From Deltaproteobacteria bacterium (GTDB taxonomy: Bacteria; Desulfobacterota; Binatia; UBA9968; JAJDTQ01), in contig JAPPNE010000052.1 in the NCBI GenBank assembly GCA_028818775.1, forward strand, positions 66,697 to 130,696: a stretch of DNA of 64,000 bases, written 5' to 3'. How positions within the stretch are numbered: the stretch's first letter is position 1; each line of letters opens with the position of its first letter. The position numbers were made by a program, and so were the translations under genes. A model generated the notes under the pieces. That model was not told the origin of the DNA. It worked only from the letters and a program-made list of their open reading frames with translations, and searched no databases. Positions 1 to 64,000 of the stretch are shown here, one piece after another.

Positions 1-455
1 AGGACTTCGTGCTGGACCCCTACCATCTCGTGGAGGCCCGCGGCTTCGGCGCGGACGCCGTCCTCCTGATCGCCGCCATGCTCGACGACGGCGCCATGGA
101 ATCCCTGCACGCCGAAGCGCGTTCCCTGGGCCTGGACGTTCTCGTGGAGGTGCACTCGGAGCGGGAGCTGGATACGGCCCTGAGGATCGGCGCCTCCATC
201 ATCGGCATCAACAACCGCGACCTGCGCACCTTCGAGGTGGATCTCGCGGTCGCCGAATCGCTCCTGCCCCGGATACCGCCGGACGTGCTGGCGGTATGCG
301 AGAGCGGCATCAAGGATGCGGCCCACGTCGAGCGCATCGAGGCCGCCGGCGGCCGGGTGTTCCTCGTGGGCGAAACGCTGATGCGTGCTCCCGATCCGGG
401 AGTCAAGCTCGCGGAGCTTCTGGGAACGGCCGCCGCCGCCCATGGTCAAGGTTAA
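1..455 (+). CDS. trpC: Indole-3-glycerol phosphate synthase, C-terminal part (5' end lies outside the window)
   Basis: The frame is open from the window edge. The peptide ...LDPYHLVEARGFGADAVLLIAAML...IGINNRDLRTFEVD...VCESGI matches the TrpC TIM-barrel C-terminus. The stop at 453-455 overlaps the trpF start. Confidence 0.8.
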   Translation, partial: DFVLDPYHLVEARGFGADAVLLIAAMLDDGAMESLHAEARSLGLDVLVEVHSERELDTALRIGASIIGINNRDLRTFEVDLAVAESLLPRIPPDVLAVCESGIKDAAHVERIEAAGGRVFLVGETLMRAPDPGVKLAELLGTAAAAHGQG

Positions 456-1065
456 GATCTGCGGCGTCACCAGCGCCGAGGACGCGTTCAAGGCGGTGGA
501 GTACGGCGCCGATGCGTTGGGCTTCAACTTCTATCCGCCCAGTCCCCGCTACATCGAGCCGGAAGACGCCGCCGCGATCCTCCGGGATCTGCCCGCCGGG
601 ATCTGCACCGCCGGCCTGTTCGTCAACGAGTCGCGCCAACACGTGAAGGCCGTGCTCGGATCATGCCGGTCAGGAGGGGGCGCCGGCCTCACCGCCGTGC
701 AGTTCCACGGCGACGAGGCGCGCGACTACTGCGCCCGCTGGCCTCTCAAGGTGATCAAGGCGTTCCGCGTGCGCGACCCGGAGACCCTGGCACGGATCGG
801 CGAGTATCCGGCGGACTTCTACCTGCTCGACTCCTGGAGCGAGGGCTTCGGGGGCTCGGGCGCCGCGTTCACCTGGAGTTGGCTGACGGTTCCCCTGGCG
901 CGGCCGGTCATTCTCGCCGGAGGGCTCGGCGTTGACAACGTGAGCACGGCGGTGCGCGAGCTCAAACCTTTCGGCGTGGACGTGTGCACCGGAGTCGAAG
1001 CCGTTCCGGGCCGCAAGGACCACCCGCGCATGAAGGAGTTCATCGCGGCAGCCAAGGCGGGGTGA
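442..1065 (+). CDS. trpF: N-(5'-phosphoribosyl)anthranilate isomerase
   Basis: ATG at 442. MVKVKICGVTSAEDAFKAVEYGADALGFNFYPPSPRYI is the canonical TrpF N-terminus. It overlaps the trpC stop, which suggests coupling. Confidence 0.85.
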   Translation: MVKVKICGVTSAEDAFKAVEYGADALGFNFYPPSPRYIEPEDAAAILRDLPAGICTAGLFVNESRQHVKAVLGSCRSGGGAGLTAVQFHGDEARDYCARWPLKVIKAFRVRDPETLARIGEYPADFYLLDSWSEGFGGSGAAFTWSWLTVPLARPVILAGGLGVDNVSTAVRELKPFGVDVCTGVEAVPGRKDHPRMKEFIAAAKAG

Positions 1066-1072
1066 GCCCGTC

Positions 1073-2368
1073 GTGAACGCGTACCGGAAGAGTCTCGATC
1101 TCATTTACGGTCTCAGCGGCCGCGAGACCGGCCTGCGCTTCGACCTGCGGCTCGAACGCGTGTCCGCGGTCCTGGCGCTCTTCGAAAATCCCCAGCACCG
1201 CTTCCGCGTCTGTCACGTCGCCGGGACCAACGGCAAGGGCTCCACCGCGGCGATGATCCACGCCGTCCTGTCCGCCCAGGGACACCGCGTGGGCCTCTAC
1301 ACCTCGCCTCACCTGGAGTCGTTCACCGAAAGGATCCGTGTCGGCAAGCGGCCCATCACCCAGGCCGCGGTGGCCTCCCTGGTGCGGGAGGTCGCCGGCA
1401 GGACCCGGCAAGCCTCCATCGCGCTCACGTTCTTCGAGTTCGTCACGGTCATGGCTTTCCTGCACTTCGCGCGGCGGGCGGTGGACGCGGCGGTGGTGGA
1501 GGTGGGGCTGGGCGGCAGGCTGGACGCCACCAACGTCGTGCGGCCGAGCGTTTGCGTGGTGACCACGATCTCCCGCGACCACGAACACTTCCTCGGTACG
1601 CGCATCGGGGACATCGCGCGGGAGAAGGGCGGCATCATCAAGACCGGCGTGCCCGTGGTGCTCGGCGCCTTGCCGCCGGCCGCCAGACGCATGCTGCACC
1701 GCATCGCGCGCGAACGGGACGCGCCCGTGCGCGAGTGGGGCAAGGATTTCTCGGTCGTCCCGCGTCCACCGGACCGGTTCGACTATCACGGCCGGGAGTG
1801 GCGCCTGGAAGGTTTGCGTCCGGCCCTGCGCGGCGGGTATCAACGGCACAATGCCGGGGTCGCGCTGGCGGCGCTGGAAACCCTGAACGCGGTCCTGCCC
1901 GCGGACGCGAAGGCGGTCCGCACGGGCCTTGCGTCGGTGCGCTGGCCGGGGCGCTTCGAGTTTTTGCCGGGAAGACCCCCGGTGCTGCTGGACGGAGCCC
2001 ACAACCCGGCCGGGGTCGAGGCGCTGGTGAGCGAGGTCCGCGGTCTCCTCGGCAACGGCAAGGTGCGCCTCTTGTTCGCCAGCATGGGGGACAAGGGTTG
2101 GCCGTCCATGCTGGAGGCGCTCTGCACCGTGTCCCGGGAGGTGGTGTTGACCCGCAACCCGTCGCCGCGGGGAGCAGCGCCGGAAGCTCTCTCCGCGGCG
2201 GTGCCGCCGGGTGTGCCGGTCACGCTGGTGGAAGACCCCGCCGCGGCCATCTCCAGGCTGATGGCGGACCGGCGGTGCGACGATCCGATCCTCGTGGCCG
2301 GGTCGTTGTATCTCGTGGGCGCGGTGCGCGCGACGGCGCTCAAACTTCGGGGAGGCCCCGCGCGGTAG
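1073..2368 (+). CDS. folC: Bifunctional folylpolyglutamate synthase / dihydrofolate synthase
   Basis: GTG start. The P-loop HVAGTNGKGST and the Mur-ligase family pattern (VVEVGLGGRLDATN) are present. Length is 431 aa. Confidence 0.8.
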   Translation: MNAYRKSLDLIYGLSGRETGLRFDLRLERVSAVLALFENPQHRFRVCHVAGTNGKGSTAAMIHAVLSAQGHRVGLYTSPHLESFTERIRVGKRPITQAAVASLVREVAGRTRQASIALTFFEFVTVMAFLHFARRAVDAAVVEVGLGGRLDATNVVRPSVCVVTTISRDHEHFLGTRIGDIAREKGGIIKTGVPVVLGALPPAARRMLHRIARERDAPVREWGKDFSVVPRPPDRFDYHGREWRLEGLRPALRGGYQRHNAGVALAALETLNAVLPADAKAVRTGLASVRWPGRFEFLPGRPPVLLDGAHNPAGVEALVSEVRGLLGNGKVRLLFASMGDKGWPSMLEALCTVSREVVLTRNPSPRGAAPEALSAAVPPGVPVTLVEDPAAAISRLMADRRCDDPILVAGSLYLVGAVRATALKLRGGPAR

Positions 2369-2409
2369 CACGCCGGGCGTCTGCGCCGTAGAAGGTTGCA
2401 AGGCCTGTT

Positions 2410-4764
2410 GTGGGCGTCCTTCGACTTCGCTTCGCTACGCTCGGGACGAACGGTGTCAGGTTGACCATCCTGCCGATATCCTGCGCGTTCGTCCTGTGGT
2501 GCACCCTCCTCCCCGCCGCGCTCGCTCACGCCCAGTCCCCGGAAGCCGGAGAACGCATCGAGGTCTCGGCGGAAGAGTCCATCGAGGCGACCCGGGACAC
2601 GGTCCGTGCGCGCGGCAGCGTGGAGATCCGGCGGGGTGCGACGGTCTTCGGCGCCGACACGGTGGATCTCGACCATGCGCGGCGCACGCTGCGGGCGGAG
2701 GGATCGGTGCGCCTCGAGGATCCCCGTTACCGGATTCGGGCCGCCGAGCTGGAGATGAACCTCGACGACGAGACGGCCACGATACGCGACGCCGAGATGT
2801 TCATCGAGGAGGGGGGCATCCGTCTCGGCGGAAGCCGGGTAGAGAAATTCACGGGGCAGACCTACGAGATCCGCGACGGACGCTTCACCACGTGCCTGTG
2901 CGAGGAGGGCGCTTCGCCGTGGCGCATCGGCGCCGGCAGGTTCCGGTTGGAGGAGGGCGCGAAGGCGGTGGTGGATGAGGCCACCTTCTACGTCTACGAC
3001 GTCCCGGTACTGTACCTGCCCCATCTGTCGTTCCCCTATCTCACGGAGCGCACCACCGGGTTCCTGGTACCTTCCTTCGGCTGGTCCCGCCGCGACGGGT
3101 TCCTCTACCGGCAACCGTTCTTCTGGGCGCTGGACAAGAGCAACGACGCCACCTTCGACTTCGCCGTCGAGTCCAGGACGCGCATCGGCATGAGCGCGCA
3201 GTATCGCACCGTCCTGGATCGGAACACCGCCGGCCGGTTGGATCTCCTTTACTTCAGCGAGCGCATGCGCGGATCGACGCCCGCTCACGACACCGGTATC
3301 GCGGACCCGGCGATTCCTCCGGACCGCTGGAGCGCGCGCTGGACCCACCGTCATCGGCTTCCGGCCGGGTGGGCGACGTTCAGCGACATCGCCTTGTACA
3401 GCGACAGCGTCGCGCCGCGGGAGCTGGCGGAGTTCTTCGTCTCCGGCGCGGAAGAGGAAGATGTCCTGCGTTCGAGCCGGTACAGCGCGTCACGGCTCGG
3501 CTTTCGGTGGCACGGGACGGACATGGCGCTGACCGGGGGAGTGGACTACGTCCAGGACCTCGTCCAGCCGCGGGAGCACGCGCTGCACCGGGTCCCCCAC
3601 CTTTCCCTCACCGGCGGCCGCGGGCTCGGGTACGGTCTCGGCCTCGAGTGGGACGTGGGGTTGATCCACTACCTGCGCGAGCAGGGGTCGGACGGCTTGC
3701 GGGTGGACGTGCGGCCCGAGCTCACCTGGCGCGCGGCTCCGGTGCGCCACTTCCGCATGGACACCCGCGTGGCGTTGCGCGAGACCCTCTACCGGCTCGA
3801 TTCGATCGAACGCGGGTTCACCGCCGCGCGCCACGGCGACACCGGCCGCGTGGTCCGCAACGGTTCGCGCGAGCTGGTGGAATTCGGCTGGCGGCTGACC
3901 ACGGCGCTGAGCCGGACCTACGGCTGGAGTCTGGGTGGCTGGAACCGGGTCCGGCACGTGCTGGAGCCCGCGGTGGAGTACCTGTTCATTCCCGCCACCG
4001 ATCAGGACGAGCTGCCGATCTGGGATCCGGTGGACCGTATCCGGCGCCGCAACCTGCTGACGGTGGCATTGAACAACCGCTTCTGGGGCGCACTCGGGGG
4101 GAAGCGAGGGCCGGCTCCGGACGACGGCGGCTCCCGGGAACCCGACGGGGGCGCGTCCCCGCCGGCCGTCGCGCCCTTCGCTCGCGCCTCTGTCACGGCC
4201 AGTCTCGACATCGACAAGGCGCGCGCGGGTGAGGACGGTCTCGCGGACGTGGGCTTCGGCGTGCGACTGGATCCCGTCGAACGCCTGTACGCGTCCCTGG
4301 AAATGGGCATGGAACCCGGTCCGTGGAACCTCCGGCGGGCCGCCCTGGAGGTCTCGCTTTCCGACGTCGCGCCCGTGGAAACGAGTGTGCCCGACCGGGA
4401 TTTCCAGCGACCCAGCAGCGTGTCCTTGGGATACCGGTTCATTCGGGCGAATGTCCTGTCGCCCCTCGCGCGCCACGCCAATCTGGATCTTTTGGCGGAC
4501 TGCCCCTCGGACCCGCGATGCATGCCGCGGGATGCCTTGAACGGCTTCCACGCCGGCGCCGTACTGCGGGCGACGGACCGGGTGCTGCTGCTCTACGACG
4601 GCAACTACGACGGCGCCGCGGGCCGGTGGACGCAAAACGAGCTGGGGATCAAGTATCTCTCCGGGTGCCGGTGCTGGACCTTGACCCTGTCCTTGGAGCA
4701 ACGCAACAAACCGGACCGGACACGCGTCGGCTTCAAGTTCGCCTTTCTCGGCCTGGGAACCTGA
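2410..4764 (+). CDS. lptD: LPS-assembly protein LptD (OstA family outer-membrane beta-barrel)
   Basis: 784 aa with an N-terminal signal peptide (…LLPAALAHA|QSP). The OstA-like N-domain (RARGSVEIRRG…RAEGSVRLEDPRYRIRAAELEM) and a long C-terminal beta-barrel region with aromatic-rich strands are present. The exact start (GTG 2410 versus internal TTG) is uncertain. Confidence 0.75.
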   Translation: MGVLRLRFATLGTNGVRLTILPISCAFVLWCTLLPAALAHAQSPEAGERIEVSAEESIEATRDTVRARGSVEIRRGATVFGADTVDLDHARRTLRAEGSVRLEDPRYRIRAAELEMNLDDETATIRDAEMFIEEGGIRLGGSRVEKFTGQTYEIRDGRFTTCLCEEGASPWRIGAGRFRLEEGAKAVVDEATFYVYDVPVLYLPHLSFPYLTERTTGFLVPSFGWSRRDGFLYRQPFFWALDKSNDATFDFAVESRTRIGMSAQYRTVLDRNTAGRLDLLYFSERMRGSTPAHDTGIADPAIPPDRWSARWTHRHRLPAGWATFSDIALYSDSVAPRELAEFFVSGAEEEDVLRSSRYSASRLGFRWHGTDMALTGGVDYVQDLVQPREHALHRVPHLSLTGGRGLGYGLGLEWDVGLIHYLREQGSDGLRVDVRPELTWRAAPVRHFRMDTRVALRETLYRLDSIERGFTAARHGDTGRVVRNGSRELVEFGWRLTTALSRTYGWSLGGWNRVRHVLEPAVEYLFIPATDQDELPIWDPVDRIRRRNLLTVALNNRFWGALGGKRGPAPDDGGSREPDGGASPPAVAPFARASVTASLDIDKARAGEDGLADVGFGVRLDPVERLYASLEMGMEPGPWNLRRAALEVSLSDVAPVETSVPDRDFQRPSSVSLGYRFIRANVLSPLARHANLDLLADCPSDPRCMPRDALNGFHAGAVLRATDRVLLLYDGNYDGAAGRWTQNELGIKYLSGCRCWTLTLSLEQRNKPDRTRVGFKFAFLGLGT

Positions 4765-4776
4765 ACGGCCCGTATT

Positions 4777-6912
4777 TTGCGTCTCCAACGGGCCATGACC
4801 TTCAAGACACTGTGGATTGTCGCATGGCTCCTGACAGGGGTTTTTCTGCACGACCGGCCGGCGCGGAGCCAGCCGGCGGAGCCGGTGGCGGAAGCGTCCG
4901 GCGCGGTGGCGCGGGACGCCGGCGGCGAGCGCGCCGATGACGCCGGCACGGTGACCCTGAACTTCGACGGCGCCGATCTCGTCGAGGTCATTCACGTCTT
5001 CGCGCGCCACCTGCGCTTCAATTTCACCATCGACCCGGACGTTCGGGGCGCCGTCACCATCTTCAGCGGCCGGTCTGTTGCGCGTGCCGACCTGCTGCCG
5101 ATCTTCCACGAACTGCTGCGCATCCACGACGCCGTCGCCATCAAGCGCGGCGACCTTTACCGGATTACCACCGTAGCCAGGGGGCTCGGGGCCGCTTCAC
5201 CCGCCGGCGGCCGGGATGCGGGATTCGCCATGCGCATCGCGCCCGTCCGGTTCTTTGCGGCGGCGGCCATGAAGGGGCTTCTCGCGCCGTTCCTCGGCGA
5301 GGGCGGGACGATACTCGAGCACGCGCGCGGCAACTATCTGGTTATTGTCGACCTGCCGTCAAACATTCGCCGTTTGGTCGAGATCATGGAGTTGATCGAC
5401 GTCGAGGTGTTCGCGGGCACGCGCATGGACCTGTACGAGCCCAGGGCGGCCGCGGCACAGGATCTCGCGCGCGAGTTGTCCGCGGCCATGCGCCTTTTCG
5501 CCGCCGCCGAGATGCAGGGCGATGCGTTCGCCGCCCGGTTCCTGCCCTTGCCCAGGCTCAACCGGCTCCTGGTGGTCGCCTACAGCGAGGCGGCGTGGCG
5601 CTACGTTCGGCGCTGGCTCGAACGCCTCGACGTCGCGAGCCGGACCGCGGGGCGGAAGGTGTTCATCCGGCCCGTGGAGAACGGCGACGCGGTGGCGCTC
5701 GCACGCGTGCTCAACCGGTTGTACGGTGCCGGGAAGCGCTCCGCCGGGAAGACGAAGTTCCTGTCGGCGCGGCGCCGGCTCGACGACCTGCCTGGCTTGT
5801 CCGGCGGCGGGGAACCGGACGACGCCCCGGGAACCACGGGCTTCGAACGAGGCCCCGGCTCCGGGGAATCTCTTGTCCCGGAAGGCGCCTCACCCGCCGG
5901 CGGAGGCCCGGCCGGAGCGTTCCGCCTCCGGTCCGGTTCGGCAGGGGCGGGTACGGAGTCCTCAATGGGTACCCCTCCGGAGGCGGACGGAGACGTCGAC
6001 GGCGTGCGCGTGGTGGCGGAGCCCGCCACCAACTCGCTCGTGATCCTGGCCACGCGCCGGCAATATCTTCAACTTGCCGAGGTGCTGGCGGAGCTGGACG
6101 CCGTTCCCCGCCAAGTGCTCATGGAGGTGCTGGTGGCCGAGGTGACGCTCACCGACGAGTTCGCGCTGGGGGTGGAGCATGCCCTGTCGAAAGGGGGCTT
6201 TCCCCCGCCCTCCGAGGCGGAGGGGAATACCGCCGGCGCGCCCTCGGGCGCCGGTTTTCAGGCCCTCGAATCCGGGTTCACGTCCATTGTCGACGCGGGC
6301 CGCGAATTCCGGGTGTTCGTCAACGCGCTCATGCAGGACACGCGGGTGAAGGTGCTGTCGTCCCCGCATCTGCTGGCGCTGGACAACCGGCCGGCGCGGA
6401 TCCGCGTGGGCAGCGAGCAGCCCGTGGCCACCGGGACCGTGGTGTCGCAAGAGGCGCAGGCCGTCACCACCACCATCCAGTTCAGGAACGTCGGGCGGAT
6501 ACTGACCATCGTCCCGCGGGTCAGCGATGCCGGCATGGTGAACCTCCAGGTGCGGGTCGAAGTCAGCGACGTCGGCGAACGGGTCGCGGTAGGGAACCAG
6601 ACATTCAATGCCTTCAACATACGGGACGCGGAGACCACCGCCGTGCTTCAGGACGGACAGACCCTGGTCATCGGCGGCATCATCACCGACAACCGGCGCA
6701 AGACGCGGGTCGGCATTCCCCTGCTGATGGATGTCCCCGTGCTGGGGCAACTCTTCCGTACCGACCTGGAACGCTCGGACCGAACCGAGCTGGTCATCCT
6801 GATAACCCCCCGTGTCATTCGCAATCAGGAGGAAGGCGAGGCAGTGACGGAACGATTTCTGGACAAGGTGCGGGCCGTCCGCCGTGAACTGGAGAGCCGC
6901 CAAGCACCCTGA
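4777..6912 (+). CDS. GspD/PilQ-type secretin (N0-N1-N2-N3 domains plus C-terminal secretin domain) with a Gly/Pro/Ser-rich insertion
   Basis: The N0-like segment (VTLNFDGADLVEVIHVFARHLRFNFTIDPDVRGAVTIFSG) and repeated N-domains are recognisable. The secretin core (VKVLSSPHLLALDNRPARIRVGSEQP…TAVLQDGQTLVIGGIITD…IPLLMDVPVLGQLFR…ELVILITPRV) is present. A ~90-aa low-complexity insert sits at aa ~320-410. The alternative start ATG 4795 gives the signal-peptide-like MTFKTLWIVAWLLTGVFL. Confidence 0.75.
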   Translation: MRLQRAMTFKTLWIVAWLLTGVFLHDRPARSQPAEPVAEASGAVARDAGGERADDAGTVTLNFDGADLVEVIHVFARHLRFNFTIDPDVRGAVTIFSGRSVARADLLPIFHELLRIHDAVAIKRGDLYRITTVARGLGAASPAGGRDAGFAMRIAPVRFFAAAAMKGLLAPFLGEGGTILEHARGNYLVIVDLPSNIRRLVEIMELIDVEVFAGTRMDLYEPRAAAAQDLARELSAAMRLFAAAEMQGDAFAARFLPLPRLNRLLVVAYSEAAWRYVRRWLERLDVASRTAGRKVFIRPVENGDAVALARVLNRLYGAGKRSAGKTKFLSARRRLDDLPGLSGGGEPDDAPGTTGFERGPGSGESLVPEGASPAGGGPAGAFRLRSGSAGAGTESSMGTPPEADGDVDGVRVVAEPATNSLVILATRRQYLQLAEVLAELDAVPRQVLMEVLVAEVTLTDEFALGVEHALSKGGFPPPSEAEGNTAGAPSGAGFQALESGFTSIVDAGREFRVFVNALMQDTRVKVLSSPHLLALDNRPARIRVGSEQPVATGTVVSQEAQAVTTTIQFRNVGRILTIVPRVSDAGMVNLQVRVEVSDVGERVAVGNQTFNAFNIRDAETTAVLQDGQTLVIGGIITDNRRKTRVGIPLLMDVPVLGQLFRTDLERSDRTELVILITPRVIRNQEEGEAVTERFLDKVRAVRRELESRQAP

Positions 6913-6916
6913 AGCG

Positions 6917-6943
6917 TCGTTCCCGCTTTCGCGGGAATGACGA
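6917..6943. repeat. Palindromic REP/MITE-like unit (CGTCGTTCCCGCTTTCGCGGGAATGACG) in the convergent gap between the secretin and rarA
   Basis: It is a near-perfect 27-bp palindrome. The same unit recurs at 17817-17842, 17893-17918 and 30739-30764. Confidence 0.8.
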
Positions 6944-6951
6944 AGAAGGGC

Positions 6952-8292
6952 TTAGCCGCGGGTGGTGCTCCGTTTCCTCAATGCGGTCCAGGCTTCGAGG
7001 CGCTCCCGGATGACCCGTTCATACCCCTGGTCGCCGGGCTCGTAGTAGCGGCGGCCCTGGAGCTCGGACGGCAGGTGCTCCTGTTCCGTGACGTGGCCGG
7101 GTTCGTCGTGCGGATAACGGTAGTCCGCGCCGTAGCCCAGGGCCTTCATGAGCCCGGTGGGGGCGTTGCGCAGGTGGAGCGGGGTGGGCAGCGTGCCGTG
7201 CTCGCGCACGTCGCGGGTGGCCTCCAGCAGCGCGCGGTACGCGGCGTTGGACTTGGGCGCGGTGGCCAGGTAGGTGGCCGCCTGGCTCATGGGGATGCGC
7301 CCCTCCGGCAGGCCGACGAAGTGAACGGCGTCCTTGGCGGCCACGGCCACCTGGAGGGCGCGCGGATCGGCGTTGCCCACGTCCTCGGCGGCGAAGATGA
7401 CCATGCGCCGGCAAATGAAGAGCGGCTCCTCGCCGGCCTCGATCATGCGCACCATCCAGTAGACGGCGGCGTCCGGGTCGCTGCCCCGCAGGCTCTTGAT
7501 GAAGGCCGAGATCAGGTTGTAGTGTTCCTCGCCGGCCTTGTCGTACTGGAGCGGCGAGACCTGCAGGGCCTGCTCCGCGTGGCTCAACTCGATACGCTTC
7601 GCGTCGCCGCCGGCTCGGGCCAGCGTGACCGCCCCCTCCAACCCGTTGAGGGCCACCCGTGCGTCACCCTGCGCCCGCTGCACCAGCAAGGCGCGCGCCG
7701 CGGGATCCATCTCCATGTCTCCGTCCCATAGCCCGCGGCCGCGCTCGGCCAGGGCGCGGGTGATGATCTGGTCGAGGGTGTCCTCGGTCAGGGGATGGAG
7801 CACGCATACGCGGCAACGGGACAGCAGCGGCGAGATGAGCTCGAAGGACGGGTTCTCGGTGGTGGCGCCGATGAGGGTCAGGAGCCCCGCCTCGACGTGC
7901 GGCAGAAAGGTGTCCTGCTGCGACTTGTTGAAGTGGTGGATCTCGTCCACCAGGAGCACCACCGGAACGGCGCCGCGCTGCAGGCGCCGGGCGTCGGGGA
8001 GGATCTTCTTGAGGTCGCGGGTGCCGGAGCTGACGGCGGAGAAATGGATGCAGTGCGCCCCGCAGGCATCCGCCAGGAGGCGGGCCAGGGTGGTCTTGCC
8101 GCAGCCCGGCGGCCCCCACAGGATAATGGACTGGAGGCGGCCGCTGTCCGCCATGCCGCGCAGCAGCTTGCCGGGGCCCAACAGGTGTTCCTGCCCCAGC
8201 ACCTCGTCCAGCCGGGCCGGACGCATGCGCTCGGCCAGCGGCGTGTTGCCGTCACCGGCTGAGCGGGGACTCACGGTGTCGAAAAGATCCAC
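6952..8292 (-). CDS. rarA: Replication-associated recombination protein A (AAA+ ATPase)
   Basis: Walker A ILWGPPGCGKTTLARLLA, Walker B VVLLVDEIHHFNKSQQD and the MgsA C-terminal domain are present. Length is 446 aa. Confidence 0.85.
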   Translation of the reverse strand: MDLFDTVSPRSAGDGNTPLAERMRPARLDEVLGQEHLLGPGKLLRGMADSGRLQSIILWGPPGCGKTTLARLLADACGAHCIHFSAVSSGTRDLKKILPDARRLQRGAVPVVLLVDEIHHFNKSQQDTFLPHVEAGLLTLIGATTENPSFELISPLLSRCRVCVLHPLTEDTLDQIITRALAERGRGLWDGDMEMDPAARALLVQRAQGDARVALNGLEGAVTLARAGGDAKRIELSHAEQALQVSPLQYDKAGEEHYNLISAFIKSLRGSDPDAAVYWMVRMIEAGEEPLFICRRMVIFAAEDVGNADPRALQVAVAAKDAVHFVGLPEGRIPMSQAATYLATAPKSNAAYRALLEATRDVREHGTLPTPLHLRNAPTGLMKALGYGADYRYPHDEPGHVTEQEHLPSELQGRRYYEPGDQGYERVIRERLEAWTALRKRSTTRG

Positions 8293-8411
8293 TCTTACGG
8301 TCCGTGCCGCGCGGGCGGCGGGAGGGGTGCGTTGGTGGAAGCGGGCGCGAAGTCGGCGGCCTGATCCCGGCGGCGAGTTCGTACGTCAACGGGCGGTGTG
8401 CCCGTGGACGG

Positions 8412-8768
8412 TCAGCGCGACGCCCGCGGGCGGCGGTCTTCCTCCAGGCGGGCTCGTTTGCCCGAGAGGTTCCTCAGGTAGTACAGCTTGGCGCGGCGCA
8501 CCCGGCCCTGGGTGACCACCTCGACCTTCTCGATGCGCGGCGAGTGGAGCGGGAAGATGCGTTCGACGCCGACCCCGTAGGAGGTCTTGCGCACGACAAA
8601 GGTTTCGCGGTTGCCGCTCCCGGAGATGGCGATGACGACGCCCTCGAAGACCTGGATGCGCTCTTTTTCGCCCTCGATGATGCGCACGTGCACGCGCACG
8701 CGTTGCCCGGGCTTGAGCGCCGGCATCTCCCGCGTGTGCTCCTGTTCGATCTGGTCAATGACGTTCAT
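8412..8768 (-). CDS. rplS: 50S ribosomal protein L19
   Basis: [11 protein letters not shown]…[30 protein letters not shown]…RRAKLYYLR is canonical L19. Confidence 0.9.
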
Positions 8769-10041
8769 TGAACACTCCCTTCAACCGTCCCAGTATACGA
8801 TCCAGCATGATGGCGGAGGCGGCTCGTACGGAAAGATGATTGTAGTCGTCCCGGCCCGCGACGGGCTCGAGGATCAGGTCCGAACGGGCAAAGACGGCAT
8901 CCGCCAGCCCCCAGCCCGTTCCCAGCAGGATCATGCAAGGGACATCGTCCATTATTAGCATTTCCCGCATTTTTCCAAAAGTTGTGCGTTCCCTGCCGGC
9001 GACGGGCCGCGCCGAGGTCGCCACCAGCCGGGGGGCGGTGCCGCATTCCGCCCGCACTTGCGCCACCGCGTCGTCCAGGGTGTCGCACACTCGCGCCAGG
9101 GAGAGCGCTTCCCTGCGCGTGCTGTTGTAGGCGCCGCCGTAGCCGCGCTCCCAGTGGTCGATGATCCTGGCGGCCAGCAACTGGAGCGTCTTCACCGGGT
9201 TCACGACGTAGAAGGCCTTCACACCGTAGGTGCGGCAGGTGCGGGCGATGTCGTGGATGTCCAGGTTGGTGATGGACGAGGTCACCGTGTCGCCGCGGCG
9301 GTCGGACACGGGGTGGTGCAGCAGCGCCACGTAGACGTCCGCCAGGGGTATCCCGGCCGCCGCCGGGGCCTTCGCCAGCAGGTCCGGCCGCGTCCGCGCG
9401 GTGGTTTCCACGCTCATGCGACGGCGCCAGCGCCGGATCATCTCGTGGTCCCCCGAGAGCAGCACCTCCGGCACCTTCATGCCCCGGTACTCCGCGGGGC
9501 GGGTGTACTGCGGATACTCCAGAAGCCCCTCGACAAAGGAGTCGTCGCGCGCGGACTCCTCGTTCCCCAGCACGCCCGGAACCAGCCGCGTGACCGCGTC
9601 GATGACGGCCAGGGCGGGGATCTCGCCGCCGCTCAAGGTGTAGTCGCCGATGGACACCATGTCGTCGGTGTAGGCCCTCACTCTCTCGTCAAACCCCTCG
9701 TAGCGGCCGCAAACCAGGATCACCTCCCGGTCTTCCAGGAGTCGCGCGGCGGCGGCCTGGTCGAAGACGCGTCCGCGCGGGGAAAGCAGCACCACCCGGG
9801 GCTTCTTCAGCCGGCTGCGGCAGTCCTCGATGGCCTCGATGACTGGCTCTGGCTTGAGCACCATGCCTTGGCCGCCGCCGTAGGGGTAGTCGTCGGTGAC
9901 CCGGTGGCGGTCTCGTGCGTATTGGCGCAGGTCCACCAGGTCGATGGACACGAGGTTCTTTTCCCGAGCCCGCTTCAGGATGCTGTGCGCCAGAGGCGAC
10001 TCGAAGATGCCCGGGAAGAGCGTGATGACGGAGAAATGCAT
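8755..10041 (-). CDS. trmD: tRNA (guanine37-N1)-methyltransferase TrmD fused to a C-terminal SpoU/TrmH-like SPOUT domain
   Basis: The N-terminal ~240 aa is canonical TrmD ([17 protein letters not shown]…[13 protein letters not shown]…[10 protein letters not shown]…[28 protein letters not shown]). The C-terminal ~185 aa carries the three SPOUT motifs ([16 protein letters not shown]; [11 protein letters not shown]; [19 protein letters not shown]). A single uninterrupted frame of 428 aa covers both. Confidence 0.75.
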
Positions 10042-10080
10042 GGGAATGTTTCCTCGCCCGCCCGCTTCATGCGTGGACGG

Positions 10081-10593
10081 TCAGAGGTCCAGGAGCCCGT
10101 CGGGCGGGTCGATGGTGATGGTTCTTTCGACGACGTCGATTTGCCTGATCACCTCCCGCACCGCGGGAACGAGATGTTCCCGCTCGGCGCCGGCCACCAC
10201 CAGCAGGTCGCCGCCCTGCTTCGCCCATATCCGGGATACCGTGCCGACGCGTTCGCCGCCGGCGTCCCGCACCTCGAAACCCACCACTTCCGCGTAGTAA
10301 TACTCGGACGAGCCGAGCGGAGCGAGCCGTTCGCCGGGCACCGACAGCCGGTACCCCACCAGTTCTCGGGCCGCGTCCATGTCGTCGATGCCCCGGAGCT
10401 TCACGAGCGCGAACCCCCGGTGGGGCTTGGCCTGCTCCACGTCAACGGTGAGCCGGCCCTCCCCGCGCGTCAACTCCGCCCGTGCGCTCGAATAGAGCGT
10501 ACGGCCCTCGGGGTTGAACAGCCGCAGGCGCACCCAGCCGGCCACGCCGTGCGTGGCCACGATGTCGCCCAGGGCGATCTGCTGAATGGACAA
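10081..10593 (-). CDS. rimM: Ribosome maturation factor RimM
   Basis: The 170-aa RimM/PRC-barrel pattern is present (IALGDIVATHGVAGWVRLRLFNPE…YYAEVVGFEV…LVPAVREVIRQIDVVERTITIDPPDGLLDL). It sits in the conserved rpsP-rimM-trmD-rplS context. Confidence 0.85.
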   Translation of the reverse strand: MSIQQIALGDIVATHGVAGWVRLRLFNPEGRTLYSSARAELTRGEGRLTVDVEQAKPHRGFALVKLRGIDDMDAARELVGYRLSVPGERLAPLGSSEYYYAEVVGFEVRDAGGERVGTVSRIWAKQGGDLLVVAGAEREHLVPAVREVIRQIDVVERTITIDPPDGLLDL

Positions 10594-10607
10594 AGGGAAG
10601 GGGACGG

Positions 10608-10844
10608 CTACTGCTCGTCGACGATCTCGAGAACGACCTTCCGGTGCGTCCGCGCGGCCGCGGCGTTCAGTATCGTTCGGAGGGACTTGGCGGTGCGGCC
10701 CTGTTTGCCTATGACTCGCCCCAAGTCTTCCTTCGCGACCTTGAGCTCCAGCACGGAGGCATCGTCTTCCTGCGTCTCCGTGACTTCCACGGCCTCGGGG
10801 CGGTTCACGATGGACTCCGCCAGATACTGTACCAGTTCCTTCAA
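10608..10844 (-). CDS. khpA: KH-domain RNA-binding protein (KhpA/YlqC-like)
   Basis: From the TTG at 10844 the peptide reads MKELVQYLAESIVNRPEAVEV…VIGKQGRTAKSLRTILNAAA…VVLEIVD, with an AGGAGA 8 nt upstream. The table ORF (10608-10889) probably over-extends at the 5' end. Confidence 0.7.
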   Translation of the reverse strand: MKELVQYLAESIVNRPEAVEVTETQEDDASVLELKVAKEDLGRVIGKQGRTAKSLRTILNAAAARTHRKVVLEIVDEQ

Positions 10845-10907
10845 GAAGCCTGTCTCCTGGAGCGTGGACGTTGGCGGGGCCGTGGGCAAGCGTTGTCCGG
10901 GACGGGC

Positions 10908-11516
10908 CTATTCCTTCGGCGCCTCCGCGGTTTCCGCTTCGGGCGGGGTTTCCGCTTCGGCCGGAGTCTCCGTTTCGGTGGGGTTCTCCGCCGGAGCGAC
11001 GTCTTCCGCCTGGGTCGCGCTGTCCGCGGGGGCCACGGTCTCGGCTACGGTCGGGCTGTCCGCCGGGGTCACCTCTGCCGCTTCAGCCGTGCTCTCCGCC
11101 GGGGCTACGCTCTCCGTCGCGGCCGGACTCTCCGTTTCGGTCGAGCTATCCGCCGCCACGTCCTCCGCCGTCACGGCCACGTCTTCCGTCACCGCCGGGA
11201 TTTCGGCGACCGCCGCGCTTTCCGCCGCCTCCGCGCGCCCGGCTGCGGCCTCGGCAGTCTCCGCGACCGCGCCTGTTTCCTTGGCCGCCCGCTTTATGAG
11301 GTTTCGCACCGTCTGGGTCGGCTGCGCTCCCTTCCTGATCCAGTCACCGACCTTGGCCTGGTCCAGTTTCAGGGTGGCCGCCGGAGTCCGCGGGTCGTAG
11401 GTGCCCACCTGCTCGATGAATCTTCCGTCGCGCGGGTCGCGCGCGTCCGCCACCACGATGCGGTAGTAAGGCCGCTTCTTCGCGCCGTGCCGGCTGAGTC
11501 TGATCTTTACGCTCAT
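10908..11516 (-). CDS. rpsP: 30S ribosomal protein S16 with a ~120-aa Ala/Glu/Thr-rich C-terminal low-complexity extension
   Basis: [42 protein letters not shown] is canonical S16, with a GAGGA RBS 10 nt upstream of ATG 11516. The tail is ~120 aa of [21 protein letters not shown]…[23 protein letters not shown]. Confidence 0.85.
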
Positions 11517-11565
11517 ACGGTTTTCTTCCTCACGGTCCTTTCTGCAAACCAACCTTTTTAGTTCA

Positions 11566-12909
<1,344 letters not shown>

Positions 12910-13030
12910 GGTTACCTTGATCGCTTCAATATGCCAGTTTCGTGGTGCAGGTCAAATCTTCCAGCACCTGAGGTGGTGCACGAGATTACGGGGCCGGGAA
13001 TAGCCGCGCACCAGATTCACCGGTCGTGAA

Positions 13031-13417
13031 TCATGGGTGCCTCCTTGACAAGGGGTAATGGCGAAAGGCTCCCGCGTTATCGAATTCAAGGACATGGTTG
13101 ACCATGGCGTCCATGGGGTTCCCCATGTCTTCGAGATACTCGATTGCCGCATGAAGAAGGGCGACGGAGCGTTGTCGGCCGACACAAGGCAAGACAATGA
13201 GTCCTGGGTGGATGTCTTCGGTTTGGATTAGTGTGCGAAAATCGCGTGCATTAGCCGTAACGATTACCAGTTCTTGAGCGATGCATCGTTCCAACACACG
13301 GTGGTCGGGCACTCCACGGCCACCGAAGTCCAAGGGGTGCTGAGCGACGTGTTTGCCGCTCTGATTCAAGATGCGGGCAAGCCGTGGCGACAGGCATTCG
13401 TCAATGAACAGGCGCAT
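13031..13417 (-). CDS. DUF5615-family PIN-like putative toxin
   Basis: MRLFIDECLSPRLARIL…LVIVTANARDF is the DUF5615 N-terminus. It lies immediately downstream of a DUF433 gene with an 18-bp gap. Confidence 0.6.
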   Translation of the reverse strand: MRLFIDECLSPRLARILNQSGKHVAQHPLDFGGRGVPDHRVLERCIAQELVIVTANARDFRTLIQTEDIHPGLIVLPCVGRQRSVALLHAAIEYLEDMGNPMDAMVNHVLEFDNAGAFRHYPLSRRHP

Positions 13418-13435
13418 GGAACGTGACGGCTTTCG

Positions 13436-14026
13436 TCACGGCACGTTGCGCCATGGACGTCCGCTCGGTCGGCCTCGCAGGGGATGTGCCCGAGCAAAGA
13501 TGGCCGCCGCTTCAAAAGCTTCGCGAGGGATATCGGGGTTGTCCGCCATGAGATCGTCGATGCTGTCACCGTCCTGCAAACGTCCCAGCACCGAGTAGAC
13601 GGTCATCCGCGTCCCCCGTATCACGGGGGTGCCGCCGAGGATGTCCGGATCGGACACGATGTGAGCGTCACGCGATTCCTTGTAGCGCAACGCCGTCTGG
13701 AAAGGTCCGCCCGCCAGTTCGTCCAAGTGCACGAAGGTCCCGGGCGAAAACTCGATTGCCGTGAGAGCCAGGGGCTCGAGGCGGGCGAGCTTGGCCCAAA
13801 GCGCCTTTTTGTGACGTATCGGGAGATCCACGAGGTTTGCTTGCTTTAACGCTGCAAAGTACGCTACCGCGGACAATGGCAGATAGCGTGTCGCACCTCC
13901 GCGCAAGCGTGCGGGACCGTTGAAGGTTTGGATAATGTCCGCCTCCACAGCCTTTTCCACGGTTGTTCTCGTGACGCCGGCCAGTTCAGCCGCTTCGCGA
14001 ATGGTGATATCAGGTGCTGCCGACAT
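13436..14026 (-). CDS. DUF433-domain protein with N-terminal HTH (putative antitoxin partner of DUF5615)
   Basis: The C-terminal DPDILGGTPVIRGTRMTVYSVLGRLQDGDSIDDLMADNPDIPREAFEAAAIFA is the DUF433 signature. An N-terminal HTH (ITIREAAELAGVTRTTVEKA) precedes it. Confidence 0.6.
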   Translation of the reverse strand: MSAAPDITIREAAELAGVTRTTVEKAVEADIIQTFNGPARLRGGATRYLPLSAVAYFAALKQANLVDLPIRHKKALWAKLARLEPLALTAIEFSPGTFVHLDELAGGPFQTALRYKESRDAHIVSDPDILGGTPVIRGTRMTVYSVLGRLQDGDSIDDLMADNPDIPREAFEAAAIFARAHPLRGRPSGRPWRNVP

Positions 14027-14123
14027 AATTCGATCCCCTTTAGGGATTAATTATAAGCCAACGGTATACGCGTTTCAAGGTGGTTCCGGTGCACAAGGGT
14101 CTCCACGCTTTGTCAGCACGTGC

Positions 14124-14165
14124 ACAGAAAAGGGCCTGGAGCCTCTCTACGGAGACTCCAGGCCC
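14124..14165 (-). terminator. Rho-independent terminator downstream of groEL
   Basis: A GC-rich hairpin (GGGCCTGGAG…CTCCAGGCCC) at 14132-14165 is followed, on the minus strand, by a U-run from plus AGAAAA at 14126-14131. It sits directly after the groEL stop at 14188. Confidence 0.6.
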
Positions 14166-14187
14166 TTGAATTGCCGCAACGGCAGGG

Positions 14188-16180
<1,993 letters not shown>

Positions 16181-16264
16181 GTTCGCTCCTCCTTTTTCAA
16201 GTATCGCCTGCGAGATTTTCGATACACCCGATACACTGATAGACGCGCACCACGAGGTGCGGCG

Positions 16265-16300
16265 GTAAATCTAAGCACGGTCCCGGCACTGTCAAGGGGT
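16265..16300 (-). promoter_or_regulatory. Candidate sigma70-like promoter for groESL
   Basis: On the minus strand, TTGACA (plus 16291-16296) is followed by a 17-nt spacer and TAGATT (plus 16268-16273). No CIRCE inverted repeat was recognised. Confidence 0.3.
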
Positions 16301-16415
16301 GTGGATAACTTTTGTCGGAAAACGGACGTCGCCGCGGTTCCGGCGGCGCCTTTCCGCTGTTTGCCGTACCCACGGAAACTTGACAGAATGGCGTGCAACA
16401 TCCTGTAAAGACGCC

Positions 16416-17342
16416 ATGAAACTCCTCAAACCGCCGCCCCTCAGGCCCGGTGACACCATCGGGGTCATCGCCCCGGCCGGAGCCGTGTACGGGGACCTCC
16501 TTGCCAAGGGCGTCCGCGCGTTGGAGGCGCGCGGATTCCGCGTGCTCCTCGCCGAGGGAATCCTCGCGCGCAAGGGCTACCTGGCCGGGAGCGAGCGGCA
16601 GCGCGCGGAAACGCTGGAACGCTTCTTCCTGCGGGACGACATCGCGGCCATCTTCTGCGCCCGCGGAGGGTTCGGTTCGATCCAGCTTCTTCCGGCTCTC
16701 GACGCCGGGCTCATTCGCACCCATCCGAAGATATTCGTCGGATTCAGCGACGTTACGGCCCTGCTCAACTGGATGTCGCAGAGCTGCGGGATCGTCGCCT
16801 TCCACGGGCCCATGGTTGCCGTCGAGTTCGCCGGGGAGCTCGAAGGCGGAGTCACCAGCGGGTTCTGGGACGCGCTCACCGGGAAGCGGCGGATCTGGCA
16901 GATCAAGGGCACCGGCGTGCTCCGCGGCGGCAACGGTCCGGCGCGGGGACCGTTGGCCGGCGGGTGCCTCTCGGTGCTGGTGACCACCCTGGGGACGCCT
17001 TACGAGATCGATACCGCGGGAAAGATCGTTTTCCTGGAGGACGTGGGCGAGCGCCCCTACCGTATCGAACGCATGCTGACTCACCTGCGCATGGCCGGGA
17101 AGCTCGACGGTGTCGCGGGCGTGGTGACCGGCGCTTTCAACGACTGCGAGACCGGCGCCGACCGGGACGTCACCGAAGTTCTCACCGAAGTCTTCGCCGG
17201 AGCCCCCTACCCGGTGGTGACGGGTCTGCCCTGCGGCCACGCCACCCCGAACACCCTGCTTCCCATCGGGCTCGACGCCGAGCTGGACGGCCGCAACGGC
17301 GTGCTGATGCTGGTGGAGCCGGCGACCCAGGCGGCGTGTTGA
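16416..17342 (+). CDS. ldcA: LD-carboxypeptidase (peptidase S66)
   Basis: From ATG 16416: MKLLKPPPLRPGDTIGVIAPAG…AIFCARGGFGSIQLL…FVGFSDVTALL is the S66 pattern. The table ORF (from 16299) over-extends at the 5' end. Confidence 0.75.
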   Translation: MKLLKPPPLRPGDTIGVIAPAGAVYGDLLAKGVRALEARGFRVLLAEGILARKGYLAGSERQRAETLERFFLRDDIAAIFCARGGFGSIQLLPALDAGLIRTHPKIFVGFSDVTALLNWMSQSCGIVAFHGPMVAVEFAGELEGGVTSGFWDALTGKRRIWQIKGTGVLRGGNGPARGPLAGGCLSVLVTTLGTPYEIDTAGKIVFLEDVGERPYRIERMLTHLRMAGKLDGVAGVVTGAFNDCETGADRDVTEVLTEVFAGAPYPVVTGLPCGHATPNTLLPIGLDAELDGRNGVLMLVEPATQAAC

Positions 17343-18637
17343 TGCCGGCGGCGCGCCACGTCCAGCCCGAGGACGGCGCGCGGGTCTGGCGCGCACTGGA
17401 CCAGACCGGCCGGCGCGGCGTGTCGGAGGGTGTTGCGCCCGGCATGGTCATCCTGGTAGGCAACAGCCGGGAAGTCCTCTTTCACCGCGCCTACGGCAGC
17501 CGGGCGCTGGTCCCCACTCGCCTCCCGATGCTGCCCGACACCGTGTTCGACGTAGCCTCCCTCACGAAACCCATCGCCGCCACCACCGCCATGATGCTGC
17601 TGGCGCGGGACGGAAGGGTGGGTCTCGACGACCCGGTGAGCGCCGTCGTTCCCGAATTCAGCGAAGGCCCCAAGTCCGCGGTAACGTTCCGCCAACTCCT
17701 GAACCACACCTCGGGCCTGCCGGCGTGGAAACCGTACTACGAGACCTCCATCCCACTCTCCGTCATTCCTGCGAAACAGGCCGTGTCAAAACTCGTGAGG
17801 CAGGGACCCTACGGATCGTCATTCCCGCGAAAGCGGGAATCCATGGGCGGTGGTGGGGCATTGCAGTGGCGTTTCCCCGCCTCGCCACCCCTGGATTCCC
17901 GCTTTCGCGGGAATGACGGAGAGGGTCGCGGCCGCATTTTTGCGCGAGTCCATGCGGAGCCGCTGGCGGCCGCCCCGGGGGAGCAGGTCTGTTACAGCGA
18001 CCTTGGGTTCATCCTCCTGGGAGAGGCCGTCGAGAGGCTCACCGGGAGACGGCTGGACCGGTTCTGCCACGAAGAAATCTTTACGGCCCTTGGGCTCTCG
18101 TCGACGTTCTTCGTGGACCTGAGCCCGTCTTCATGCGGGCCGCGGGCTGCTCTCGTCCATACCCTGGCCGCCACCGAAGACTGCCCCTGGCGCGGGAAGA
18201 TCCTCTGCGGCGAGGTCCACGACGACAACGCCTTTGCCATGGGCGGGGTGGCCGGCCACGCCGGACTGTTCTCGTCGGCGCCGGATATCCACCGTTTCCT
18301 GCGCTTTCTCGGACACTGCCGTGACGACGCCGAGCCGGACTTCCTGCCTAGCGCCATCGTGCGCAAGTTCCTTGAGGCGGAGCGACCCATCACCGGTCAG
18401 ACCCACGTGCTTGGCTGGGATACGCCTTCACCCGAGGGTTCATCCAGCGGCCGCCACTTTTCTCCCAAGACCGTCGGCCACCTCGGTTTCACCGGCACCT
18501 CCATCTGGTGGGACCTGGAGCGGGACGTGCACGTCGTCCTCCTCACCAACCGCGTGCACCCGTCGCGCGACAACGACGTCATCCGGGAGTTCCGTCCGCG
18601 CGTGCACGACGCGGCCATGGACGCGCTGTTTTCATGA
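17342..18637 (+). CDS. Serine hydrolase of the beta-lactamase/PBP (AmpH-like) family carrying an in-frame MITE insertion
   Basis: ATG 17342 overlaps the ldcA TGA (ATGA). The SxxK motif (DVASLTKPIAATTAMML), a downstream YSD and LGWDT…GHLGFTGTSIWWD are present. The segment 17761-17922 encodes the repeat-derived SVIPAKQAV…SSFPRKRESMGGGGALQWRFPASPPLDSRFRGNDGEG in frame. Confidence 0.7.
   Translation: MPAARHVQPEDGARVWRALDQTGRRGVSEGVAPGMVILVGNSREVLFHRAYGSRALVPTRLPMLPDTVFDVASLTKPIAATTAMMLLARDGRVGLDDPVSAVVPEFSEGPKSAVTFRQLLNHTSGLPAWKPYYETSIPLSVIPAKQAVSKLVRQGPYGSSFPRKRESMGGGGALQWRFPASPPLDSRFRGNDGEGRGRIFARVHAEPLAAAPGEQVCYSDLGFILLGEAVERLTGRRLDRFCHEEIFTALGLSSTFFVDLSPSSCGPRAALVHTLAATEDCPWRGKILCGEVHDDNAFAMGGVAGHAGLFSSAPDIHRFLRFLGHCRDDAEPDFLPSAIVRKFLEAERPITGQTHVLGWDTPSPEGSSSGRHFSPKTVGHLGFTGTSIWWDLERDVHVVLLTNRVHPSRDNDVIREFRPRVHDAAMDALFS
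17817..17918. mobile_element. ~102-bp palindromic MITE-like element within the serine hydrolase gene
   Basis: Two 26-bp termini in inverted orientation (17817-17842 and 17893-17918) flank a 50-bp G-rich core. A degenerate half-unit lies at 17761-17785. The inserted length, whether taken as 102 bp (17817-17918) or as 162 bp (17761-17922), is a multiple of three, so the host frame is kept. Confidence 0.75.
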
Positions 18638-20067
18638 TTCCCCGCCTGAGCCCCGGAGCGCACGTTCATTTCGTCGCCGTCTGCGGCGTCGGTACCGGTT
18701 CCCTGGCCGGCCTGCTGCACGAGCGGGGCTACCGCGTCACCGGCTCGGACGAGAACGTCTACCCGCCCATGAGCACGTTCCTGGCAGGCATCGGCATCGA
18801 CATCCTGCCCGGTTTCAGCGAGGCCCATGTCGCCCGGCGTCCCGACCTGGTGGTCATCGGCAACGCGGTGTCCCGGGGCAATCCCGAGGCGGAGGCGGTC
18901 CTGCGCCAGGGCATCCCCTACGTGTCCCTGCCCCAGGCCCTGGGCCGGTTCCTCGTCGACGGCAAGCGTTCGGTGGTGGTGGCCGGCACCCACGGCAAGA
19001 CCACCACCACTTCGTTGATGTCCTGGGTGCTGGTGGCCGCCGGGTTGGACCCGAGCTTCTTCATCGGCGGAATCCCGGTGAACTTCGCCAGCGGCTTCCG
19101 CTCCGGCGACGGGTCCTGGGTGGTGATGGAGGGCGACGAGTACGACAGCGCCTTCTTCGACAAGGGGCCCAAGTTCCTTCACTACCAGCCGGAACGGGTG
19201 ATCCTCACGAGCCTCGAGTTCGACCACGCGGACATCTACCGGGACCTCGATCACGTGAAGGAAGCCTTCCGCCGCCTGGTGGCGATCATCCCCGCGGGCG
19301 GCAGCCTGCTCGTGTGCGACGACGCCGTCCATGCCCGGGAACTCGTGCGCGACGCGGCCTGCCCGGTTCTCTCCTATGGGCTGAGCGGAGCCGCGGACTG
19401 GCAGGCGCGCGACGTCCGGACGGAACGGGGCCGCACGGTGTTCACGCCGTGCTACAAGGGCGATGCCGAAGGTCCGGTGGAGCTGCCCCTCATCGGGCGC
19501 CACAACGCCAAGAACGCGCTGGCGGTCTACGCCACGGCGCGCGAGATCGGCTTGAGCGCGTCCGGCATCCGCTCCGCCTTGGCGTCCTTCCAGGGGGTGC
19601 GGCGGCGGCAGGAGATCGCCGGCGAGGCGGCCGGGGTCCTGGTCATCGACGACTTCGCGCACCATCCCACCGCGGTGGCCGACACCATCGCCGCGGTGCG
19701 GGAGGCATGGCCGGGACGCCGGCTCTGGGCGGTGTTCGAACCCCGCAGCCAGACCAGCCGGCGCCGCGTTTTCCTGGAAGAGTTCGCGGAGGCGCTGGCC
19801 CGGGCCGACCGCGTCCTCCTGCCCGACCTCTACCATCCGGAGAAGATCCCGGAAGACCAGCGGCTCTCGCCCGCGGAACTCGTGGACGGCATCAACCGCC
19901 GCCACGGGGACGAAGCGGCCTCCTACCTGCCGGGCGTCGACGACATCGCGGCCGCGATGGTCCGCGATGCAACCGCGGGCGACGTCGTGCTGGTAATGTC
20001 CAACGGCGGCTTCGGGGGTCTTCCCGCGAAGGTCGTTGCGGGCTTGCGTGGGCGGGAATCCGGCTGA
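18634..20067 (+). CDS. mpl: UDP-N-acetylmuramate:L-alanyl-gamma-D-glutamyl-meso-diaminopimelate ligase
   Basis: ATG 18634 overlaps the upstream TGA (ATGA). VAVCGVGTGSLAGLL…VVAGTHGKTTTTSLM…DEYDSAFFDKGPKFLHY is the Mpl-specific Mur-ligase pattern. Translated length is 477 aa. Confidence 0.8.
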   Translation: MIPRLSPGAHVHFVAVCGVGTGSLAGLLHERGYRVTGSDENVYPPMSTFLAGIGIDILPGFSEAHVARRPDLVVIGNAVSRGNPEAEAVLRQGIPYVSLPQALGRFLVDGKRSVVVAGTHGKTTTTSLMSWVLVAAGLDPSFFIGGIPVNFASGFRSGDGSWVVMEGDEYDSAFFDKGPKFLHYQPERVILTSLEFDHADIYRDLDHVKEAFRRLVAIIPAGGSLLVCDDAVHARELVRDAACPVLSYGLSGAADWQARDVRTERGRTVFTPCYKGDAEGPVELPLIGRHNAKNALAVYATAREIGLSASGIRSALASFQGVRRRQEIAGEAAGVLVIDDFAHHPTAVADTIAAVREAWPGRRLWAVFEPRSQTSRRRVFLEEFAEALARADRVLLPDLYHPEKIPEDQRLSPAELVDGINRRHGDEAASYLPGVDDIAAAMVRDATAGDVVLVMSNGGFGGLPAKVVAGLRGRESG

Positions 20068-20126
20068 CGGGGGCGTGACTGCCGAGCCTTCGCGGAGACC
20101 GCCCGGGCGATAGGCGCGCGCGAATC

Positions 20127-20504
20127 TTGACTTGGCCGGAGGCGTTGTTTAGATTCGGACTTGTGGACAGTCAAGGACAGGCTCTTCGTTTGACCGACGC
20201 CGCAGTCGCGCACGTCAAGAAGATTCGCGAGCGGGAACATCTGGACGGCCGGGGACTGCGGGTGTCCGTCACCCCCGGAGGCTGCTCCGGCTATTCCTAC
20301 AAGCTGGACTTCGACGACGGCCCCAAGCCCGACGACATGGTGCTCGAACTGGACGGCCTGCAGGTCTTCGTGGAGAAGCCCATCCTGCAGCAACTCGAAG
20401 GAACGGTCATCGACTACGTGAGCGAGCTTCAGGGCGCCAGCTTCCGCTTCACCAACCCCAACGCCACCGGCACCTGCGGGTGCGGCACTTCCTTTTCGGC
20501 GTGA
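20127..20504 (+). CDS. iscA: Iron-sulfur cluster insertion protein (HesB/IscA/ErpA family)
   Basis: RVSVTPGGCSGYSYKL…NPNATGTCGCGTSF carries the three conserved Cys. The true start may be the TTG at 20190, giving MTDAAVAHVKK…. Confidence 0.75.
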   Translation: MTWPEALFRFGLVDSQGQALRLTDAAVAHVKKIREREHLDGRGLRVSVTPGGCSGYSYKLDFDDGPKPDDMVLELDGLQVFVEKPILQQLEGTVIDYVSELQGASFRFTNPNATGTCGCGTSFSA

Positions 20505-20556
20505 AGGCCCGGCGCACCTCTTCGGGCCCGGGCATTCGTCTTCCGAGGTCATCACC

Positions 20557-21591
20557 TTGAAAGCGGTACAGATCTACGAGCACGGCGGCGCCGACAAGCT
20601 GTGCTACGAGGACGCGCCGGATCCGGTCTTGCGCTCGCCGCGGGACGTGATCGTGCGCCTGCGGGCCGCGTCCCTGAACCACATCGACCTGTGGAACCGC
20701 AAGGGGTTGACCGGGATGAAGGTGGAGTTCCCGCACATCCTCGGCGCCGACGGCGCGGGCGTGGTGGAGGAGGTGGGGAGCGAGGTCACCCACGCCAGGA
20801 AGGGCGACGCGGTGTGTCTCTATCCCCCGGTGGGGTGCGGCGCCTGCGACTTCTGTCACACGGACCGGGACTTCATGTGCGTGCGCTTGCGCGTTCTCGG
20901 CGAGGGCATGAAGGGATCGTACGCCGAATACGTGACGATTCCCGGCGACAACTGCTTCCCCATCCCCGAGGGCTACGGGTTCGAGGACGCCGCGGCGTTT
21001 CCGTTGGTGTTCGTGACGGTGTGGCGCATGCTCGTGACCAACGCGCGCCTCGCGCCTGGAGAAAAGGTGCTGATCCTGGGCATCGGCGGCGGCGTGGCCA
21101 TTGCCGCGCTGCAGATCGCCAAGGCCATGAACGCCTGGGTGGCGGTGACCTCGAGCAGCGACGAGAAGCTCGCGCGCGCCCAGAGCCTGGGGGCGGACTA
21201 CGGCTTGAACTACACCCAGCGCGACTTCACCCGCGAGATCCGCGACGTCACCGGCAAACGGGGCGTGGACGTGGTGGTGGACTGCGTGGGCGGCGATAGC
21301 TGGGCCAAGAGTCTCGCCTCCCTCGTCAAGGGAGGACGGCTCGTGACCTGCGGCGCCACCACCGGCGCCACCCCGCCCACGGACATCCGCCGGATCTTCT
21401 GGAACCACCTGAGCATCTTCGGGTCGACCCTGGGGAGCCGCGAAGAGTTCGAGCAGGTGCTGCGCTTCGTCGAAGCCGCGAAGGTCGAGCCGGTCATCGA
21501 CCGGAGCTTCCCCCTGGCCGAAGCGGCCGCGGCACAGACCCGGCTGGAGACCGGAAAGCAGTTCGGCAAGATCATCCTGTTGCCGGGGTAG
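20557..21591 (+). CDS. Zinc-binding alcohol dehydrogenase / quinone oxidoreductase (MDR family)
   Basis: The MDR catalytic-domain pattern (GADGAGVVEEVGSEV…CGACDFC) and the Rossmann segment LILGIGGGVAIAALQIAK are present. Length is 344 aa. Confidence 0.7.
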   Translation: MKAVQIYEHGGADKLCYEDAPDPVLRSPRDVIVRLRAASLNHIDLWNRKGLTGMKVEFPHILGADGAGVVEEVGSEVTHARKGDAVCLYPPVGCGACDFCHTDRDFMCVRLRVLGEGMKGSYAEYVTIPGDNCFPIPEGYGFEDAAAFPLVFVTVWRMLVTNARLAPGEKVLILGIGGGVAIAALQIAKAMNAWVAVTSSSDEKLARAQSLGADYGLNYTQRDFTREIRDVTGKRGVDVVVDCVGGDSWAKSLASLVKGGRLVTCGATTGATPPTDIRRIFWNHLSIFGSTLGSREEFEQVLRFVEAAKVEPVIDRSFPLAEAAAAQTRLETGKQFGKIILLPG

Positions 21592-21597
21592 TGGCCT

Positions 21598-22158
21598 GTG
21601 CGCATCATCGGCGGCAGCGCGCGCGGCAGAAGAATAGCGGCGCCCAAGGGAAGCGCCATCCGCCCCACCGCCGACCGGGTGCGGGAGGCGCTGTTCAACA
21701 TCCTGCCGCGGGATCTCGCCGGGAAGCGGGTGCTGGATCTCTTCGCCGGCAGCGGCAGCCTGTCCCTGGAGGCCCTCAGCCGGGGCGCCGAGTCCGCGCT
21801 GCTGGTGGACGAATCGGAGGCGGCGGCGAAGCTGATCCGCCGCAACGTGGATGCGCTGGGTTTCGCGGACCGGGCGCGGATCTGGAAGCACCCGGTGGGG
21901 CGGGCGTTGAGCCGGCTGGCGGACGAGGGTGCGGCGTACGACGCGATCTTTCTCGACCCTCCCTATGACGGCGGTTGGGTGGGAAAGACTCTGGCCGCGG
22001 TCGCAAGGGCCGGGACCCTCCAGGCGGAGGGCGTCGCCGTGGCCGAGCACAGTCCGCGGGAGCGGGTGGAAGAGCAATACGGTCCACTGGCGTGCCGGGA
22101 CCGCCGGCAATACGGCGATACGGTGCTGTCCTTCTTCGGGATCGACAACCAAGGTTAG
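21598..22158 (+). CDS. rsmD: 16S rRNA (guanine966-N2)-methyltransferase
   Basis: MRIIGGSARGRRIAAPKGSAIRPTADRVREALFNIL…VLDLFAGSGSLSLEALSRGA…IFLDPPY matches RsmD. It is followed by coaD, the conserved gene pair. Confidence 0.8.
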   Translation: MRIIGGSARGRRIAAPKGSAIRPTADRVREALFNILPRDLAGKRVLDLFAGSGSLSLEALSRGAESALLVDESEAAAKLIRRNVDALGFADRARIWKHPVGRALSRLADEGAAYDAIFLDPPYDGGWVGKTLAAVARAGTLQAEGVAVAEHSPRERVEEQYGPLACRDRRQYGDTVLSFFGIDNQG

Positions 22159-22167
22159 GTTCTTCAC

Positions 22168-22662
22168 ATGGCTGAAACCAGCATAGCGGTCTACCCCGGG
22201 TCCTTCGACCCCATCACCAACGGACACATCGACCTGGTGCGCCGGACACTCCGGATCTTCGACCAGGTGATCATCGCCATCGCGTACAACCAGGACAAGG
22301 GGCGCACCCTGTTCACGGTGGAGGAACGCATGGCCACCGTGCGCAAGGTCTTCGAGTCCGAGGAGCGCGTGCGCGTGGACAGCTTCCAGGGCCTGCTCGT
22401 GGACTACGCCGAGGCGGTCTCCGCCAAGGTGGTCATCCGGGGGCTGCGCGCCGTCTCCGACTTCGAGTACGAGTTCCAGATGGCCACCATGAACCGCCGG
22501 CTGAAGCCGAACATCGAGACCTTCTTCATGATGACCAGCGAGTCGTCCTTCTACATCAGCTCCCGGCTGGTCAAGGAGGTCGCCGGGCTGGGCGGGGACG
22601 TGGCCGCGTTCGTCCCCGAGGTGGTGCTCGATCAACTCCTGGAGAAGTTCCCCCGGCCGTAA
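22168..22662 (+). CDS. coaD: Phosphopantetheine adenylyltransferase
   Basis: IAVYPGSFDPITNGHIDLVRR…IRGLRAVSDFEYEFQMATMNRRL is canonical CoaD. Confidence 0.9.
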   Translation: MAETSIAVYPGSFDPITNGHIDLVRRTLRIFDQVIIAIAYNQDKGRTLFTVEERMATVRKVFESEERVRVDSFQGLLVDYAEAVSAKVVIRGLRAVSDFEYEFQMATMNRRLKPNIETFFMMTSESSFYISSRLVKEVAGLGGDVAAFVPEVVLDQLLEKFPRP

Positions 22663-22696
22663 CCGGCCCTGATCCAGGCTCCCGCCCCGGCTCCGG

Positions 22697-22725
22697 TTGA
22701 CACCGCCATACCAACGGGCTACAAC
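22697..22725 (+). promoter_or_regulatory. Candidate promoter for the tRNA gene
   Basis: TTGACA (22697-22702) is followed by a 17-nt spacer and TACAAC (22720-22725). The element ends 5 nt before the predicted tRNA 5' end. Confidence 0.35.
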
Positions 22726-22730
22726 CATCC

Positions 22731-22807
22731 TGCGGGGTGGAGCAGCCCGGTAGCTCGCAAGGCTCATAACCTTGAGGTCGGTGGTTCAAATCCACCCCCC
22801 GCATCCA
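22731..22807 (+). tRNA. tRNA with CAT anticodon (elongator tRNA-Met type; tRNA-Ile2/lysidine not excluded), CCA encoded
   Basis: The cloverleaf was folded by hand. It has a 7-bp acceptor stem (TGCGGGG/CCCCGCA), U8, and a D-arm (GAGC-AGCCCGGTA-GCTC). The anticodon stem is CAAGG/CCTTG with loop CTCATAA, and the T-arm is GGTGG-TTCAAAT-CCACC. It lacks initiator features (no 1:72 mismatch, no GGG/CCC anticodon stem). Confidence 0.75.
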
Positions 22808-22856
22808 CGCCGCTCACGGGCTACACCACACACTCTCACGTCACTCACGTCATGCC

Positions 22857-23609
22857 ATGAAAGTACACGAACGCGTCCTTACGCCTGAAAGAGACGGCAT
22901 CTACGGTTATCTGGCCGCGCCGGAGCGGGACACGCCGGGGCCGGCGCTGCTCATGACGCACCAGAACACCGGCGTCACCGACTACATCAAGATCGAGGCG
23001 CTGAAGTTCGCCCACCTGGGCTACACCGTGGTGATCCCGGACCTGTACTCGATGCTGGGCTATCCCGACGTGACCCACATCCACACGGGCCGGCAGATCC
23101 AGGCGCGCACCAAGGACGGGGAATTCGTGCGGGTCATCCGGCAGGGCTGGGACTATCTCACCTCGCGGAGCGACGTGGACGCTGGCCGCGTGGCCGTGTC
23201 CGGGTACTGCATGGGCGGGCGCATCGCCATCCACTTCGTCGCCGAGACCCCCGAGGTGCGGGCCTTCGTCGGCTACTACCCCACGATCCGCGACGAACCC
23301 GCCACGGAGATCAGGCCGGTGCATCCCTGCGACAACGCGCGCAAGTTCAAGTGTCCGTCCATCATCCTCTACGGCGTCGACGACCGCATCTCCACCGTGC
23401 CCATCCAGCAGCGGGTGTGGGAGAGCTTCCTCGCCAACGGGCAGCCGCTGGAGTGGCATTTCTTCCCCTTCGGCGGCCACGGCTTCGTGGACCCCGGCAC
23501 TGAAGGGTACCATCCCCATGCCGCCAAGCTTTCCTTTCCCCTGGTGGTGGACTTCATGGCCCGGGAGCTCGACCACGATGCCGACGGCCTGACGTTCTCG
23601 GAAAACTGA
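22857..23609 (+). CDS. Dienelactone hydrolase family protein (alpha/beta hydrolase)
   Basis: The nucleophile elbow GYCMGG and an overall DLH-like pattern are present. Length is 250 aa. Confidence 0.55.
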   Translation: MKVHERVLTPERDGIYGYLAAPERDTPGPALLMTHQNTGVTDYIKIEALKFAHLGYTVVIPDLYSMLGYPDVTHIHTGRQIQARTKDGEFVRVIRQGWDYLTSRSDVDAGRVAVSGYCMGGRIAIHFVAETPEVRAFVGYYPTIRDEPATEIRPVHPCDNARKFKCPSIILYGVDDRISTVPIQQRVWESFLANGQPLEWHFFPFGGHGFVDPGTEGYHPHAAKLSFPLVVDFMARELDHDADGLTFSEN

Positions 23610-23637
23610 ACCTCCAACTCCTGTTTCCGGAGCGGGT

Positions 23638-24702
23638 ATGCGGCACCTTGTCACCGGACTCACGATCTTCGACGAGGCCCGCGCAACGCCGGGCTACACG
23701 ATCTTCAGCCCCCTCGGACGGAAGGCCACACACCTGATCGACTTGCACGGCCGGGTCGTCCATGAATGGCGCCTGCCGGGCTTTGCCGGACTGTACGCCC
23801 ACCTGTTGCCCAACGGGAACCTGCTGGCCGCGGTTCAGACCACCGACGGCCCGAGCGGCTTGCGCGGCAAGGCCGGACACATTCTGGAACTCGACTGGGA
23901 CGGAAACATCGTCTGGGAGCACGTGGACCCGTTCCACCACCACGACCAGCGGCGCCGCGCCAACGGCAACACCGTCTACGCGTCGTGGAAGCTGATGTCC
24001 GACGAGCAGGCGCGGCGTGTGAAGGGTGGACGCGAGGGGTCCGAGCACGCCGACGGCATCTACGGCGACGTGCTGCGCGAGATCGACCGCGACGGCAATC
24101 CGGTATGGGAATGGGAGGCCGCCTCATCCGAGGAGATGTACCGCCATCCCATCAATCCCATCTGCGCGCGCGTCGAGTTCTGCCATGCCAACTCCGTGTG
24201 GCCGCTGGACAACGGCGACCTGCTGGTGAACTTCCGGTACAACCACCTGATGGCGGTCATCGACCGGGAGACAAAGGCGTTCAAGTGGGAACACTGTGAC
24301 TGGTCCTACGGCCAGCAGCACAACGTGCACATGCTGGACAACGGCAACCTGCTGTTCTTCGCCAACGGCGCGGACGTGCTCTACGGCGGGCCGGGCGCGG
24401 GGTCGCGCGTCATCGAGCTGGATCCCGCCACCAGGGAGATCGTCTGGCAGTATCAGGGCTCGCCGCCGGGGACTTTCTTCAGTTGGTTCATCAGCGGCGC
24501 GCAGCGGCTCGCTTCGGGCAACACGTTGATCTGCGAGGGTGTCTGGGGGCGGTTCTTCGAGGTCACACCGGCCGGCGAAATCGTGTGGGAGTACGTCTCG
24601 CCGTATTTCTCCGAAGAGCATCCGAGCTACAAGGGAGGCAACTACGTCTTCCGCGCCTACCGCTACGCCGCGGATTCGCCGGAGATCGCCGGACGAATCT
24701 AG
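23638..24702 (+). CDS. Arylsulfotransferase (ASST)-family beta-propeller protein
   Basis: Repeated LPNGNLL / LDNGDLL / LDNGNLL blade motifs with WE/WQ pairs resemble the ASST/PQQ-like propeller family. Length is 354 aa. Confidence 0.45.
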   Translation: MRHLVTGLTIFDEARATPGYTIFSPLGRKATHLIDLHGRVVHEWRLPGFAGLYAHLLPNGNLLAAVQTTDGPSGLRGKAGHILELDWDGNIVWEHVDPFHHHDQRRRANGNTVYASWKLMSDEQARRVKGGREGSEHADGIYGDVLREIDRDGNPVWEWEAASSEEMYRHPINPICARVEFCHANSVWPLDNGDLLVNFRYNHLMAVIDRETKAFKWEHCDWSYGQQHNVHMLDNGNLLFFANGADVLYGGPGAGSRVIELDPATREIVWQYQGSPPGTFFSWFISGAQRLASGNTLICEGVWGRFFEVTPAGEIVWEYVSPYFSEEHPSYKGGNYVFRAYRYAADSPEIAGRI

Positions 24703-24736
24703 CCGGAGTCCGGCGCGGCGTTGGGGGGTGACGAGC

Positions 24737-25942
24737 ATGGAGCAACTCAAGACGATCCCCAACGGGGAGAAGGTCCAGCCGACTTTCTCGGCCAGCGAGA
24801 TGAATCGCCGGCTGGCGGCCCTGCGCACCCACATGGCCGAGAGGCAGATCGACGTCTGCCTCTTCACCTCGCACCACAACATCCACTACTTCAGCGACTT
24901 CCTCTACTGCTCCTTCGGGCGCCCCTACGGCCTGGTGGTCACGCACGAGGGCCAGACCACGATCTCGGCCAACATCGACGCCGGTCAACCCTGGCGGCGC
25001 ACGTTCGGCGACAACCTCGTCTATACGGACTGGCACCGGGACAACTACTTCGTAGCGGTGAAACGGCTGATTCAGGACGGCTGCCGGGTCGGCATCGAGT
25101 TCGACCACGTCACCGCGGAAAACCTGCGCAAGCTCCAGGGCGCGTTGCCCACGGCGGAGCTGGTGGACGTGAGCAAGCCGGCCATGCGCATGCGCATGGT
25201 CAAGTCGGACGAGGAGATCGCCTGGATCCGCGGGAGCGCGCGCATCGCGGATATCGGCGGCGGCGCCTGCGTCGAAGCCGTCGGGGTCGGCGTGCCGGAG
25301 TACGAGGTGGCCCTGCACGCGACCCAGGCCATGGTGCGCGAGATCGGCAGGAGTCAGCCTCACGTGGAGCTGATGGATACGTGGACCTGGTTCCAGTCGG
25401 GCATCAACACCGACGGCGCCCACAACCCGGTCACCTCGCGGAAGATCGAGCGCGGCGACATCCTGAGCCTGAACTGCTTTCCCATGCCCGCCGGCTACTA
25501 CACGGCGCTCGAGCGTACGCTGTTCGCCGAGGAGTGCTCGGACGCGCACCTGCGATTGTGGAAGATCAACGTCGAGGTGCACGAAGCCGGGATCGGTCTC
25601 ATCAAGCCCGGGGTGCGTTGCTGCGACATCGCCGCCGAGCTCAACACGATCTACGAGCGCTACGGTCTGCTCGAAAACCGCACCTTCGGCTACGGTCACA
25701 GCTTCGGCGTGTTGAGCCACTACTACGGCCGCGAGGCCGGTCTCGAGCTTCGCGAGGACGTCACGACCGTGCTGGAGCCCAACATGGTGGTGTCCATGGA
25801 GCCGATGATCATGATACCCGAGGGCCGGCCCGGCGCCGGCGGCTACCGGGAACATGACATCCTGGTGGTGACGGAGGACGGCTCCGAGGACATCACCGGG
25901 TTTCCCTACGGGCCGGAGCACAACATCATACGCCGGCGTTGA
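24737..25942 (+). CDS. M24-family metallopeptidase (creatinase / Xaa-Pro aminopeptidase-like)
   Basis: From ATG 24737: a creatinase-type N-domain precedes the pita-bread C-domain, which carries a HSFGV…EPNMVVSMEP metal-ligand pattern. The table ORF start at 24539 lies in a Ser/Arg-rich, out-of-character leader. Confidence 0.6.
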   Translation: MEQLKTIPNGEKVQPTFSASEMNRRLAALRTHMAERQIDVCLFTSHHNIHYFSDFLYCSFGRPYGLVVTHEGQTTISANIDAGQPWRRTFGDNLVYTDWHRDNYFVAVKRLIQDGCRVGIEFDHVTAENLRKLQGALPTAELVDVSKPAMRMRMVKSDEEIAWIRGSARIADIGGGACVEAVGVGVPEYEVALHATQAMVREIGRSQPHVELMDTWTWFQSGINTDGAHNPVTSRKIERGDILSLNCFPMPAGYYTALERTLFAEECSDAHLRLWKINVEVHEAGIGLIKPGVRCCDIAAELNTIYERYGLLENRTFGYGHSFGVLSHYYGREAGLELREDVTTVLEPNMVVSMEPMIMIPEGRPGAGGYREHDILVVTEDGSEDITGFPYGPEHNIIRRR

Positions 25943-26156
25943 AGCGGGCCCCGGCGTCGTGCTCGCCGCGGCGACCACGGGGACCGGACACCCTTCGGTC
26001 GCTGGTCGTCCTGTCCGGTACGGGGTTGTCGTTCAGCCAAGCCTGGTATATGGTTTTTCCTTCATTGCAACGGACCGAGTTGGCGAAGTGTGACTCCCCG
26101 GTCACGCCGCGCCGGGTCCGTTCGGCCCGTGCGTTCCTCCGGGGCGCCGTATTCGT

Positions 26157-27272
26157 ATGGTTGAGACCAAGCCCAGGATAGTCAGGTTCGAACGCGTTCA
26201 GAAGAGTTACGACGGCGAGACCTTGGTCATCAAGGATCTCAATCTGGACATAGAAGCGGGCGAGTTCCTGACCATGTTGGGCCCTTCCGGGTCGGGCAAG
26301 ACCACCTGCCTGATGATGCTGGCCGGGTTCGAGCCGGCGACTTACGGCGAAATCTATCTCAACGATCAGCCCATCAACCATGTCGCGCCGCACCGGCGCA
26401 GCATCGGCATGGTGTTCCAGAACTACGCGTTGTTCCCGCACATGACGGTGGCCGAGAACCTGGCGTTCCCCTTGCAGGTGCGCAAGGTTCCCAAGCCGGA
26501 CATCCGCGTCAAGGTGGAGCGGATACTCGACATGGTCCGTTTGTCCGGCTTCGAGAGCCGCCGGCCCGCGCAGCTCTCCGGCGGCCAGCAGCAGCGCGTG
26601 GCGGTGGCGCGGGCGCTCGTTTTCGAGCCGGCGCTGGTCTTGATGGATGAGCCTCTCGGTGCACTGGACAAGAACCTGCGCGAGGAAATGCAGTACGAGA
26701 TCAAGCGCATCCACGAGAATCTCGGCGTCACCGTGATCTACGTGACCCACGATCAATCCGAGGCGCTGACCATGTCCAGCCGTATCGCGGTCTTCAACGA
26801 CGGCGTCATCCAGCAGTTGGCCACGCCCAGCGTTCTCTACGAAGAGCCGGAGAATGCTTTCGTGGCGCAATTCATCGGCGAGAACAACCGCCTGCGGGGC
26901 AAGGTGGCATCCGTTGACGGGGACTATTGCGAGGTGGTGCTTCGGGATGGGGCGACGGTTCGTGCCCTGAAGGTCAACGTGAGCGGCAAAGGGGCGTCAA
27001 CCTGCCTGTCCCTGCGCCCTGAGCGGGTCGCCATCGAACCCAATGGACAGGCCGAGGAGAACGTCGTCAACGGTCGCGTGGAGGAGTTGATCTATCTGGG
27101 GGACCACATCCGCGCCCGGCTGACCGTGGCCGGAGAGGAAGAGTTCATCGTCAAGGTGCCCAACGCTCCTCACCATGCCTCCCTTTCGAAAGGCACGTGG
27201 ATTCAACTCTCCTGGGCCCCCGAGGATTGCAGGGCGCTCGATGCGTCCGGGAAGGAGGCCGCTCCCGCGTGA
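26157..27272 (+). CDS. ABC transporter ATP-binding protein (PotA-like)
   Basis: Walker A GPSGSGKTT, signature LSGGQQQRVAVARAL, Walker B LVLMDEPLGALD, and a C-terminal TOBE-like domain are present. Confidence 0.85.
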   Translation: MVETKPRIVRFERVQKSYDGETLVIKDLNLDIEAGEFLTMLGPSGSGKTTCLMMLAGFEPATYGEIYLNDQPINHVAPHRRSIGMVFQNYALFPHMTVAENLAFPLQVRKVPKPDIRVKVERILDMVRLSGFESRRPAQLSGGQQQRVAVARALVFEPALVLMDEPLGALDKNLREEMQYEIKRIHENLGVTVIYVTHDQSEALTMSSRIAVFNDGVIQQLATPSVLYEEPENAFVAQFIGENNRLRGKVASVDGDYCEVVLRDGATVRALKVNVSGKGASTCLSLRPERVAIEPNGQAEENVVNGRVEELIYLGDHIRARLTVAGEEEFIVKVPNAPHHASLSKGTWIQLSWAPEDCRALDASGKEAAPA

Positions 27273-27366
27273 CCGGGTTCCCGGGGATTCGTCCCGCGGA
27301 AGGGAAGCGGCAGACAAGGGACGTCCCGTCAACCAACGACAGGGACAACAGCATTGGAGGAAATCG

Positions 27367-28470
27367 ATGAAGCGAATACTGAGTTCCTTGGCAATCGCGG
27401 CAGCGTTCGTGCTGGCGGCCGGCAGCGCCCACGCCCAGAGTCTGAACGTCGTGTCGTGGGGTGGGGCGTATACGGCCAGCCAGCAGCAGGCCTACCACGA
27501 CCCTTACATGGCGGCGAACCCGGGCGTGAAGATCGTCAATCACGATCTGGGGTCCGGGGCGTTGGCGAAGCTGAGGGCCGAAGTCGAATCCGGCAAGGTG
27601 ACGTTGGACCTCATCGACATGACCGCCGCCGATGCCATCGTCGCTTGTGACGAAGGGCTGGTGGAGCCCATCGAGCCCGACACCTGGCTGGCCGCGGCTC
27701 CCGACGGCACGCCGGCATCCAAGGACTTCTTTGCCGGCACCCTCACGGTTGGGGGAACCAACTGCTTCATTCCGCAAATCGTCTACTCGACGACCTTCGG
27801 CTACCGCACGGATGCCTTCAAGGGCAAGCAGCCCTCCAGCCTGCTCGACGTGTTCGACTTGAAGGCGTTTCCCGGCAAGAGGGCGCTGGAGAAGAGGCCG
27901 AACAACAACATGGAATGGGCCCTTGTCGCCGACGGCGTTCCGGCCAAGGACGTTTACAAGATGCTGAGCACCGACGAGGGCGTGGCCCGCGCGTTCGCCA
28001 AGCTGGATACCATCAAGGACCAGGTCGTCTGGTGGACAAAGGGGGCTCAGCCGCCGCAGTTGCTGGCGGACGGCGAGGTCGTGATCGCGTCGGCGTACAA
28101 CGGCCGGCTGTTCTCCGCCATCGTTGAAAAGAAGCAGCCGATCGCCATCGTGTGGGACTGGCAGGCTTTTGATCTGGACGGATGGGTGGTGCCGAAAGGC
28201 GGCAGGAATATCGCCGCGGTGAAGAAATACGTGCGTTTCGCCACGGACACGCAAAGGCTGGCCGACCAGGCCAAGTACATTTCCTACGGGCCCGCGCGCC
28301 ACTCTTCCGCCGGTCTGGTGGGCAAGCACGCGAAGCTCGGCGTCGACATGAAGCCGCACATGCCCACGAGCCCCGAAAATTCCAAGACCGTCCTCATTTC
28401 CGACTATGTCTGGTGGGCGGACCATCAGGCCGAACTCAACGACAAGTTCAACGCCTGGCTCGCCAAGTAG
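27367..28470 (+). CDS. ABC transporter periplasmic substrate-binding protein (family 1, PotD/PotF-like)
   Basis: ATG 27367 starts the signal peptide MKRILSSLAIAAAFVLAAGSAHA|QS. The SBP_bac_1-like pattern (VVSWGGAYTASQ…) follows. The table ORF start at 27175 overlaps the upstream gene. Confidence 0.7.
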   Translation: MKRILSSLAIAAAFVLAAGSAHAQSLNVVSWGGAYTASQQQAYHDPYMAANPGVKIVNHDLGSGALAKLRAEVESGKVTLDLIDMTAADAIVACDEGLVEPIEPDTWLAAAPDGTPASKDFFAGTLTVGGTNCFIPQIVYSTTFGYRTDAFKGKQPSSLLDVFDLKAFPGKRALEKRPNNNMEWALVADGVPAKDVYKMLSTDEGVARAFAKLDTIKDQVVWWTKGAQPPQLLADGEVVIASAYNGRLFSAIVEKKQPIAIVWDWQAFDLDGWVVPKGGRNIAAVKKYVRFATDTQRLADQAKYISYGPARHSSAGLVGKHAKLGVDMKPHMPTSPENSKTVLISDYVWWADHQAELNDKFNAWLAK

Positions 28471-28551
28471 GCATCGTCTCGCCGGGCGGGGGCCAGGAGT
28501 GCTCCCGCCCGGCAAGCTTCTCCCGCTTGACCCAACCCACGGCCGATCCGC

Positions 28552-29814
28552 ATGCCCACGCCAACCGACGATGTGATGCGTACCGCGGACGGCACGCCGC
28601 TGAAGATCAGCCTTCAGAGGGCATTGGTACGCAGCAGGCTGCGAGCGCTGCTGCTCGTGCTGCCGCTGTTGGCCTTTGTGCTGGTCTTCTTCCTGTTCCC
28701 CATCGGCCACATGCTGTTTCGCAGCGTCGACAACCGGATCGTCGGGTCCGTGTTGCCGCGCACGACCGTGGCCATACAGGACTGGGATCCCGATCGAGCG
28801 AAGTTGCCCGACGAGGCCGTCTTCGAAGCCCTGGTGCGCGACATTCAGACGGCCTTCAAGGACAGGACACTGGGCCGTGTCGGCCGCCGGCTGAACTACG
28901 AGAAGCCCGGCATGTCGAGCCTGTTCAGGAAATCGGGCAGGCGCGCGGCGCGCATCACCGGGGCTCCCTACCGGGACCGGATGATCGCCATCGACAAGCG
29001 TTGGGGAGACCCGAGCACCTGGCGCCTGATCCATCGGGAGTCGGGCGCGTTGACCAACGCCTACTTCCTCGCCGCCGTCGACCTGAAACTGAGTGAGCGC
29101 GGCGCCATCGTCAGGCAGCCGGAGCCGCGCCGGATCTACCTGACGCTGTTCTACCGGACTCTATGGATGAGCGGGCTGATCACCGTGCTGTGCCTGCTGC
29201 TAGGCTACCCCGTCTCCTACCTGCTGGCCACGTTGCCGCTCCGCGTCAGCAATCTGCTGATGATCCTTGTCCTGTTGCCGTTCTGGACGTCCCTGCTCGT
29301 GCGCACCACGGCCTGGATCGCGCTCTTGCAGACCGAGGGCGTGCTGAACGACATCATGGTGTTTGCCGGGGTCCTGTCCGAAGACGGCCGGCTGCAGATG
29401 ATCCACAACAAGTTCGGCACGGTCGTGGCGATGGTTCACATCCTGCTGCCGTTCATGATCCTGCCGCTCTACTCCGTGATGAAGACGATTCCTCCGTCCT
29501 TGATGCGCGCCGCCCGCTCGCTCGGCGCGACACCCTTCACCGCGTTTGTAAGGGTGTACATGCCCAATACGGTGGCGGGCGTCGGGGCCGGTTGCATCAT
29601 GGTGTTCATACTTTCCATCGGGTACTACATCACGCCGGCGCTGGTGGGAGGCCGCACCGGCACCTTCATCTCCAATTTCATCGCCTTGCACGTCGGTGAA
29701 ACGCTGAACTGGGGCCTGGCCGCCGCGCTCGGGGCCCTGTTGCTCGGTCTGGTCTTGGCACTCTACCTGATCTACGACCGGATCGTGGGCGTCGACAACA
29801 TGAAGCTTGGTTGA
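28552..29814 (+). CDS. ABC transporter permease (PotB-like) with an unusually long periplasmic loop after TM1
   Basis: TM1 is LLLVLPLLAFVLVFFLFPI, followed by ~140 hydrophilic residues and then five TMs including the EAA-like region (RAARSLGATPFTAFVRVYMPN). Confidence 0.7.
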   Translation: MPTPTDDVMRTADGTPLKISLQRALVRSRLRALLLVLPLLAFVLVFFLFPIGHMLFRSVDNRIVGSVLPRTTVAIQDWDPDRAKLPDEAVFEALVRDIQTAFKDRTLGRVGRRLNYEKPGMSSLFRKSGRRAARITGAPYRDRMIAIDKRWGDPSTWRLIHRESGALTNAYFLAAVDLKLSERGAIVRQPEPRRIYLTLFYRTLWMSGLITVLCLLLGYPVSYLLATLPLRVSNLLMILVLLPFWTSLLVRTTAWIALLQTEGVLNDIMVFAGVLSEDGRLQMIHNKFGTVVAMVHILLPFMILPLYSVMKTIPPSLMRAARSLGATPFTAFVRVYMPNTVAGVGAGCIMVFILSIGYYITPALVGGRTGTFISNFIALHVGETLNWGLAAALGALLLGLVLALYLIYDRIVGVDNMKLG

Positions 29815-30674
29815 GCCTTTCCATGCCGCTGCCGACATACGCATCGCCGCTGGAGAGGGCATGGCACTACGCGTACCGCGTGATCTGTGCCGTCATCTTC
29901 GTGTTTCTGATCGGCCCCATCTTCGTGATCATCCCGTTGAGCTTCAACGAGCTGCCCTACTTCACCTTCACCCCGGAAATGCTGTCCCTGGATCCCGCCG
30001 GCTACAGCACCAAGTGGTACCGCGAGTTCTTCACCGAGGCTTCCTGGCAGGACGCGGTGTGGAACAGCCTCGTCATAGCCGTCTTCGCGACGCTGATCTC
30101 GACAGTTCTCGGAACATTGGCGGCTCTCGGGCTGAGCCGGTCCGAGATGCCGTTCAAGACGGCCTTCATGGCGCTCTTGATATCCCCGATGATCGTGCCG
30201 TTGATCATCTCGGCCACGGGCATGTACTTCTTCTATGCGCTCATCGGAATCTCGTCGACGCACCTGGGCGTCATCCTCGCCCACGCGGCGCTGGGCACGC
30301 CGTTCGTGCTGATCACGGTGACCGCCACACTGGCCGGTTTCGATCATTCCCTGCCCCAGGTCGCGGCCACCCTCGGGGCCAATCCCGTCCAGACGTTCTT
30401 CAAGGTGACGATGCCGCTGATTCTTCCCGGCGTGGTGTCCGGCGCCCTGTTCGCCTTCATCACGTCGTTCGACGAAGTGGTCGTGGTGCTTTTCGTCGGT
30501 TCCGTGGAGCAGCGCACCATCCCGTGGAAGATGTTCTCGGGCATCCGCGAAGAGATCCGCCCGACCATCCTCGCGGTAGCCACGCTTCTCGTCTGCGTCT
30601 CGATACTCCTCTTGACGACCCTCGAGCTGTTGCGCCGCCGCGGCGAACGGCTGCGCGGCATCCGGCCGAGTTGA
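29811..30674 (+). CDS. ABC transporter permease (PotC-like)
   Basis: Six predicted TMs and the EAA motif region (VAATLGANPVQTFFKVTMPLILPG) are present. It overlaps the upstream permease by 4 nt. ATG 29823 is an alternative start. Confidence 0.75.
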   Translation: MSLSMPLPTYASPLERAWHYAYRVICAVIFVFLIGPIFVIIPLSFNELPYFTFTPEMLSLDPAGYSTKWYREFFTEASWQDAVWNSLVIAVFATLISTVLGTLAALGLSRSEMPFKTAFMALLISPMIVPLIISATGMYFFYALIGISSTHLGVILAHAALGTPFVLITVTATLAGFDHSLPQVAATLGANPVQTFFKVTMPLILPGVVSGALFAFITSFDEVVVVLFVGSVEQRTIPWKMFSGIREEIRPTILAVATLLVCVSILLLTTLELLRRRGERLRGIRPS

Positions 30675-30738
30675 GACAGAGTTCGTCATTCCAGCGAACA
30701 GGCTGTACCAACACTCGTTGAGCACGGACCCCTCTTGA

Positions 30739-30812
30739 CGTCATTCCCGCGGAAGCGGGAATCCAGGGGTGGGGGTGGGGGGCGCCGCAGGGGTGGAAAG
30801 GGGCCGCCCTCG
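30739..30812. repeat. Half-copy of the palindromic repeat family plus an adjacent G-tract (G-quadruplex-prone) spacer
   Basis: CGTCATTCCCGCGGAAGCGGGAATCC (30739-30764) is followed by AGGGGTGGGGGTGGGGGGCGCCGCAGGGGTGGAAAGGGG. This mirrors the terminus plus G-rich core of the element at 17817-17918. Confidence 0.7.
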
Positions 30813-31328
30813 TCACAACTTGGCAAGGCGTTCCCGGCGCACCCTCTCGGCCTTGGAGAGCCGCCGAGGGTTGCCTTTCTTGCGCCCGTCCCGCCCCCGC
30901 GGAAGCGGTTCCGAGTCGTCGGCGCCGTCCTCGGGATCGGGCATGTCCGGATGCACCCTCATCTTCGCCAGGAACTCGCCGACGTAGACGGCCACGGCGC
31001 CGCTGCTCTCCACGCCGCGGCGCAGGTCCCGGTCGGAGGTCACCACGATGCAGGTGTCGCCGATTTCCCGCGCCAGGCGCTCGATGACGGCGTCGGCCTT
31101 CTCGCCGTAGCGGGAGAACACCACCGTCACGTCGCCCACCTGCTGGCGCGTCTCGTCGTCCCGGCCGTTGCGCCAACCGTCGAACACGGTGGTCAGGGAG
31201 TGGCCGGTGCGCGCCTGGTACGCCGCGACCTCATTGACGAGCGCGTTGCGCTTGTGCTCCAGGTCGCCGCGAAGACCCTGTTCGCTGCCGATGACGTTGT
31301 AGCCGTCTACGACGATGTGAAACGGCAT
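30813..31328 (-). CDS. NYN-domain protein, YacP/Rae1-like (predicted RNA-binding ribonuclease)
   Basis: MPFHIVVDGYNVIGSEQG…VVFSRYGEKADAVIERLAREIGDTCIVVTSDRDLRR matches the YacP NYN pattern. A basic C-tail is present. Confidence 0.6.
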   Translation of the reverse strand: MPFHIVVDGYNVIGSEQGLRGDLEHKRNALVNEVAAYQARTGHSLTTVFDGWRNGRDDETRQQVGDVTVVFSRYGEKADAVIERLAREIGDTCIVVTSDRDLRRGVESSGAVAVYVGEFLAKMRVHPDMPDPEDGADDSEPLPRGRDGRKKGNPRRLSKAERVRRERLAKL

Positions 31329-31531
31329 GGTTAGGTTCTCCGTCAGAAAATTGAAGGTGGAACGTCAAGATATAACTGTTTCCACCCGTTGCCGCGAACG
31401 GGGTGGCGGCGCGGGGTTTCACTAGCGGGCGGGAAATGTTGTAAGCTGGCGGGTTCAAGTTGGTCCCGGATACGGGTTCACGGGGAGGGCCCCGAGGCCC
31501 GCCCGTCAACCGAGAAAGCGAGTCGCCCGTA

Positions 31532-32695
31532 ATGTTCAACAAGGCCAGACGCATCCAGGAGTTGCCACCGTACCTGTTCGCCGAGATCGACCGGAAGAAG
31601 CGCGCCGCCCAGGCCAAGGGGGTCGACCTGATCGACCTGGGCATCGGAGACCCCGACATCCCCACGCCCGGGAGGATCATCCAGAGGCTCACGGAAACCG
31701 CCACCGAGCCCGCCAACCACCGCTATCCCAGCAGTTCGGGCATGATGGAGTTCCGCCAGGCGGTGGCGGACTGGTACACGCGGCGGTTCGGCGTGACCCT
31801 GGACCCCGCCACCGAGGTGGTGTCGCTTATCGGCTCCAAGGAAGGCGTGGCCAACATGGCGGTGGCCTACGTCGACCCCGGCGACGTGGTGCTGGTGCCC
31901 ACGCCGGCCTATCCGGTGTATGCCATCGGCACGCGGTTCAACGGCGGCGACGTCCATTTTCTGCCCTTGACGCGCGAGAACGGCTTCCTGCCCGACCTGT
32001 CGAGCATCCCCGCCGACGTGCTCGAGCGGGCGAAGATGCTGTGGATCAACTACCCCAACAACCCCACCGGGGCGGTGTGCGATCTGAGCTTCTTCAAGGA
32101 AGCGGTGGAGTTCGCCCACCGGCACAAGATCCTCCTGTGCCACGACGCTGCGTACACCGAGCTCGGCTTCGACGATTACTGGGCTCCGAGCATCCTGCAG
32201 GTGGACGGCGCCAAGGAAGTCGCCATCGAGTTCCATTCGCTGTCCAAGACCTTCAACATGACCGGCTGGCGCATCGGCATGGCGGTGGGTTGCGCGGAGC
32301 TGGTGGGGACCCTGGCGCAGGTGAAGTCCAACGTGGACTCCGGCGTCTTCCAGCCCGTGCAGGAAGCCGCGATCCTCGCCCTGGAGCACGCCGAGGAGTT
32401 CTTGGGCCCCATCCGCGAGGTGTACCAGGAACGGCGCGATACCGTGGTCGACGGCCTCCACCGCGCCGGCTTCGAGCTGCCGGCGCCGCGGGCGACCTTC
32501 TACGTCTGGCTGCCCGTGCCCGGCGGATGGACCTCCACGGACTTCACGGCCCGGCTCCTCGACGAGGCCGGCATCGTCACCACCCCCGGCAACGGCTTCG
32601 GCGATCCCGGCGAGGGCTTCATCCGGATGACCCTGTGCTCCCCGGCCGAGCGGCTCAAGGAGGCCGTGGAGCGGCTCCGGCAGGTGAGCCTGTAG
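31532..32695 (+). CDS. Class I/II PLP-dependent aminotransferase, LL-diaminopimelate aminotransferase-like
   Basis: MFNKARRIQELPPYLFAEIDRKK…DLGIGDPDIPTP…SLSKTFNMTGWRIG carries the aminotransferase PLP lysine motif (SKTFNMTGWR). The N-terminus resembles DapL-type enzymes. Confidence 0.55.
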   Translation: MFNKARRIQELPPYLFAEIDRKKRAAQAKGVDLIDLGIGDPDIPTPGRIIQRLTETATEPANHRYPSSSGMMEFRQAVADWYTRRFGVTLDPATEVVSLIGSKEGVANMAVAYVDPGDVVLVPTPAYPVYAIGTRFNGGDVHFLPLTRENGFLPDLSSIPADVLERAKMLWINYPNNPTGAVCDLSFFKEAVEFAHRHKILLCHDAAYTELGFDDYWAPSILQVDGAKEVAIEFHSLSKTFNMTGWRIGMAVGCAELVGTLAQVKSNVDSGVFQPVQEAAILALEHAEEFLGPIREVYQERRDTVVDGLHRAGFELPAPRATFYVWLPVPGGWTSTDFTARLLDEAGIVTTPGNGFGDPGEGFIRMTLCSPAERLKEAVERLRQVSL

Positions 32696-32702
32696 CGGTC
32701 CC

Positions 32703-33209
32703 GTGCGGCATCGCGCCTACATCGGGGTGGGCTCGAACCAGGGAGACAAGGAGGCGAACTGCCGCCGCGCCGTCAGGGAGATCGGTGGAATGCCGCAAAC
32801 CCGGCTGCGGCAGGTGTCGAGCTGGTTCGCCACCGAGCCGTGGGGCGCCGCCAGCTCGGAATGGTACGTCAACGGAGCCGTGGCCGTCGACACGGGCCTG
32901 GAACCGCAGACGCTCCTGCGGCACTGCCAGGCCCTCGAAGCGAGGATGGGCCGCCGGCCCAGCCCGGTGCGCTGGGCGGACCGGGTCATTGATCTGGACA
33001 TCCTTTTCTTCGATGATATGGTTTTGGAAGAACCCGGGTTGACCATCCCGCACCCGGAACTTCACCGTCGCCGGTTCGTGCTGGTTCCGCTGTGCGAGAT
33101 CGCGCCGGATCTCAGGCACCCGCGCCTGGACGGCGATGTCCGGGGACTGCTGGCGCGGGTGGACGACGACAAACGGATCCGGGAAGGAACCTCTCCCGGA
33201 GGCGCATGA
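32703..33209 (+). CDS. folK: 2-amino-4-hydroxy-6-hydroxymethyldihydropteridine pyrophosphokinase
   Basis: AYIGVGSNQGD…WFATEPWG…IDLDILFFDD…IPHPELHRRRFVLVPL is canonical HPPK. GTG start. Confidence 0.8.
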   Translation: MRHRAYIGVGSNQGDKEANCRRAVREIGGMPQTRLRQVSSWFATEPWGAASSEWYVNGAVAVDTGLEPQTLLRHCQALEARMGRRPSPVRWADRVIDLDILFFDDMVLEEPGLTIPHPELHRRRFVLVPLCEIAPDLRHPRLDGDVRGLLARVDDDKRIREGTSPGGA

Positions 33210-33238
33210 GCCACGACGATCATTGACGGTACGCCGCC

Positions 33239-33472
33239 ATGTTCCTCAAGTTTCTGATACTGGGCTTGCTGGTCTACCTGTTCCTGGTGCTGCTCTACTC
33301 GAGCATCAAGAAGAAAGGCAAAGGCAGCGCCTCCGACCCCTCCCAGGGCGAGTCCATGGTCCTGGACCCCCACTGCAAGAGCTACGTCCCCAAGAACGAA
33401 GCCTACCGCTCCGGCGGCCACTACTTCTGCAGCGAAGAGTGCGCCCGCGCCTACGCGGCCCAGCAGGTCTGA
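33239..33472 (+). CDS. Small membrane-anchored protein with a C-terminal TRASH/YHS-like Cys motif
   Basis: The N-terminal TM is FLKFLILGLLVYLFLVLLY. The C-terminus reads C-x18-C-x3-C (HCKSYVPKNEAYRSGGHYFCSEEC). Length is 77 aa. Confidence 0.45.
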   Translation: MFLKFLILGLLVYLFLVLLYSSIKKKGKGSASDPSQGESMVLDPHCKSYVPKNEAYRSGGHYFCSEECARAYAAQQV

Positions 33473-33642
33473 GTTCAGGCGGCGGCCCGACCCGCCTCGA
33501 CATCTCACTGTTGGCGTTCCGTCGGCTTGAAGCGCCGCCCGAACGTGCGCGCCTGCGCGGTCTGTCATGGCCTACATTCTTTACAAACTGGACATTGTGT
33601 CGTATCCTTGTCCTTGGCTACGAAACAGGGTGTGAGGGTGAC

Positions 33643-34203
33643 ATGGCCGAGTCTACCGGATCGATGAAGCAGGCGATGGGATTGCTCGCCGAGGGTTTCC
33701 CGGGGTTGTCGAGCAGTGCCAGGCATTTTGTTCGCGACCACCCGCGTGAGGCGCATCTCGCGGTCGCAGTCGCCCTGGAAACGGCCGCCGCGCAATGCGA
33801 GGCCGAAGAACGAAGCGCTGTCGTTGACATACCGGAAAGGCTGCGCCCGTTCGTCGTTCGTCGTGGTGACGAGGACATCCTGAGCGTTTCCGAGGCGGCG
33901 GCGCGGCTTAAGGTCTCCCGGACCACTATCTATGACTGGGTGGAAAGGAGAACTCTTCTTGCCTGGAGGTCGACGAAGCGAGGACTGAACATCCCCGCGG
34001 CACAGATTCTCGGCCCCGGACGGGTGGTCGCCGGCTTGGCGGATGTCGCCGCTGCTGTGGGAGACCCCGAACTGGCGTGGGCGTTTCTCACCCAGGAGTG
34101 GCCGTTTGAAGACACCGCTGCGCTACCTCTTGAGTTGCTGAGAACCGGCCGTATCGAAGATGTCCTCGACGCGGCACCGGGCTTCGGTTCGACTTTCACG
34201 TGA
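33643..34203 (+). CDS. HTH_17 (excisionase/MerR-like) DNA-binding domain protein
   Basis: From ATG 33643 (186 aa): LSVSEAAARLKVSRTTIYDWVERRTLLAWR is an HTH_17-type helix-turn-helix. It lies at the edge of the lower-GC island. Confidence 0.5.
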   Translation: MAESTGSMKQAMGLLAEGFPGLSSSARHFVRDHPREAHLAVAVALETAAAQCEAEERSAVVDIPERLRPFVVRRGDEDILSVSEAAARLKVSRTTIYDWVERRTLLAWRSTKRGLNIPAAQILGPGRVVAGLADVAAAVGDPELAWAFLTQEWPFEDTAALPLELLRTGRIEDVLDAAPGFGSTFT

Positions 34204-34287
34204 GCGTGCCCACCTATCCTCGGCGCAGGATTCGACCGTTCTCTTGAAAGCCGCTGTCCAACTACCACCACGCACCAAACCCTTCCC

Positions 34288-35001
34288 TTATGACAGCCAA
34301 ACATGCCACACAGAGATCGGTCCCGGCTTATGTGTGGGTGGCGACTGCATGCTGTAAACAAAACGCCTGCCATGTCGTGAACACGCCAGATCGGAAGAAC
34401 CAAGTCCCACAACGACCGGGAACTCTTCTACTAGATAACTCGAAGGATCTTGCGTTGCAGCCCTCGACAAAAACGGTGTCAGGTTGGCGCTGATCGACGA
34501 TCCATCACGAACGTAGCCGATCATAAATGCTTCGCGGCTGCCCCACGCATAGTCACCGTCCACAAAGCGACGAAGGCCATGTTCACAGTACAAGGCTTCC
34601 GTCTTTGAGGTGGCAGCATCCAGTATCTTGGCTTCCGTGACGAGTGGAAACCGTCGTGTCCTGTCGGACAGATAAATAGATAGGTCGGGACGTTTCTCAA
34701 GATGTAGACCATTGAAACTTAGACTCTCCTTCCCTCGTGCGACGCAAAGGACAAGGTTACCCCAGAAGGGGTCCTGTTCGATCAGCCGATTGAGGCGCGC
34801 CTCCATCAAGGCAGTTACCTCCGGCTCGTTACCCGAGGCCACTGTAGCCGGCTTCTGTGTCCGGATATCATTGAAAGCCCGAAGCAACCCCTCCGCAATG
34901 ATTTCGAGGTGCACCTTCGCGATCTCCGGCAGTGGAAGCCGAAGGCCGCGAGTCAATTCGGCGATTTGATCCGGTCGCGGGCGAATTGCTGAGCCCTTCA
35001 T
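34288..35001 (-). CDS. Putative PD-(D/E)xK-fold restriction endonuclease, translationally coupled to the upstream methyltransferase
   Basis: From ATG 35001 (237 aa), ATGA-overlapping the methyltransferase stop. KRPDLSIYLSDRTRRFPLVTEAKIL has PD…x14…EAK spacing typical of PD-(D/E)xK motifs II/III, with acidic residues upstream (GKESLSF). Confidence 0.45.
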   Translation of the reverse strand: MKGSAIRPRPDQIAELTRGLRLPLPEIAKVHLEIIAEGLLRAFNDIRTQKPATVASGNEPEVTALMEARLNRLIEQDPFWGNLVLCVARGKESLSFNGLHLEKRPDLSIYLSDRTRRFPLVTEAKILDAATSKTEALYCEHGLRRFVDGDYAWGSREAFMIGYVRDGSSISANLTPFLSRAATQDPSSYLVEEFPVVVGLGSSDLACSRHGRRFVYSMQSPPTHKPGPISVWHVWLS

Positions 35002-38000
35002 TTGGTAGCAGGCCCTTTCAGCAGATCGACGTGTGACCAGATAATGCGCTGGGCAAGCAACCGGGCCTGCGTCTCGCTCCAATAACGGCGTTGAGCGAGC
35101 CGCCCGATCAGAAGTCCATCGGTTCCGTCGCGAACGAGGACCTCAGACGCCGCCGCTTCGTCAGCTGCTCTAATCAACCCTTCCCAATCGCTTGCTTTTG
35201 CTGCTTCCCCTTCCCCGCGAAACGTTGTCCGTACATCGATGCCTTGCCACGGCGATATCTCCGGAGAAGGAATCTGGCGCACGGTCAGCGTCAAGCCGAA
35301 CCGTTCGCACCAGGGTGTCAATTCTCTTGTGAGAATCTCGCAAAACCGCTTTTTTTCGTCCGGAGAGGGGACAGCCTGGGCGTTCCGTTGGTTTGTGGCA
35401 AAAGGCAGATTGAATTCCAGTGTATCGGCAATGACCTGCATGTCGCGCGGACCAAGGCCATACAAGCGCATCACCCATTCATCCACGTCGTGCCAGGATA
35501 CTGCCCCCGAATTCAGGCCGTCGGTCAAATTCGCGATCTCAACAAGCTGGTATGGTTGGAGTTTGTGAAAATTCGGCAAGGGAATACGATCCAGCGTTGC
35601 CTTCTCTATCACTTCTCGCTCGAAACCGAACTCGCCGCTCGTGACAAGTGCCAGCCAAGTGACCAGTTTGCTTCCCAGAACGAGTGCGAGATAGCGAACT
35701 AGCATGCTGGCATCAGGATGCTGGCACGGACTGTATCCGTAGAACGTCTCGTTGAAAACGATACCCTCTTCAGAGATCGCCACACCAATGCGCCCTGTCG
35801 TTGCAGGTGGGGATTTGTGTACGACGACTAGTGGTCCAGCGAACAAATCTGGTGATCGGGGATCGTGAATGCGATCAAGCGAAAAAGCATTGAGAATTTC
35901 GCTATCGACGAAGATGCTCGCGAGGGATGCGACCGTAATTTCCGGCCGCTCCCAAAGGTAGCTCGCATCGACACCGGGCCGACCGTCGCCTCCCTGCCGC
36001 ACCCGACTGCTCGGTCTAAGCGCTTGGTACCCGTTGCCGCTACCTCGCAACTGGCCTCCCTCCGTGACACCGATCGTCTCGCGCCAGAACGCGCCCAGTG
36101 TTGGGAATCCCGACGCGCGAATCCGTTCGACGATCGCGAAATCGGCTTTCGTTCCGCGGAACAGTATTTTCAAGATATCGGGTGTCTCGATAAGCTGGCG
36201 GGAAGGAACGACTTCGGCATTCAGCGCATCGATGCGCATGCTGCCAGCGCCATTCAGGGAACCTTCTATCCGGGGAGTGACAAAACGAAAACCGCCCCCA
36301 GTACCTGGTGTTCGGTTGGCAGCGAGCAGGATACAAAAAGGAGCCGAAACTTGAGGCCAGACCTTCGTTTGCCTCAGTTCCACTCCATTGATGATCGATG
36401 TGACGTCAAGCGCTTCAAAGAGAGCTTGGCGCGCTTCCGGCATCCCGTCACCCTGTTGGAAGAGCAAACGGGCATGGAGTGCGAAGGCGATCTGTCCGTT
36501 TGGCTTCGCCCATTCCATTGCGCGCCACACAAACGGCAGATCGAGCCCTTCGTTCGGCAAGGGTGGCGATGCGTTTGTGACCTTCCTGTCCGCCGCGATG
36601 CGAGCCACCGTTTGACGTACAAGGTCCCAATCCGGCAACTTCGTGCCGCTTGCCCAAGGCGGATTGCCTATGACGAGGTCATACTGTCCGACATGCTCGG
36701 CTCCGACGAAAGGCCCTAGGCTTCCGAGTCCCGCACTTTCCTCTTCGGCCGTTACCCTGTGCAGCACGGTTCCGCGTAGATTGTCGAACCGTAACTTGTC
36801 GACCGGTCTGGGATTGGGATCCAGCTCGATTGACGCGAGATACAGGCCTAGTGCCGCAAACCGGAGTGCGGCTTCGTTGGTGTCAAGACCCACGATCTGG
36901 TTAGAGAGGATTCGCCTGAGCGCATTGGTGTCGGGCCGCTGTTTGTCGGCTCTCCAATGCTCCGCGATCAATTCGCGAAACGCTGTCAGCAAGAAAATGC
37001 CGCCACCTGCCGCTGGATCGAGAATCTTAGCGGTTTTGCCTACTCCTTCTCTACCCAGCGCGCGGAAGGACGCCCGGACCATCAGATCCGCGATCAGTCT
37101 GGGTGTATAATAACCTCCTTCGCGCCTTTGCCGACGTGGCGCGTGGTTTCTCAAATAGAGTTCATATGCCTGACTCAGAACCCCGACCGGAATATGTGCG
37201 AAGTCAAGGTTGTCCCACTTCTGCTCCCAGCCAAGAAACAACTGGCTATCCGGTGCCCGCCGAAGCACGTCTCCCAACGCACGATAGGCGCCATCAGGTA
37301 AGGTCGTGAAGATATTTTCCGAGAGAGGTAGCAGGTCACCGTTGAACGTCTCATCAAGCCAATTCGATGTGACTTCGGCCAACTCGCGGGTGTCGAAGAG
37401 ACTAGCGGCACTGGAAAAGCCGTCCGGCAGCAGGTTCCGATCCGCAAGGAACCTCGTAAAGAGTGCGCGGCCAACGAGCGAGACCGCGTCTCCGTCCGAG
37501 ACTGCATATCGCTCGATCATCTCGGTTGTGGAACCGGTGAGCAAGTTGAGGACAACGCCGGAAATCCAATCGCGTTGCCTGCTGGCCGATTGCGGACGAA
37601 TGTTGCCGAGTCGGGCCAACGCCACGGACCTCGCACTGTCCCCCAACTGCCAAGCCACACGGGCTTGCCGTAGTGACTTCTTGTCCAGAGCAATGCGGTA
37701 GACACTAAGGTGTCCGGGGGCGACTACACCAAGATAGGGAGCGTCTCCGCGCATGGCGAGTAGACGCCGTACGCGATGGAGTTGCTCGTCGTCTTCCAGG
37801 GAATCCGAGTCGACCAAGAAAATCAGGGGCGTGCCCTGCCATTCGTAGACGGCCTCCACCACACCCAGCGGGGTGTTTCCACTACGGCGGGCCGTCAGCA
37901 GTGTGGCGTAAGGAAGGAGTTCCGGACCGTCTCCATCGAGCAGACGCAAAGATGTTGGATCAGCGCCAAAGTCGATGAGCGAAGAAGCTACGTCGGCCAT

Positions 38001-38009
38001 CGGTCTCAC
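34998..38009 (-). CDS. Eco57I-family (gamma-class) N6-adenine DNA methyltransferase, 1003 aa, with large N- and C-terminal extra domains (Type IIG/IIS-like or PglX-like)
   Basis: In order: motif X-like GYYTPRLIADLMV, motif I DPAAGGGIFLLTAF, motif IV VIGNPPW. This is flanked by a ~280-aa N-region and a ~550-aa C-region (probable target recognition). GC is ~55-58% against ~69% in the flanks. Confidence 0.75.
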   Translation of the reverse strand: MRPMADVASSLIDFGADPTSLRLLDGDGPELLPYATLLTARRSGNTPLGVVEAVYEWQGTPLIFLVDSDSLEDDEQLHRVRRLLAMRGDAPYLGVVAPGHLSVYRIALDKKSLRQARVAWQLGDSARSVALARLGNIRPQSASRQRDWISGVVLNLLTGSTTEMIERYAVSDGDAVSLVGRALFTRFLADRNLLPDGFSSAASLFDTRELAEVTSNWLDETFNGDLLPLSENIFTTLPDGAYRALGDVLRRAPDSQLFLGWEQKWDNLDFAHIPVGVLSQAYELYLRNHAPRRQRREGGYYTPRLIADLMVRASFRALGREGVGKTAKILDPAAGGGIFLLTAFRELIAEHWRADKQRPDTNALRRILSNQIVGLDTNEAALRFAALGLYLASIELDPNPRPVDKLRFDNLRGTVLHRVTAEEESAGLGSLGPFVGAEHVGQYDLVIGNPPWASGTKLPDWDLVRQTVARIAADRKVTNASPPLPNEGLDLPFVWRAMEWAKPNGQIAFALHARLLFQQGDGMPEARQALFEALDVTSIINGVELRQTKVWPQVSAPFCILLAANRTPGTGGGFRFVTPRIEGSLNGAGSMRIDALNAEVVPSRQLIETPDILKILFRGTKADFAIVERIRASGFPTLGAFWRETIGVTEGGQLRGSGNGYQALRPSSRVRQGGDGRPGVDASYLWERPEITVASLASIFVDSEILNAFSLDRIHDPRSPDLFAGPLVVVHKSPPATTGRIGVAISEEGIVFNETFYGYSPCQHPDASMLVRYLALVLGSKLVTWLALVTSGEFGFEREVIEKATLDRIPLPNFHKLQPYQLVEIANLTDGLNSGAVSWHDVDEWVMRLYGLGPRDMQVIADTLEFNLPFATNQRNAQAVPSPDEKKRFCEILTRELTPWCERFGLTLTVRQIPSPEISPWQGIDVRTTFRGEGEAAKASDWEGLIRAADEAAASEVLVRDGTDGLLIGRLAQRRYWSETQARLLAQRIIWSHVDLLKGPATK

Positions 38010-38087
38010 CTGCGCGCCGGTCGCAACTGCAACTCGGAGTGATCGGCCGACAAACGCGGCGCCGACTTAGCTCCTTTCGACACCGCA

Positions 38088-38378
38088 TCACCCATCTAGC
38101 GCCAGATTGCTTTGACGGTCGCCCCCGAAATGACCTTGGCGGGCGCCGCCTCGTGGCTTCTTTGGAATGAGTTCCACTTTCGACAGGATCCGTCGATAGT
38201 CTCCACCCATCTCGCTGACCCCGACAATAAGGACTGTGATGAGAGCGAGATGAGTAGGAATTTCGCCTGAGCGCGCATAGTTGGAGATTGAGTTCGGGTT
38301 CATACCCAAGAGTCCAGCGAATGCACGGACGCTCAACCCAGCCTTCCCAAGTTCTACTAGGAACTCCCTATAAGACAT
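38088..38378 (-). CDS. XRE-family HTH protein, controller (C-protein)-like regulator of the R-M module
   Basis: From ATG 38378: MSYREFLVELGKAGLSVRAFAGLLGMNPNSISNYARSGEIP is an XRE-type HTH. It sits immediately upstream of, and co-oriented with, the methyltransferase. The C-terminal stretch is hydrophobic (HLALITVLIVGV). Confidence 0.55.
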   Translation of the reverse strand: MSYREFLVELGKAGLSVRAFAGLLGMNPNSISNYARSGEIPTHLALITVLIVGVSEMGGDYRRILSKVELIPKKPRGGARQGHFGGDRQSNLALDG

Positions 38379-38400
38379 CTCGGTGCTCGTACACACAAAT

Positions 38401-38433
38401 TAATGTGGAAGACCACATACTTTAATGTAACCA
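38401..38433 (-). promoter_or_regulatory. Palindromic putative C-box/operator upstream of the HTH gene
   Basis: TAATGTGG-AAGA-CCACAT (6-bp arms) is followed by a direct repeat TTTAATGT, ~25 nt upstream of the HTH start. Confidence 0.35.
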
Positions 38434-38587
38434 AGGTTATGTTACAGCAGCCCGCTTCTCTTCGCAAGAGCTTTCAACATCAGCGAATTCTCCGGGATTC
38501 CGGCTAAAACTGTGTGCGACATCGTCGCTGCGTCGTCCAGGCGAATCCCATTCCAAGTAGGGTGGTAGGGCGTATGGCTCGAACATC

Positions 38588-39157
38588 TCACGCGTAGCAC
38601 TCCAGAAAATCCTTCAGCAGCGTCTTCCCGCCCTCCGCCAGGATCGACTCCGGGTGGAACTGGACGCCCTCCACCGGGTGGCGCTGGTGGCGGACGCCCA
38701 TGATGACGCCGTCGGCGGTGCGGGCGCTGACGCTGAGTTCATCGGGGAGGCTCTCCGGGTCGAGCACGAGGGAGTGGTAGCGCATGGCGGAAAAGGGGTT
38801 GGCCTGGGAGCGGTAGATGGTGCGGGCGTCGTGGGTGACGTCCGACATCTTGCCGTGCATGATCTCGGCGGCGCGCACCACGCGGGCGCCGTAGGCGGCG
38901 CCGATGCATTGATGGCCCAGGCACACGCCCAGGATGGGGATGCGGGAGCCGCAGCGTTGGATGACCTCGCACGAGACACCGGCTTCGTTGGGCGTGCACG
39001 GGCCGGGCGACACGACGATGGCGTTCGGGCGCATCTCGTCCACCGCGTCGGCGCTGATCTTGTCGTTGAGGGCCACGCGCACATCGGCGCCCAGCTCGGC
39101 CAGGTAGTGGTAGAGGTTGTAGGTGAAGGAGTCGTAGTTGTCGATGAGCAGGATCAT
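38588..39157 (-). CDS. trpG: Anthranilate synthase component II (glutamine amidotransferase)
   Basis: From ATG 39157: MILLIDNYDSFTYNLYHYL…GVCLGHQ(C)IG…HPES carries the class-I GATase triad. ATGA overlaps the trpE stop. Confidence 0.85.
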   Translation of the reverse strand: MILLIDNYDSFTYNLYHYLAELGADVRVALNDKISADAVDEMRPNAIVVSPGPCTPNEAGVSCEVIQRCGSRIPILGVCLGHQCIGAAYGARVVRAAEIMHGKMSDVTHDARTIYRSQANPFSAMRYHSLVLDPESLPDELSVSARTADGVIMGVRHQRHPVEGVQFHPESILAEGGKTLLKDFLECYA

Positions 39158-40656
39158 GCCGTCTGCTGCCGCTCCTTGCGCCAGGACTCCGCCAGCTCGA
39201 TGGCCTTGAGCATGCCGCGGGCCTTGTTGAGGGTCTCCTCGTACTCCGTCTCGGGGTCGGAGTCGGCGACGATGCCGGCGCCGGCCTGGATCACCGCATT
39301 GCCGTTGTGAAGGGTGATGGTGCGGATGGCGATGCACGTGTCGAGGTTGCCGTTGAAGCTCAGGTACCCTACCGCGCCGGCGTAGAGCCCGCGCCGTTCC
39401 GGCTCCAGCTCACTGATGATCTGCATGGCCCGGATCTTCGGTGCGCCCGACACCGTGCCCGCCGGGAAGCAGGAGCCGAACAGCTCAAGCGGCGTCTTTC
39501 CCGGTGCCAGCTCCGCCTTGATGTTGGAGACGATGTGCATGACGTGGGAATAGCGCTCCACGACCATGAGCTGGTCCACGTCCACCGAGCCCACCTCGGC
39601 CACCCGCCCCACGTCGTTCCGCCCAAGGTCCACGAGCATGATGTGCTCGGCGCGCTCCTTCGGGTCCGCGAGAAGATCTTCCTCCAACTCCCGTTCCTCC
39701 CGCGCGTCCTTGCCCCGCGGGCGCGTGCCGGCGATGGGCCGGAGCTCGATCCGGCTTCCGGTCAGGCGCACCAGGATCTCGGGCGAGGAGCCGATGATCT
39801 TGAGGTCGTCCAGCTCCAGGTAGAACATGTAGGGAGACGGGTTGGTGAAGCGCAGCGCACGGTAGATCTCCAGGGGCTCGGCCCGAGTCTTCGCCTCCAG
39901 CCGCTGGGACAGCACCACCTGGATGACGTCGCCGGCCGCGATGTACTCTTTCCCCTGGCGCACCATGGCGCGGAACGTGTGCGGCGTGACGTTGGAACGG
40001 TACCGGACGCCGCCACCGGTCCCGGTTAGGCTTCTGGCCTCCAGGGCTTCGGGCGACTTCCGCAGGGAGGTTCGCACGCGCTCGATGCGGGCCACCGCTT
40101 CGCCGTAGAGGACGCGCAGGCTCTTGTTGGTGTCGATGTGGACGTTGTCGATGATCGTGATGGTGTGCTTGAGGTTGTCGAAGCTCACCAGCGTGCGCAC
40201 CAGCAGGAAATAGACGTCGGGATAGCGGTTGGCGCTCCGGTCCGGATTGGCCACCCCGTGCAGCCGTTCCACCGCGTCGTAGGCCACGTATCCCAGGGCG
40301 CCGCCGGTGAACGGCAGATCCGGAATCGTGTTGGCGGGCCGGTACTCTCCGAGAAGTTCCGTGAGCGCCTTCAGCGGATCATCGCAGGTCCATTTCTTCT
40401 TCCTTCGCCCCTCCGTCACCTCCACCTCGCGCCCCCAGGCCTTGAACACCAGCTCGGGCTCGGTGCCCAGGAACGAATAGCGCGCCCAGCGCTCGCTCCC
40501 TTCCACGCTTTCCAGCAGGAACGAGTGCCGGCTCTTCTTCAGGCGGTTGTAGAACGACACCGGCGTCTCGAAATCCATGAGGGTTTCCTCGTACACCGGA
40601 ACGACGTTTCCGCGCTTGGCGAGTGCCGCGAACTCGCGGTACGAAGGTTGGATCAT
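39154..40656 (-). CDS. trpE: Anthranilate synthase component I
   Basis: 500 aa with the chorismate-binding domain (…LVDLGRNDVGRV…GAPKIRAMQIISELE…YAGAVGY). Confidence 0.85.
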   Translation of the reverse strand: MIQPSYREFAALAKRGNVVPVYEETLMDFETPVSFYNRLKKSRHSFLLESVEGSERWARYSFLGTEPELVFKAWGREVEVTEGRRKKKWTCDDPLKALTELLGEYRPANTIPDLPFTGGALGYVAYDAVERLHGVANPDRSANRYPDVYFLLVRTLVSFDNLKHTITIIDNVHIDTNKSLRVLYGEAVARIERVRTSLRKSPEALEARSLTGTGGGVRYRSNVTPHTFRAMVRQGKEYIAAGDVIQVVLSQRLEAKTRAEPLEIYRALRFTNPSPYMFYLELDDLKIIGSSPEILVRLTGSRIELRPIAGTRPRGKDAREERELEEDLLADPKERAEHIMLVDLGRNDVGRVAEVGSVDVDQLMVVERYSHVMHIVSNIKAELAPGKTPLELFGSCFPAGTVSGAPKIRAMQIISELEPERRGLYAGAVGYLSFNGNLDTCIAIRTITLHNGNAVIQAGAGIVADSDPETEYEETLNKARGMLKAIELAESWRKERQQTA

Positions 40657-40768
40657 GACTGGATATAGAGGGTGTTGGGGAGGCTCCGAGGGTGTTTTCG
40701 ACTCCAGCCGCCTAACTTAGCCGAAACCAGCGCACAGCGCTAATGTACCGGCAACCAGGGCGGCCGAA

Positions 40769-41257
40769 TTGACAGGTCTGTCGCCGATGATCATGCGAAT
40801 CAGCAACTCAGTTGTGGGTCATGTGCGGCGGCTGTGGCCGGTCTGGGTGCTGCTGCTTTGTCTGCAAGCCGCGTGCGAGCGCGTCCCCTCGGTCAGTTTC
40901 GAAGGCGCGGGCGGAGTCAAGGCAACCTTCAGCGTGGAGGTGGCCGATACTCCGGAGAAACGGCGCTGGGGCTTGATGTACCGGCAGGAGTTGGGGGACG
41001 ACGAGGGCATGCTGTTCGTCTTCCCCGAGGAAAGGGACCATTCCTTCTGGATGAAGAATACGCCCCTGTCCCTGGACATGATCTTCATGGACGGGCGCCG
41101 GCGGGTGGTGGGGATCATCCACGACACCGTGCCGTTCTCCACCCGTTCCGTCAGCGTCGGGGTTGCAAGCCGTTACGTGCTGGAGGTTCGCGCCGGCGTG
41201 GCGCGTCGCAACCAGATCGCGGTGGGCGACGTGGGCCGCTTCGAGCGGCTGCCGTAG
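40769..41257 (+). CDS. DUF192-domain protein (COG1430)
   Basis: An N-terminal hydrophobic segment is followed by the DUF192 pattern (WGLMYRQELGDDEGMLFVFPEE…FWMKNTPLSLDMIFMD). Confidence 0.55.
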   Translation: MTGLSPMIMRISNSVVGHVRRLWPVWVLLLCLQAACERVPSVSFEGAGGVKATFSVEVADTPEKRRWGLMYRQELGDDEGMLFVFPEERDHSFWMKNTPLSLDMIFMDGRRRVVGIIHDTVPFSTRSVSVGVASRYVLEVRAGVARRNQIAVGDVGRFERLP

Positions 41258-41300
41258 ACAGCGGCCGTGGCGGGGACGGGGCGGCGATGGCCGGCCCGGG

Positions 41301-42368
41301 TCAGATCTCCCGGAAGAAGTACGGCCGGATGGGCTGGAGCCGCTCCTCGTAGGTGTCCGGATTCAGCAGCCACAGGGTGGCGGCGATGCTGCTCAGGAGC
41401 GAGTTCCCGTCCTGGGAGGTGAAGCACATGCCCACCACCTCGCGCTCCCCGCGCAGGGCGATGCTCTGGGTGACGATGGCCGTGTGGTTCAGGATGCGCC
41501 CGAACAGCCCGTGGTCCCGCCCGAAGGAGAACACCGACGCCGAGGACTTCTTGTTGGTGACGGCGATGCGGCGGTTGGAGCGGATGCGCTGCATGATCTG
41601 CTCCATGTCGATGGCCCGCTTCAGTATCAGGTTGAAGTGGATGGTGTGCATGTACTGGGTGTTGATCTTGAGCGCGGACGAGTAGATGTCGAGGTCGAAT
41701 CCCATCGACTTGAAGAGGTAGTAGGCGTCGCGCCCCTGGTGGGTGCCGAACCTTTCGTCGTCATGGCGCCCCACCTCCGGGGCGGGGATGAAGTCCCCCT
41801 CCTGGCTGATGTCGTTGGCCCGGCGCATGCACACGAACCGTCCCGCCTCCAGGTTGTCTTCCTTCTCCGGCCCCAGGGCCAGGGTGTCGATGAGCACCGC
41901 GAGGTTGTGGGTGTTGCAGCTCACCACCTGGACGAAGCGGTCCTCCTCCCGGTCGAGGGCGGCGTCGTTGATGCCGCGGGCGTACATCTTCCCGAACCCG
42001 AACTCGCTGCCCTGGGCGATGAACCCCTTGCCGTTCTTGCCGGCGTAGTGCTGATAGTACTTTTCCTTGTTCTGGTTCCCCACGGGCGTGCAATCGATGA
42101 CCACCGAGGCCCGCTCGATGGCGGCTTCGGAGTCGAACGACGGTTTCATTTCGAGCTTGGCGAACTCGTCCCAGTGGTCCTTGTCCACGCTCAGCCTGGC
42201 GCCCTTGCCCTGGAGCGCCGTGATCTTGGAGCGGTCGGTGACCCGCGGGGTCTGCTTGTTGAACGTCACCTCGTCGATACCGAAGGCTTCCCTGAAGCTC
42301 GCCAGGATACCGATGAGCGGCTCGCCTATGGTCCCCGTGCCGACAACGTGAACGATTTTCTGGTCCAT
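41301..42368 (-). CDS. Type II (archaeal-type) glyceraldehyde-3-phosphate dehydrogenase-like oxidoreductase
   Basis: From ATG 42368: Rossmann N-terminus KIVHVVGTGTIGEPL, VIDCTPVG, and the catalytic-Cys motif VVSCNTHNL parallel archaeal GAPDH (VIDCTPEG…VVSCNTTGL). Confidence 0.5.
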   Translation of the reverse strand: MDQKIVHVVGTGTIGEPLIGILASFREAFGIDEVTFNKQTPRVTDRSKITALQGKGARLSVDKDHWDEFAKLEMKPSFDSEAAIERASVVIDCTPVGNQNKEKYYQHYAGKNGKGFIAQGSEFGFGKMYARGINDAALDREEDRFVQVVSCNTHNLAVLIDTLALGPEKEDNLEAGRFVCMRRANDISQEGDFIPAPEVGRHDDERFGTHQGRDAYYLFKSMGFDLDIYSSALKINTQYMHTIHFNLILKRAIDMEQIMQRIRSNRRIAVTNKKSSASVFSFGRDHGLFGRILNHTAIVTQSIALRGEREVVGMCFTSQDGNSLLSSIAATLWLLNPDTYEERLQPIRPYFFREI

Positions 42369-42524
42369 CGGATCGACTCCTCGCAACCGTGTCCGGCCGC
42401 TCCCCGCATCCTTTCATGTTGTGCGTGTTGCCGTTACACTGTTCTTGTGCCGGCCGCGGAGGGGAGCGACGGCACCGGATCTCATAGCATACAGGCAAGT
42501 CCGATATAAGGAAAGGGAACGGTC

Positions 42525-44012
42525 TTGGACAAGAGCCAAGGGAGTCCGCCCGCGTTCTCGCCGGCGGCGTTCTTCGACGAGCGGTTCGGCGTGACGGCGC
42601 GGGACCTGGACCGGGTGCTGGGACGGGCCATGGCCCGGCAGGCGGACTACGCCGACCTCTATTTCGAGTACCGCACCCACGACCAGGTCCACCTGGAAGA
42701 GGGACTGGTCAAGCATGCGTCGGTATCCACCGCCAACGGCGTCGGCGCGCGCGTGCTCGCCGAGGCCAGGACCGGATACGCGTTCACCGACGACGTGACC
42801 ATCAAGAACCTGGACACGGCGGTGCGGACGGCCAACGTCATCGCCAACGACCGGGGTTCCGACCGCCCGGCGCGGGTTCCCGCGCCCGCCGCCCCGCGCC
42901 ACGACCTCTATCCCGTGCCCCACTCCTTCTCCGGCGTCCCCCTGGAGCGCAAGATCGCCGTCCTGCAGGACCTGGACCGGTTCGCGCGCAAGGCCGATGC
43001 ACGCGTCAAGGGCGTTTTCGCCACCCTGTCGCTGGAGAACAAGGTGGTGCTCGTCGCGTCGTCGCAGGGCTGGGTGCTGGGAGACTTCCAGCCGCTGGTG
43101 CGCTGCAACGTCCGCTGCATCGTGGAGGACAAGGGCAACCGCCAGGCCGGCTACTTCGGCTGGGGCGGGCGCATGGCGCTGGACGACTGCGTCGACGCGG
43201 AGCGCTGCGAAGCAAGCGCCCGGGAGGCCGTGCGCCGGGCGTTGGTGAACCTCGACGCGGTGGCCGCGCCCGCGGGCCCCATGGATGTCGTGCTGGGTCC
43301 GGGCTGGCCCGGCATCCTGCTGCACGAGGCCATCGGGCACGGTCTCGAGGCGGACTTCAACCGGCGCAAGACCTCGGCCTTCTCCGGGCGCATCGGCGAG
43401 CGCGTGGCCACCGAGCTGTGCACGGTGGTGGACGACGGCACCATCCCTTGGCGGCGCGGTTCCCTCAACGTGGACGACGAGGGCACGCCCACCCGGCGCA
43501 CGATGCTGATCGAGAAGGGCATCCTGCGCGGGTACATGCACGACCGCCTGAACGCCGCCCTGCTGGGCATGGAGCTCACCGGCAACGGCCGGCGCGAGAG
43601 CTACGCCCACGTCCCCATGCCGCGCATGACCAACACCTTCATGCTGGCGGGGGAGGAGGACCCCGAGGACATCATTCGCTCGGTCAAGGACGGCATCTAC
43701 GCGGTCTCCTTCGGCGGCGGACAGGTGGACATCACCAGCGGCAAGTTCGTCTTCTCCGCCAACGAGGCGTACCGCATCGAAGGCGGCAAGGTGACCCACC
43801 CGGTGCGCGACGCCACCCTCATCGGCAACGGGCCGGACGTGCTCACGCGGGTCAGCCGGGTGGGAGCGGACCTGGCGCTGGACGACGGCATCGGCACCTG
43901 CGGCAAGGACGGCCAGGGCGTGCCCGTGGGCGTGGGCCTGCCCACCATCCGGGTGGACCAGCTCGTGGTGGGCGGCACGTCGGTGCGCGGGCCGAGCGGC
44001 TTTCAAGGCTGA
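42525..44012 (+). CDS. tldD: Metalloprotease TldD
   Basis: 495 aa with the HEAIGHGLE zinc motif and a PmbA/TldD-family C-terminus (GICGKDGQGVPV-type GTCGKDGQGVPVG). Confidence 0.85.
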   Translation: MDKSQGSPPAFSPAAFFDERFGVTARDLDRVLGRAMARQADYADLYFEYRTHDQVHLEEGLVKHASVSTANGVGARVLAEARTGYAFTDDVTIKNLDTAVRTANVIANDRGSDRPARVPAPAAPRHDLYPVPHSFSGVPLERKIAVLQDLDRFARKADARVKGVFATLSLENKVVLVASSQGWVLGDFQPLVRCNVRCIVEDKGNRQAGYFGWGGRMALDDCVDAERCEASAREAVRRALVNLDAVAAPAGPMDVVLGPGWPGILLHEAIGHGLEADFNRRKTSAFSGRIGERVATELCTVVDDGTIPWRRGSLNVDDEGTPTRRTMLIEKGILRGYMHDRLNAALLGMELTGNGRRESYAHVPMPRMTNTFMLAGEEDPEDIIRSVKDGIYAVSFGGGQVDITSGKFVFSANEAYRIEGGKVTHPVRDATLIGNGPDVLTRVSRVGADLALDDGIGTCGKDGQGVPVGVGLPTIRVDQLVVGGTSVRGPSGFQG

Positions 44013-44020
44013 GGACGGAC

Positions 44021-45376
44021 ATGGAGCGTTTGCCGATGGATCGGGAGCTGGCGCTGGGGCTGCTGGCGCGGGCGAAGGACAAGGGCGCCTCCCAGGGCGA
44101 CGTGACGCTGATCGAGCGAGAGGGCGTGCAGGTGAAGGTGCGGCTCGGCGAGGTGGAGACCGTGAGCCAGGCGCACGAGATGCGCCTCGGGCTGCGCCTC
44201 TTCTTCGGTCAGAGCGCCGCCGCCACCTCCACCTCCGACCTGTCGCGCGCCTCGCTGGACCGCCTGGTTGACGAGACCTGCGCCATGGCCCGGGCCACGG
44301 CACGGGACGAATTCGGCGGCCTGCCGGAAGCCGGCGAGATGGCCGCCGAGGTGCCGGACCTGGACCTGCTGGACCAGGAGTCCCAGGGGCTCCCCATCGA
44401 GGACGGCATCGATGCCGCTCGCACGGCGGAGGAGCACGCGCTGCAATACGACCCGCGGGTGACCAACTCCGAGGGCGCCGAGTTTGCAAGTTCGTTCAAC
44501 CGCGTCATCCACGCCAATTCACAGGGCTTTGCCGGCGAGTACGCCACGTCCGGCTTTCATCTCTCCCTGGCCCCGGTGGCGACGTCCAACGGCTCCATGG
44601 AGCGGGACCACTGGTACACGGCCGCGCGCCGCCGCGACGCGCTGGATTCTCCGGAGGAGGTAGGCCGGGAGGCCGGCCGCCGCGTGGTCCGGCGGCTGGG
44701 CGCCCGCAAGGTGCGCAGCCGCGAGGTGCCGGTGGTCTTCGACGCGTCCATCGCCGGCACCCTGGTGCGGCACGTGGCCCAGGCAATTTCCGGCTACGTC
44801 CTCTATCAGCGCGCTTCCTTCCTGTGCGACCGGCTCGGGGAGCGCGTGGCGTCCGACCTCGTCCACATCGTCGACGACGGCACGATTCCGCGGGCCCTGG
44901 GGTCGCGCCCGTTCGACGCCGAGGGCGTCGGCGTCCAGCGCAAGGACGTGGTCGAGGCCGGCGTCCTGCGAAGCTACCTCCTGGACGCCTACAGCGCGCG
45001 CAAGCTCGGCGGCAAATCCACCGGCAACGCCGCGCGGGGCGTGGGGCAACCCTCGGCGGTTTCCCCCATGAACCTCCACCTCATCCCCGGCGAACACGGC
45101 CCCGAGGACATCATCGCCTCGGTGGAGGACGGCTTCTACGTCACCGAGCTCATGGGCTTCGGTTTCAACGCCGTCACCGGCAACTACTCCAGGGGCGCCG
45201 CCGGCATCTGGATCGAGAACGGCGAGCTCGCCTACCCCGTCTCAGAACTCACCATCGCCGGCAACCTCAACGACATGCTGAGCCGGATCGAGATGGTCGG
45301 CAACGACCTCCGCCCGCAGAGTCCGGTGGCCGCGCCCACGGTGAAGGTCGGGCGCATGACCGTGGCGGGGGAGTAG
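44021..45376 (+). CDS. pmbA: Metalloprotease PmbA/TldE
   Basis: From ATG 44021, 9 nt after the tldD stop. PmbA-family pattern, 451 aa, with no HExxH (the TldD partner). Confidence 0.8.
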   Translation: MERLPMDRELALGLLARAKDKGASQGDVTLIEREGVQVKVRLGEVETVSQAHEMRLGLRLFFGQSAAATSTSDLSRASLDRLVDETCAMARATARDEFGGLPEAGEMAAEVPDLDLLDQESQGLPIEDGIDAARTAEEHALQYDPRVTNSEGAEFASSFNRVIHANSQGFAGEYATSGFHLSLAPVATSNGSMERDHWYTAARRRDALDSPEEVGREAGRRVVRRLGARKVRSREVPVVFDASIAGTLVRHVAQAISGYVLYQRASFLCDRLGERVASDLVHIVDDGTIPRALGSRPFDAEGVGVQRKDVVEAGVLRSYLLDAYSARKLGGKSTGNAARGVGQPSAVSPMNLHLIPGEHGPEDIIASVEDGFYVTELMGFGFNAVTGNYSRGAAGIWIENGELAYPVSELTIAGNLNDMLSRIEMVGNDLRPQSPVAAPTVKVGRMTVAGE

Positions 45377-45523
45377 GTTCCAGCCAATCCAGCAATCCGC
45401 AATCTGCGGTCCACTTCAAGGGGTTTCGGGTGCTGCCGTGGTTTCTGCGGTGACGGCGCTGCTTGCGATTCCACGTTCCCAAGGATTCGGGTGCCTGTCA
45501 CCGGCGGCAACGGCTGGGGCGGG

Positions 45524-45811
45524 TCAGGTGATGTATCCCCATTTGCGGAAGGTGTCCTGGAGCGCTGGATCGCTCCGAAAAGCCTGGTAGTAGATGTATT
45601 CCGGCGCCAGGTCCGTCCCGTTGGGCCAGACGATAGTCTGAAGTTCTTCGTCCACACGAAACTGCCGGAATACCTCCGGATCCTTCAGCAACTCGAACAC
45701 CGGCCCGGTCAGCGCTTCCGCAAGATCCGCCACGCCTTCGCGGCCGTCATCGAAGCACACCTGCACGCGAAAGCCGTCGAGCGGCGTCGCCTTTGTCACG
45801 TGAAGAAACAT
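45524..45811 (-). CDS. DUF2442-domain protein
   Basis: MFLHVTKATPLDGFRVQVCFDDGREGVADL…VDEELQTIVWPNGTDLAPEYIY matches the DUF2442 pattern. Length is 95 aa. Confidence 0.6.
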   Translation of the reverse strand: MFLHVTKATPLDGFRVQVCFDDGREGVADLAEALTGPVFELLKDPEVFRQFRVDEELQTIVWPNGTDLAPEYIYYQAFRSDPALQDTFRKWGYIT

Positions 45812-45933
45812 GAGTCATTCCAGTGGGTCGATGGGATTCGGAGTTTCTTTTCTACGACACCTTTCCCAGTTATCCGATGGTCGTCCCAATACATGGCGAT
45901 GACAATTCCAAGGAATCTGCTGATAACCGGCAT
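45796..45933 (-). pseudogene. DUF4160-like short ORF (N-terminus conserved, C-terminal half divergent or truncated)
   Basis: Hand translation gives MPVISRFLGIVIAMYWDDH…, which matches the DUF4160 N-terminus (MPtISrFyGIvIrMY..DH). The expected PPHFH core is absent. This 45-aa ORF is not in the supplied track. It overlaps the DUF2442 start by 16 nt. Confidence 0.4.
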
Positions 45934-45954
45934 GTCGTCTCCCACCCCCTGCCG

Positions 45955-48900
45955 TCATGCCTGCTCGTTACGTCGAGCAGCCGTAGATAGCCTTCGGAAC
46001 GCTGGGCAATCAGCCAAGCCGGGCGCTAATGTCTTGACCCGGTCAAGAGCGTTGCTCAAGTCGTATGGCACGATCGCGTCCTGCTCTTCTCCAATGGTCA
46101 AATCCAGCAACGTAAGGAGTGCGGCGGCCTTTCGTTCATCGTTGACCGCCAACTGTAGCTTCGAGACGGCTTCACTTCCAGTTCCAACCTCGCCATAGAG
46201 CCCATACTCTAGTGTTGACCAGCAATCAAAGGGGACAAGGAAACGCTTCATCTCATCAACGGCTTCGGCAAAAGCCTCGCCCGAGGCGGCGGGGATATGG
46301 GACAACTCTCGGCTTGTGTCGCGTGTCGTCAAGTCGCTTTCTTGTGGCCACACGCTCCGAAAGAACGGCTTGACGGCTACATGAAACAGCTTTTCAACGG
46401 ATCGTATTTCTCCTTCTTGCGGTGGCCCTTCTTCCTGGAAGTACCGGATAGCGCAGGCTGCAAACAGACGCGTTTCGTCGTCTGCTGATCGGAGCATTTG
46501 TGACACGCGGGGTTCGGCCACCAAGGGCCTACGTTCGTCTCGGAACGCCGTCAACACTTCGATGACAAGGCAAGAAACAAGCGATTCCCGGGCTTCTCGA
46601 CCGAGGCGATGGTCAGTTGCCCTTTCAATCACCTTGTCACCGATGATTTCAAGTAGAGGCTTGCCGCTTCGACGTGCGGCCTTGCGCCAAAGTGCAATGG
46701 ATTGGAAGTCATCCGCCAACAACGGGTCCACCAGATATTGTTTCGTCCAGTCAGGGTCTGCGTTCTGGAAGAATGGCAAACGTTCCGCTAGTCGGCAGTG
46801 TGCCACTAGGCCGCTATGGTCGGAGGCGCTGATGATTCGATCTCGCATCTGCCGCGCAGGGCTGCCGTCGGAGAAGGGGCGGGCATCTTTGCCGACGGCT
46901 TGGCAGGCGGCCAGGAAGACTTCAATGAATTGTCCCGCTGGTGTGTTGAGAGTGTCGATATCCAGGGACTCTTGCTGGTCACCCGAAGAGTTGGTCAGGA
47001 TATGGTCCCGGTCGTTAGCGACGGCATTGGTCCTTTCGACTGCAATAGGCCAAGCTTGCAGCCAGACGGGCAAGCCGTGTTCTGATCGGATGACATATCG
47101 ACTCCAACTGAAGAGCCAGTGGCTGATACCCCAGATGGCTTCCGTAAGGTTCGTCTCCGACAGGTTCCTCAGCAGATACAGGATACGGTTTGCCTCATCT
47201 TGTGGCTGGGGTGGTGGTTCAAGACTCGGCGTCGGGGGAGATGGCGAATGAAGCGAAAGGAAACAATCCCAAAGGCGCGGAAACTCCTCCCCGGCCCTAG
47301 TGAATGATTCCAAGTCCGAGAGAAGGAGCACGGCACTACCGGCCCGTTGGAGCCAAGCTTTGGCGGAGTTGTCGATCCAATGAACTCCATCGTGTGACAG
47401 TTCCTCGTTCAGTGCCCGAAGGCGGGCCTCTCCTTCAAGCAGGTCATATGGAGTGTCGGCCGAGAGCCGCGGAACGGGATGCGCCTGTGCATCGAAAAAC
47501 CCGCCATCCACGCGCATGTCTTCGAGTTGGGGAAGTTCCTTGATTCGTTTGAGCAACCATCGGCGGGTTTTTGGCGCTATGATGCCGCCGGCGACTTCCA
47601 CTCGTTTGACTTCACGTGCGGCACAGTACCGTCTGCGAGTTTTGAGTTTGTGCGGCGGACCCTTGCACAAACGCTGGACAATCGTTTCCTGAACGTCCCG
47701 CCGAAGTTCCTTAACGCGTCTTGCCCTCAGTTCGGTGATCTCGGGGAATTCATCCAGACCCCAAAGCTCGTAGTCAGATAGTGTCACCAGGAAGTCACCG
47801 ACATCGTCAGCGCTTACCAACTGTGGATCCCGGGCGATTGCGGCCCATAGGCGCCGGTGGACGCCAGACCGCGACAACTGCCAGCCTGGGAAGAAGGGCG
47901 TGGCGGCCTGCTGATCGAGTTCGGAAATGCGGATGACAATTTCGTGAAGCAACTTGACCGACGGCGCGATTCCATCATTAAAGAGATCGGGCTCACCGCC
48001 CTCATGGCCGAATGCTTCTTCGACGTCTCTACCCTTCCCGTGGGGACGAACGAAATACACACGGTGAGGACTTTCCCAAGGCACCTCACGGCCTTCATCA
48101 GTCTTGTAGATCCGATTGATGACGTTGAGCCCGTATTGGACTGAAGATGCCAGCCCGTCTGCCAGTTCCTTCAGGAATTGTATTTCTGAAACCGTGCCTA
48201 TGTGGAGGTCGCCGTAGTCGTTCAGATTACCCAGGTTGACGCTCGTCAGGTTCGCCGACAGAAGGTCTTCAAAGATCTTTGGGTGTCGAGGCCTTTCCTC
48301 AATCGCTTTGACCTCCAGACGAGGCGCGAACAGATCCACAATCGCTGAAATCAGGGCGCCGGAACGCTCGCCTTTGCCGAGTCGATCACGGATCGTTACA
48401 AATGCCATCGCCGGATGGTCCCTGATCGGGCGATTAGACCAGCTTTCCTCGATCAAGCGCCATGCAGTCGCATAGGGTTCCTTCAACTCAGGACTGCCGT
48501 AATCGTTCAGTAGCTCGTCTATTGCGATCCGTTTGGTACTCCAGTTGGATTCTTTGAGCGCCCAATCGATCGTGGCTGGCTCAGCAAGCCGGTTCTTCAG
48601 AAACGTGGTCATGACTTGGGCGTGATGGCGGTCGGTCTCGCTCAACCCCGCCCATGAATGAATGGCGGTGGCTGGTCCGAACTTTTTTCCGGGCGTGGTC
48701 TCAATGATGGAATCCAGCCATCCGGGCTCGGCCTTCGCACCCGACGCCACACCTGCCAAGCGAATGCGTTCATTCGCATGCCCTCGCCTGAACAGGTGGT
48801 CGAACAGGTCACGATCAGCCTTGGGGGTGGCGGCTCTGCTCTCCCGTACGATCCGTCTTACCTCAACATCGACGGTTTTCGTCTTTCCGTTGATTGCGGA

Positions 48901-49896
48901 GAGTTTGGCCCACCGTTCAAGCGCATCGCGCAGCACGGAATGGTCTCCATTTCGAGCATCGTAGTGGATCGGGGTGATGCCCCGTGCCTTCCAGTCTTGC
49001 AATTCCACGGGGTCCCCAGAGCCAACGAAGGTAAACCGTTCTTTCAAATCGCTGAATCGGGCTCCGTCGGCGGCGACGGCGTTCAGCAGGTAGCGCATCG
49101 GCGGATCGTTGGCGCTATAGCCCGCCAGGACGAGATGGAAGAGGCGTGCGGCGTCGTAGATGAGATCAGGGACAATCCTCCGACGCAGATAGTATTCCCC
49201 GAGGTCCTGGTCCGACAACACGAGATCCGAGAAGCGAGCCGGATTCCGGTCCAAGGCTCCGTGAATATGGAGCACTCCAGCGAACTCCTTGCGCGTCGTG
49301 GGTCTCGGGATCGATCCCAACGCATAGGTTTGCACTGGGGAACCAAGGCGCTTGGCAGCGGCTTCGAGCAAGAGGTCAAAGTTGGTGGTCATGATCGTCG
49401 TGACGCCGCCGCGGTCGGCTAGGCGCATGAGCGCCCGATGTATTGGCGCCGGTTTGTCGCTTGCTTGGCGCAGCAGTTCCGCTACGGTGCTTCTGACCTT
49501 GCTCGTGATCTTGTTCTTTTCATGAGTTTGATCGTCCAGCCGGCGTTCAAGCATTCCCAAGACCACGTCGTACTCGCCGGCAACGAACCGCTTGACCTCT
49601 GCCTTTTGGTTATTCCTGAGCTTCGACCAACCCGGTTCTGTAGTGTCAAGTGCGCGGTTAGGAGTCTTCGGAAGGATTTCGTAGACGCTTGCATCAAGCC
49701 TTTCATAGACGTCGCGTACCAGTTCTCGGAAGTCAGGCAGCCCCGCAGGACGTGAGATACCCGCACCGCAGATGAAGAGTACTTCGCCCCGCGCATGTGC
49801 CAGAAGCAAGCGTTCCGGAATCTCCGGGAGGCCTGGGCTGAGCGAAACGGCGCGGTAAGCGTCGTCACCGTGATCGGAATGAGGTAAATTGCTCAT
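45955..49896 (-). CDS. Large (1313 aa) SIR2_2-domain protein, defence-associated sirtuin (DSR)-like
   Basis: The N-terminal ~330 aa carry SIR2_2/DHS-like motifs (LFICGAGISRPAGLPDF; VTTIMTTNFDLLLE; VLHIHGAL). These are followed by ~1000 aa with no recognised catalytic motif (helical/repeat-like). GC is ~57%. Confidence 0.65.
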   Translation of the reverse strand: MSNLPHSDHGDDAYRAVSLSPGLPEIPERLLLAHARGEVLFICGAGISRPAGLPDFRELVRDVYERLDASVYEILPKTPNRALDTTEPGWSKLRNNQKAEVKRFVAGEYDVVLGMLERRLDDQTHEKNKITSKVRSTVAELLRQASDKPAPIHRALMRLADRGGVTTIMTTNFDLLLEAAAKRLGSPVQTYALGSIPRPTTRKEFAGVLHIHGALDRNPARFSDLVLSDQDLGEYYLRRRIVPDLIYDAARLFHLVLAGYSANDPPMRYLLNAVAADGARFSDLKERFTFVGSGDPVELQDWKARGITPIHYDARNGDHSVLRDALERWAKLSAINGKTKTVDVEVRRIVRESRAATPKADRDLFDHLFRRGHANERIRLAGVASGAKAEPGWLDSIIETTPGKKFGPATAIHSWAGLSETDRHHAQVMTTFLKNRLAEPATIDWALKESNWSTKRIAIDELLNDYGSPELKEPYATAWRLIEESWSNRPIRDHPAMAFVTIRDRLGKGERSGALISAIVDLFAPRLEVKAIEERPRHPKIFEDLLSANLTSVNLGNLNDYGDLHIGTVSEIQFLKELADGLASSVQYGLNVINRIYKTDEGREVPWESPHRVYFVRPHGKGRDVEEAFGHEGGEPDLFNDGIAPSVKLLHEIVIRISELDQQAATPFFPGWQLSRSGVHRRLWAAIARDPQLVSADDVGDFLVTLSDYELWGLDEFPEITELRARRVKELRRDVQETIVQRLCKGPPHKLKTRRRYCAAREVKRVEVAGGIIAPKTRRWLLKRIKELPQLEDMRVDGGFFDAQAHPVPRLSADTPYDLLEGEARLRALNEELSHDGVHWIDNSAKAWLQRAGSAVLLLSDLESFTRAGEEFPRLWDCFLSLHSPSPPTPSLEPPPQPQDEANRILYLLRNLSETNLTEAIWGISHWLFSWSRYVIRSEHGLPVWLQAWPIAVERTNAVANDRDHILTNSSGDQQESLDIDTLNTPAGQFIEVFLAACQAVGKDARPFSDGSPARQMRDRIISASDHSGLVAHCRLAERLPFFQNADPDWTKQYLVDPLLADDFQSIALWRKAARRSGKPLLEIIGDKVIERATDHRLGREARESLVSCLVIEVLTAFRDERRPLVAEPRVSQMLRSADDETRLFAACAIRYFQEEGPPQEGEIRSVEKLFHVAVKPFFRSVWPQESDLTTRDTSRELSHIPAASGEAFAEAVDEMKRFLVPFDCWSTLEYGLYGEVGTGSEAVSKLQLAVNDERKAAALLTLLDLTIGEEQDAIVPYDLSNALDRVKTLAPGLADCPAFRRLSTAARRNEQA

Positions 49897-49926
49897 GACG
49901 GTTCAAGTGTAGCAGAGTAACCGCCC

Positions 49927-49970
49927 GTCAGCATGGCGGCAAGATGAGGTCAGCATGGCGGCAAGATGAG
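49927..49970. repeat. Perfect 22-bp tandem duplication (GTCAGCATGGCGGCAAGATGAG x2) in the divergent SIR2/mod intergenic region
   Basis: Read directly: 49927-49948 equals 49949-49970. Each unit contains the mini-ORF ATG GCG GCA AGA TGA. Confidence 0.9.
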
Positions 49971-50040
49971 GGTGGTAGGCCAAAGATGTTTGACGGCGGC
50001 AACGGTCGCGGCTTAACTTGAGGAAAGGAGAAATTCAGAG

Positions 50041-52797
50041 GTGGCAGGAAAGAAGAATACGGTGGGCCGAAAAGGAAAGACGCGCAGCGCCAGGAGTTAC
50101 GGGCATCCTGAGGCGGGTGCGCTACTCCGGCCGGACATCGGGATGCAGGCGCAGTTCCGCAAGAAGAAGCCGCTGGCCACCTACCGTTACGACACCTCGC
50201 TGTCTCCAGCCCTCGAATGGGACGGACAGAATTCCGGTCGGGAAGAGGGAGAAGCGAAAATCGCTTCGTTGGAGGACCGCATAGCGAGGCTGTCCGCGAT
50301 CGTCGATCCCGTCAACGGGGATCTCTCCGAAAGGGATGTCGCAAGGGCCAAGGAGGAGCTTGCCGCCGCCCGGGAAGACGCCACCGCGCTGAAGACGCTT
50401 TCCAAGCCCTTTCTCAACTGGGCTGGAAAGGCCGAACGGCTCTCCTTTGACGTGCCGACTCTGCCGTTGTTTGTGCACGAGCGTCTGTCCACGTCCGCGA
50501 TCCTGGAGACGTTGAAAGGGCATACCCGAGACCGTCAAGTGAACATGTTCGATCTGTTCGGGGAGAGCGATCTCCCGATCCACGATCGGCTGCTGAGGGC
50601 GTACGAGCATCAGAACGGGTGGGTGAACCGGCTGATCCTTGGCGACTCGCTGGTGGTGATGAACTCCTTACTCGGGTACGAGGGCGTGGGCGGTCAAGTG
50701 CAGACCATCTACATGGATCCGCCCTACGCCGTGAAGTTCGGGTCCAACTTTCAGCCCTTCGTGCGCAAGCGCGACGTCACCCATGGCGACGACGAGCACA
50801 TGGTGCGGGAGCCGGAGATGGTCCAGGCGTACCGGGACACCTGGGAACTCGGCCTGCATTCCTTCCTGACCTACCTGAGGGACCGGTTGCTGCTGGCGCG
50901 GGAGCTGCTCCATCCGTCCGGGAGCATCTTCGTCCAGATGTCCGATACCAATCTGCACCATGTCCGCGAGGTAATGGACGAGGTGTTCGGCGCGGAGTGC
51001 TTTGTCTCGCAGATCAGTTTCCAGACGACATCGGGATTTCAGACGAAGACGCTTGCGACCCTTGGTGATTTTATTCTGTGGTACGCGCGGGATCCGGAGA
51101 GGCTCAAGGTAAGGAAGTTGTTCGAGGAACAGCCCGTCGTGCTTGGTGAAGGCAACGCAAGATGGGTGCTTCTCCCGGACGGAAGCTACCGAGGAGTGAC
51201 CGCGGCCGAGAGGCGTGGAGAAGCGGCCGTACCAACAGAAAGCCGTCTTTATAGCCCGAGCGGAATGGAATCTCCTGGTTCACCGAGTCAACCGCAGCCG
51301 TTCGACTTCCAGGGTCGGAAGTTCGAACCGAATCACAATCGTCATTGGGCGGCCAATTATCCGATCGGTCTCGAACGCCTCGCTAGGGCAGGAAGAATAC
51401 ATGTTGCCGCCAATAGCTTGAGGTATCGCCGCTTCCCTTCAGATTTCCCATATAAGACCTTGGGCAATATTTGGACAGACACCATGACAGGAAGTTTCAC
51501 GGAGACGAAGTCCTACGTGGTGCAGACCAACCCCAAGGTAATCGAACGGTGCCTGCTGATGACATCCGACCCTGGCGATCTGGTATTCGATCCTACCTGC
51601 GGCTCGGGGACCACCGCGTATTGCGCGGAGAAGTGGGGGCGGCGTTGGATCACCACCGACACGTCGCGGGTGCCGCTTGCGCTCGCGCGCCAGCGCCTGC
51701 TCACCAGCACCTTCGAATTCTACCAGCTCAAGGAGCTGGGAAGGGGTCCGGCAGGAGGCTTCGAATATCGGCGCAGACAGAACGCCAAAGGAGAAGAAGT
51801 CGGCGGCATCGTGCCACACATCACCCTTGAATCCATCGCCAACGACGAGCCGGCAAAGGAGGAAGTGCTTGTTGACCGGCCGGAGACGGACGCTGGCGTC
51901 ACCCGCGTGAGCGGTCCGTTCTGTGTCGAGGCGACCATTCCGACGCCGGTTGATTGGGAAGGAGATGGTAAGGAAGACTCGGGCGATGCCTCCGCCGCCA
52001 AGGCTTATGCGAGTCACGTGAATCGCATGATCGCGGTGTTGCAGCATTCGCCGGTGCTCCGTCTCGGCGGCGGTCAGACCGTAACCCTTTCCAAGGTGCG
52101 TCTGCCCGCGCGGACCATGAGCTTGTCGGCCGAGGCCTCGGTCGAAGGCTATGGAGAGCAGACGGCTGCCATCGTCTTCGGTCCGGAGAACGGCGCAGTC
52201 TCGGAGTTGCTGGTGTTCGAGGCGGCGCGTGAGGCATATGCCAAGGGGTACGGCCACCTCTATGTCATCGGCTTCGCCATACAGCCTGATGCGCGGCGCC
52301 TGATTGAGGGTTGCGAGCAGACGGTCGGCGTACCCGCGACTTATGTGCAGGCGAGCATGGATTTGTTGATGGGAAATCTGCTCAAGAACCTGCGGTCGAG
52401 TCAAATCTTCTCAGTATGCGGTCTCCCGGACGTGCGGATCAGAAAATCTGCCAAGCAAGGCTATCAGGTCGAGCTTCGTGGTCTCGACGTGTTCGATCCG
52501 GTCGCGATGGACTCGGATCATCGGCAGGGGAGTGATGTCCCGGCGTGGTTCCTCGACACGGATTACAATGGACTCTGCTTCCACGTGTGCCAGGCGTTCT
52601 TCCCACGGACTTCGGCATGGGAAGGTCTCAAGCGTTCACTCCAAGGCGAGTTCGAGGACACCGTGTGGGCGCATCTGTCGGGGACTGTCAGCACTCCGTT
52701 CCAGGCTGGCGAGCACGGGCAGGTGGCAGTGAAAGTGGTCGATGATCGCGGAAACGAACTGATGGTCGTCAAGCCACTCTCGGAGGCGGATGGGTGA
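50041..52797 (+). CDS. mod: Type III R-M-type (beta-class) N6-adenine DNA methyltransferase Mod, unusually long (918 aa)
   Basis: Motif IV MDPPYA (aa ~224) precedes motif I FDPTCGSGTTAYCAEKWGRRWITTD (aa ~505), which is the beta-class order. An N-terminal coiled-coil-like segment and a ~350-aa C-terminal extension are present. GTG start with an AGGAG RBS. Confidence 0.75.
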   Translation: MAGKKNTVGRKGKTRSARSYGHPEAGALLRPDIGMQAQFRKKKPLATYRYDTSLSPALEWDGQNSGREEGEAKIASLEDRIARLSAIVDPVNGDLSERDVARAKEELAAAREDATALKTLSKPFLNWAGKAERLSFDVPTLPLFVHERLSTSAILETLKGHTRDRQVNMFDLFGESDLPIHDRLLRAYEHQNGWVNRLILGDSLVVMNSLLGYEGVGGQVQTIYMDPPYAVKFGSNFQPFVRKRDVTHGDDEHMVREPEMVQAYRDTWELGLHSFLTYLRDRLLLARELLHPSGSIFVQMSDTNLHHVREVMDEVFGAECFVSQISFQTTSGFQTKTLATLGDFILWYARDPERLKVRKLFEEQPVVLGEGNARWVLLPDGSYRGVTAAERRGEAAVPTESRLYSPSGMESPGSPSQPQPFDFQGRKFEPNHNRHWAANYPIGLERLARAGRIHVAANSLRYRRFPSDFPYKTLGNIWTDTMTGSFTETKSYVVQTNPKVIERCLLMTSDPGDLVFDPTCGSGTTAYCAEKWGRRWITTDTSRVPLALARQRLLTSTFEFYQLKELGRGPAGGFEYRRRQNAKGEEVGGIVPHITLESIANDEPAKEEVLVDRPETDAGVTRVSGPFCVEATIPTPVDWEGDGKEDSGDASAAKAYASHVNRMIAVLQHSPVLRLGGGQTVTLSKVRLPARTMSLSAEASVEGYGEQTAAIVFGPENGAVSELLVFEAAREAYAKGYGHLYVIGFAIQPDARRLIEGCEQTVGVPATYVQASMDLLMGNLLKNLRSSQIFSVCGLPDVRIRKSAKQGYQVELRGLDVFDPVAMDSDHRQGSDVPAWFLDTDYNGLCFHVCQAFFPRTSAWEGLKRSLQGEFEDTVWAHLSGTVSTPFQAGEHGQVAVKVVDDRGNELMVVKPLSEADG

Positions 52798-54443
52798 TCC
52801 GCACGGTTCGCATCCGGGGCTTCAAGCGTTTCGATGATGTGGAGTTCCGTCTGCCGGGGCACATGGTCCTGGCCGGTCCCAACAATACCGGGAAAACGAC
52901 GGTGCTTCAGGCTATCGCTTCATGGTCCCTTGCCTTGCGGCGGTGGCGTGAGCTCAACGACTTCAATCCTCGACAGGGTTATACGCGTGCGCCTATCGCG
53001 AGGCAGGCGTTTGCGGCGGTTCCTCTTCGGAGTTTCGATCTGATGTGGAAAGACCGCGAATATTGGGATCAGATCGAGATCGAGATCCGGCATGACGCCG
53101 GCTGGTCCGTGACGATGGAGCTTATCGCGGACAGCACTGAGCAGATCTATGTCCGCCCCAAGGTGGATGTGCCGGCTGATACGCTGCGCAAACTGGACCT
53201 TGGCGTGGTCTACGTACCTCCGATGACCGGATTGGAGACAAACGAACGGCTATTTCAGCCTGCTGCCATCGAGCAGATCCTCGGCCTCAGCCGTCCCGGC
53301 GAAGTGTTGCGCAATCTGCTGGTCGTCGCGAGCCTCGATGATGCCGCTTGGGCTGCAATTCAAGACTCTATAGGGAAGCTCTTCGGCTATGAGCTGCTAG
53401 TCCCTGACGCCAGTGGGCCGTATATCCGGGCCGAGTACAGAATGACGAAAGGGGGGCAGCCCCTTGATATCGCCAGCGCGGGTAGCGGGTTTCAACAGGT
53501 GCTGATGCTGCTCACGTTTCTCAATACGAGGGAGGGTTCGGTTCTCCTTCTCGACGAGCCCGATGCGCATCTTCACCTGATCCTGCAGGACGCCATCTAC
53601 TACGAGCTTCGCACCGTTGCCGCCCGTCATAGATCCCAGCTCGTCATTGCGACACACTCCGAGGTGATAATCAATTCGGTCGAGCCTCGCGAGCTATGTG
53701 TCACACTCAACGAGCCCCGGATGGTTGCCGACAATGAGGAGCGCAGCCGACTGATTAAATCACTTGGTGTACTCAGTAACGCAGATGTGATGCAGGCGTT
53801 TGAGGTCCGCGGTGTGCTGTACGTCGAAGACTACACGGACATCAACATCCTGCGGACCTGGGCCACGAACCTGAAACACAAGGCCGAATCCCTGCTCACT
53901 ACCGAGTTGATGTGGAAGCCGGTGGTTTTCCAGGCGCAGGAAGGGCGGCCAGGGATCAAGGCGCGAGACCATTTCGACGCGCTACGACTCGTGCGGGACG
54001 AATTACCTGGTCTGGAACTGCTCGACGGTGACGCTCACCCCGCGGTACCGGAGACAGAAATCACCCGGACGGGCTTGCAGCGGCTTCGCTGGCGACGTTA
54101 CGAGATTGAGAGTTATCTTGTTCACCCGCATGCGCTGGCCCGCTTCGTCGAGGCAGAAGTCGGAGTCGGCTCCGCTGAGCTGCATGTCCAGGACATGCTC
54201 ACCTACTGGCGCAACGAATTTCCTCCGGCGGTAATGGATGACCCGCTGGGAGAGCACGAGTTCCTGAACGCAACGAAAGCGCGCTTGCGACTGCTTCCCC
54301 CTTTGCTGGACGCCGCGGGACTCCACGGGCTACCACACACTCGCTATCATGAGATCGCGGCGCTGATGCTCCCGGAGGAGATTCATCCAGAAGTGGTCGA
54401 GAAACTCGACGCCATTTGCCGTGCTTTCGGGGTCGAGCCATGA
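52794..54443 (+). CDS. OLD/AAA_21-family ABC-type ATPase with a C-terminal TOPRIM/DUF4435-like region (Gabija GajA / PARIS AriAB / class-2 OLD-like)
   Basis: GTG 52794 overlaps the mod TGA (GTGA), and the stop overlaps the res ATG (ATGA). Walker A GPNNTGKTT, signature-like ASAGSGFQQVL, Walker B LLLDEPDAHLH and ATHSE are present. The C-terminal region has GVLYVEDYTDINIL (E…DxD-like). Confidence 0.6.
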   Translation: MIRTVRIRGFKRFDDVEFRLPGHMVLAGPNNTGKTTVLQAIASWSLALRRWRELNDFNPRQGYTRAPIARQAFAAVPLRSFDLMWKDREYWDQIEIEIRHDAGWSVTMELIADSTEQIYVRPKVDVPADTLRKLDLGVVYVPPMTGLETNERLFQPAAIEQILGLSRPGEVLRNLLVVASLDDAAWAAIQDSIGKLFGYELLVPDASGPYIRAEYRMTKGGQPLDIASAGSGFQQVLMLLTFLNTREGSVLLLDEPDAHLHLILQDAIYYELRTVAARHRSQLVIATHSEVIINSVEPRELCVTLNEPRMVADNEERSRLIKSLGVLSNADVMQAFEVRGVLYVEDYTDINILRTWATNLKHKAESLLTTELMWKPVVFQAQEGRPGIKARDHFDALRLVRDELPGLELLDGDAHPAVPETEITRTGLQRLRWRRYEIESYLVHPHALARFVEAEVGVGSAELHVQDMLTYWRNEFPPAVMDDPLGEHEFLNATKARLRLLPPLLDAAGLHGLPHTRYHEIAALMLPEEIHPEVVEKLDAICRAFGVEP

Positions 54444-57400
54444 ACCCGCACGAAGTTTCCGAGCCAATCCTGAACGCACCCTTCGATGAACCCAGGGAGC
54501 ACTGGTGGATTACGGAGCACGATCCGCCGGAGCGGCGTCCGGGCCGGCGTCCAGCCATGTATTTTTACCGCCGCCCGGGCAGCGAGCCGTCGTTGGAGCA
54601 GCAGGGAACCGGCACTGCCATTGAGTTGAAGCTGGTGAACCGAGTCCGTGCCAAGCTTGCCGAATGGCGGCCCTTGGCGCTGCGCGGCGAAGGCGGCGTG
54701 ACCCGAACCACCGTAGAGTTGTTGCGTTACTGGCGGCAGGAAGGACGGAGACACCGGTTGTTCTTTGCCCAGATCGAGGCCGCCGAGACGATCATTTTCC
54801 TTACCGAGGCCCGCCCTGATTTCCTGCAGGGGATCCGTGTCCCGCTCGACGAACCGGGCGAGGAGGCCCGGGCGGACGGGTTCCGAGCCTTTCGTCGCTA
54901 CGCTTGCAAGATGGCTACGGGCACGGGAAAGACGACCGTCATGGGAATGCTCGCTGCTTGGAGCATTCTCAACAAGGTCGCAGCCCGTGGGGACGCTCGT
55001 TTTTCGGACGTGGTGTTGATCGTGTGTCCCAACGTCACGATCCGAAACCGGCTTGAGGAACTCAAGCCGCAAGCCGGTGAGGCCAGCCTTTACCGCACGC
55101 GTGACCTCGTCCCGTCACACCTCATGCCGCAGCTCGCACGTGGACACGTGCTTGTCACCAACTGGCACGTGTTTGAGCCGAAGACCGCGCAGGTCGCCGG
55201 CCAGTCGGCAAAGGTCCTCCGCGCCGGACGCGAGATCCGCACGAGGGAGACCATACGTATTGGCCCCAAGACAACCACGGCGCGCGGCATCCGTTACCTG
55301 ACTTTGGCCGATCTCGAACGGCAGGCGGCCGCTGGCCTGATTGCCGTTCGTGATGAACAGCGGGACCGGCAAGGCAATCTCAAGTCGGTTTCCGTGGAAT
55401 CGTTCCGGTACGTCGAGAGTGATGCCAAGCTCATCGACCGCGTTCTCGGGCGAGAAATCGGAGGCAAGGGCAACATTCTGGTCATGAACGACGAAGCACA
55501 TCACGCGTATCGGCTCAGGCGTGTTGAGCCAGAAGAGGGCGAGGAGGATCTGTTCGGCGAAACCGATGACAGCGAGGAGTTTTATAGGGAAGCGACGGTA
55601 TGGGTCGACGGGCTTGACCGTGTCCACAAGCATCGCGGTATCAACCTGTGTGTAGACCTCTCTGCCACCCCCTACTACCTGGGCCGGGTCGGACAGGACG
55701 CCAACCGGCCGTTTCCGTGGGTTGTCAGTGATTTCGGACTTGTCGACGCCATCGAGTCGGGACTCGTCAAGATTCCGCAGCTTGCGGTTCGGGACACAAC
55801 CGGCAGCCACATCCCTGGCTACTTCAACATCTGGCGCTGGATCCTGCCGAGATTGACCCCTGCGGAGCGCGGCGGCCGGCGGGGAAGCGTGAAGCCCGAA
55901 GCGGTCCTCAAGTATGCGCATGTTCCAGTCGCCATGTTAGGTGGACTGTGGGAGTTGCTACGCGAGGAGTGGAGCAAACGGGATGGTGAAAGCCGGCCGC
56001 CCGTATTCATCATCGTGTGCAAGAACACCGCGCTCGCCAAGGTCATTTACCAGTGGCTCGCCGAGGACAAGGCGCCGGTGGGGATTCCGCCCGCGCGTCT
56101 TGAAGGTCTGCGGAACACGGACGGGAACCTTTGCACCATACGTGTGGACTCCAAGGTTGTGCGCGAGTCCGACAGCGGACAGACGAGGTCCGATGCGGAC
56201 CAATGGATGCGCGTGACGCTGGATACAGTCGGTAAGACTGACTGGCCGCGGGACGGACAGAGACGGCCCATCTACCCTGAAGGCTTCGAGACGCTGGCCA
56301 ACAAACTCGAACGACCACTTCATCCACCTGGCCGTGACGTAAGGTGCATTGTGAGCGTCGGAATGCTCACCGAGGGTTGGGACTGCAACACCGTGACCCA
56401 TATCGTCGGACTTCGCCCGTTCATGTCGCAGTTGCTTTGTGAACAGGTGGTCGGGCGAGGGCTGCGGAGGTCCAGCTATGCCGTGGGGGAGGACGGGAAA
56501 CTCGGTGAGGAAGTCGCGAAGATCTTCGGTGTACCGTTCGAGATCGTGCCCCTGAAGGAGAATCCCCCGGACAACGGAGCGCCGCCACCTCCGAAGACTT
56601 GGCGAATACGGGCAGTGCCCGAGAAGGCAGCTCTGGAGATCCGGTTCCCCCGCGTCGAGGGTTACACGCAAGGGATCAGAAACCGCGTAAAGGTGGACTG
56701 GGAAAGCATCGCGCCTCTGCGTCTCGACCCCATGGACATCCCACCTGAAGTGGAGATGAAGGCAGGCCTTCCGAGCAACACCGGGCGGCCTTCGCTGGTG
56801 GGTCCTGGACAACTTGAACGCGTCGATCTCAACCCGTACCGCAACAATACACGGTTGCAGCAATTGGTGTTCGAGATGGCGCGGGATCTGACACGGGATT
56901 ATCGGGAGCAACCGGGTTGCGACGCGCCTCCTCACGTACTGTTTACACAACTCGCCACCATCGTGGATCGCTACATCAGGGAAAAGGTGGTCCCTGTCGA
57001 ACCGGCGCGAGACATCGATGCGTTCCTCTCCCCTTGGTACGGTTGGCTGGTGGAACGCCTTGTCGCCGCCGTCCGCCCGGACCATGGCAACGGAGACGAG
57101 GCAGAACTCCCGCGCTACGAGAGCGGCCGCGGTCCCGGATCTACAGCCGAGGTCGACTTCGAGACGCGGCGAGTGCCCTATCCCGTCGTCAAGAGTCACG
57201 TCAACGCGGTCGTGCCCGACACCGCGAAGTGGGAGCAGTCCGCCGCCTACCGTTTGGACACTCACGAACTCGTCCACTCGTTCGTCAAAAACGCTGGTCT
57301 CGGTTTCGCGATCCCCTACCTGCACAACGGCGAACAGCACGAATACCTGCCGGATTTTATCGTCCGGTTGACCAGAGACACCGCCCACTACCTGATTCTT

Positions 57401-57562
57401 GAAACCAAGGGCTATGACCCCATAGCCCAAGTCAAGTCACAAGCAGCCCACCGGTGGGTCAACGCTGTAAACGCAGACAGGCGATTCGGCACATGGAGCT
57501 ACGAGTTGGTGACGGACATGGGTAAGGTGGGCGAAGCCGTGAATCGGGCAGCCATGTCGTGA
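54440..57562 (+). CDS. res: Type III restriction enzyme Res subunit (SF2 helicase plus C-terminal PD-(D/E)xK nuclease)
   Basis: Walker A MATGTGKTT, DEAHH box and motif VI-like GMLTEGWDCNTVTHIVGLRP are present. The C-terminal nuclease motif is YLPDFIVRL…LILETKG. Length is 1048 aa. Confidence 0.75.
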   Translation: MNPHEVSEPILNAPFDEPREHWWITEHDPPERRPGRRPAMYFYRRPGSEPSLEQQGTGTAIELKLVNRVRAKLAEWRPLALRGEGGVTRTTVELLRYWRQEGRRHRLFFAQIEAAETIIFLTEARPDFLQGIRVPLDEPGEEARADGFRAFRRYACKMATGTGKTTVMGMLAAWSILNKVAARGDARFSDVVLIVCPNVTIRNRLEELKPQAGEASLYRTRDLVPSHLMPQLARGHVLVTNWHVFEPKTAQVAGQSAKVLRAGREIRTRETIRIGPKTTTARGIRYLTLADLERQAAAGLIAVRDEQRDRQGNLKSVSVESFRYVESDAKLIDRVLGREIGGKGNILVMNDEAHHAYRLRRVEPEEGEEDLFGETDDSEEFYREATVWVDGLDRVHKHRGINLCVDLSATPYYLGRVGQDANRPFPWVVSDFGLVDAIESGLVKIPQLAVRDTTGSHIPGYFNIWRWILPRLTPAERGGRRGSVKPEAVLKYAHVPVAMLGGLWELLREEWSKRDGESRPPVFIIVCKNTALAKVIYQWLAEDKAPVGIPPARLEGLRNTDGNLCTIRVDSKVVRESDSGQTRSDADQWMRVTLDTVGKTDWPRDGQRRPIYPEGFETLANKLERPLHPPGRDVRCIVSVGMLTEGWDCNTVTHIVGLRPFMSQLLCEQVVGRGLRRSSYAVGEDGKLGEEVAKIFGVPFEIVPLKENPPDNGAPPPPKTWRIRAVPEKAALEIRFPRVEGYTQGIRNRVKVDWESIAPLRLDPMDIPPEVEMKAGLPSNTGRPSLVGPGQLERVDLNPYRNNTRLQQLVFEMARDLTRDYREQPGCDAPPHVLFTQLATIVDRYIREKVVPVEPARDIDAFLSPWYGWLVERLVAAVRPDHGNGDEAELPRYESGRGPGSTAEVDFETRRVPYPVVKSHVNAVVPDTAKWEQSAAYRLDTHELVHSFVKNAGLGFAIPYLHNGEQHEYLPDFIVRLTRDTAHYLILETKGYDPIAQVKSQAAHRWVNAVNADRRFGTWSYELVTDMGKVGEAVNRAAMS

Positions 57563-57664
57563 GTGCGGTAGTCTCGGTGTGTTGGTCGGATTGCGGCTGA
57601 GTTGATGTGTATTTGAGTTGATAGGACGTGGCTCGTAACTGCCGCAAAAGACCTGAACCTCAAA

Positions 57665-58876
57665 ATGACCTGGGAACCTGTCTGGGCACTACCGAATATT
57701 GACTTGGACAAACCTGTCGAGAGTCCAACCTTTGCGCTCGTTCCTGCTTCGGATCCCCGTGTCCAATTTCTGGAAAAGGAACATCGGAATTTCCGAATCT
57801 TCATGAGTCGGTTCCAGGATCCGCATGGGCATCCCATTCGGCCTACTCTCATAATTCGTCGCACCGATGTTGCCGAAAATTTCAGGGGGGCGGATGTAGC
57901 TGCCAGTTTTCGTGATGTCCTTGTCGCCTGTACCGTCCCACTTGCGAGATCCCTGGACATCATCTACGACAACAGTCGTGACAGAGTCCGATATGGCAGT
58001 TTCTTTTGGGTCTACCCTTGGATGCTTGATCGAAGCTACGAACGGATCATTGCGCATACGCCAGCAATACTGGCCCTGCACGATGTGAATCATTTGAGAG
58101 GACAGTCGTCCCCGGAACTGGCGCCAACGACGTTGCGACGGCGAGACCTTGATGAGCCGCTGTTACAGGAACTTCTCCGCCGCTGGACAGCACGTTATGA
58201 AACCATTTCACCGAAATGGGCGGATGTCGCGCTTTTTCGATCTCTGAATATGGCGAACCAAGCCTGTCTTCTTCCGGCGGGCGCCGATGCTGTTATGCAC
58301 GACTACGGGAGAATAATCGCCTTGTGGACAGCCGCCTGTGAGATTCTTGCTCATCCCGGAGGCGACGGACAAGCTAACCTAAGGAAGGTGTTTGAACTGC
58401 TGCGGAGAATACCCTGGGTGGACCAAAAATGCGGGCATCGGCGATATCTGATCCGACACAAGAAACGGACAGATCGAGAGAATCTGGCTGGTTGGCTTTA
58501 TTGGCGCATCTACTGCTGCCGCAATGATTTTCTTCACGGCAACCCGGTTGCGATTGAGAATTTACTCACTCCCAACTCCCGCCGTGCACTCGACCATCAC
58601 GCGGCTACTCTATATCGGTTGGCGCTGTCCTCCTTTCTGCGCTTGGCATGGAGTGAACCCTTGCCGGCAAGTGACGACGCCGACATTGTTGCGGAATATG
58701 TCGCAAGAAAAATGCAGTTCCAAGAACCACAAGTGGGATGTGAGGAGGCCTTGAGATTGTGTCGAGTGTCGGTTGCTCAACAACGCCGAGCTCGAAGGAA
58801 AGCGATTGAGAGGAGGCGGAGGATGGCCTTCTCAATGAACCTAGGACAGAATCGGACGGGACACGCACGACCGTGA
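57665..58876 (+). CDS. Hypothetical 403-aa protein with a HEPN-like Rx4H motif (possible Abi-type effector); ~53% GC
   Basis: No family was recognised. CCRNDFLHGNPV fits the HEPN Rx4-6H signature. GC is markedly lower than any neighbour. It follows res after a 100-bp AT-richer spacer. Confidence 0.35.
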   Translation: MTWEPVWALPNIDLDKPVESPTFALVPASDPRVQFLEKEHRNFRIFMSRFQDPHGHPIRPTLIIRRTDVAENFRGADVAASFRDVLVACTVPLARSLDIIYDNSRDRVRYGSFFWVYPWMLDRSYERIIAHTPAILALHDVNHLRGQSSPELAPTTLRRRDLDEPLLQELLRRWTARYETISPKWADVALFRSLNMANQACLLPAGADAVMHDYGRIIALWTAACEILAHPGGDGQANLRKVFELLRRIPWVDQKCGHRRYLIRHKKRTDRENLAGWLYWRIYCCRNDFLHGNPVAIENLLTPNSRRALDHHAATLYRLALSSFLRLAWSEPLPASDDADIVAEYVARKMQFQEPQVGCEEALRLCRVSVAQQRRARRKAIERRRRMAFSMNLGQNRTGHARP

Positions 58877-58918
58877 TAGGTCGGAGCCTGTCCAGGTAAT
58901 CGCGTCGCGTAGCCCCGC

Positions 58919-58937
58919 GGGCGACCGCCGGTCGCCC
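58919..58937 (+). terminator. GC hairpin (GGGCGACC-GCC-GGTCGCCC) downstream of the 403-aa gene; possible terminator, no U-tract
   Basis: Read directly: an 8-bp perfect stem with a 3-nt loop. Confidence 0.25.
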
Positions 58938-59013
58938 CTACAGGCACATCTCCATGCCTCGCGGTATTTCCGATTGCACGGACAGTCGTTGGCTCGTCAC
59001 AACAGTGGAGTCT

Positions 59014-59628
59014 CTACGAGGACATGCGGAACAATAGAAACACGACAATCGCAAGCACCAAACCGATCACCGTGGCCGCGCTCAGGTGGCGTTCGATGAG
59101 TGTGCGGACCGGGGGACCGAAGTACCAGAGGAGCGTGGCCTCGACGTAGAAGCGGAAGCCGCGGGATAGCAACGAGGCCAGGACGAAAACGCCCAGGTCA
59201 AGGCGGGCGGCACCGCACGCGACGGCCACCAGCTTGTAGGGGAGCGGGGTCAGGGCGCCGGCGACGACGATCCATGCGCCCCATTCGCGCCGGTACGTCT
59301 CGAATGCCTCAAGCTTTCCCGCATACCCCCACAGAGCAAGCAGAGGCTCACCCACGGCCTCGAAAAGGAAATAGCCGATGGCGTATCCGGCGAGGCCGCC
59401 GGCCGTCGACGACAGGGTGGAGATGCCGGCGAAGGTCCAGGCCCTGGCGCGCCGGGCCAGCACCATGGGGATGAGAAGGAGATCCGGCGGAACCGGGAGA
59501 AAGAGACTCTGGAGAAAGCACACGCCGGCCAGCGCCCAGACGGCGCGCCGCGTTGCTGCGCTACGGATGGTCCAGTCGTAGAGTCGGTTGAGCGTGCGGG
59601 AGTCCGTCCCCGCGGTCGAGTGGGTCAT
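59014..59628 (-). CDS. DedA/YqaA-family (SNARE-associated) membrane protein
   Basis: Multi-TM protein with a DedA-like core (FLQSLFLPVPPDLLLIPMVLA…). Confidence 0.6.
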   Translation of the reverse strand: MTHSTAGTDSRTLNRLYDWTIRSAATRRAVWALAGVCFLQSLFLPVPPDLLLIPMVLARRARAWTFAGISTLSSTAGGLAGYAIGYFLFEAVGEPLLALWGYAGKLEAFETYRREWGAWIVVAGALTPLPYKLVAVACGAARLDLGVFVLASLLSRGFRFYVEATLLWYFGPPVRTLIERHLSAATVIGLVLAIVVFLLFRMSS

Positions 59629-59654
59629 GTGCCGCGTCGCGGGTCATGCCTCCT

Positions 59655-59864
59655 TCACAGGACCTTGTACCCCTTCCCCAGCACCACCCGCAGCAGGCCG
59701 TCGATGTGGGTCACCTCGGGATCGAACTCGATGACGGCGACCTGCCGCTCTACCGAGAAATCCACCTCCGCGACGCCGGGGGTGCTCCCGAAGGCTTCGG
59801 AGAGATCGGCTACGGCGGTTTCCGTCAGATCGCCGATGGAGATGATGGCGGTCTTGGTGTTCAT
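59655..59864 (-). CDS. HMA-fold (heavy-metal-associated-like) small protein lacking the CxxC metal site
   Basis: TAIISIGDLTETAVADLSEAFGSTPGVAEVDFSVERQVAVIEFDPEVTHIDGLLRVVLGKGYKV follows the HMA betaalphabetabetaalphabeta pattern, with GDLTETAV in place of GMTCxxC. Confidence 0.45.
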   Translation of the reverse strand: MNTKTAIISIGDLTETAVADLSEAFGSTPGVAEVDFSVERQVAVIEFDPEVTHIDGLLRVVLGKGYKVL

Positions 59865-60358
59865 GGCGTGTCGGGTTTCGCATCGGAGCCGGAGGGCTGA
59901 TTCCGCCCCAGCACGCGCTTGATCTCCAGGCCGGCGCGTTCGGCGTCCGCCTCCGGTATGTACATCTCGAAGGCGGCAAAGAGCTGGCGCTCCTCGCTGC
60001 GGATGTGCTGCTCCAGCAGGTCGCCGAAGTCGAAGAGAAACTTCCGCATCTCCTTCGCGTCGCTCAACCGGGCAACCATCTCGCGGAACTTCCGGTGATC
60101 GCCTTGGAGCCGGGCCACCAACCCCCGGGATTCTTCATGGGCGGCCATCAGCGGAAACAGCACCGTCTCTTCGGCCTCGAAATGAGGTTGCAGGTTCTCG
60201 CTGAAGAAGCGCGATGCCTGTGCGGCGCATGCCTCCATGGCCGCGGGGTCGCCCGGGTTGAGCTGGCCGAGGGCGTGCTTGCGGCAACGCAGCGCCAGCG
60301 CCAGGCCGTGATGATGGTCGTGGGAAAGCGGTATCAGTGCGGGGTGTCGTTTGGCCAT
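59861..60358 (-). CDS. Hemerythrin HHE cation-binding domain protein
   Basis: Histidine/Glu-rich helical pattern (HDHHHGLAL…HFEAEETVLFPLM…LEQHIRSEERQLFAAFE). Length is 165 aa. Confidence 0.6.
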   Translation of the reverse strand: MAKRHPALIPLSHDHHHGLALALRCRKHALGQLNPGDPAAMEACAAQASRFFSENLQPHFEAEETVLFPLMAAHEESRGLVARLQGDHRKFREMVARLSDAKEMRKFLFDFGDLLEQHIRSEERQLFAAFEMYIPEADAERAGLEIKRVLGRNQPSGSDAKPDTP

Positions 60359-60432
60359 GGATTGCCACGCAAATTGACGATGCCGGGTCTATGGGCTACC
60401 CTTCGTGCCACAAAGATCCTGGAGGTTGATAT

Positions 60433-60918
60433 ATGGCGGACGACATGATCGTCAAACGCGAAGTGGTGATGGAGGCCGACGCCGAGATGCTGGGGCGGCA
60501 GCAGAAGCGTGGCGAGGCGCGCGGTTTCACGGTGATGTGCGACGAGGGCGGGCACATCGGTGGCGACAACACGGCGCCGCCGCCCATGGCGTATTTCGCG
60601 CTGTCCGTCGGATTCTGACTGCTCACCCAGCTTTCCCGGTACGGGGAAATGATGAAGGTGAAGATCGACAAGGCGCGCGTGCACGTGACCGCGCGCTTCA
60701 GGAACGAGGGCTCGGTGTTGCGGGAGACGGTGCAGGCCGAGGGCGTCGGCGTCGAGACGAAGCTCGACGTGGAGTCCGACGAGCCTCCGGAACGCGTCGC
60801 CGCGGTGATCCGCAACTCGGAGCAAGGCTGCTACATCATGCAGACGGTCAAGAATCCGACGCCGGTGGAAACACGGGTGACGCTCAACGGAGCGGATTTC
60901 GACACGAGCAGGAAGTAG
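60433..60918 (+). CDS. OsmC/Ohr-family peroxiredoxin with an in-frame TGA at the peroxidatic-Cys position (candidate selenoprotein; otherwise a pseudogene)
   Basis: ORFs 60433-60618 and 60649-60918 share a frame, separated by a single TGA (60616-60618). The combined reading is …[23 protein letters not shown][U]LLTQL…[12 protein letters not shown]…, aligning with the OsmC AAHAAC… and …KAGCP… motifs. A GGAGG RBS lies 8 nt before ATG 60433. A hairpin sits at 60631-60651. Confidence 0.55.
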
Positions 60919-60970
60919 TCGGGCAAGACCGGGGCCGAGGCAGGATCGGTTCCGCGGACGGGGAAAGGCC

Positions 60971-61840
60971 ATGGAGGGTTCCGAGGAAGTGATGGAAGCG
61001 CTGGTCTTCGACGTCGATCAGTCGGAGTTCGAGGCGCGCGTGCTGGAGCGCTCCCGGGAGACGCCGGTGGCGGTGGACTTCTGGGCGCCGTGGTGCGGCC
61101 CGTGCCGGGTACTGGGTCCGGTGCTGGAGCGGCTCGCCGAGGAGTACGGCGGGAAGTTCCTCCTGGCCAAGGTCAACGTGGACGAGAACCAGGAGCTGGC
61201 GGCCGCCTTCGGCATACAGGGGATCCCGGCGGTCAAGGTCTTCAAGGATGGCGGCTTGGCCGCGGAGTTCACCGGGGCGCTGCCCGAAACGGGCGTGCGC
61301 GAGATCCTGGAGCGGGTGGTGCCCTCACGCGAGGACGAGTTGACCGCGGAGGCGGATCAATTATGGTCCGCGGGTGAGGCCGGAAAGGCGCTGGCCATCT
61401 ACGAGCAGGTGCTGGAGGAGGCGCCGAACCATGCGGGCGCACTCCTGGGGCTGGGGCGGGGGCTGCTTGAGACGGATGAGGAACGCGCCCTGTCCATGCT
61501 TGAAAGAGTTCCCCTGGGCGACCCGGAACGAAACGAGGCCGACCGGCTGATTGCCCGTCAGAAACTCAGTGCGGGCGAAGGCGCCGACGTCGAGTCCCTG
61601 CGCGAGGAACTGGCGGCGGCCCCGGATCGCCTCGACCTCCGCTTCCGGCTGGGCCAGGCGTTGGCCGCCGAAGAGCGCTACGAGGCCGCGCTCGAAGAGT
61701 TCCTGGCGGTGCTGAAACAGGACCGCGCCTTCGAGGACGACGGCGCCCGCAAGGCCATGGTACAGATCTTCGAAGTGTTGGGACGGAACGAACTCGCCGA
61801 CAGGTTCCGCTCCGAGATGGCCAAGGTCCTGTTCAGTTAA
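60971..61840 (+). CDS. Thioredoxin-domain plus TPR protein (CnoX/YbbN-like chaperedoxin)
   Basis: [21 protein letters not shown] is the Trx motif. A C-terminal TPR-like helical region follows. Length is 289 aa. Confidence 0.75.
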
Positions 61841-61845
61841 ACACT

Positions 61846-62958
61846 CTACGCCTGCGCCCCGGCGGCTTCCCTTGACGCCACCGCCGTAGCATCCAGCCGC
61901 GCCCGCAGCCGCGGGTAGAACCTGAGCGGGTTCTCGAACAGGATCTTGTGCTTCAGCTCGTCGCTGAGGTCTTCGCGCCCCAGGAGGTGCGGGATGTCCT
62001 CGCTGAAATCCCGCTGGTCTCGTTCGTGGGGATAGTCGGAGGCCCAGAGGAGCGTGTGCTCCGGCACCAGGCGGGCGGTCTCGGGCAGCAGCGTCTCCTC
62101 CACCTCGGCGGCGAAGTAGATGTTGCCTTCCCGGAAATACTCGCTGGGCTTGCGCTTGCAGTTCGGCGAGTAGTGGCCCTTGCGCTCGTACTCTTCGTCC
62201 AGGCGGTCCATCAGGTAGGGGACCCAGCCCGCGCCGCACTCCAGCACGCCGAAGCGCAGCTTGGGGAACAGCTCGAACACGCCTTCACAGATCATCGCCA
62301 CGATCTGCCGGAACTGCGCGAACGGATGCTCCAGGGTGTGCGCCACCATGAAGTTGCGGGTGTCGTCGATGCCCAGGTCCGGAAAGCTCATGCCGCCATG
62401 GGGTGACACCGGCACGTCCAGCCGCTGGGCCTCCTCCCACAAGGGGTAGAAGTCGGGTCCGCTGAAGAGCTTCCCGCCCGGGGCGGCGGAAGGCAGCACC
62501 GCGCCCACCATCCCCAGCTCCTCGACGGCCCGGCGAAGCTCCTTGACCGCCTCGTCGATGTCCTGGATGGGCAGCAGCGCCACGCCCACCAGGCGCGGGC
62601 TCACACGCATGAAACGGTCGTGCAGCCAGTCGTTGTAGGCCCGTGCCATGGTGATGGCCCACTCGTGGTCGCGGATGGCCGCGTGAGTGAGCCCCTGGGT
62701 CGGGTACAGCACGGTCAGCTCGATGCCGTTCTTGTCGAGGAAGTCGAGCCAATGCCCGGCGTTGGGTCCGGTGCCGCCGCCGACCCAGCCGCCCGGCTGC
62801 CTCAGCGAGCGCAGGTAGCCGTCCATGGTAAGGCCCGGCCAGAAACTGTAGGACCGGTGCCATTCCAGTTCAGCGTACGGACCGCCGATGTAGTCGCGAA
62901 GCTCGTCGTCGATCTCCATCACGTGCCCGTCGGCGTCGATGATGCGTTGTTGGGACAT
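61846..62958 (-). CDS. Amidohydrolase-2 family (TIM-barrel metal-dependent hydrolase, ACMSD-like)
   Basis: From ATG 62958: MSQQRIIDADGHVME…HGGM…LWASDYPHE is the amidohydrolase_2 signature. The table ORF (to 63183) over-extends at the 5' end. Confidence 0.6.
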   Translation of the reverse strand: MSQQRIIDADGHVMEIDDELRDYIGGPYAELEWHRSYSFWPGLTMDGYLRSLRQPGGWVGGGTGPNAGHWLDFLDKNGIELTVLYPTQGLTHAAIRDHEWAITMARAYNDWLHDRFMRVSPRLVGVALLPIQDIDEAVKELRRAVEELGMVGAVLPSAAPGGKLFSGPDFYPLWEEAQRLDVPVSPHGGMSFPDLGIDDTRNFMVAHTLEHPFAQFRQIVAMICEGVFELFPKLRFGVLECGAGWVPYLMDRLDEEYERKGHYSPNCKRKPSEYFREGNIYFAAEVEETLLPETARLVPEHTLLWASDYPHERDQRDFSEDIPHLLGREDLSDELKHKILFENPLRFYPRLRARLDATAVASREAAGAQA

Positions 62959-63127
62959 GGCCTTCTCCCTTCGGATCAATAGCGTTTCGATGCCGTAGAT
63001 AGTAGCCCGGATGGCACGGTCGGGCAAGCTGGAAGGCGTCCGCGGCGGCTTTCTTCCCGCCTCTACCCATGTCAAAATTGATTCTCTATAATCGCAACCG
63101 GTGCATCCAAGCGAGGAGGTACGTGCC

Positions 63128-64000
63128 ATGTCGAGACTGCGCGGTTTGATGTTGGCGGCAGCCGTCCTGGTCGTGTTCGCCACCGCGGCGTACGCGCAAC
63201 GCGGCGCCGACGGCGAGCTCAGGATGCTCTACTGGCAGGCGCCGTCGGTCCTGAACCCGTTCCTCTCCGGGGGGACCAAGGACATCCACGCCGCGGCGTT
63301 CGTCATCGAGCCGCTGGCGCGCTACGACGACGACGCCAACATGGTCCCGGCGCTGGCGGCGGAGATACCCACCGTCGAGAACGGCGGGGTGGCCGCCGAC
63401 CTCAAGTCCGTCACCTGGAAGCTCCGGAAAGGCGTGACCTGGTCCGACGGGACGCCGTTCACCGCCGCCGACGTCGCCTTCACGGCGACCTACTGCATGC
63501 ACCCGGACGGAGGCTGCAACGCCGCGCCCCGGTTCGAGAATGTGGCCGCGGTGGAGGCGGTGGACGACCACACCGTGCGGATCTCCTTCAAGGTCGCGAT
63601 GCCGTTCCCCTACGGGCCGTTCGTGGGCTCCACCTGCCCGGTGATCCAGAAGAAGCAGTTCGAGGGCTGCCTGGGAGCCAAGGCACCCGAATGTACCCAA
63701 CAGAACTTCGGCCCCATCGGCACCGGCGCCTTCAAGGTGAAGGAGTTCCGGCCCAACGACGTGGTGCGCTACGAGATGAACGAGCGCTACCGCAACCCCG
63801 ACCAGCCGGCCTTCGCCTCGGTCCTGGTGAAGGGCGGCGGCGACGCCGTGTCGGCGGCCCGGGCGGTGCTGGAAACCGGCGAGTTCGACTACGCCTGGAA
63901 CCTCCAGGTGGAGCCCGAGATCCTCGCCGCCATGGAAAAGGCGGGCAAGGGCAAGGTGGTGTCGGCCTTCGGCACCCTGGTGGAGCGGCTGATCGTGCAG
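63128..64000 (+). CDS. ABC transporter substrate-binding protein, family 5 (peptide/nickel type), 5' part (continues beyond the window)
   Basis: ATG 63128 has a GGAGG RBS. Signal peptide MSRLRGLMLAAAVLVVFATAAYA|Q, then the SBP_bac_5-like pattern (LRMLYWQAPSVLNPFLS…). The frame is open to the window end and is not in the supplied track. Confidence 0.6.
   Translation, partial: MSRLRGLMLAAAVLVVFATAAYAQRGADGELRMLYWQAPSVLNPFLSGGTKDIHAAAFVIEPLARYDDDANMVPALAAEIPTVENGGVAADLKSVTWKLRKGVTWSDGTPFTAADVAFTATYCMHPDGGCNAAPRFENVAAVEAVDDHTVRISFKVAMPFPYGPFVGSTCPVIQKKQFEGCLGAKAPECTQQNFGPIGTGAFKVKEFRPNDVVRYEMNERYRNPDQPAFASVLVKGGGDAVSAARAVLETGEFDYAWNLQVEPEILAAMEKAGKGKVVSAFGTLVERLIVQ

Follow-up and report, generated by a model that had tools for sequence, protein, structure and literature searches.

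An OLD/PARIS-like ATPase-Toprim gene as a probable exchangeable cargo module between mod and res of a Type III-like restriction-modification operon

What role does an ATPase gene play when it lies between the two genes of a Type III-like restriction-modification (R-M) operon and overlaps both? Canonical Type III R-M systems such as EcoP15I are two-gene mod-res operons encoding a Mod2Res1/2 enzyme; cleavage is ATP-dependent and requires two inversely oriented unmethylated sites, and one strand is methylated. In a 64,000-nucleotide stretch from a Deltaproteobacteria bacterium (hereafter the window), a third gene separates mod from res. The initial annotation offered two readings of it, a stoichiometrically coupled third subunit of a tripartite variant or a second defence module nested in an R-M operon. 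We favour, with a probability of roughly 0.6, a bipartite Type III-like R-M operon with a separable, exchangeable OLD/PARIS-like ATPase-Toprim module in a cargo slot at the mod/res junction.

Operon layout and the Mod and Res proteins

Gene boundaries were taken from the ORF list, and the overlaps and leader were read in the sequence.

45955-49896, minus strand: SIR2 protein, Dsr1-like, 1313 aa, divergent neighbour outside the operon
49897-50040, plus strand: leader, the intergenic stretch that separates mod from the divergent Dsr1-like gene
50041-52797, plus strand: mod, GTG start, 918 aa
52794-52797, plus strand: GTGA overlap of the mod stop and the ATPase gene start
52794-54443, plus strand: ATPase gene, GTG start, 549 aa
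54440-54443, plus strand: ATGA overlap of the ATPase gene stop and the res start
54440-57562, plus strand: res, ATG start, 1040 aa
54911-54934, plus strand: res motif I
55487-55513, plus strand: res DEAH motif
56444-56470, plus strand: res motif VI
57350-57412, plus strand: res PD-ExK motif

The three ORFs and both overlaps are exactly as first described. GGAGG stands 8-9 nt 5' of the ATPase gene start at the mod/ATPase junction, and a ribosome-binding-like GGAAAGGAG lies about 10 nt 5' of the mod GTG. The mod leader also holds a perfect 22-nt tandem duplication (49927-49970). The divergent neighbour matched Pfam SIR2_2 (1.4e-17) and PADLOC Dsr1 (2.8e-58), its score against NCBIfam Dsr1 being 254.9 bits, under the cut-off of 1400. 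GC content is 57-61% over about 45000-59500 versus 65-70% in the flanks, and the low-GC region includes both the operon and the Dsr1-like gene; the operon sits in a horizontally acquired island. Neither transposase, integrase nor terminal repeats accompanying the ATPase gene were found in the ORF list and a repeat search.

In Mod, DPPY (aa 226-229, 50716-50727) precedes FDPTCGSGTT (aa 516-525, 51586-51615), with a variable target-recognition segment (about 51061-51660) between DPPY and FxGxG. Profile searches matched Mod to Pfam N6_N4_Mtase (1.3e-25) and PADLOC MTase_III (1.9e-136), and in the PDB to the Type III Mod 6k0w (4.4e-12) and the EcoP15I Mod 4zcf (1.1e-9). Mod is accordingly assigned, from its sequence, as a Type III-like beta-class N6/N4 DNA methyltransferase with a central target-recognition domain (TRD). 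Res carries MATGTGKT (aa 158-165), NDEAHHAYR (aa 350-358) and PDF...ETKG (aa 971-991); across 80 relatives, conservation is at least 97% for helicase motifs I, II (DEAH), III and VI and for PDF...ExKG. It scored 1023.6 bits (cut-off 800) with NCBIfam NF046055, 'BPTD_3080 family restriction endonuclease', and is predicted to be a BPTD_3080-family protein that joins an SF2 helicase to a PD-ExK nuclease at its C-terminus. No sequence relative of Res was found in the PDB, and a literature search found no characterised BPTD_3080 family member.

The window operon resembles canonical Type III systems in having mod 5' of res, a beta-class Mod with a central TRD, and a Res that joins SF2 helicase and PD-ExK parts. 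It differs from them in that ResIII and REase_III models scarcely recover its Res (Pfam ResIII, 24.7 bits; cut-off 22.5), and that the 918-aa Mod has a long C-terminal extension of about 300 aa. The mod-then-res order is retained with a third ORF in between, and relatives with direct mod/res overlap exist. The assignments of Mod, ATPase and Res and the translational coupling made in the initial annotation proved correct, with the motifs present and the profile searches in agreement.

The middle protein as an ABC ATPase with a probable, diverged Toprim domain

The 549-aa protein divides into two parts.

52794-53690, plus strand: ABC ATPase head (SMC/Rad50/PtuA/AriA-like), aa 1-299
52875-52901, plus strand: Walker A, GPNNTGKTT, aa 28-36
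53475-53498, plus strand: signature, SAGSGFQQ, aa 228-235
53544-53576, plus strand: Walker B/D-loop, LLLDEPDAHLH, aa 251-261
53649-53663, plus strand: H-loop, ATHSE, aa 286-290
53691-54443, plus strand: Toprim-like C-domain, AriB/DUF4435 type, aa 300-549
53817-53840, plus strand: LYVEDYTD (E345, D349)
54018-54038, plus strand: LLDGDAH (D411, D413)
54096-54119, plus strand: RYEIESYL

The head has every element of an OLD-type N-terminal ABC ATPase (Walker A, signature, Walker B, H-loop) and matched Pfam AAA_21 (3.9e-19) and AAA_15 (1.8e-17). Its Walker A/B and H-loop are conserved together with the Toprim acidic residues, and the E, D, DxD and EIExYL motifs of the C-domain are conserved among relatives. 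An AF2 model (pLDDT 94.3) placed E345 after strand 1 and the DxD (D411, D413) after strand 3 of a beta-alpha-beta pattern. Its best Foldseek match was the Thermus scotoductus OLD nuclease 6p74 (E 3.7e-14 over 492 columns), at 14% identity and a TM of 0.31; 6p74 was also the best PDB profile match (1.8e-15). We therefore read the middle protein as an ABC ATPase that probably continues into a diverged Toprim domain, the architecture of OLD and PARIS. With 6p74 at the top of the Foldseek results and Toprim-type acidic residues conserved, the earlier label 'OLD-family' is fair for fold and architecture.

Pfam and PADLOC searches, which had been suggested as a check, recovered AAA_21 and AAA_15; DUF4435 and OLD-like_TOPRIM were reached by relatives only, and weakly. 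The window C-domain alone reached no Pfam or PADLOC threshold, including those of DUF4435, OLD-like_TOPRIM, AriB and AriAB. Among C-domain relatives, DUF4435 was matched by 4 of 44 (best 7.1e-6) and 5 of 21 (best 0.0021), OLD-like_TOPRIM weakly by 5 of 21 (0.022), and PADLOC AriAB (8.2e-7) and AriB (1.8e-5) by 11 of 21 each; HEC-04 was absent from the PADLOC C-domain matches. PADLOC 2.0.0 held no specific model for the full-length protein, its best hits being partial ATPase matches (NsnB 8.7e-23, AriA), and the full-length AriAB match (1.4e-16) spans ATPase motifs only. The C-domain family is small (392 clusters at 50% identity among 1.84 billion representatives), and at 74% identity or above the ATPase-Toprim subfamily numbers over 120 clusters (90% identity).

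Class 1 OLD nucleases (P2 Old; Thermus scotoductus 6P74) join an ABC ATPase to a Toprim nuclease in about 550 aa, the layout predicted for the window protein. In its accessible text, the OLD review (PMC10568477) defines classes by gene context, namely alone, with a UvrD-like helicase or with a retron, and that text holds no R-M-embedded class. In PARIS, the fused form AriAB joins an AAA_15/AAA_21 ABC ATPase to a DUF4435 Toprim (Rousset et al. 2022 PMC9122126; Burman et al. 2024 PMC11464382). The anti-restriction proteins Ocr and Stp trigger it, and the released Toprim effector cleaves tRNA-Lys (PMC11464382; PMC12707154). The window protein shares the AAA_15/AAA_21 part with PARIS but lacks an above-threshold DUF4435, and whereas PARIS sits in phage or satellite hotspots, the window gene lies inside an R-M operon and is translationally coupled to its genes.

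The mod/res junction in related operons

Related operons were sampled through Res as the closest 80 of 232 loci, so that occupancy fractions are not a census. Among the 77 informative genome loci, whose Res proteins are 62-96% identical to that of the window, the junction held the ATPase gene in 53, was empty (mod abutting or overlapping res) in 11 and carried other cargo in 13. The mod-ATPase-res order is not a matter of chance: it recurs in these 53 loci across many phyla. Other cargo matched HEC-01A/B (2.7e-176 and 2.7e-62), PDC-S01, PDC-S11, PDC-M30A/B, PDC-M66A/B and a TIR-like protein, and most non-ATPase cargos matched published embedded defence candidates. In L032 and L034, an IS200/RAYT-like gene was seen in the slot when judged by eye.

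On the Res tree, slot replacements were nested within ATPase-bearing clades, and Mod and Res were unchanged in length and domains at empty and other-cargo loci. Isolates showed both states: mod and res are coupled directly on Mycobacterium avium plasmid pS2b, and an unrelated 354-aa gene fills the slot on Planktothrix plasmid p3. The ATPase gene was truncated next to an intact res in L024, L026 and L044, apparent truncations that may be assembly errors since many loci are metagenome-assembled genomes. The mod/res junction behaves like a slot that takes up accessory defence genes.

The survey for mod-X-res synteny with overlaps, proposed in the initial annotation, covered 51 operons for the junctions (50 loci plus the window). 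Four-nt NTGA overlaps occurred at both junctions in 31 of them, at the ATPase/res junction in 44 and at the mod/ATPase junction in 36. Of the 26 loci whose slot was empty or held other cargo, 21 still had a res that starts with ATGA (GTGA in one). As the res ATGA is kept with any upstream gene, coupling is a property of res and its slot and is not specific to the ATPase.

Comparison with the closest operon (L001) revealed a mosaic. Identity is at least 90% from 49712 onward, a point within the first few codons of the Dsr1-like gene; mod and res are mostly 93-99% identical at the DNA level, and the ATPase ORF 61-79%. Synonymous divergence (dS) reaches 1.68 in the ATPase gene, compared with 0.36 in mod and 0.19 in res. 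The ATPase allele has thus been exchanged between near-identical operons. Within mod, the TRD segment is 52-69% identical in DNA and the remainder 86-99%; operons that differ in the Mod TRD have the ATPase module in common. The ATPase gene has a dN/dS of 0.07-0.15 in most pairs, resembling mod and res, which indicates purifying selection. Pairwise identities of ATPase and Res correlated at 0.92, and those of Mod and Res at 0.95. A recent independent insertion, absent in close relatives, had been named as an outcome that would refute the initial annotation; the association is instead old and the majority state.

Every sampled ATPase homologue above about 55% identity sat between mod and res. 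Below this level, a solitary homologue (53-55% identical) had no trace of Mod or Res nearby, and a 51% homologue was intact in a decayed operon whose Mod lacks the methylase core and whose Res is a 77-aa remnant. Distant homologues were the last gene of Multi_ubiq-E2-JAB/E1-BubE (ubiquitin-like defence) operons, or lay next to a PLD-SNF2 helicase, or belonged to an island that also carries DUF1156 and DUF499 genes. Judged by their gene neighbourhoods, autonomous homologues of the ATPase-Toprim protein do exist.

Readings of the locus and their significance

PrrC, from the EcoprrI Type IC locus, serves as the model R-M 'guardian' and is triggered by Stp; a guardian of this type is held latent by binding the R-M enzyme and is released on enzyme inhibition. 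Like the window locus, the PrrC locus (and that of RloC) has an ABC-type ATPase-effector gene between R-M genes. The effector of PrrC is an anticodon nuclease domain and its host system is Type I, whereas the window has a Toprim domain in a Type III-like system, and sequence relationship between the two proteins is limited to the ABC ATPase. The literature documents both RM guardians (PrrC, PARIS) and defence genes embedded in other systems (PMC12707154; bioRxiv 10.1101/2024.01.29.577857). By 'guilt by embedding', Payne et al. 2024 proposed HEC-01, HEC-04 and the PDCs from a survey of Hma, BREX, DISARM and Type I R-M, with Type III not covered; for HEC-04, an ABC ATPase-Toprim fusion, validation showed a dependence on both Walker A and Toprim (bioRxiv 10.1101/2024.01.29.577857). 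Their candidates HEC-01 and PDC-S01/S11/M30/M66 occupy the same slot in related operons, and the window gene shows the embedding pattern, being nested on the same strand with alternative cargo in related systems.

Slot polymorphism, generic coupling, allele exchange and the autonomous homologues at 51-55% identity leave the tripartite proposal of the initial annotation unsupported, and its alternative of a nested second defence module is supported by the slot polymorphism, the allele exchange and the autonomous homologues. A true tripartite Type III variant, in which the ATPase would be a stoichiometric third subunit for DNA cleavage or translocation, is improbable: it fits the coupling on both sides, the majority state of the ATPase and purifying selection equal to that on Mod and Res, and the faint ResIII match means that the mechanism could be non-canonical, but full-length same-family Mod and Res stand with an empty slot or unrelated genes, truncated ATPase genes lie beside intact res, coupling is kept for any cargo, ATPase alleles are exchanged, and homologues occur in unrelated defence contexts. 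Least probable is a non-defence passenger, either an ATPase of selfish or addiction type (AAA_21 'AbiEii toxin'-like) or a mobile gene inserted at a permissive site. Pfam does label AAA_21 a putative toxin domain, the slot admits IS200/RAYT-like genes and the operon lies in an acquired island; yet the ATPase gene comes, by the ORF list and repeat search, without a transposase, integrase or terminal repeats, is maintained by purifying selection across many phyla, shares its slot with matches to phage-defence candidate models (HEC-01, PDCs) and has the architecture of known anti-phage nucleases.

Somewhat less unlikely than either is a PrrC-style docked guardian, functionally reliant on Mod/Res though unneeded for restriction, that is held inactive on Mod/Res and fires once phage anti-restriction disables the enzyme. 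The strong co-inheritance with Res and the exclusive mod-X-res setting of homologues above about 55% identity make it possible that the protein needs Mod and Res to function; the conserved position with overlaps at both junctions, the precedents of PrrC/EcoprrI and of PARIS triggered by Ocr/Stp, and the AriB matches of C-domain relatives agree with docking. Against it, the 51-55% homologues are intact with no adjoining functional Mod/Res, and allele swaps among near-identical Mod/Res together with a module common to different TRDs argue against tight interface co-adaptation. We regard as similarly tentative the idea of a dedicated Type III-like guardian that docks on Mod/Res, would sense when a phage inhibits or evades the enzyme and would then degrade nucleic acid, with the mod/res junction of BPTD_3080-family operons as a conserved coupled 'socket' whose guardian and effector cassettes are swapped by homologous recombination.

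Under the favoured reading of a separable cargo module, the ATPase gene would be co-transcribed and translationally coupled with mod and res and yet be a separate module, and coupling to res would make its protein present wherever the R-M system is expressed. The protein may act as a latent ATP-dependent sensor-nuclease, a second line of defence. By analogy with PARIS (Ocr, Stp) and PrrC (Stp), the most plausible trigger would be a phage that evades or inhibits restriction; the module is possibly a guardian against anti-restriction. Once triggered, the protein would cleave nucleic acid (DNA or tRNA) and abort the infection.

If the socket and guardian reading is true, the locus would be a modular two-layer immune operon, new for Type III systems. 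Under the favoured reading, too, a known theme (PrrC, guilt by embedding; Type I, BREX, Hma) would be carried to a widespread, uncharacterised Type III-like family, and the junction would be a precise, translationally coupled cargo slot in which to look for new defence genes. An uncatalogued, highly conserved OLD/PARIS-like subfamily would be added as well, with a C-domain that current Pfam and PADLOC models miss. The natural slot polymorphism on near-identical Mod/Res backbones would offer a ready genetic test of whether such modules act with, or independently of, their host R-M system.

Operon layout, gene identity and junctions

The operon consists of three genes, recovered at exactly the positions given by the initial annotation, and all the motifs quoted there were found in the three proteins.

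50041-52797, + strand: mod, GTG start, 918 aa
52794-54443, + strand: ATPase gene, GTG start, 549 aa
54440-57562, + strand: res, ATG start, 1040 aa

Put to profile searches, the Mod and Res assignments stood (N6_N4_Mtase, MTase_III and NF046055). Mod matched Pfam N6_N4_Mtase (1.3e-25), the PADLOC Type III methyltransferase model (1.9e-136) and the solved Type III Mod subunits 6k0w and EcoP15I 4zcf, and it is of the beta class because DPPY (aa 226) lies ahead of FxGxG (aa 516). Res scored 1023.6 bits against NCBIfam NF046055, the 'BPTD_3080 family restriction endonuclease' (cut-off 800), and barely exceeded the Pfam ResIII cut-off (24.7 vs 22.5 bits). Its helicase motifs I, II (DEAH), III and VI and the C-terminal PDF...ExKG were at least 97% conserved in 80 relatives; no sequence relatives of Res were found in the PDB, and a literature search on the BPTD_3080 family returned nothing relevant. 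Judged by these matches, the operon is Type III-like in architecture. MADS (MAD2/MAD3), prompted by weak NCBIfam and PADLOC matches, was dropped at 43 bits vs a 420-bit cut-off.

Both claimed overlaps were read in the sequence: the mod stop and ATPase start have GTGA in common at 52794-52797, and the ATPase stop and res start have ATGA in common at 54440-54443. Among 51 operons analysed, an NTGA overlap occurred at the mod/ATPase junction in 36, at the ATPase/res junction in 44 and at both in 31. Where the mod/res junction, hereafter the slot, was empty or held other cargo, res started with ATGA (GTGA in one) in 21/26 loci checked. The second res codon starts with A in 21/26 relatives, which keeps the ATGA (for example in the related loci L035, 8447; L052, 5203; L097, 6995). 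With any cargo, an upstream gene that ends in TGA in the matching frame overlaps the start of res. The coupling of res to its upstream gene therefore belongs to the operon itself, and it is no evidence for the ATPase as a stoichiometric partner. An apparent in-frame Mod-ATPase fusion in locus L062 was ruled out, as a TGA lies between the two ORFs and the ATPase start follows 19 nt further on in that frame. A sigma-70 scan found no internal promoter in the operon, a weak test of little weight in an uncharacterised high-GC host.

A cargo slot between mod and res

A Res-based scan of 185,579 species' genomes gave 232 relatives, of which the best 80 (62-96% identity) were kept. These 80 span many phyla, including Thermodesulfobacteriota, Binatia, Alpha- and Gammaproteobacteria, Spirochaetia, Acidobacteriota, Planctomycetota, Bacteroidota, Actinomycetota, Firmicutes and others. 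The mod-X-res synteny with overlaps, for which the initial annotation had proposed a survey, recurs: among the 77 informative loci of these best 80, the slot held an ATPase homologue in 53, mod abutted or overlapped res in 11, and something else occupied the slot in 13. Other cargo was identified by Pfam and PADLOC profiles.

Table. Cargo other than the ATPase in the slot of related loci (L numbers)
L052: AAA_21 + DUF4276; HEC-01A/B (2.7e-176 / 2.7e-62)
L065: placed with L052 (AAA_21 + DUF4276); ORF sizes matching L052
L067: AAA_14-DUF4143; PDC-S01; L066 and L074 have ORFs of equal size
L064: DUF5131 + 355 aa; PDC-M30B/A
L042: HipA_2-like + DUF3037; PDC-M66A/B
L054, L058: PD-ExK-like, 345 aa; PDC-S11
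L048: TIR-like; PADLOC 'Effector' (TIR) model, 7e-10
L032, L034: small gene, IS200/RAYT-like by eye alone

Payne et al. described HEC-01 and the PDCs as 'embedded' candidates inside Hma, BREX, DISARM and Type I R-M systems, Type III being outside the scope of their survey (bioRxiv 10.1101/2024.01.29.577857). In annotated isolates, mod and res overlap directly on M. avium plasmid pS2b, and an unrelated 354-aa gene fills the slot on Planktothrix plasmid p3. Slot replacements were nested inside ATPase-bearing clades of the Res neighbour-joining tree, and the ATPase gene was apparently truncated beside a full-length res in L024, L026 and L044.

The ATPase-Toprim protein and its homologues

The N-terminal part of the middle protein is an ABC ATPase (Pfam AAA_21 3.9e-19, AAA_15 1.8e-17). 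Its C-terminal 250 residues alone matched no Pfam or PADLOC model, and a profile of this C-domain had no matches among PDB sequences. Searched alone against 1.84 billion representatives, the C-domain returned just 392 relatives at E <= 1e-3, and the full-length ones were nearly all 540-600 aa with the same architecture as the window ATPase. Their alignments contained a Toprim-type signature, LYVEGxTD (E345, D349), LLDGD (D411, D413) and W-x-RYEIENYL. Some relatives reached Pfam DUF4435 (best 7.1e-6) and OLD-like_TOPRIM (0.022), and the PADLOC AriAB and AriB models were each matched by 11/21 C-domain relatives (best 8.2e-7 and 1.8e-5, respectively). AlphaFold2 with an alignment of 44 diverse relatives gave a model with pLDDT 94.3 and pTM 0.89, superseding a run on a shallow alignment of sequences at least 74% identical (pLDDT 61.9). 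The best PDB match of the model by Foldseek was the Class 1 OLD nuclease of Thermus scotoductus (6p74; E 3.7e-14, 492 columns), followed by PtuA and GajA. Domain matches, signature and fold thus indicate that the protein is a predicted OLD/PARIS-type ABC ATPase-Toprim fusion of a diverged subfamily.

Contexts of ATPase homologues that were identified independently of Res were obtained from 12 single-protein contig look-ups, which are not a census. A metagenome-contig scan with the ATPase gave one weak locus, the back-translated patterns being too specific.

Table. Contexts of ATPase homologue proteins (P numbers), with identity to the window ATPase
P0001: 96%; mod-X-res
P0147: 47%; mod-X-res
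P0133: 48%; mod-X-res + extra 351-aa gene
P0125: 53-55%; solitary, own upstream spacer, no Mod/Res trace
P0132: 51%; intact, after NACHT gene, decayed operon
P0149, P0196: more distant; last gene of Multi_ubiq-E2-JAB/E1-BubE operons
P0211: more distant; fused to Multi_ubiq, island with DUF1156 + DUF499 genes
P0229: more distant; upstream of PLD-SNF2 helicase
P0217: more distant; alone

In the decayed operon of P0132 (L092 3343-8977, and L093), Mod is reduced to 432 aa with the methylase core lost, a NACHT NTPase is inserted, and all that is left of Res is a 77-aa ORF in which pieces of its N- and C-terminal ends are joined; the ATPase has stayed intact, and the protein was present in two samples. 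Given this range of contexts, the ATPase family is thus a portable effector/sensor module.

Distant ATPase-Toprim homologues form the terminal, overlapping gene of these bacterial ubiquitination-like operons (L094 660-5240; L095 4055-8722; L089 8001-10421), one with a Multi_ubiq fusion. The Bub preprint (10.1101/2024.11.21.623953) contains no occurrence of ATPase, Toprim, effector, nuclease or OLD. A PmbA/TldD gene, with EamA, adjoins the solitary homologue (53-55%) in L099 (site 4434-5780), and tldD/pmbA adjoins the island in the window (site 43418-45376), which may reflect a shared integration hotspot or coincidence.

Genomic history and predicted role of the nested module

Compared with L001, the closest operon (Res 96% identical), mod and res DNA was mostly 93-99% identical, with two exceptions. 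The whole ATPase ORF (52861-54500) had only 61-79% DNA identity. The mod target-recognition segment at 51061-51660, from DPPY to FxGxG, had 52-69% vs 86-99% in the rest of mod, and looks like a specificity (TRD) swap separate from that of the ATPase allele. The dS was 1.68 for the ATPase, 0.19 for res and 0.36 for mod; the ATPase allele therefore has a different history, rather than merely faster evolution. Unequal dS over the three genes was also found in the pairs L009/L011 and L068/L070. Pairwise identities correlated at r = 0.92 for ATPase-Res and r = 0.95 for Mod-Res, and by these comparisons the module usually passes down together with its operon, with an exchange now and then. Its dN/dS of 0.07-0.15 in most pairs, similar to Mod and Res, marks it as a functional gene.

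A low-GC island (57-61% over about 45000-59500 vs 65-70% in the flanks), bounded by tldD/pmbA and DedA/hemerythrin genes, contains the operon and two further genes:

45955-49896, - strand: divergent Dsr1-like SIR2 gene, 1313 aa (NCBIfam Dsr1 255 bits vs 1400 cut-off)
57665-58876: 403-aa ORF just downstream of res

L001 has only a 225-aa ORF (4793-5470) whose first 75 residues are common with the window Dsr1-like protein; the common mobile segment therefore starts inside this gene. The 403-aa ORF, without a Pfam, PADLOC or NCBIfam match or a homologue in 80 related loci, is a candidate orphan gene of a defence island. A 22-nt unit (GTCAGCATGGCGGCAAGATGAG) occurs twice in perfect tandem at 49927-49970, in the leader that separates mod from the Dsr1-like gene. 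Its possible roles are regulation, or slippage or phase variation; the window/L001 alignment has 23 gap columns in the 150-column stretch covering the repeat, consistent with one copy less in L001. A search for flanking direct repeats, such as might mark an integration site, gave only short matches at chance level. A second low-GC patch at 33000-38500 (57-60%) encodes a 1003-aa protein (34998-38009, - strand) resembling a Type IIG restriction enzyme-methyltransferase or PglX, and the patch may be another defence island.

The initial annotation had offered two options, a tripartite Type III variant or a second defence module nested in an R-M operon. The data argue against a tripartite enzyme, as the coupling is kept for any cargo and the slot is empty in 11/77 loci; slot polymorphism, allele exchange and autonomous homologues support the nested module. 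Defence genes embedded in R-M and related systems are already known, as are ABC ATPase-Toprim nucleases, including fused forms (HEC-04, fused PARIS). A literature search brought up no relevant account of an ATPase sited between mod and res. As far as the searched literature and model libraries show, a Type III-like host with a defined, coupled cargo slot is new, as are a dominant, widespread, uncatalogued ATPase-Toprim subfamily and its link to ubiquitin-like (Bub) operons.

Three known systems serve as analogues: PARIS, which Ocr and Stp trigger and whose AriB cleaves tRNA-Lys; PrrC, embedded in EcoprrI; and OLD, triggered by RecBCD inhibition. The protein may dock on Mod/Res in a PrrC-like way, the less likely mode, or may, as in PARIS, sense phage factors directly. 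For the nested module as a whole, the most likely mechanism by such analogies is that the ATPase-Toprim protein would be a latent ATP-dependent sensor-nuclease, serving as a second defence layer once restriction is evaded or inhibited.

Follow-up and report, generated by a model that had tools for sequence, protein, structure and literature searches.

A conserved in-frame UGA in an OsmC-related gene of a Binatia-type genome, very probably encoding a selenoprotein of the UxxT family

Positions 60433-60918 of the window, by which is meant the whole 64-kb stretch of DNA analysed here, very probably form one gene, the product of which is a selenoprotein of 161 residues belonging to family NF041052, OsmC-related (seleno)protein ("OsmC-like protein, UxxT"). 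The TGA at 60616-60618, which gene callers take as a stop, is almost certainly a genuine selenocysteine (Sec) codon, as judged from the comparison of homologous loci. An earlier note on this DNA had proposed a selenoprotein with Sec in place of a redox-active Cys, and this interpretation is supported by the family score of the read-through product, by the conservation of the TGA, by the existence of Cys-containing counterparts and by a constrained hairpin located downstream of the codon.

The gene lies on the forward strand in a single frame that runs from ATG 60433 to a TAG stop at 60916-60918, and comprises 161 codons. The sole interruption of this frame is the TGA at 60616-60618, which terminates an upstream ORF of 61 residues (60433-60618). 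The sequence, the ORF list and the translation all bear out the earlier description of two same-frame ORFs parted by this TGA alone, and the read-through product contains the two segments on which that description relied, ALSVGF, directly followed by the TGA, and EQGCYIM. The TGA is codon 62 of the complete gene and opens a U-L-L-T motif, which conforms to the published UxxT signature; the second, resolving-type Cys of the OsmC/Ohr pair is Cys133, encoded by the TGC at 60829-60831 and identified from the alignments and from the structures 3cje and 2onf. A GGAGG Shine-Dalgarno sequence, read directly from the DNA, is located at 60421-60425, with the ATG 60433 placed 7 nt further on. It favours initiation at this codon, and hence a translated N-terminal part.

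A six-frame scan of the 64 kb returns four in-frame TGAs flanked on both sides by a coding GC3 signature. The TGA at 60616 is the only one of the four left unexplained by abutting genes or antisense signal, the other three candidates having been set aside on these grounds as gene junctions or antisense signal. Among the high-GC3 ORFs of the window, TGA is an ordinary and common stop codon. An alternative genetic code, in which UGA would be a sense codon throughout, is rejected for this reason.

The assignment of the read-through protein to the OsmC family, suggested in the earlier note from the letters of the sequence, was confirmed with profile searches in which Sec was entered as Cys. The protein reaches 183.3 bits with the NCBIfam model NF041052, "OsmC-related (seleno)protein", against a cut-off of 95 (E 2.2e-54), the match spanning residues 13-153 and positions 2-144 of the 144 of the profile. 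With Pfam OsmC (PF02566), it scores 58.7 bits against a cut-off of 27.5. The Ohr equivalog NF052637 yields 13.8 bits against a cut-off of 240, which places the protein outside this model, and no canonical OsmC or Ohr chain is found by phmmer among the PDB matches of the read-through protein at E<=1. The closest solved relative by sequence is 3CJE (5.2e-11 with the single sequence and 3.8e-19 with a profile), followed by Ta0195 (2ONF) and GSU2788 (2OPL). Position 62 and Cys133 both align with cysteines of 3CJE and 2ONF. The former structure is that of Jann_2040, an OsmC-like hydroperoxide resistance protein of the Cys form; it shares ~22-30% identity with the window protein and possesses a Cys where the latter would have Sec. 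Both 3CJE and E. coli YhfA (1ML8) are structural-genomics entries without established activity.

The fold of the 161-residue protein was approached through P0003, a Cys-containing homologue with 54% identity, the AlphaFold (AF2) model of which has a pLDDT of 80.9. This model matches the structures of 3CJE, YhfA (1ML8), OsmC and Ohr, 3CJE being the closest (Foldseek 1.7e-10), and an OsmC/Ohr-type fold is thereby predicted for the window protein. E. coli OsmC (1QWI/1NYE) and P. aeruginosa Ohr (1N2F) display the same fold and position their two cysteines likewise, the first within the central helix and the second where a later helix begins. In these canonical proteins, however, the peroxidatic residue is Cys and not Sec, and the window protein belongs to neither of the two subfamilies.

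The homologues retrieved from a large protein database are mostly truncated: 71 of 74 are C-terminal fragments of 88-103 residues, which indicates that this TGA ends the gene calls in many genomes. In the three homologues of full length, the TGA column is occupied by Cys, within FCTLTQ in P0003 and within FCLLTQ in P0023 and P0040. The earlier placement of the TGA at the position of the first Cys is borne out by these three proteins as well as by 3cje and 2onf. The conservation of the second Cys, which had likewise been claimed, is also verified, C133 being invariant in both alignments, A1 and A2.

At the DNA level, 27 loci were found in one-genome-per-species collections. They belong mostly to Candidatus Binatia, and the rest mainly to "Deltaproteobacteria", Thermodesulfobacteriota and Syntrophobacterales MAGs. 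Codon 62 is TGA in 26 of the 27, with the frame intact on both sides, down to 62% amino acid identity, and the more distant metagenome members L028-L034 likewise carry the TGA. Carriers of the TGA gene include complete Binatia chromosomes, e.g., OZ244070.1, OY761465.1, OZ220712.1 and OZ243916.1. Metagenomes contain 453 relatives, and among the best 80 of these the TGA is present in 79 and replaced by TAA in one (L110). Altogether, more than 100 independent loci share the TGA and its hairpin, the TGA-bearing sequences ranging from 62 to 97% amino acid identity.

Both flanks of the TGA evolve as coding sequence. Substitutions relative to the window at codon positions 1, 2 and 3 number 153, 160 and 502 upstream of the TGA and 303, 179 and 657 downstream, a bias towards the third position that is the signature of one coding frame running on either side. 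Codons 63-72, the ten that separate the TGA from the following ATG, are conserved as protein and agree with the Cys forms; they must therefore be translated.

Two loci depart from this picture. In L110, a TAA replaces the TGA of an otherwise intact gene (around position 1266 of a 1.6-kb metagenome contig). In L027 (3001-3470), one nucleotide of a stretch of 7 G is missing; the TGA, the hairpin and the C-terminal frame downstream of it are intact. This frameshift is probably an assembly error, given the G run in a MAG and the preservation of everything that follows.

A hairpin with a 7-bp stem is found at 60632-60648. Its stem is formed by the pairs U60632-A60648, U60633-A60647, U60634·G60646, C60635-G60645, C60636-G60644, C60637-G60643 and G60638-C60642, closed by the triloop G60639 U60640 A60641, and it is separated from the UGA by a 13-nt spacer. 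The earlier note had been right on its existence and on the spacer, while the limits that it gave (60631-60651) are 1-2 nt off. The folding check that it had proposed was run with RNAfold on 60610-60675: the hairpin does fold, but with an unexceptional energy (z = 0.37 against dinucleotide shuffles). Hairpins of the same class follow 20 of the 1606 TGA triplets of the window (1.2%). Rfam reports no SECIS-type match over the whole window at the gathering cut-off, nor with permissive settings over 60560-60720, where only chance snoRNA matches at E ~8 are returned. Since folding energy is uninformative here, comparative evidence was used instead to assess the hairpin.

This evidence is of several kinds. 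The hairpin nucleotides are invariant in all 26 genome loci that have the TGA. In a set of 30 distinct Sec-form sequences, 82 degenerate codons stand at positions where 90% of the sequences or more agree on the amino acid, and only five of them make use of a single codon; these five are the consecutive codons 68-72 (TCC CGG TAC GGG GAA), which are those of the hairpin. The two most divergent Sec forms, L028 and L032, have Ala instead of Ser68 and His instead of Glu72, and in them the pair 60634·60646 changes from U·G to G-C, a compensatory replacement of both partners by which the stem is preserved; the covariation thus concerns one pair, in two related sequences. Paired cells make up 96.1% of the total, compared to 38-78% after displacement of the 3' arm by 1-3 columns. 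Among the best 80 of the 453 metagenome loci, the 17-nt hairpin is identical in 68, carries changes that preserve pairing in 8 and has one mismatch in 4, the pairing of the variants having been assigned by hand. In the eight, U·G pairs result from changes of A to G, G·U pairs from C to U and U-A pairs from G to A.

Cys-form genes offer a further comparison. The two for which DNA is available, L035 and L036, encode LSRYSEM and IERYGRM at this place, hence almost the peptide of the Sec forms, by different codons and have no hairpin; the hairpin thus travels with the TGA. Selection on the hairpin at the nucleotide level is therefore upheld by the freezing of codons 68-72 and by the absence of the structure from the Cys-form genes.

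In the E. coli fdhF gene, the minimal SECIS is a 17-nt stem-loop that starts 11 nt after the UGA. The window hairpin is likewise a 17-nt stem-loop, 13 nt after the UGA, and both are located within the coding sequence at a short fixed distance from the codon, with G and U in the apical loop. The window hairpin departs from that of fdhF in three ways: the bulged U is missing, the loop is smaller, with three nucleotides, and the sequence is different. Bacterial SECIS elements have been described as possessing a small apical loop with a guanosine and as lying immediately downstream of the UGA (PMC1088965). The hairpin at 60632-60648 fits this wording, with a G in its small apical loop and a position immediately 3' of the UGA. 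Taken with its conservation, these likenesses point to a bacterial SECIS that would bind SelB.

Other explanations of the interrupted frame were weighed against the selenoprotein reading. The locus might be a nonsense pseudogene, as the earlier note had considered, i.e., an OsmC-like gene killed by the mutation of a Cys codon (TGC or TGT) to TGA. A single base change turns TGC into TGA, gene callers do give split ORFs of 61 and 89 residues, and the TAA of the L110 contig and the frameshifted L027 genome locus could be taken as further signs of decay. A lesion is nevertheless hard to reconcile with the presence of the same TGA in 26/27 genome loci and 79/80 of the best metagenome loci at 62-97% amino acid identity, with two halves that stay in frame and accumulate mostly third-position substitutions, and with a hairpin constrained at the nucleotide level; the shift in L027, for its part, fits an assembly error. 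The pseudogene is refuted on these grounds, and the probability left to it is negligible. A second possibility would be that of two genes, a 61-residue peptide and an 89-residue C-terminal OsmC fragment starting at ATG 60649, the products of which would assemble as a split protein. The public annotation of a near-identical relative as two ORFs, MCY4486589.1 and MCY4486590.1, agrees with such an arrangement, as do the ATG codons at 60649 and 60652. Yet codons 63-72, which would then lie between the two genes, specify a conserved peptide, homologous to the helix found after the Cys in proteins of full length; no well-spaced Shine-Dalgarno sequence precedes 60649, a GGGGA run ending 1 nt ahead of it; and the stop is TGA rather than a mixture of stop codons across the loci, the TAA of L110 excepted. 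A pair of separate genes is thus extremely improbable. Taken together, the conserved TGA, the coding selection on its two sides, the translated linker and the normal use of TGA as a stop leave practically no room for a pseudogene, a split gene or an alternative code.

Recoding of the UGA by something other than Sec is very unlikely, if not quite to the same degree. It might consist in the insertion of Trp, Cys or Arg by a near-cognate tRNA, stimulated by the hairpin, or in that of Cys by means of tRNA-Sec under selenium limitation. Downstream hairpins can stimulate read-through in general, and no Sec machinery was found in the window and the related loci, which would both be compatible with such recoding. 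Against it, the TGA takes the place of a Cys that is redox-active, and such a replacement is the signature of Sec use. Moreover, the family, with the same UxxT motif, already figures among the catalogued selenoprotein families, and the hairpin has a loop that starts with G and a distance from the UGA that are typical of bacterial SECIS elements.

The search for the Sec machinery covered the window, which is 64 kb of a MAG contig of 131.66 kb, and the loci related to it. ARAGORN detects no tRNA-Sec in the 64-kb window or in 34 related loci, and Pfam reveals no selA, selB or selD among the 50 ORFs of the window. A tblastn search with SelA, SelB and SelD over 486 kb (the window and related loci) gives no match, which is a weak negative as the E. 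coli queries are approximate. We infer Sec decoding by the host from the comparative evidence, which is the usual criterion for selenoproteins in computational work and is strong in the present case.

A mechanism can be proposed for the selenoprotein. Translation would start at ATG 60433 and, when the ribosome reaches the UGA, the hairpin, acting as a SECIS, would recruit SelB·GTP·Sec-tRNA(Sec), Sec being inserted instead of termination taking place. The product is expected to fold as an OsmC/Ohr-like protein, in which Sec62, within the long central helix, would replace the N-terminal, peroxidatic-type Cys and have Cys133 as its partner. By analogy with OsmC and Ohr, Sec62 and Cys133 may form a peroxidatic/resolving pair and the protein may be a hydroperoxide reductase; its chemistry would likely be the reduction of a hydroperoxide, or of some other oxidised substrate, with a selenenic acid and next a selenenylsulfide as intermediates. 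Recycling of the enzyme would probably be ensured by the thioredoxin-TPR protein encoded on the same strand 52 nt downstream, as suggested by synteny. Ohr, in comparison, is recycled by lipoylated proteins, whereas the conserved neighbour of the window gene is this thioredoxin-TPR protein.

The latter is encoded at 60971-61840 (forward strand) and combines a thioredoxin domain with a WCGPC motif (Pfam Thioredoxin, 1.8e-26) and TPR repeats (TPR_20/TPR_19); with the thioredoxin model TIGR01068, it obtains 97.2 bits against a cut-off of 96.8. No terminator-like site was found between the two genes, and their co-transcription is likely. The thioredoxin-TPR gene is adjacent to the Sec-OsmC gene in L001-L021, L030, L031, L033 and L034, and this shared gene order makes its product a candidate reductant of the Sec-OsmC protein. 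On the other side, a divergent gene (59861-60358, reverse strand) encodes a hemerythrin-HHE domain protein (Pfam Hemerythrin, 1.4e-16) and is followed downstream by a gene for a small HMA domain protein (59655-59864, reverse strand; Pfam HMA, 1.2e-05), both of which are kept in L001-L021 and L033. A convergent gene for an Amidohydro_2 protein (61846-63183, reverse strand) lies 3' of the thioredoxin-TPR gene. The neighbourhood from 59655 to 63183, i.e., HMA, hemerythrin, Sec-OsmC, thioredoxin-TPR and Amidohydro_2, is shared by about 22 related loci, but these neighbours are missing from the more distant group L022-L027.

In a more distant clade, an 81-residue CMD-domain gene is inserted between the Sec-OsmC and thioredoxin-TPR genes (L030 3421-3666, L034 3456-3701 and L031 868-1113). 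It was considered as a second selenoprotein and rejected, as it ends with TAG or TAA and has no Cys/Sec motif.

Elsewhere in the window, a defence/restriction island extends from 45955 to 58876, with a GC3 lower than that of the rest. It harbors genes for a SIR2 protein of 1313 residues (45955-49896, reverse strand; PADLOC Dsr1 match, 2.8e-58), a Type III methyltransferase (50041-52797, forward strand; 1.9e-136), an AAA ATPase of the NsnB/AriA/GajA/PtuA kind (52794-54443, forward strand), a ResIII/type III restriction-like helicase (54416-57562, forward strand) and a 403-residue protein with no family match (57665-58876, forward strand). The flanking regions of the related Binatia loci contain no equivalent of the last of these genes. 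A further region of atypical GC3, from 33136 to 38009, comprises a gene for a Type IIG restriction-methyltransferase-like protein of 1003 residues (34998-38009, reverse strand) and its neighbours, namely a 264-residue ORF without family assignment that adjoins it (34288-35082, reverse strand) and a gene for an HTH protein (33136-34203, forward strand).

The family to which the window gene belongs is not new. An OsmC-like selenoprotein family (COG1765/YhfA-like, UxxT) was first reported in 2005 from the Sargasso Sea metagenome (PMC1088965). It reappeared in the GOS data and in an Olavius symbiont metagenome (sources including PMC2398784), the UxxT motif of the family being given in PMC2398784 as well, and it is listed in reviews of 2022 (PMC9312934) and 2026 (PMC13188914). 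With its U-L-L-T motif, its hairpin and its HMM score, the window gene falls squarely within this family. It shares with NF041052 and the OsmC-like UxxT proteins the same motif, Sec in place of the first Cys, a hairpin and Cys-containing homologues, and no essential difference sets it apart. By its sequence, it is thus a member of an already catalogued selenoprotein family to which NCBI devotes a model. Members of the family were first found in marine plankton, whereas that of the window is from a Candidatus Binatia/"Deltaproteobacteria" MAG lineage. In the literature library searched, none of the papers connects Binatia or Binatota with selenocysteine or selenoproteins. Binatia may therefore be a Sec-using host that has gone unreported, which would be a modest extension of the known family.

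The importance of the gene is mainly one of annotation, and it opens no new question on selenoproteins or recoding. In the NCBI record of a near-identical relative, it is represented by a "hypothetical protein" of 61 residues (MCY4486589.1) and an "OsmC-related (seleno)protein" of 99 residues (MCY4486590.1). Gene calls of ENA, JGI and Logan split the gene likewise in dozens of contigs. As it is called in pieces of 61 and 89-99 residues, the real 161-residue selenoprotein is missing from the proteomes of Binatia-type MAGs. The correct model joins both ORFs with Sec at codon 62, and the public split annotation needs to be corrected accordingly.

For the biology of the lineage, the gene is an indirect sign, read from sequence, that UGA would be decoded as Sec, and the conserved pair of Sec-OsmC and thioredoxin-TPR genes constitutes a candidate redox couple. 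A wider hypothesis, put forward tentatively and with the odds somewhat against it, is that Binatia are unreported Sec users in which the Sec-OsmC and thioredoxin-TPR proteins, with the hemerythrin/HMA pair, make up a dedicated selenium-dependent system of hydroperoxide reduction or repair. If true, this would be a two-component system distinct from both the lipoyl-dependent Ohr and the classical OsmC.
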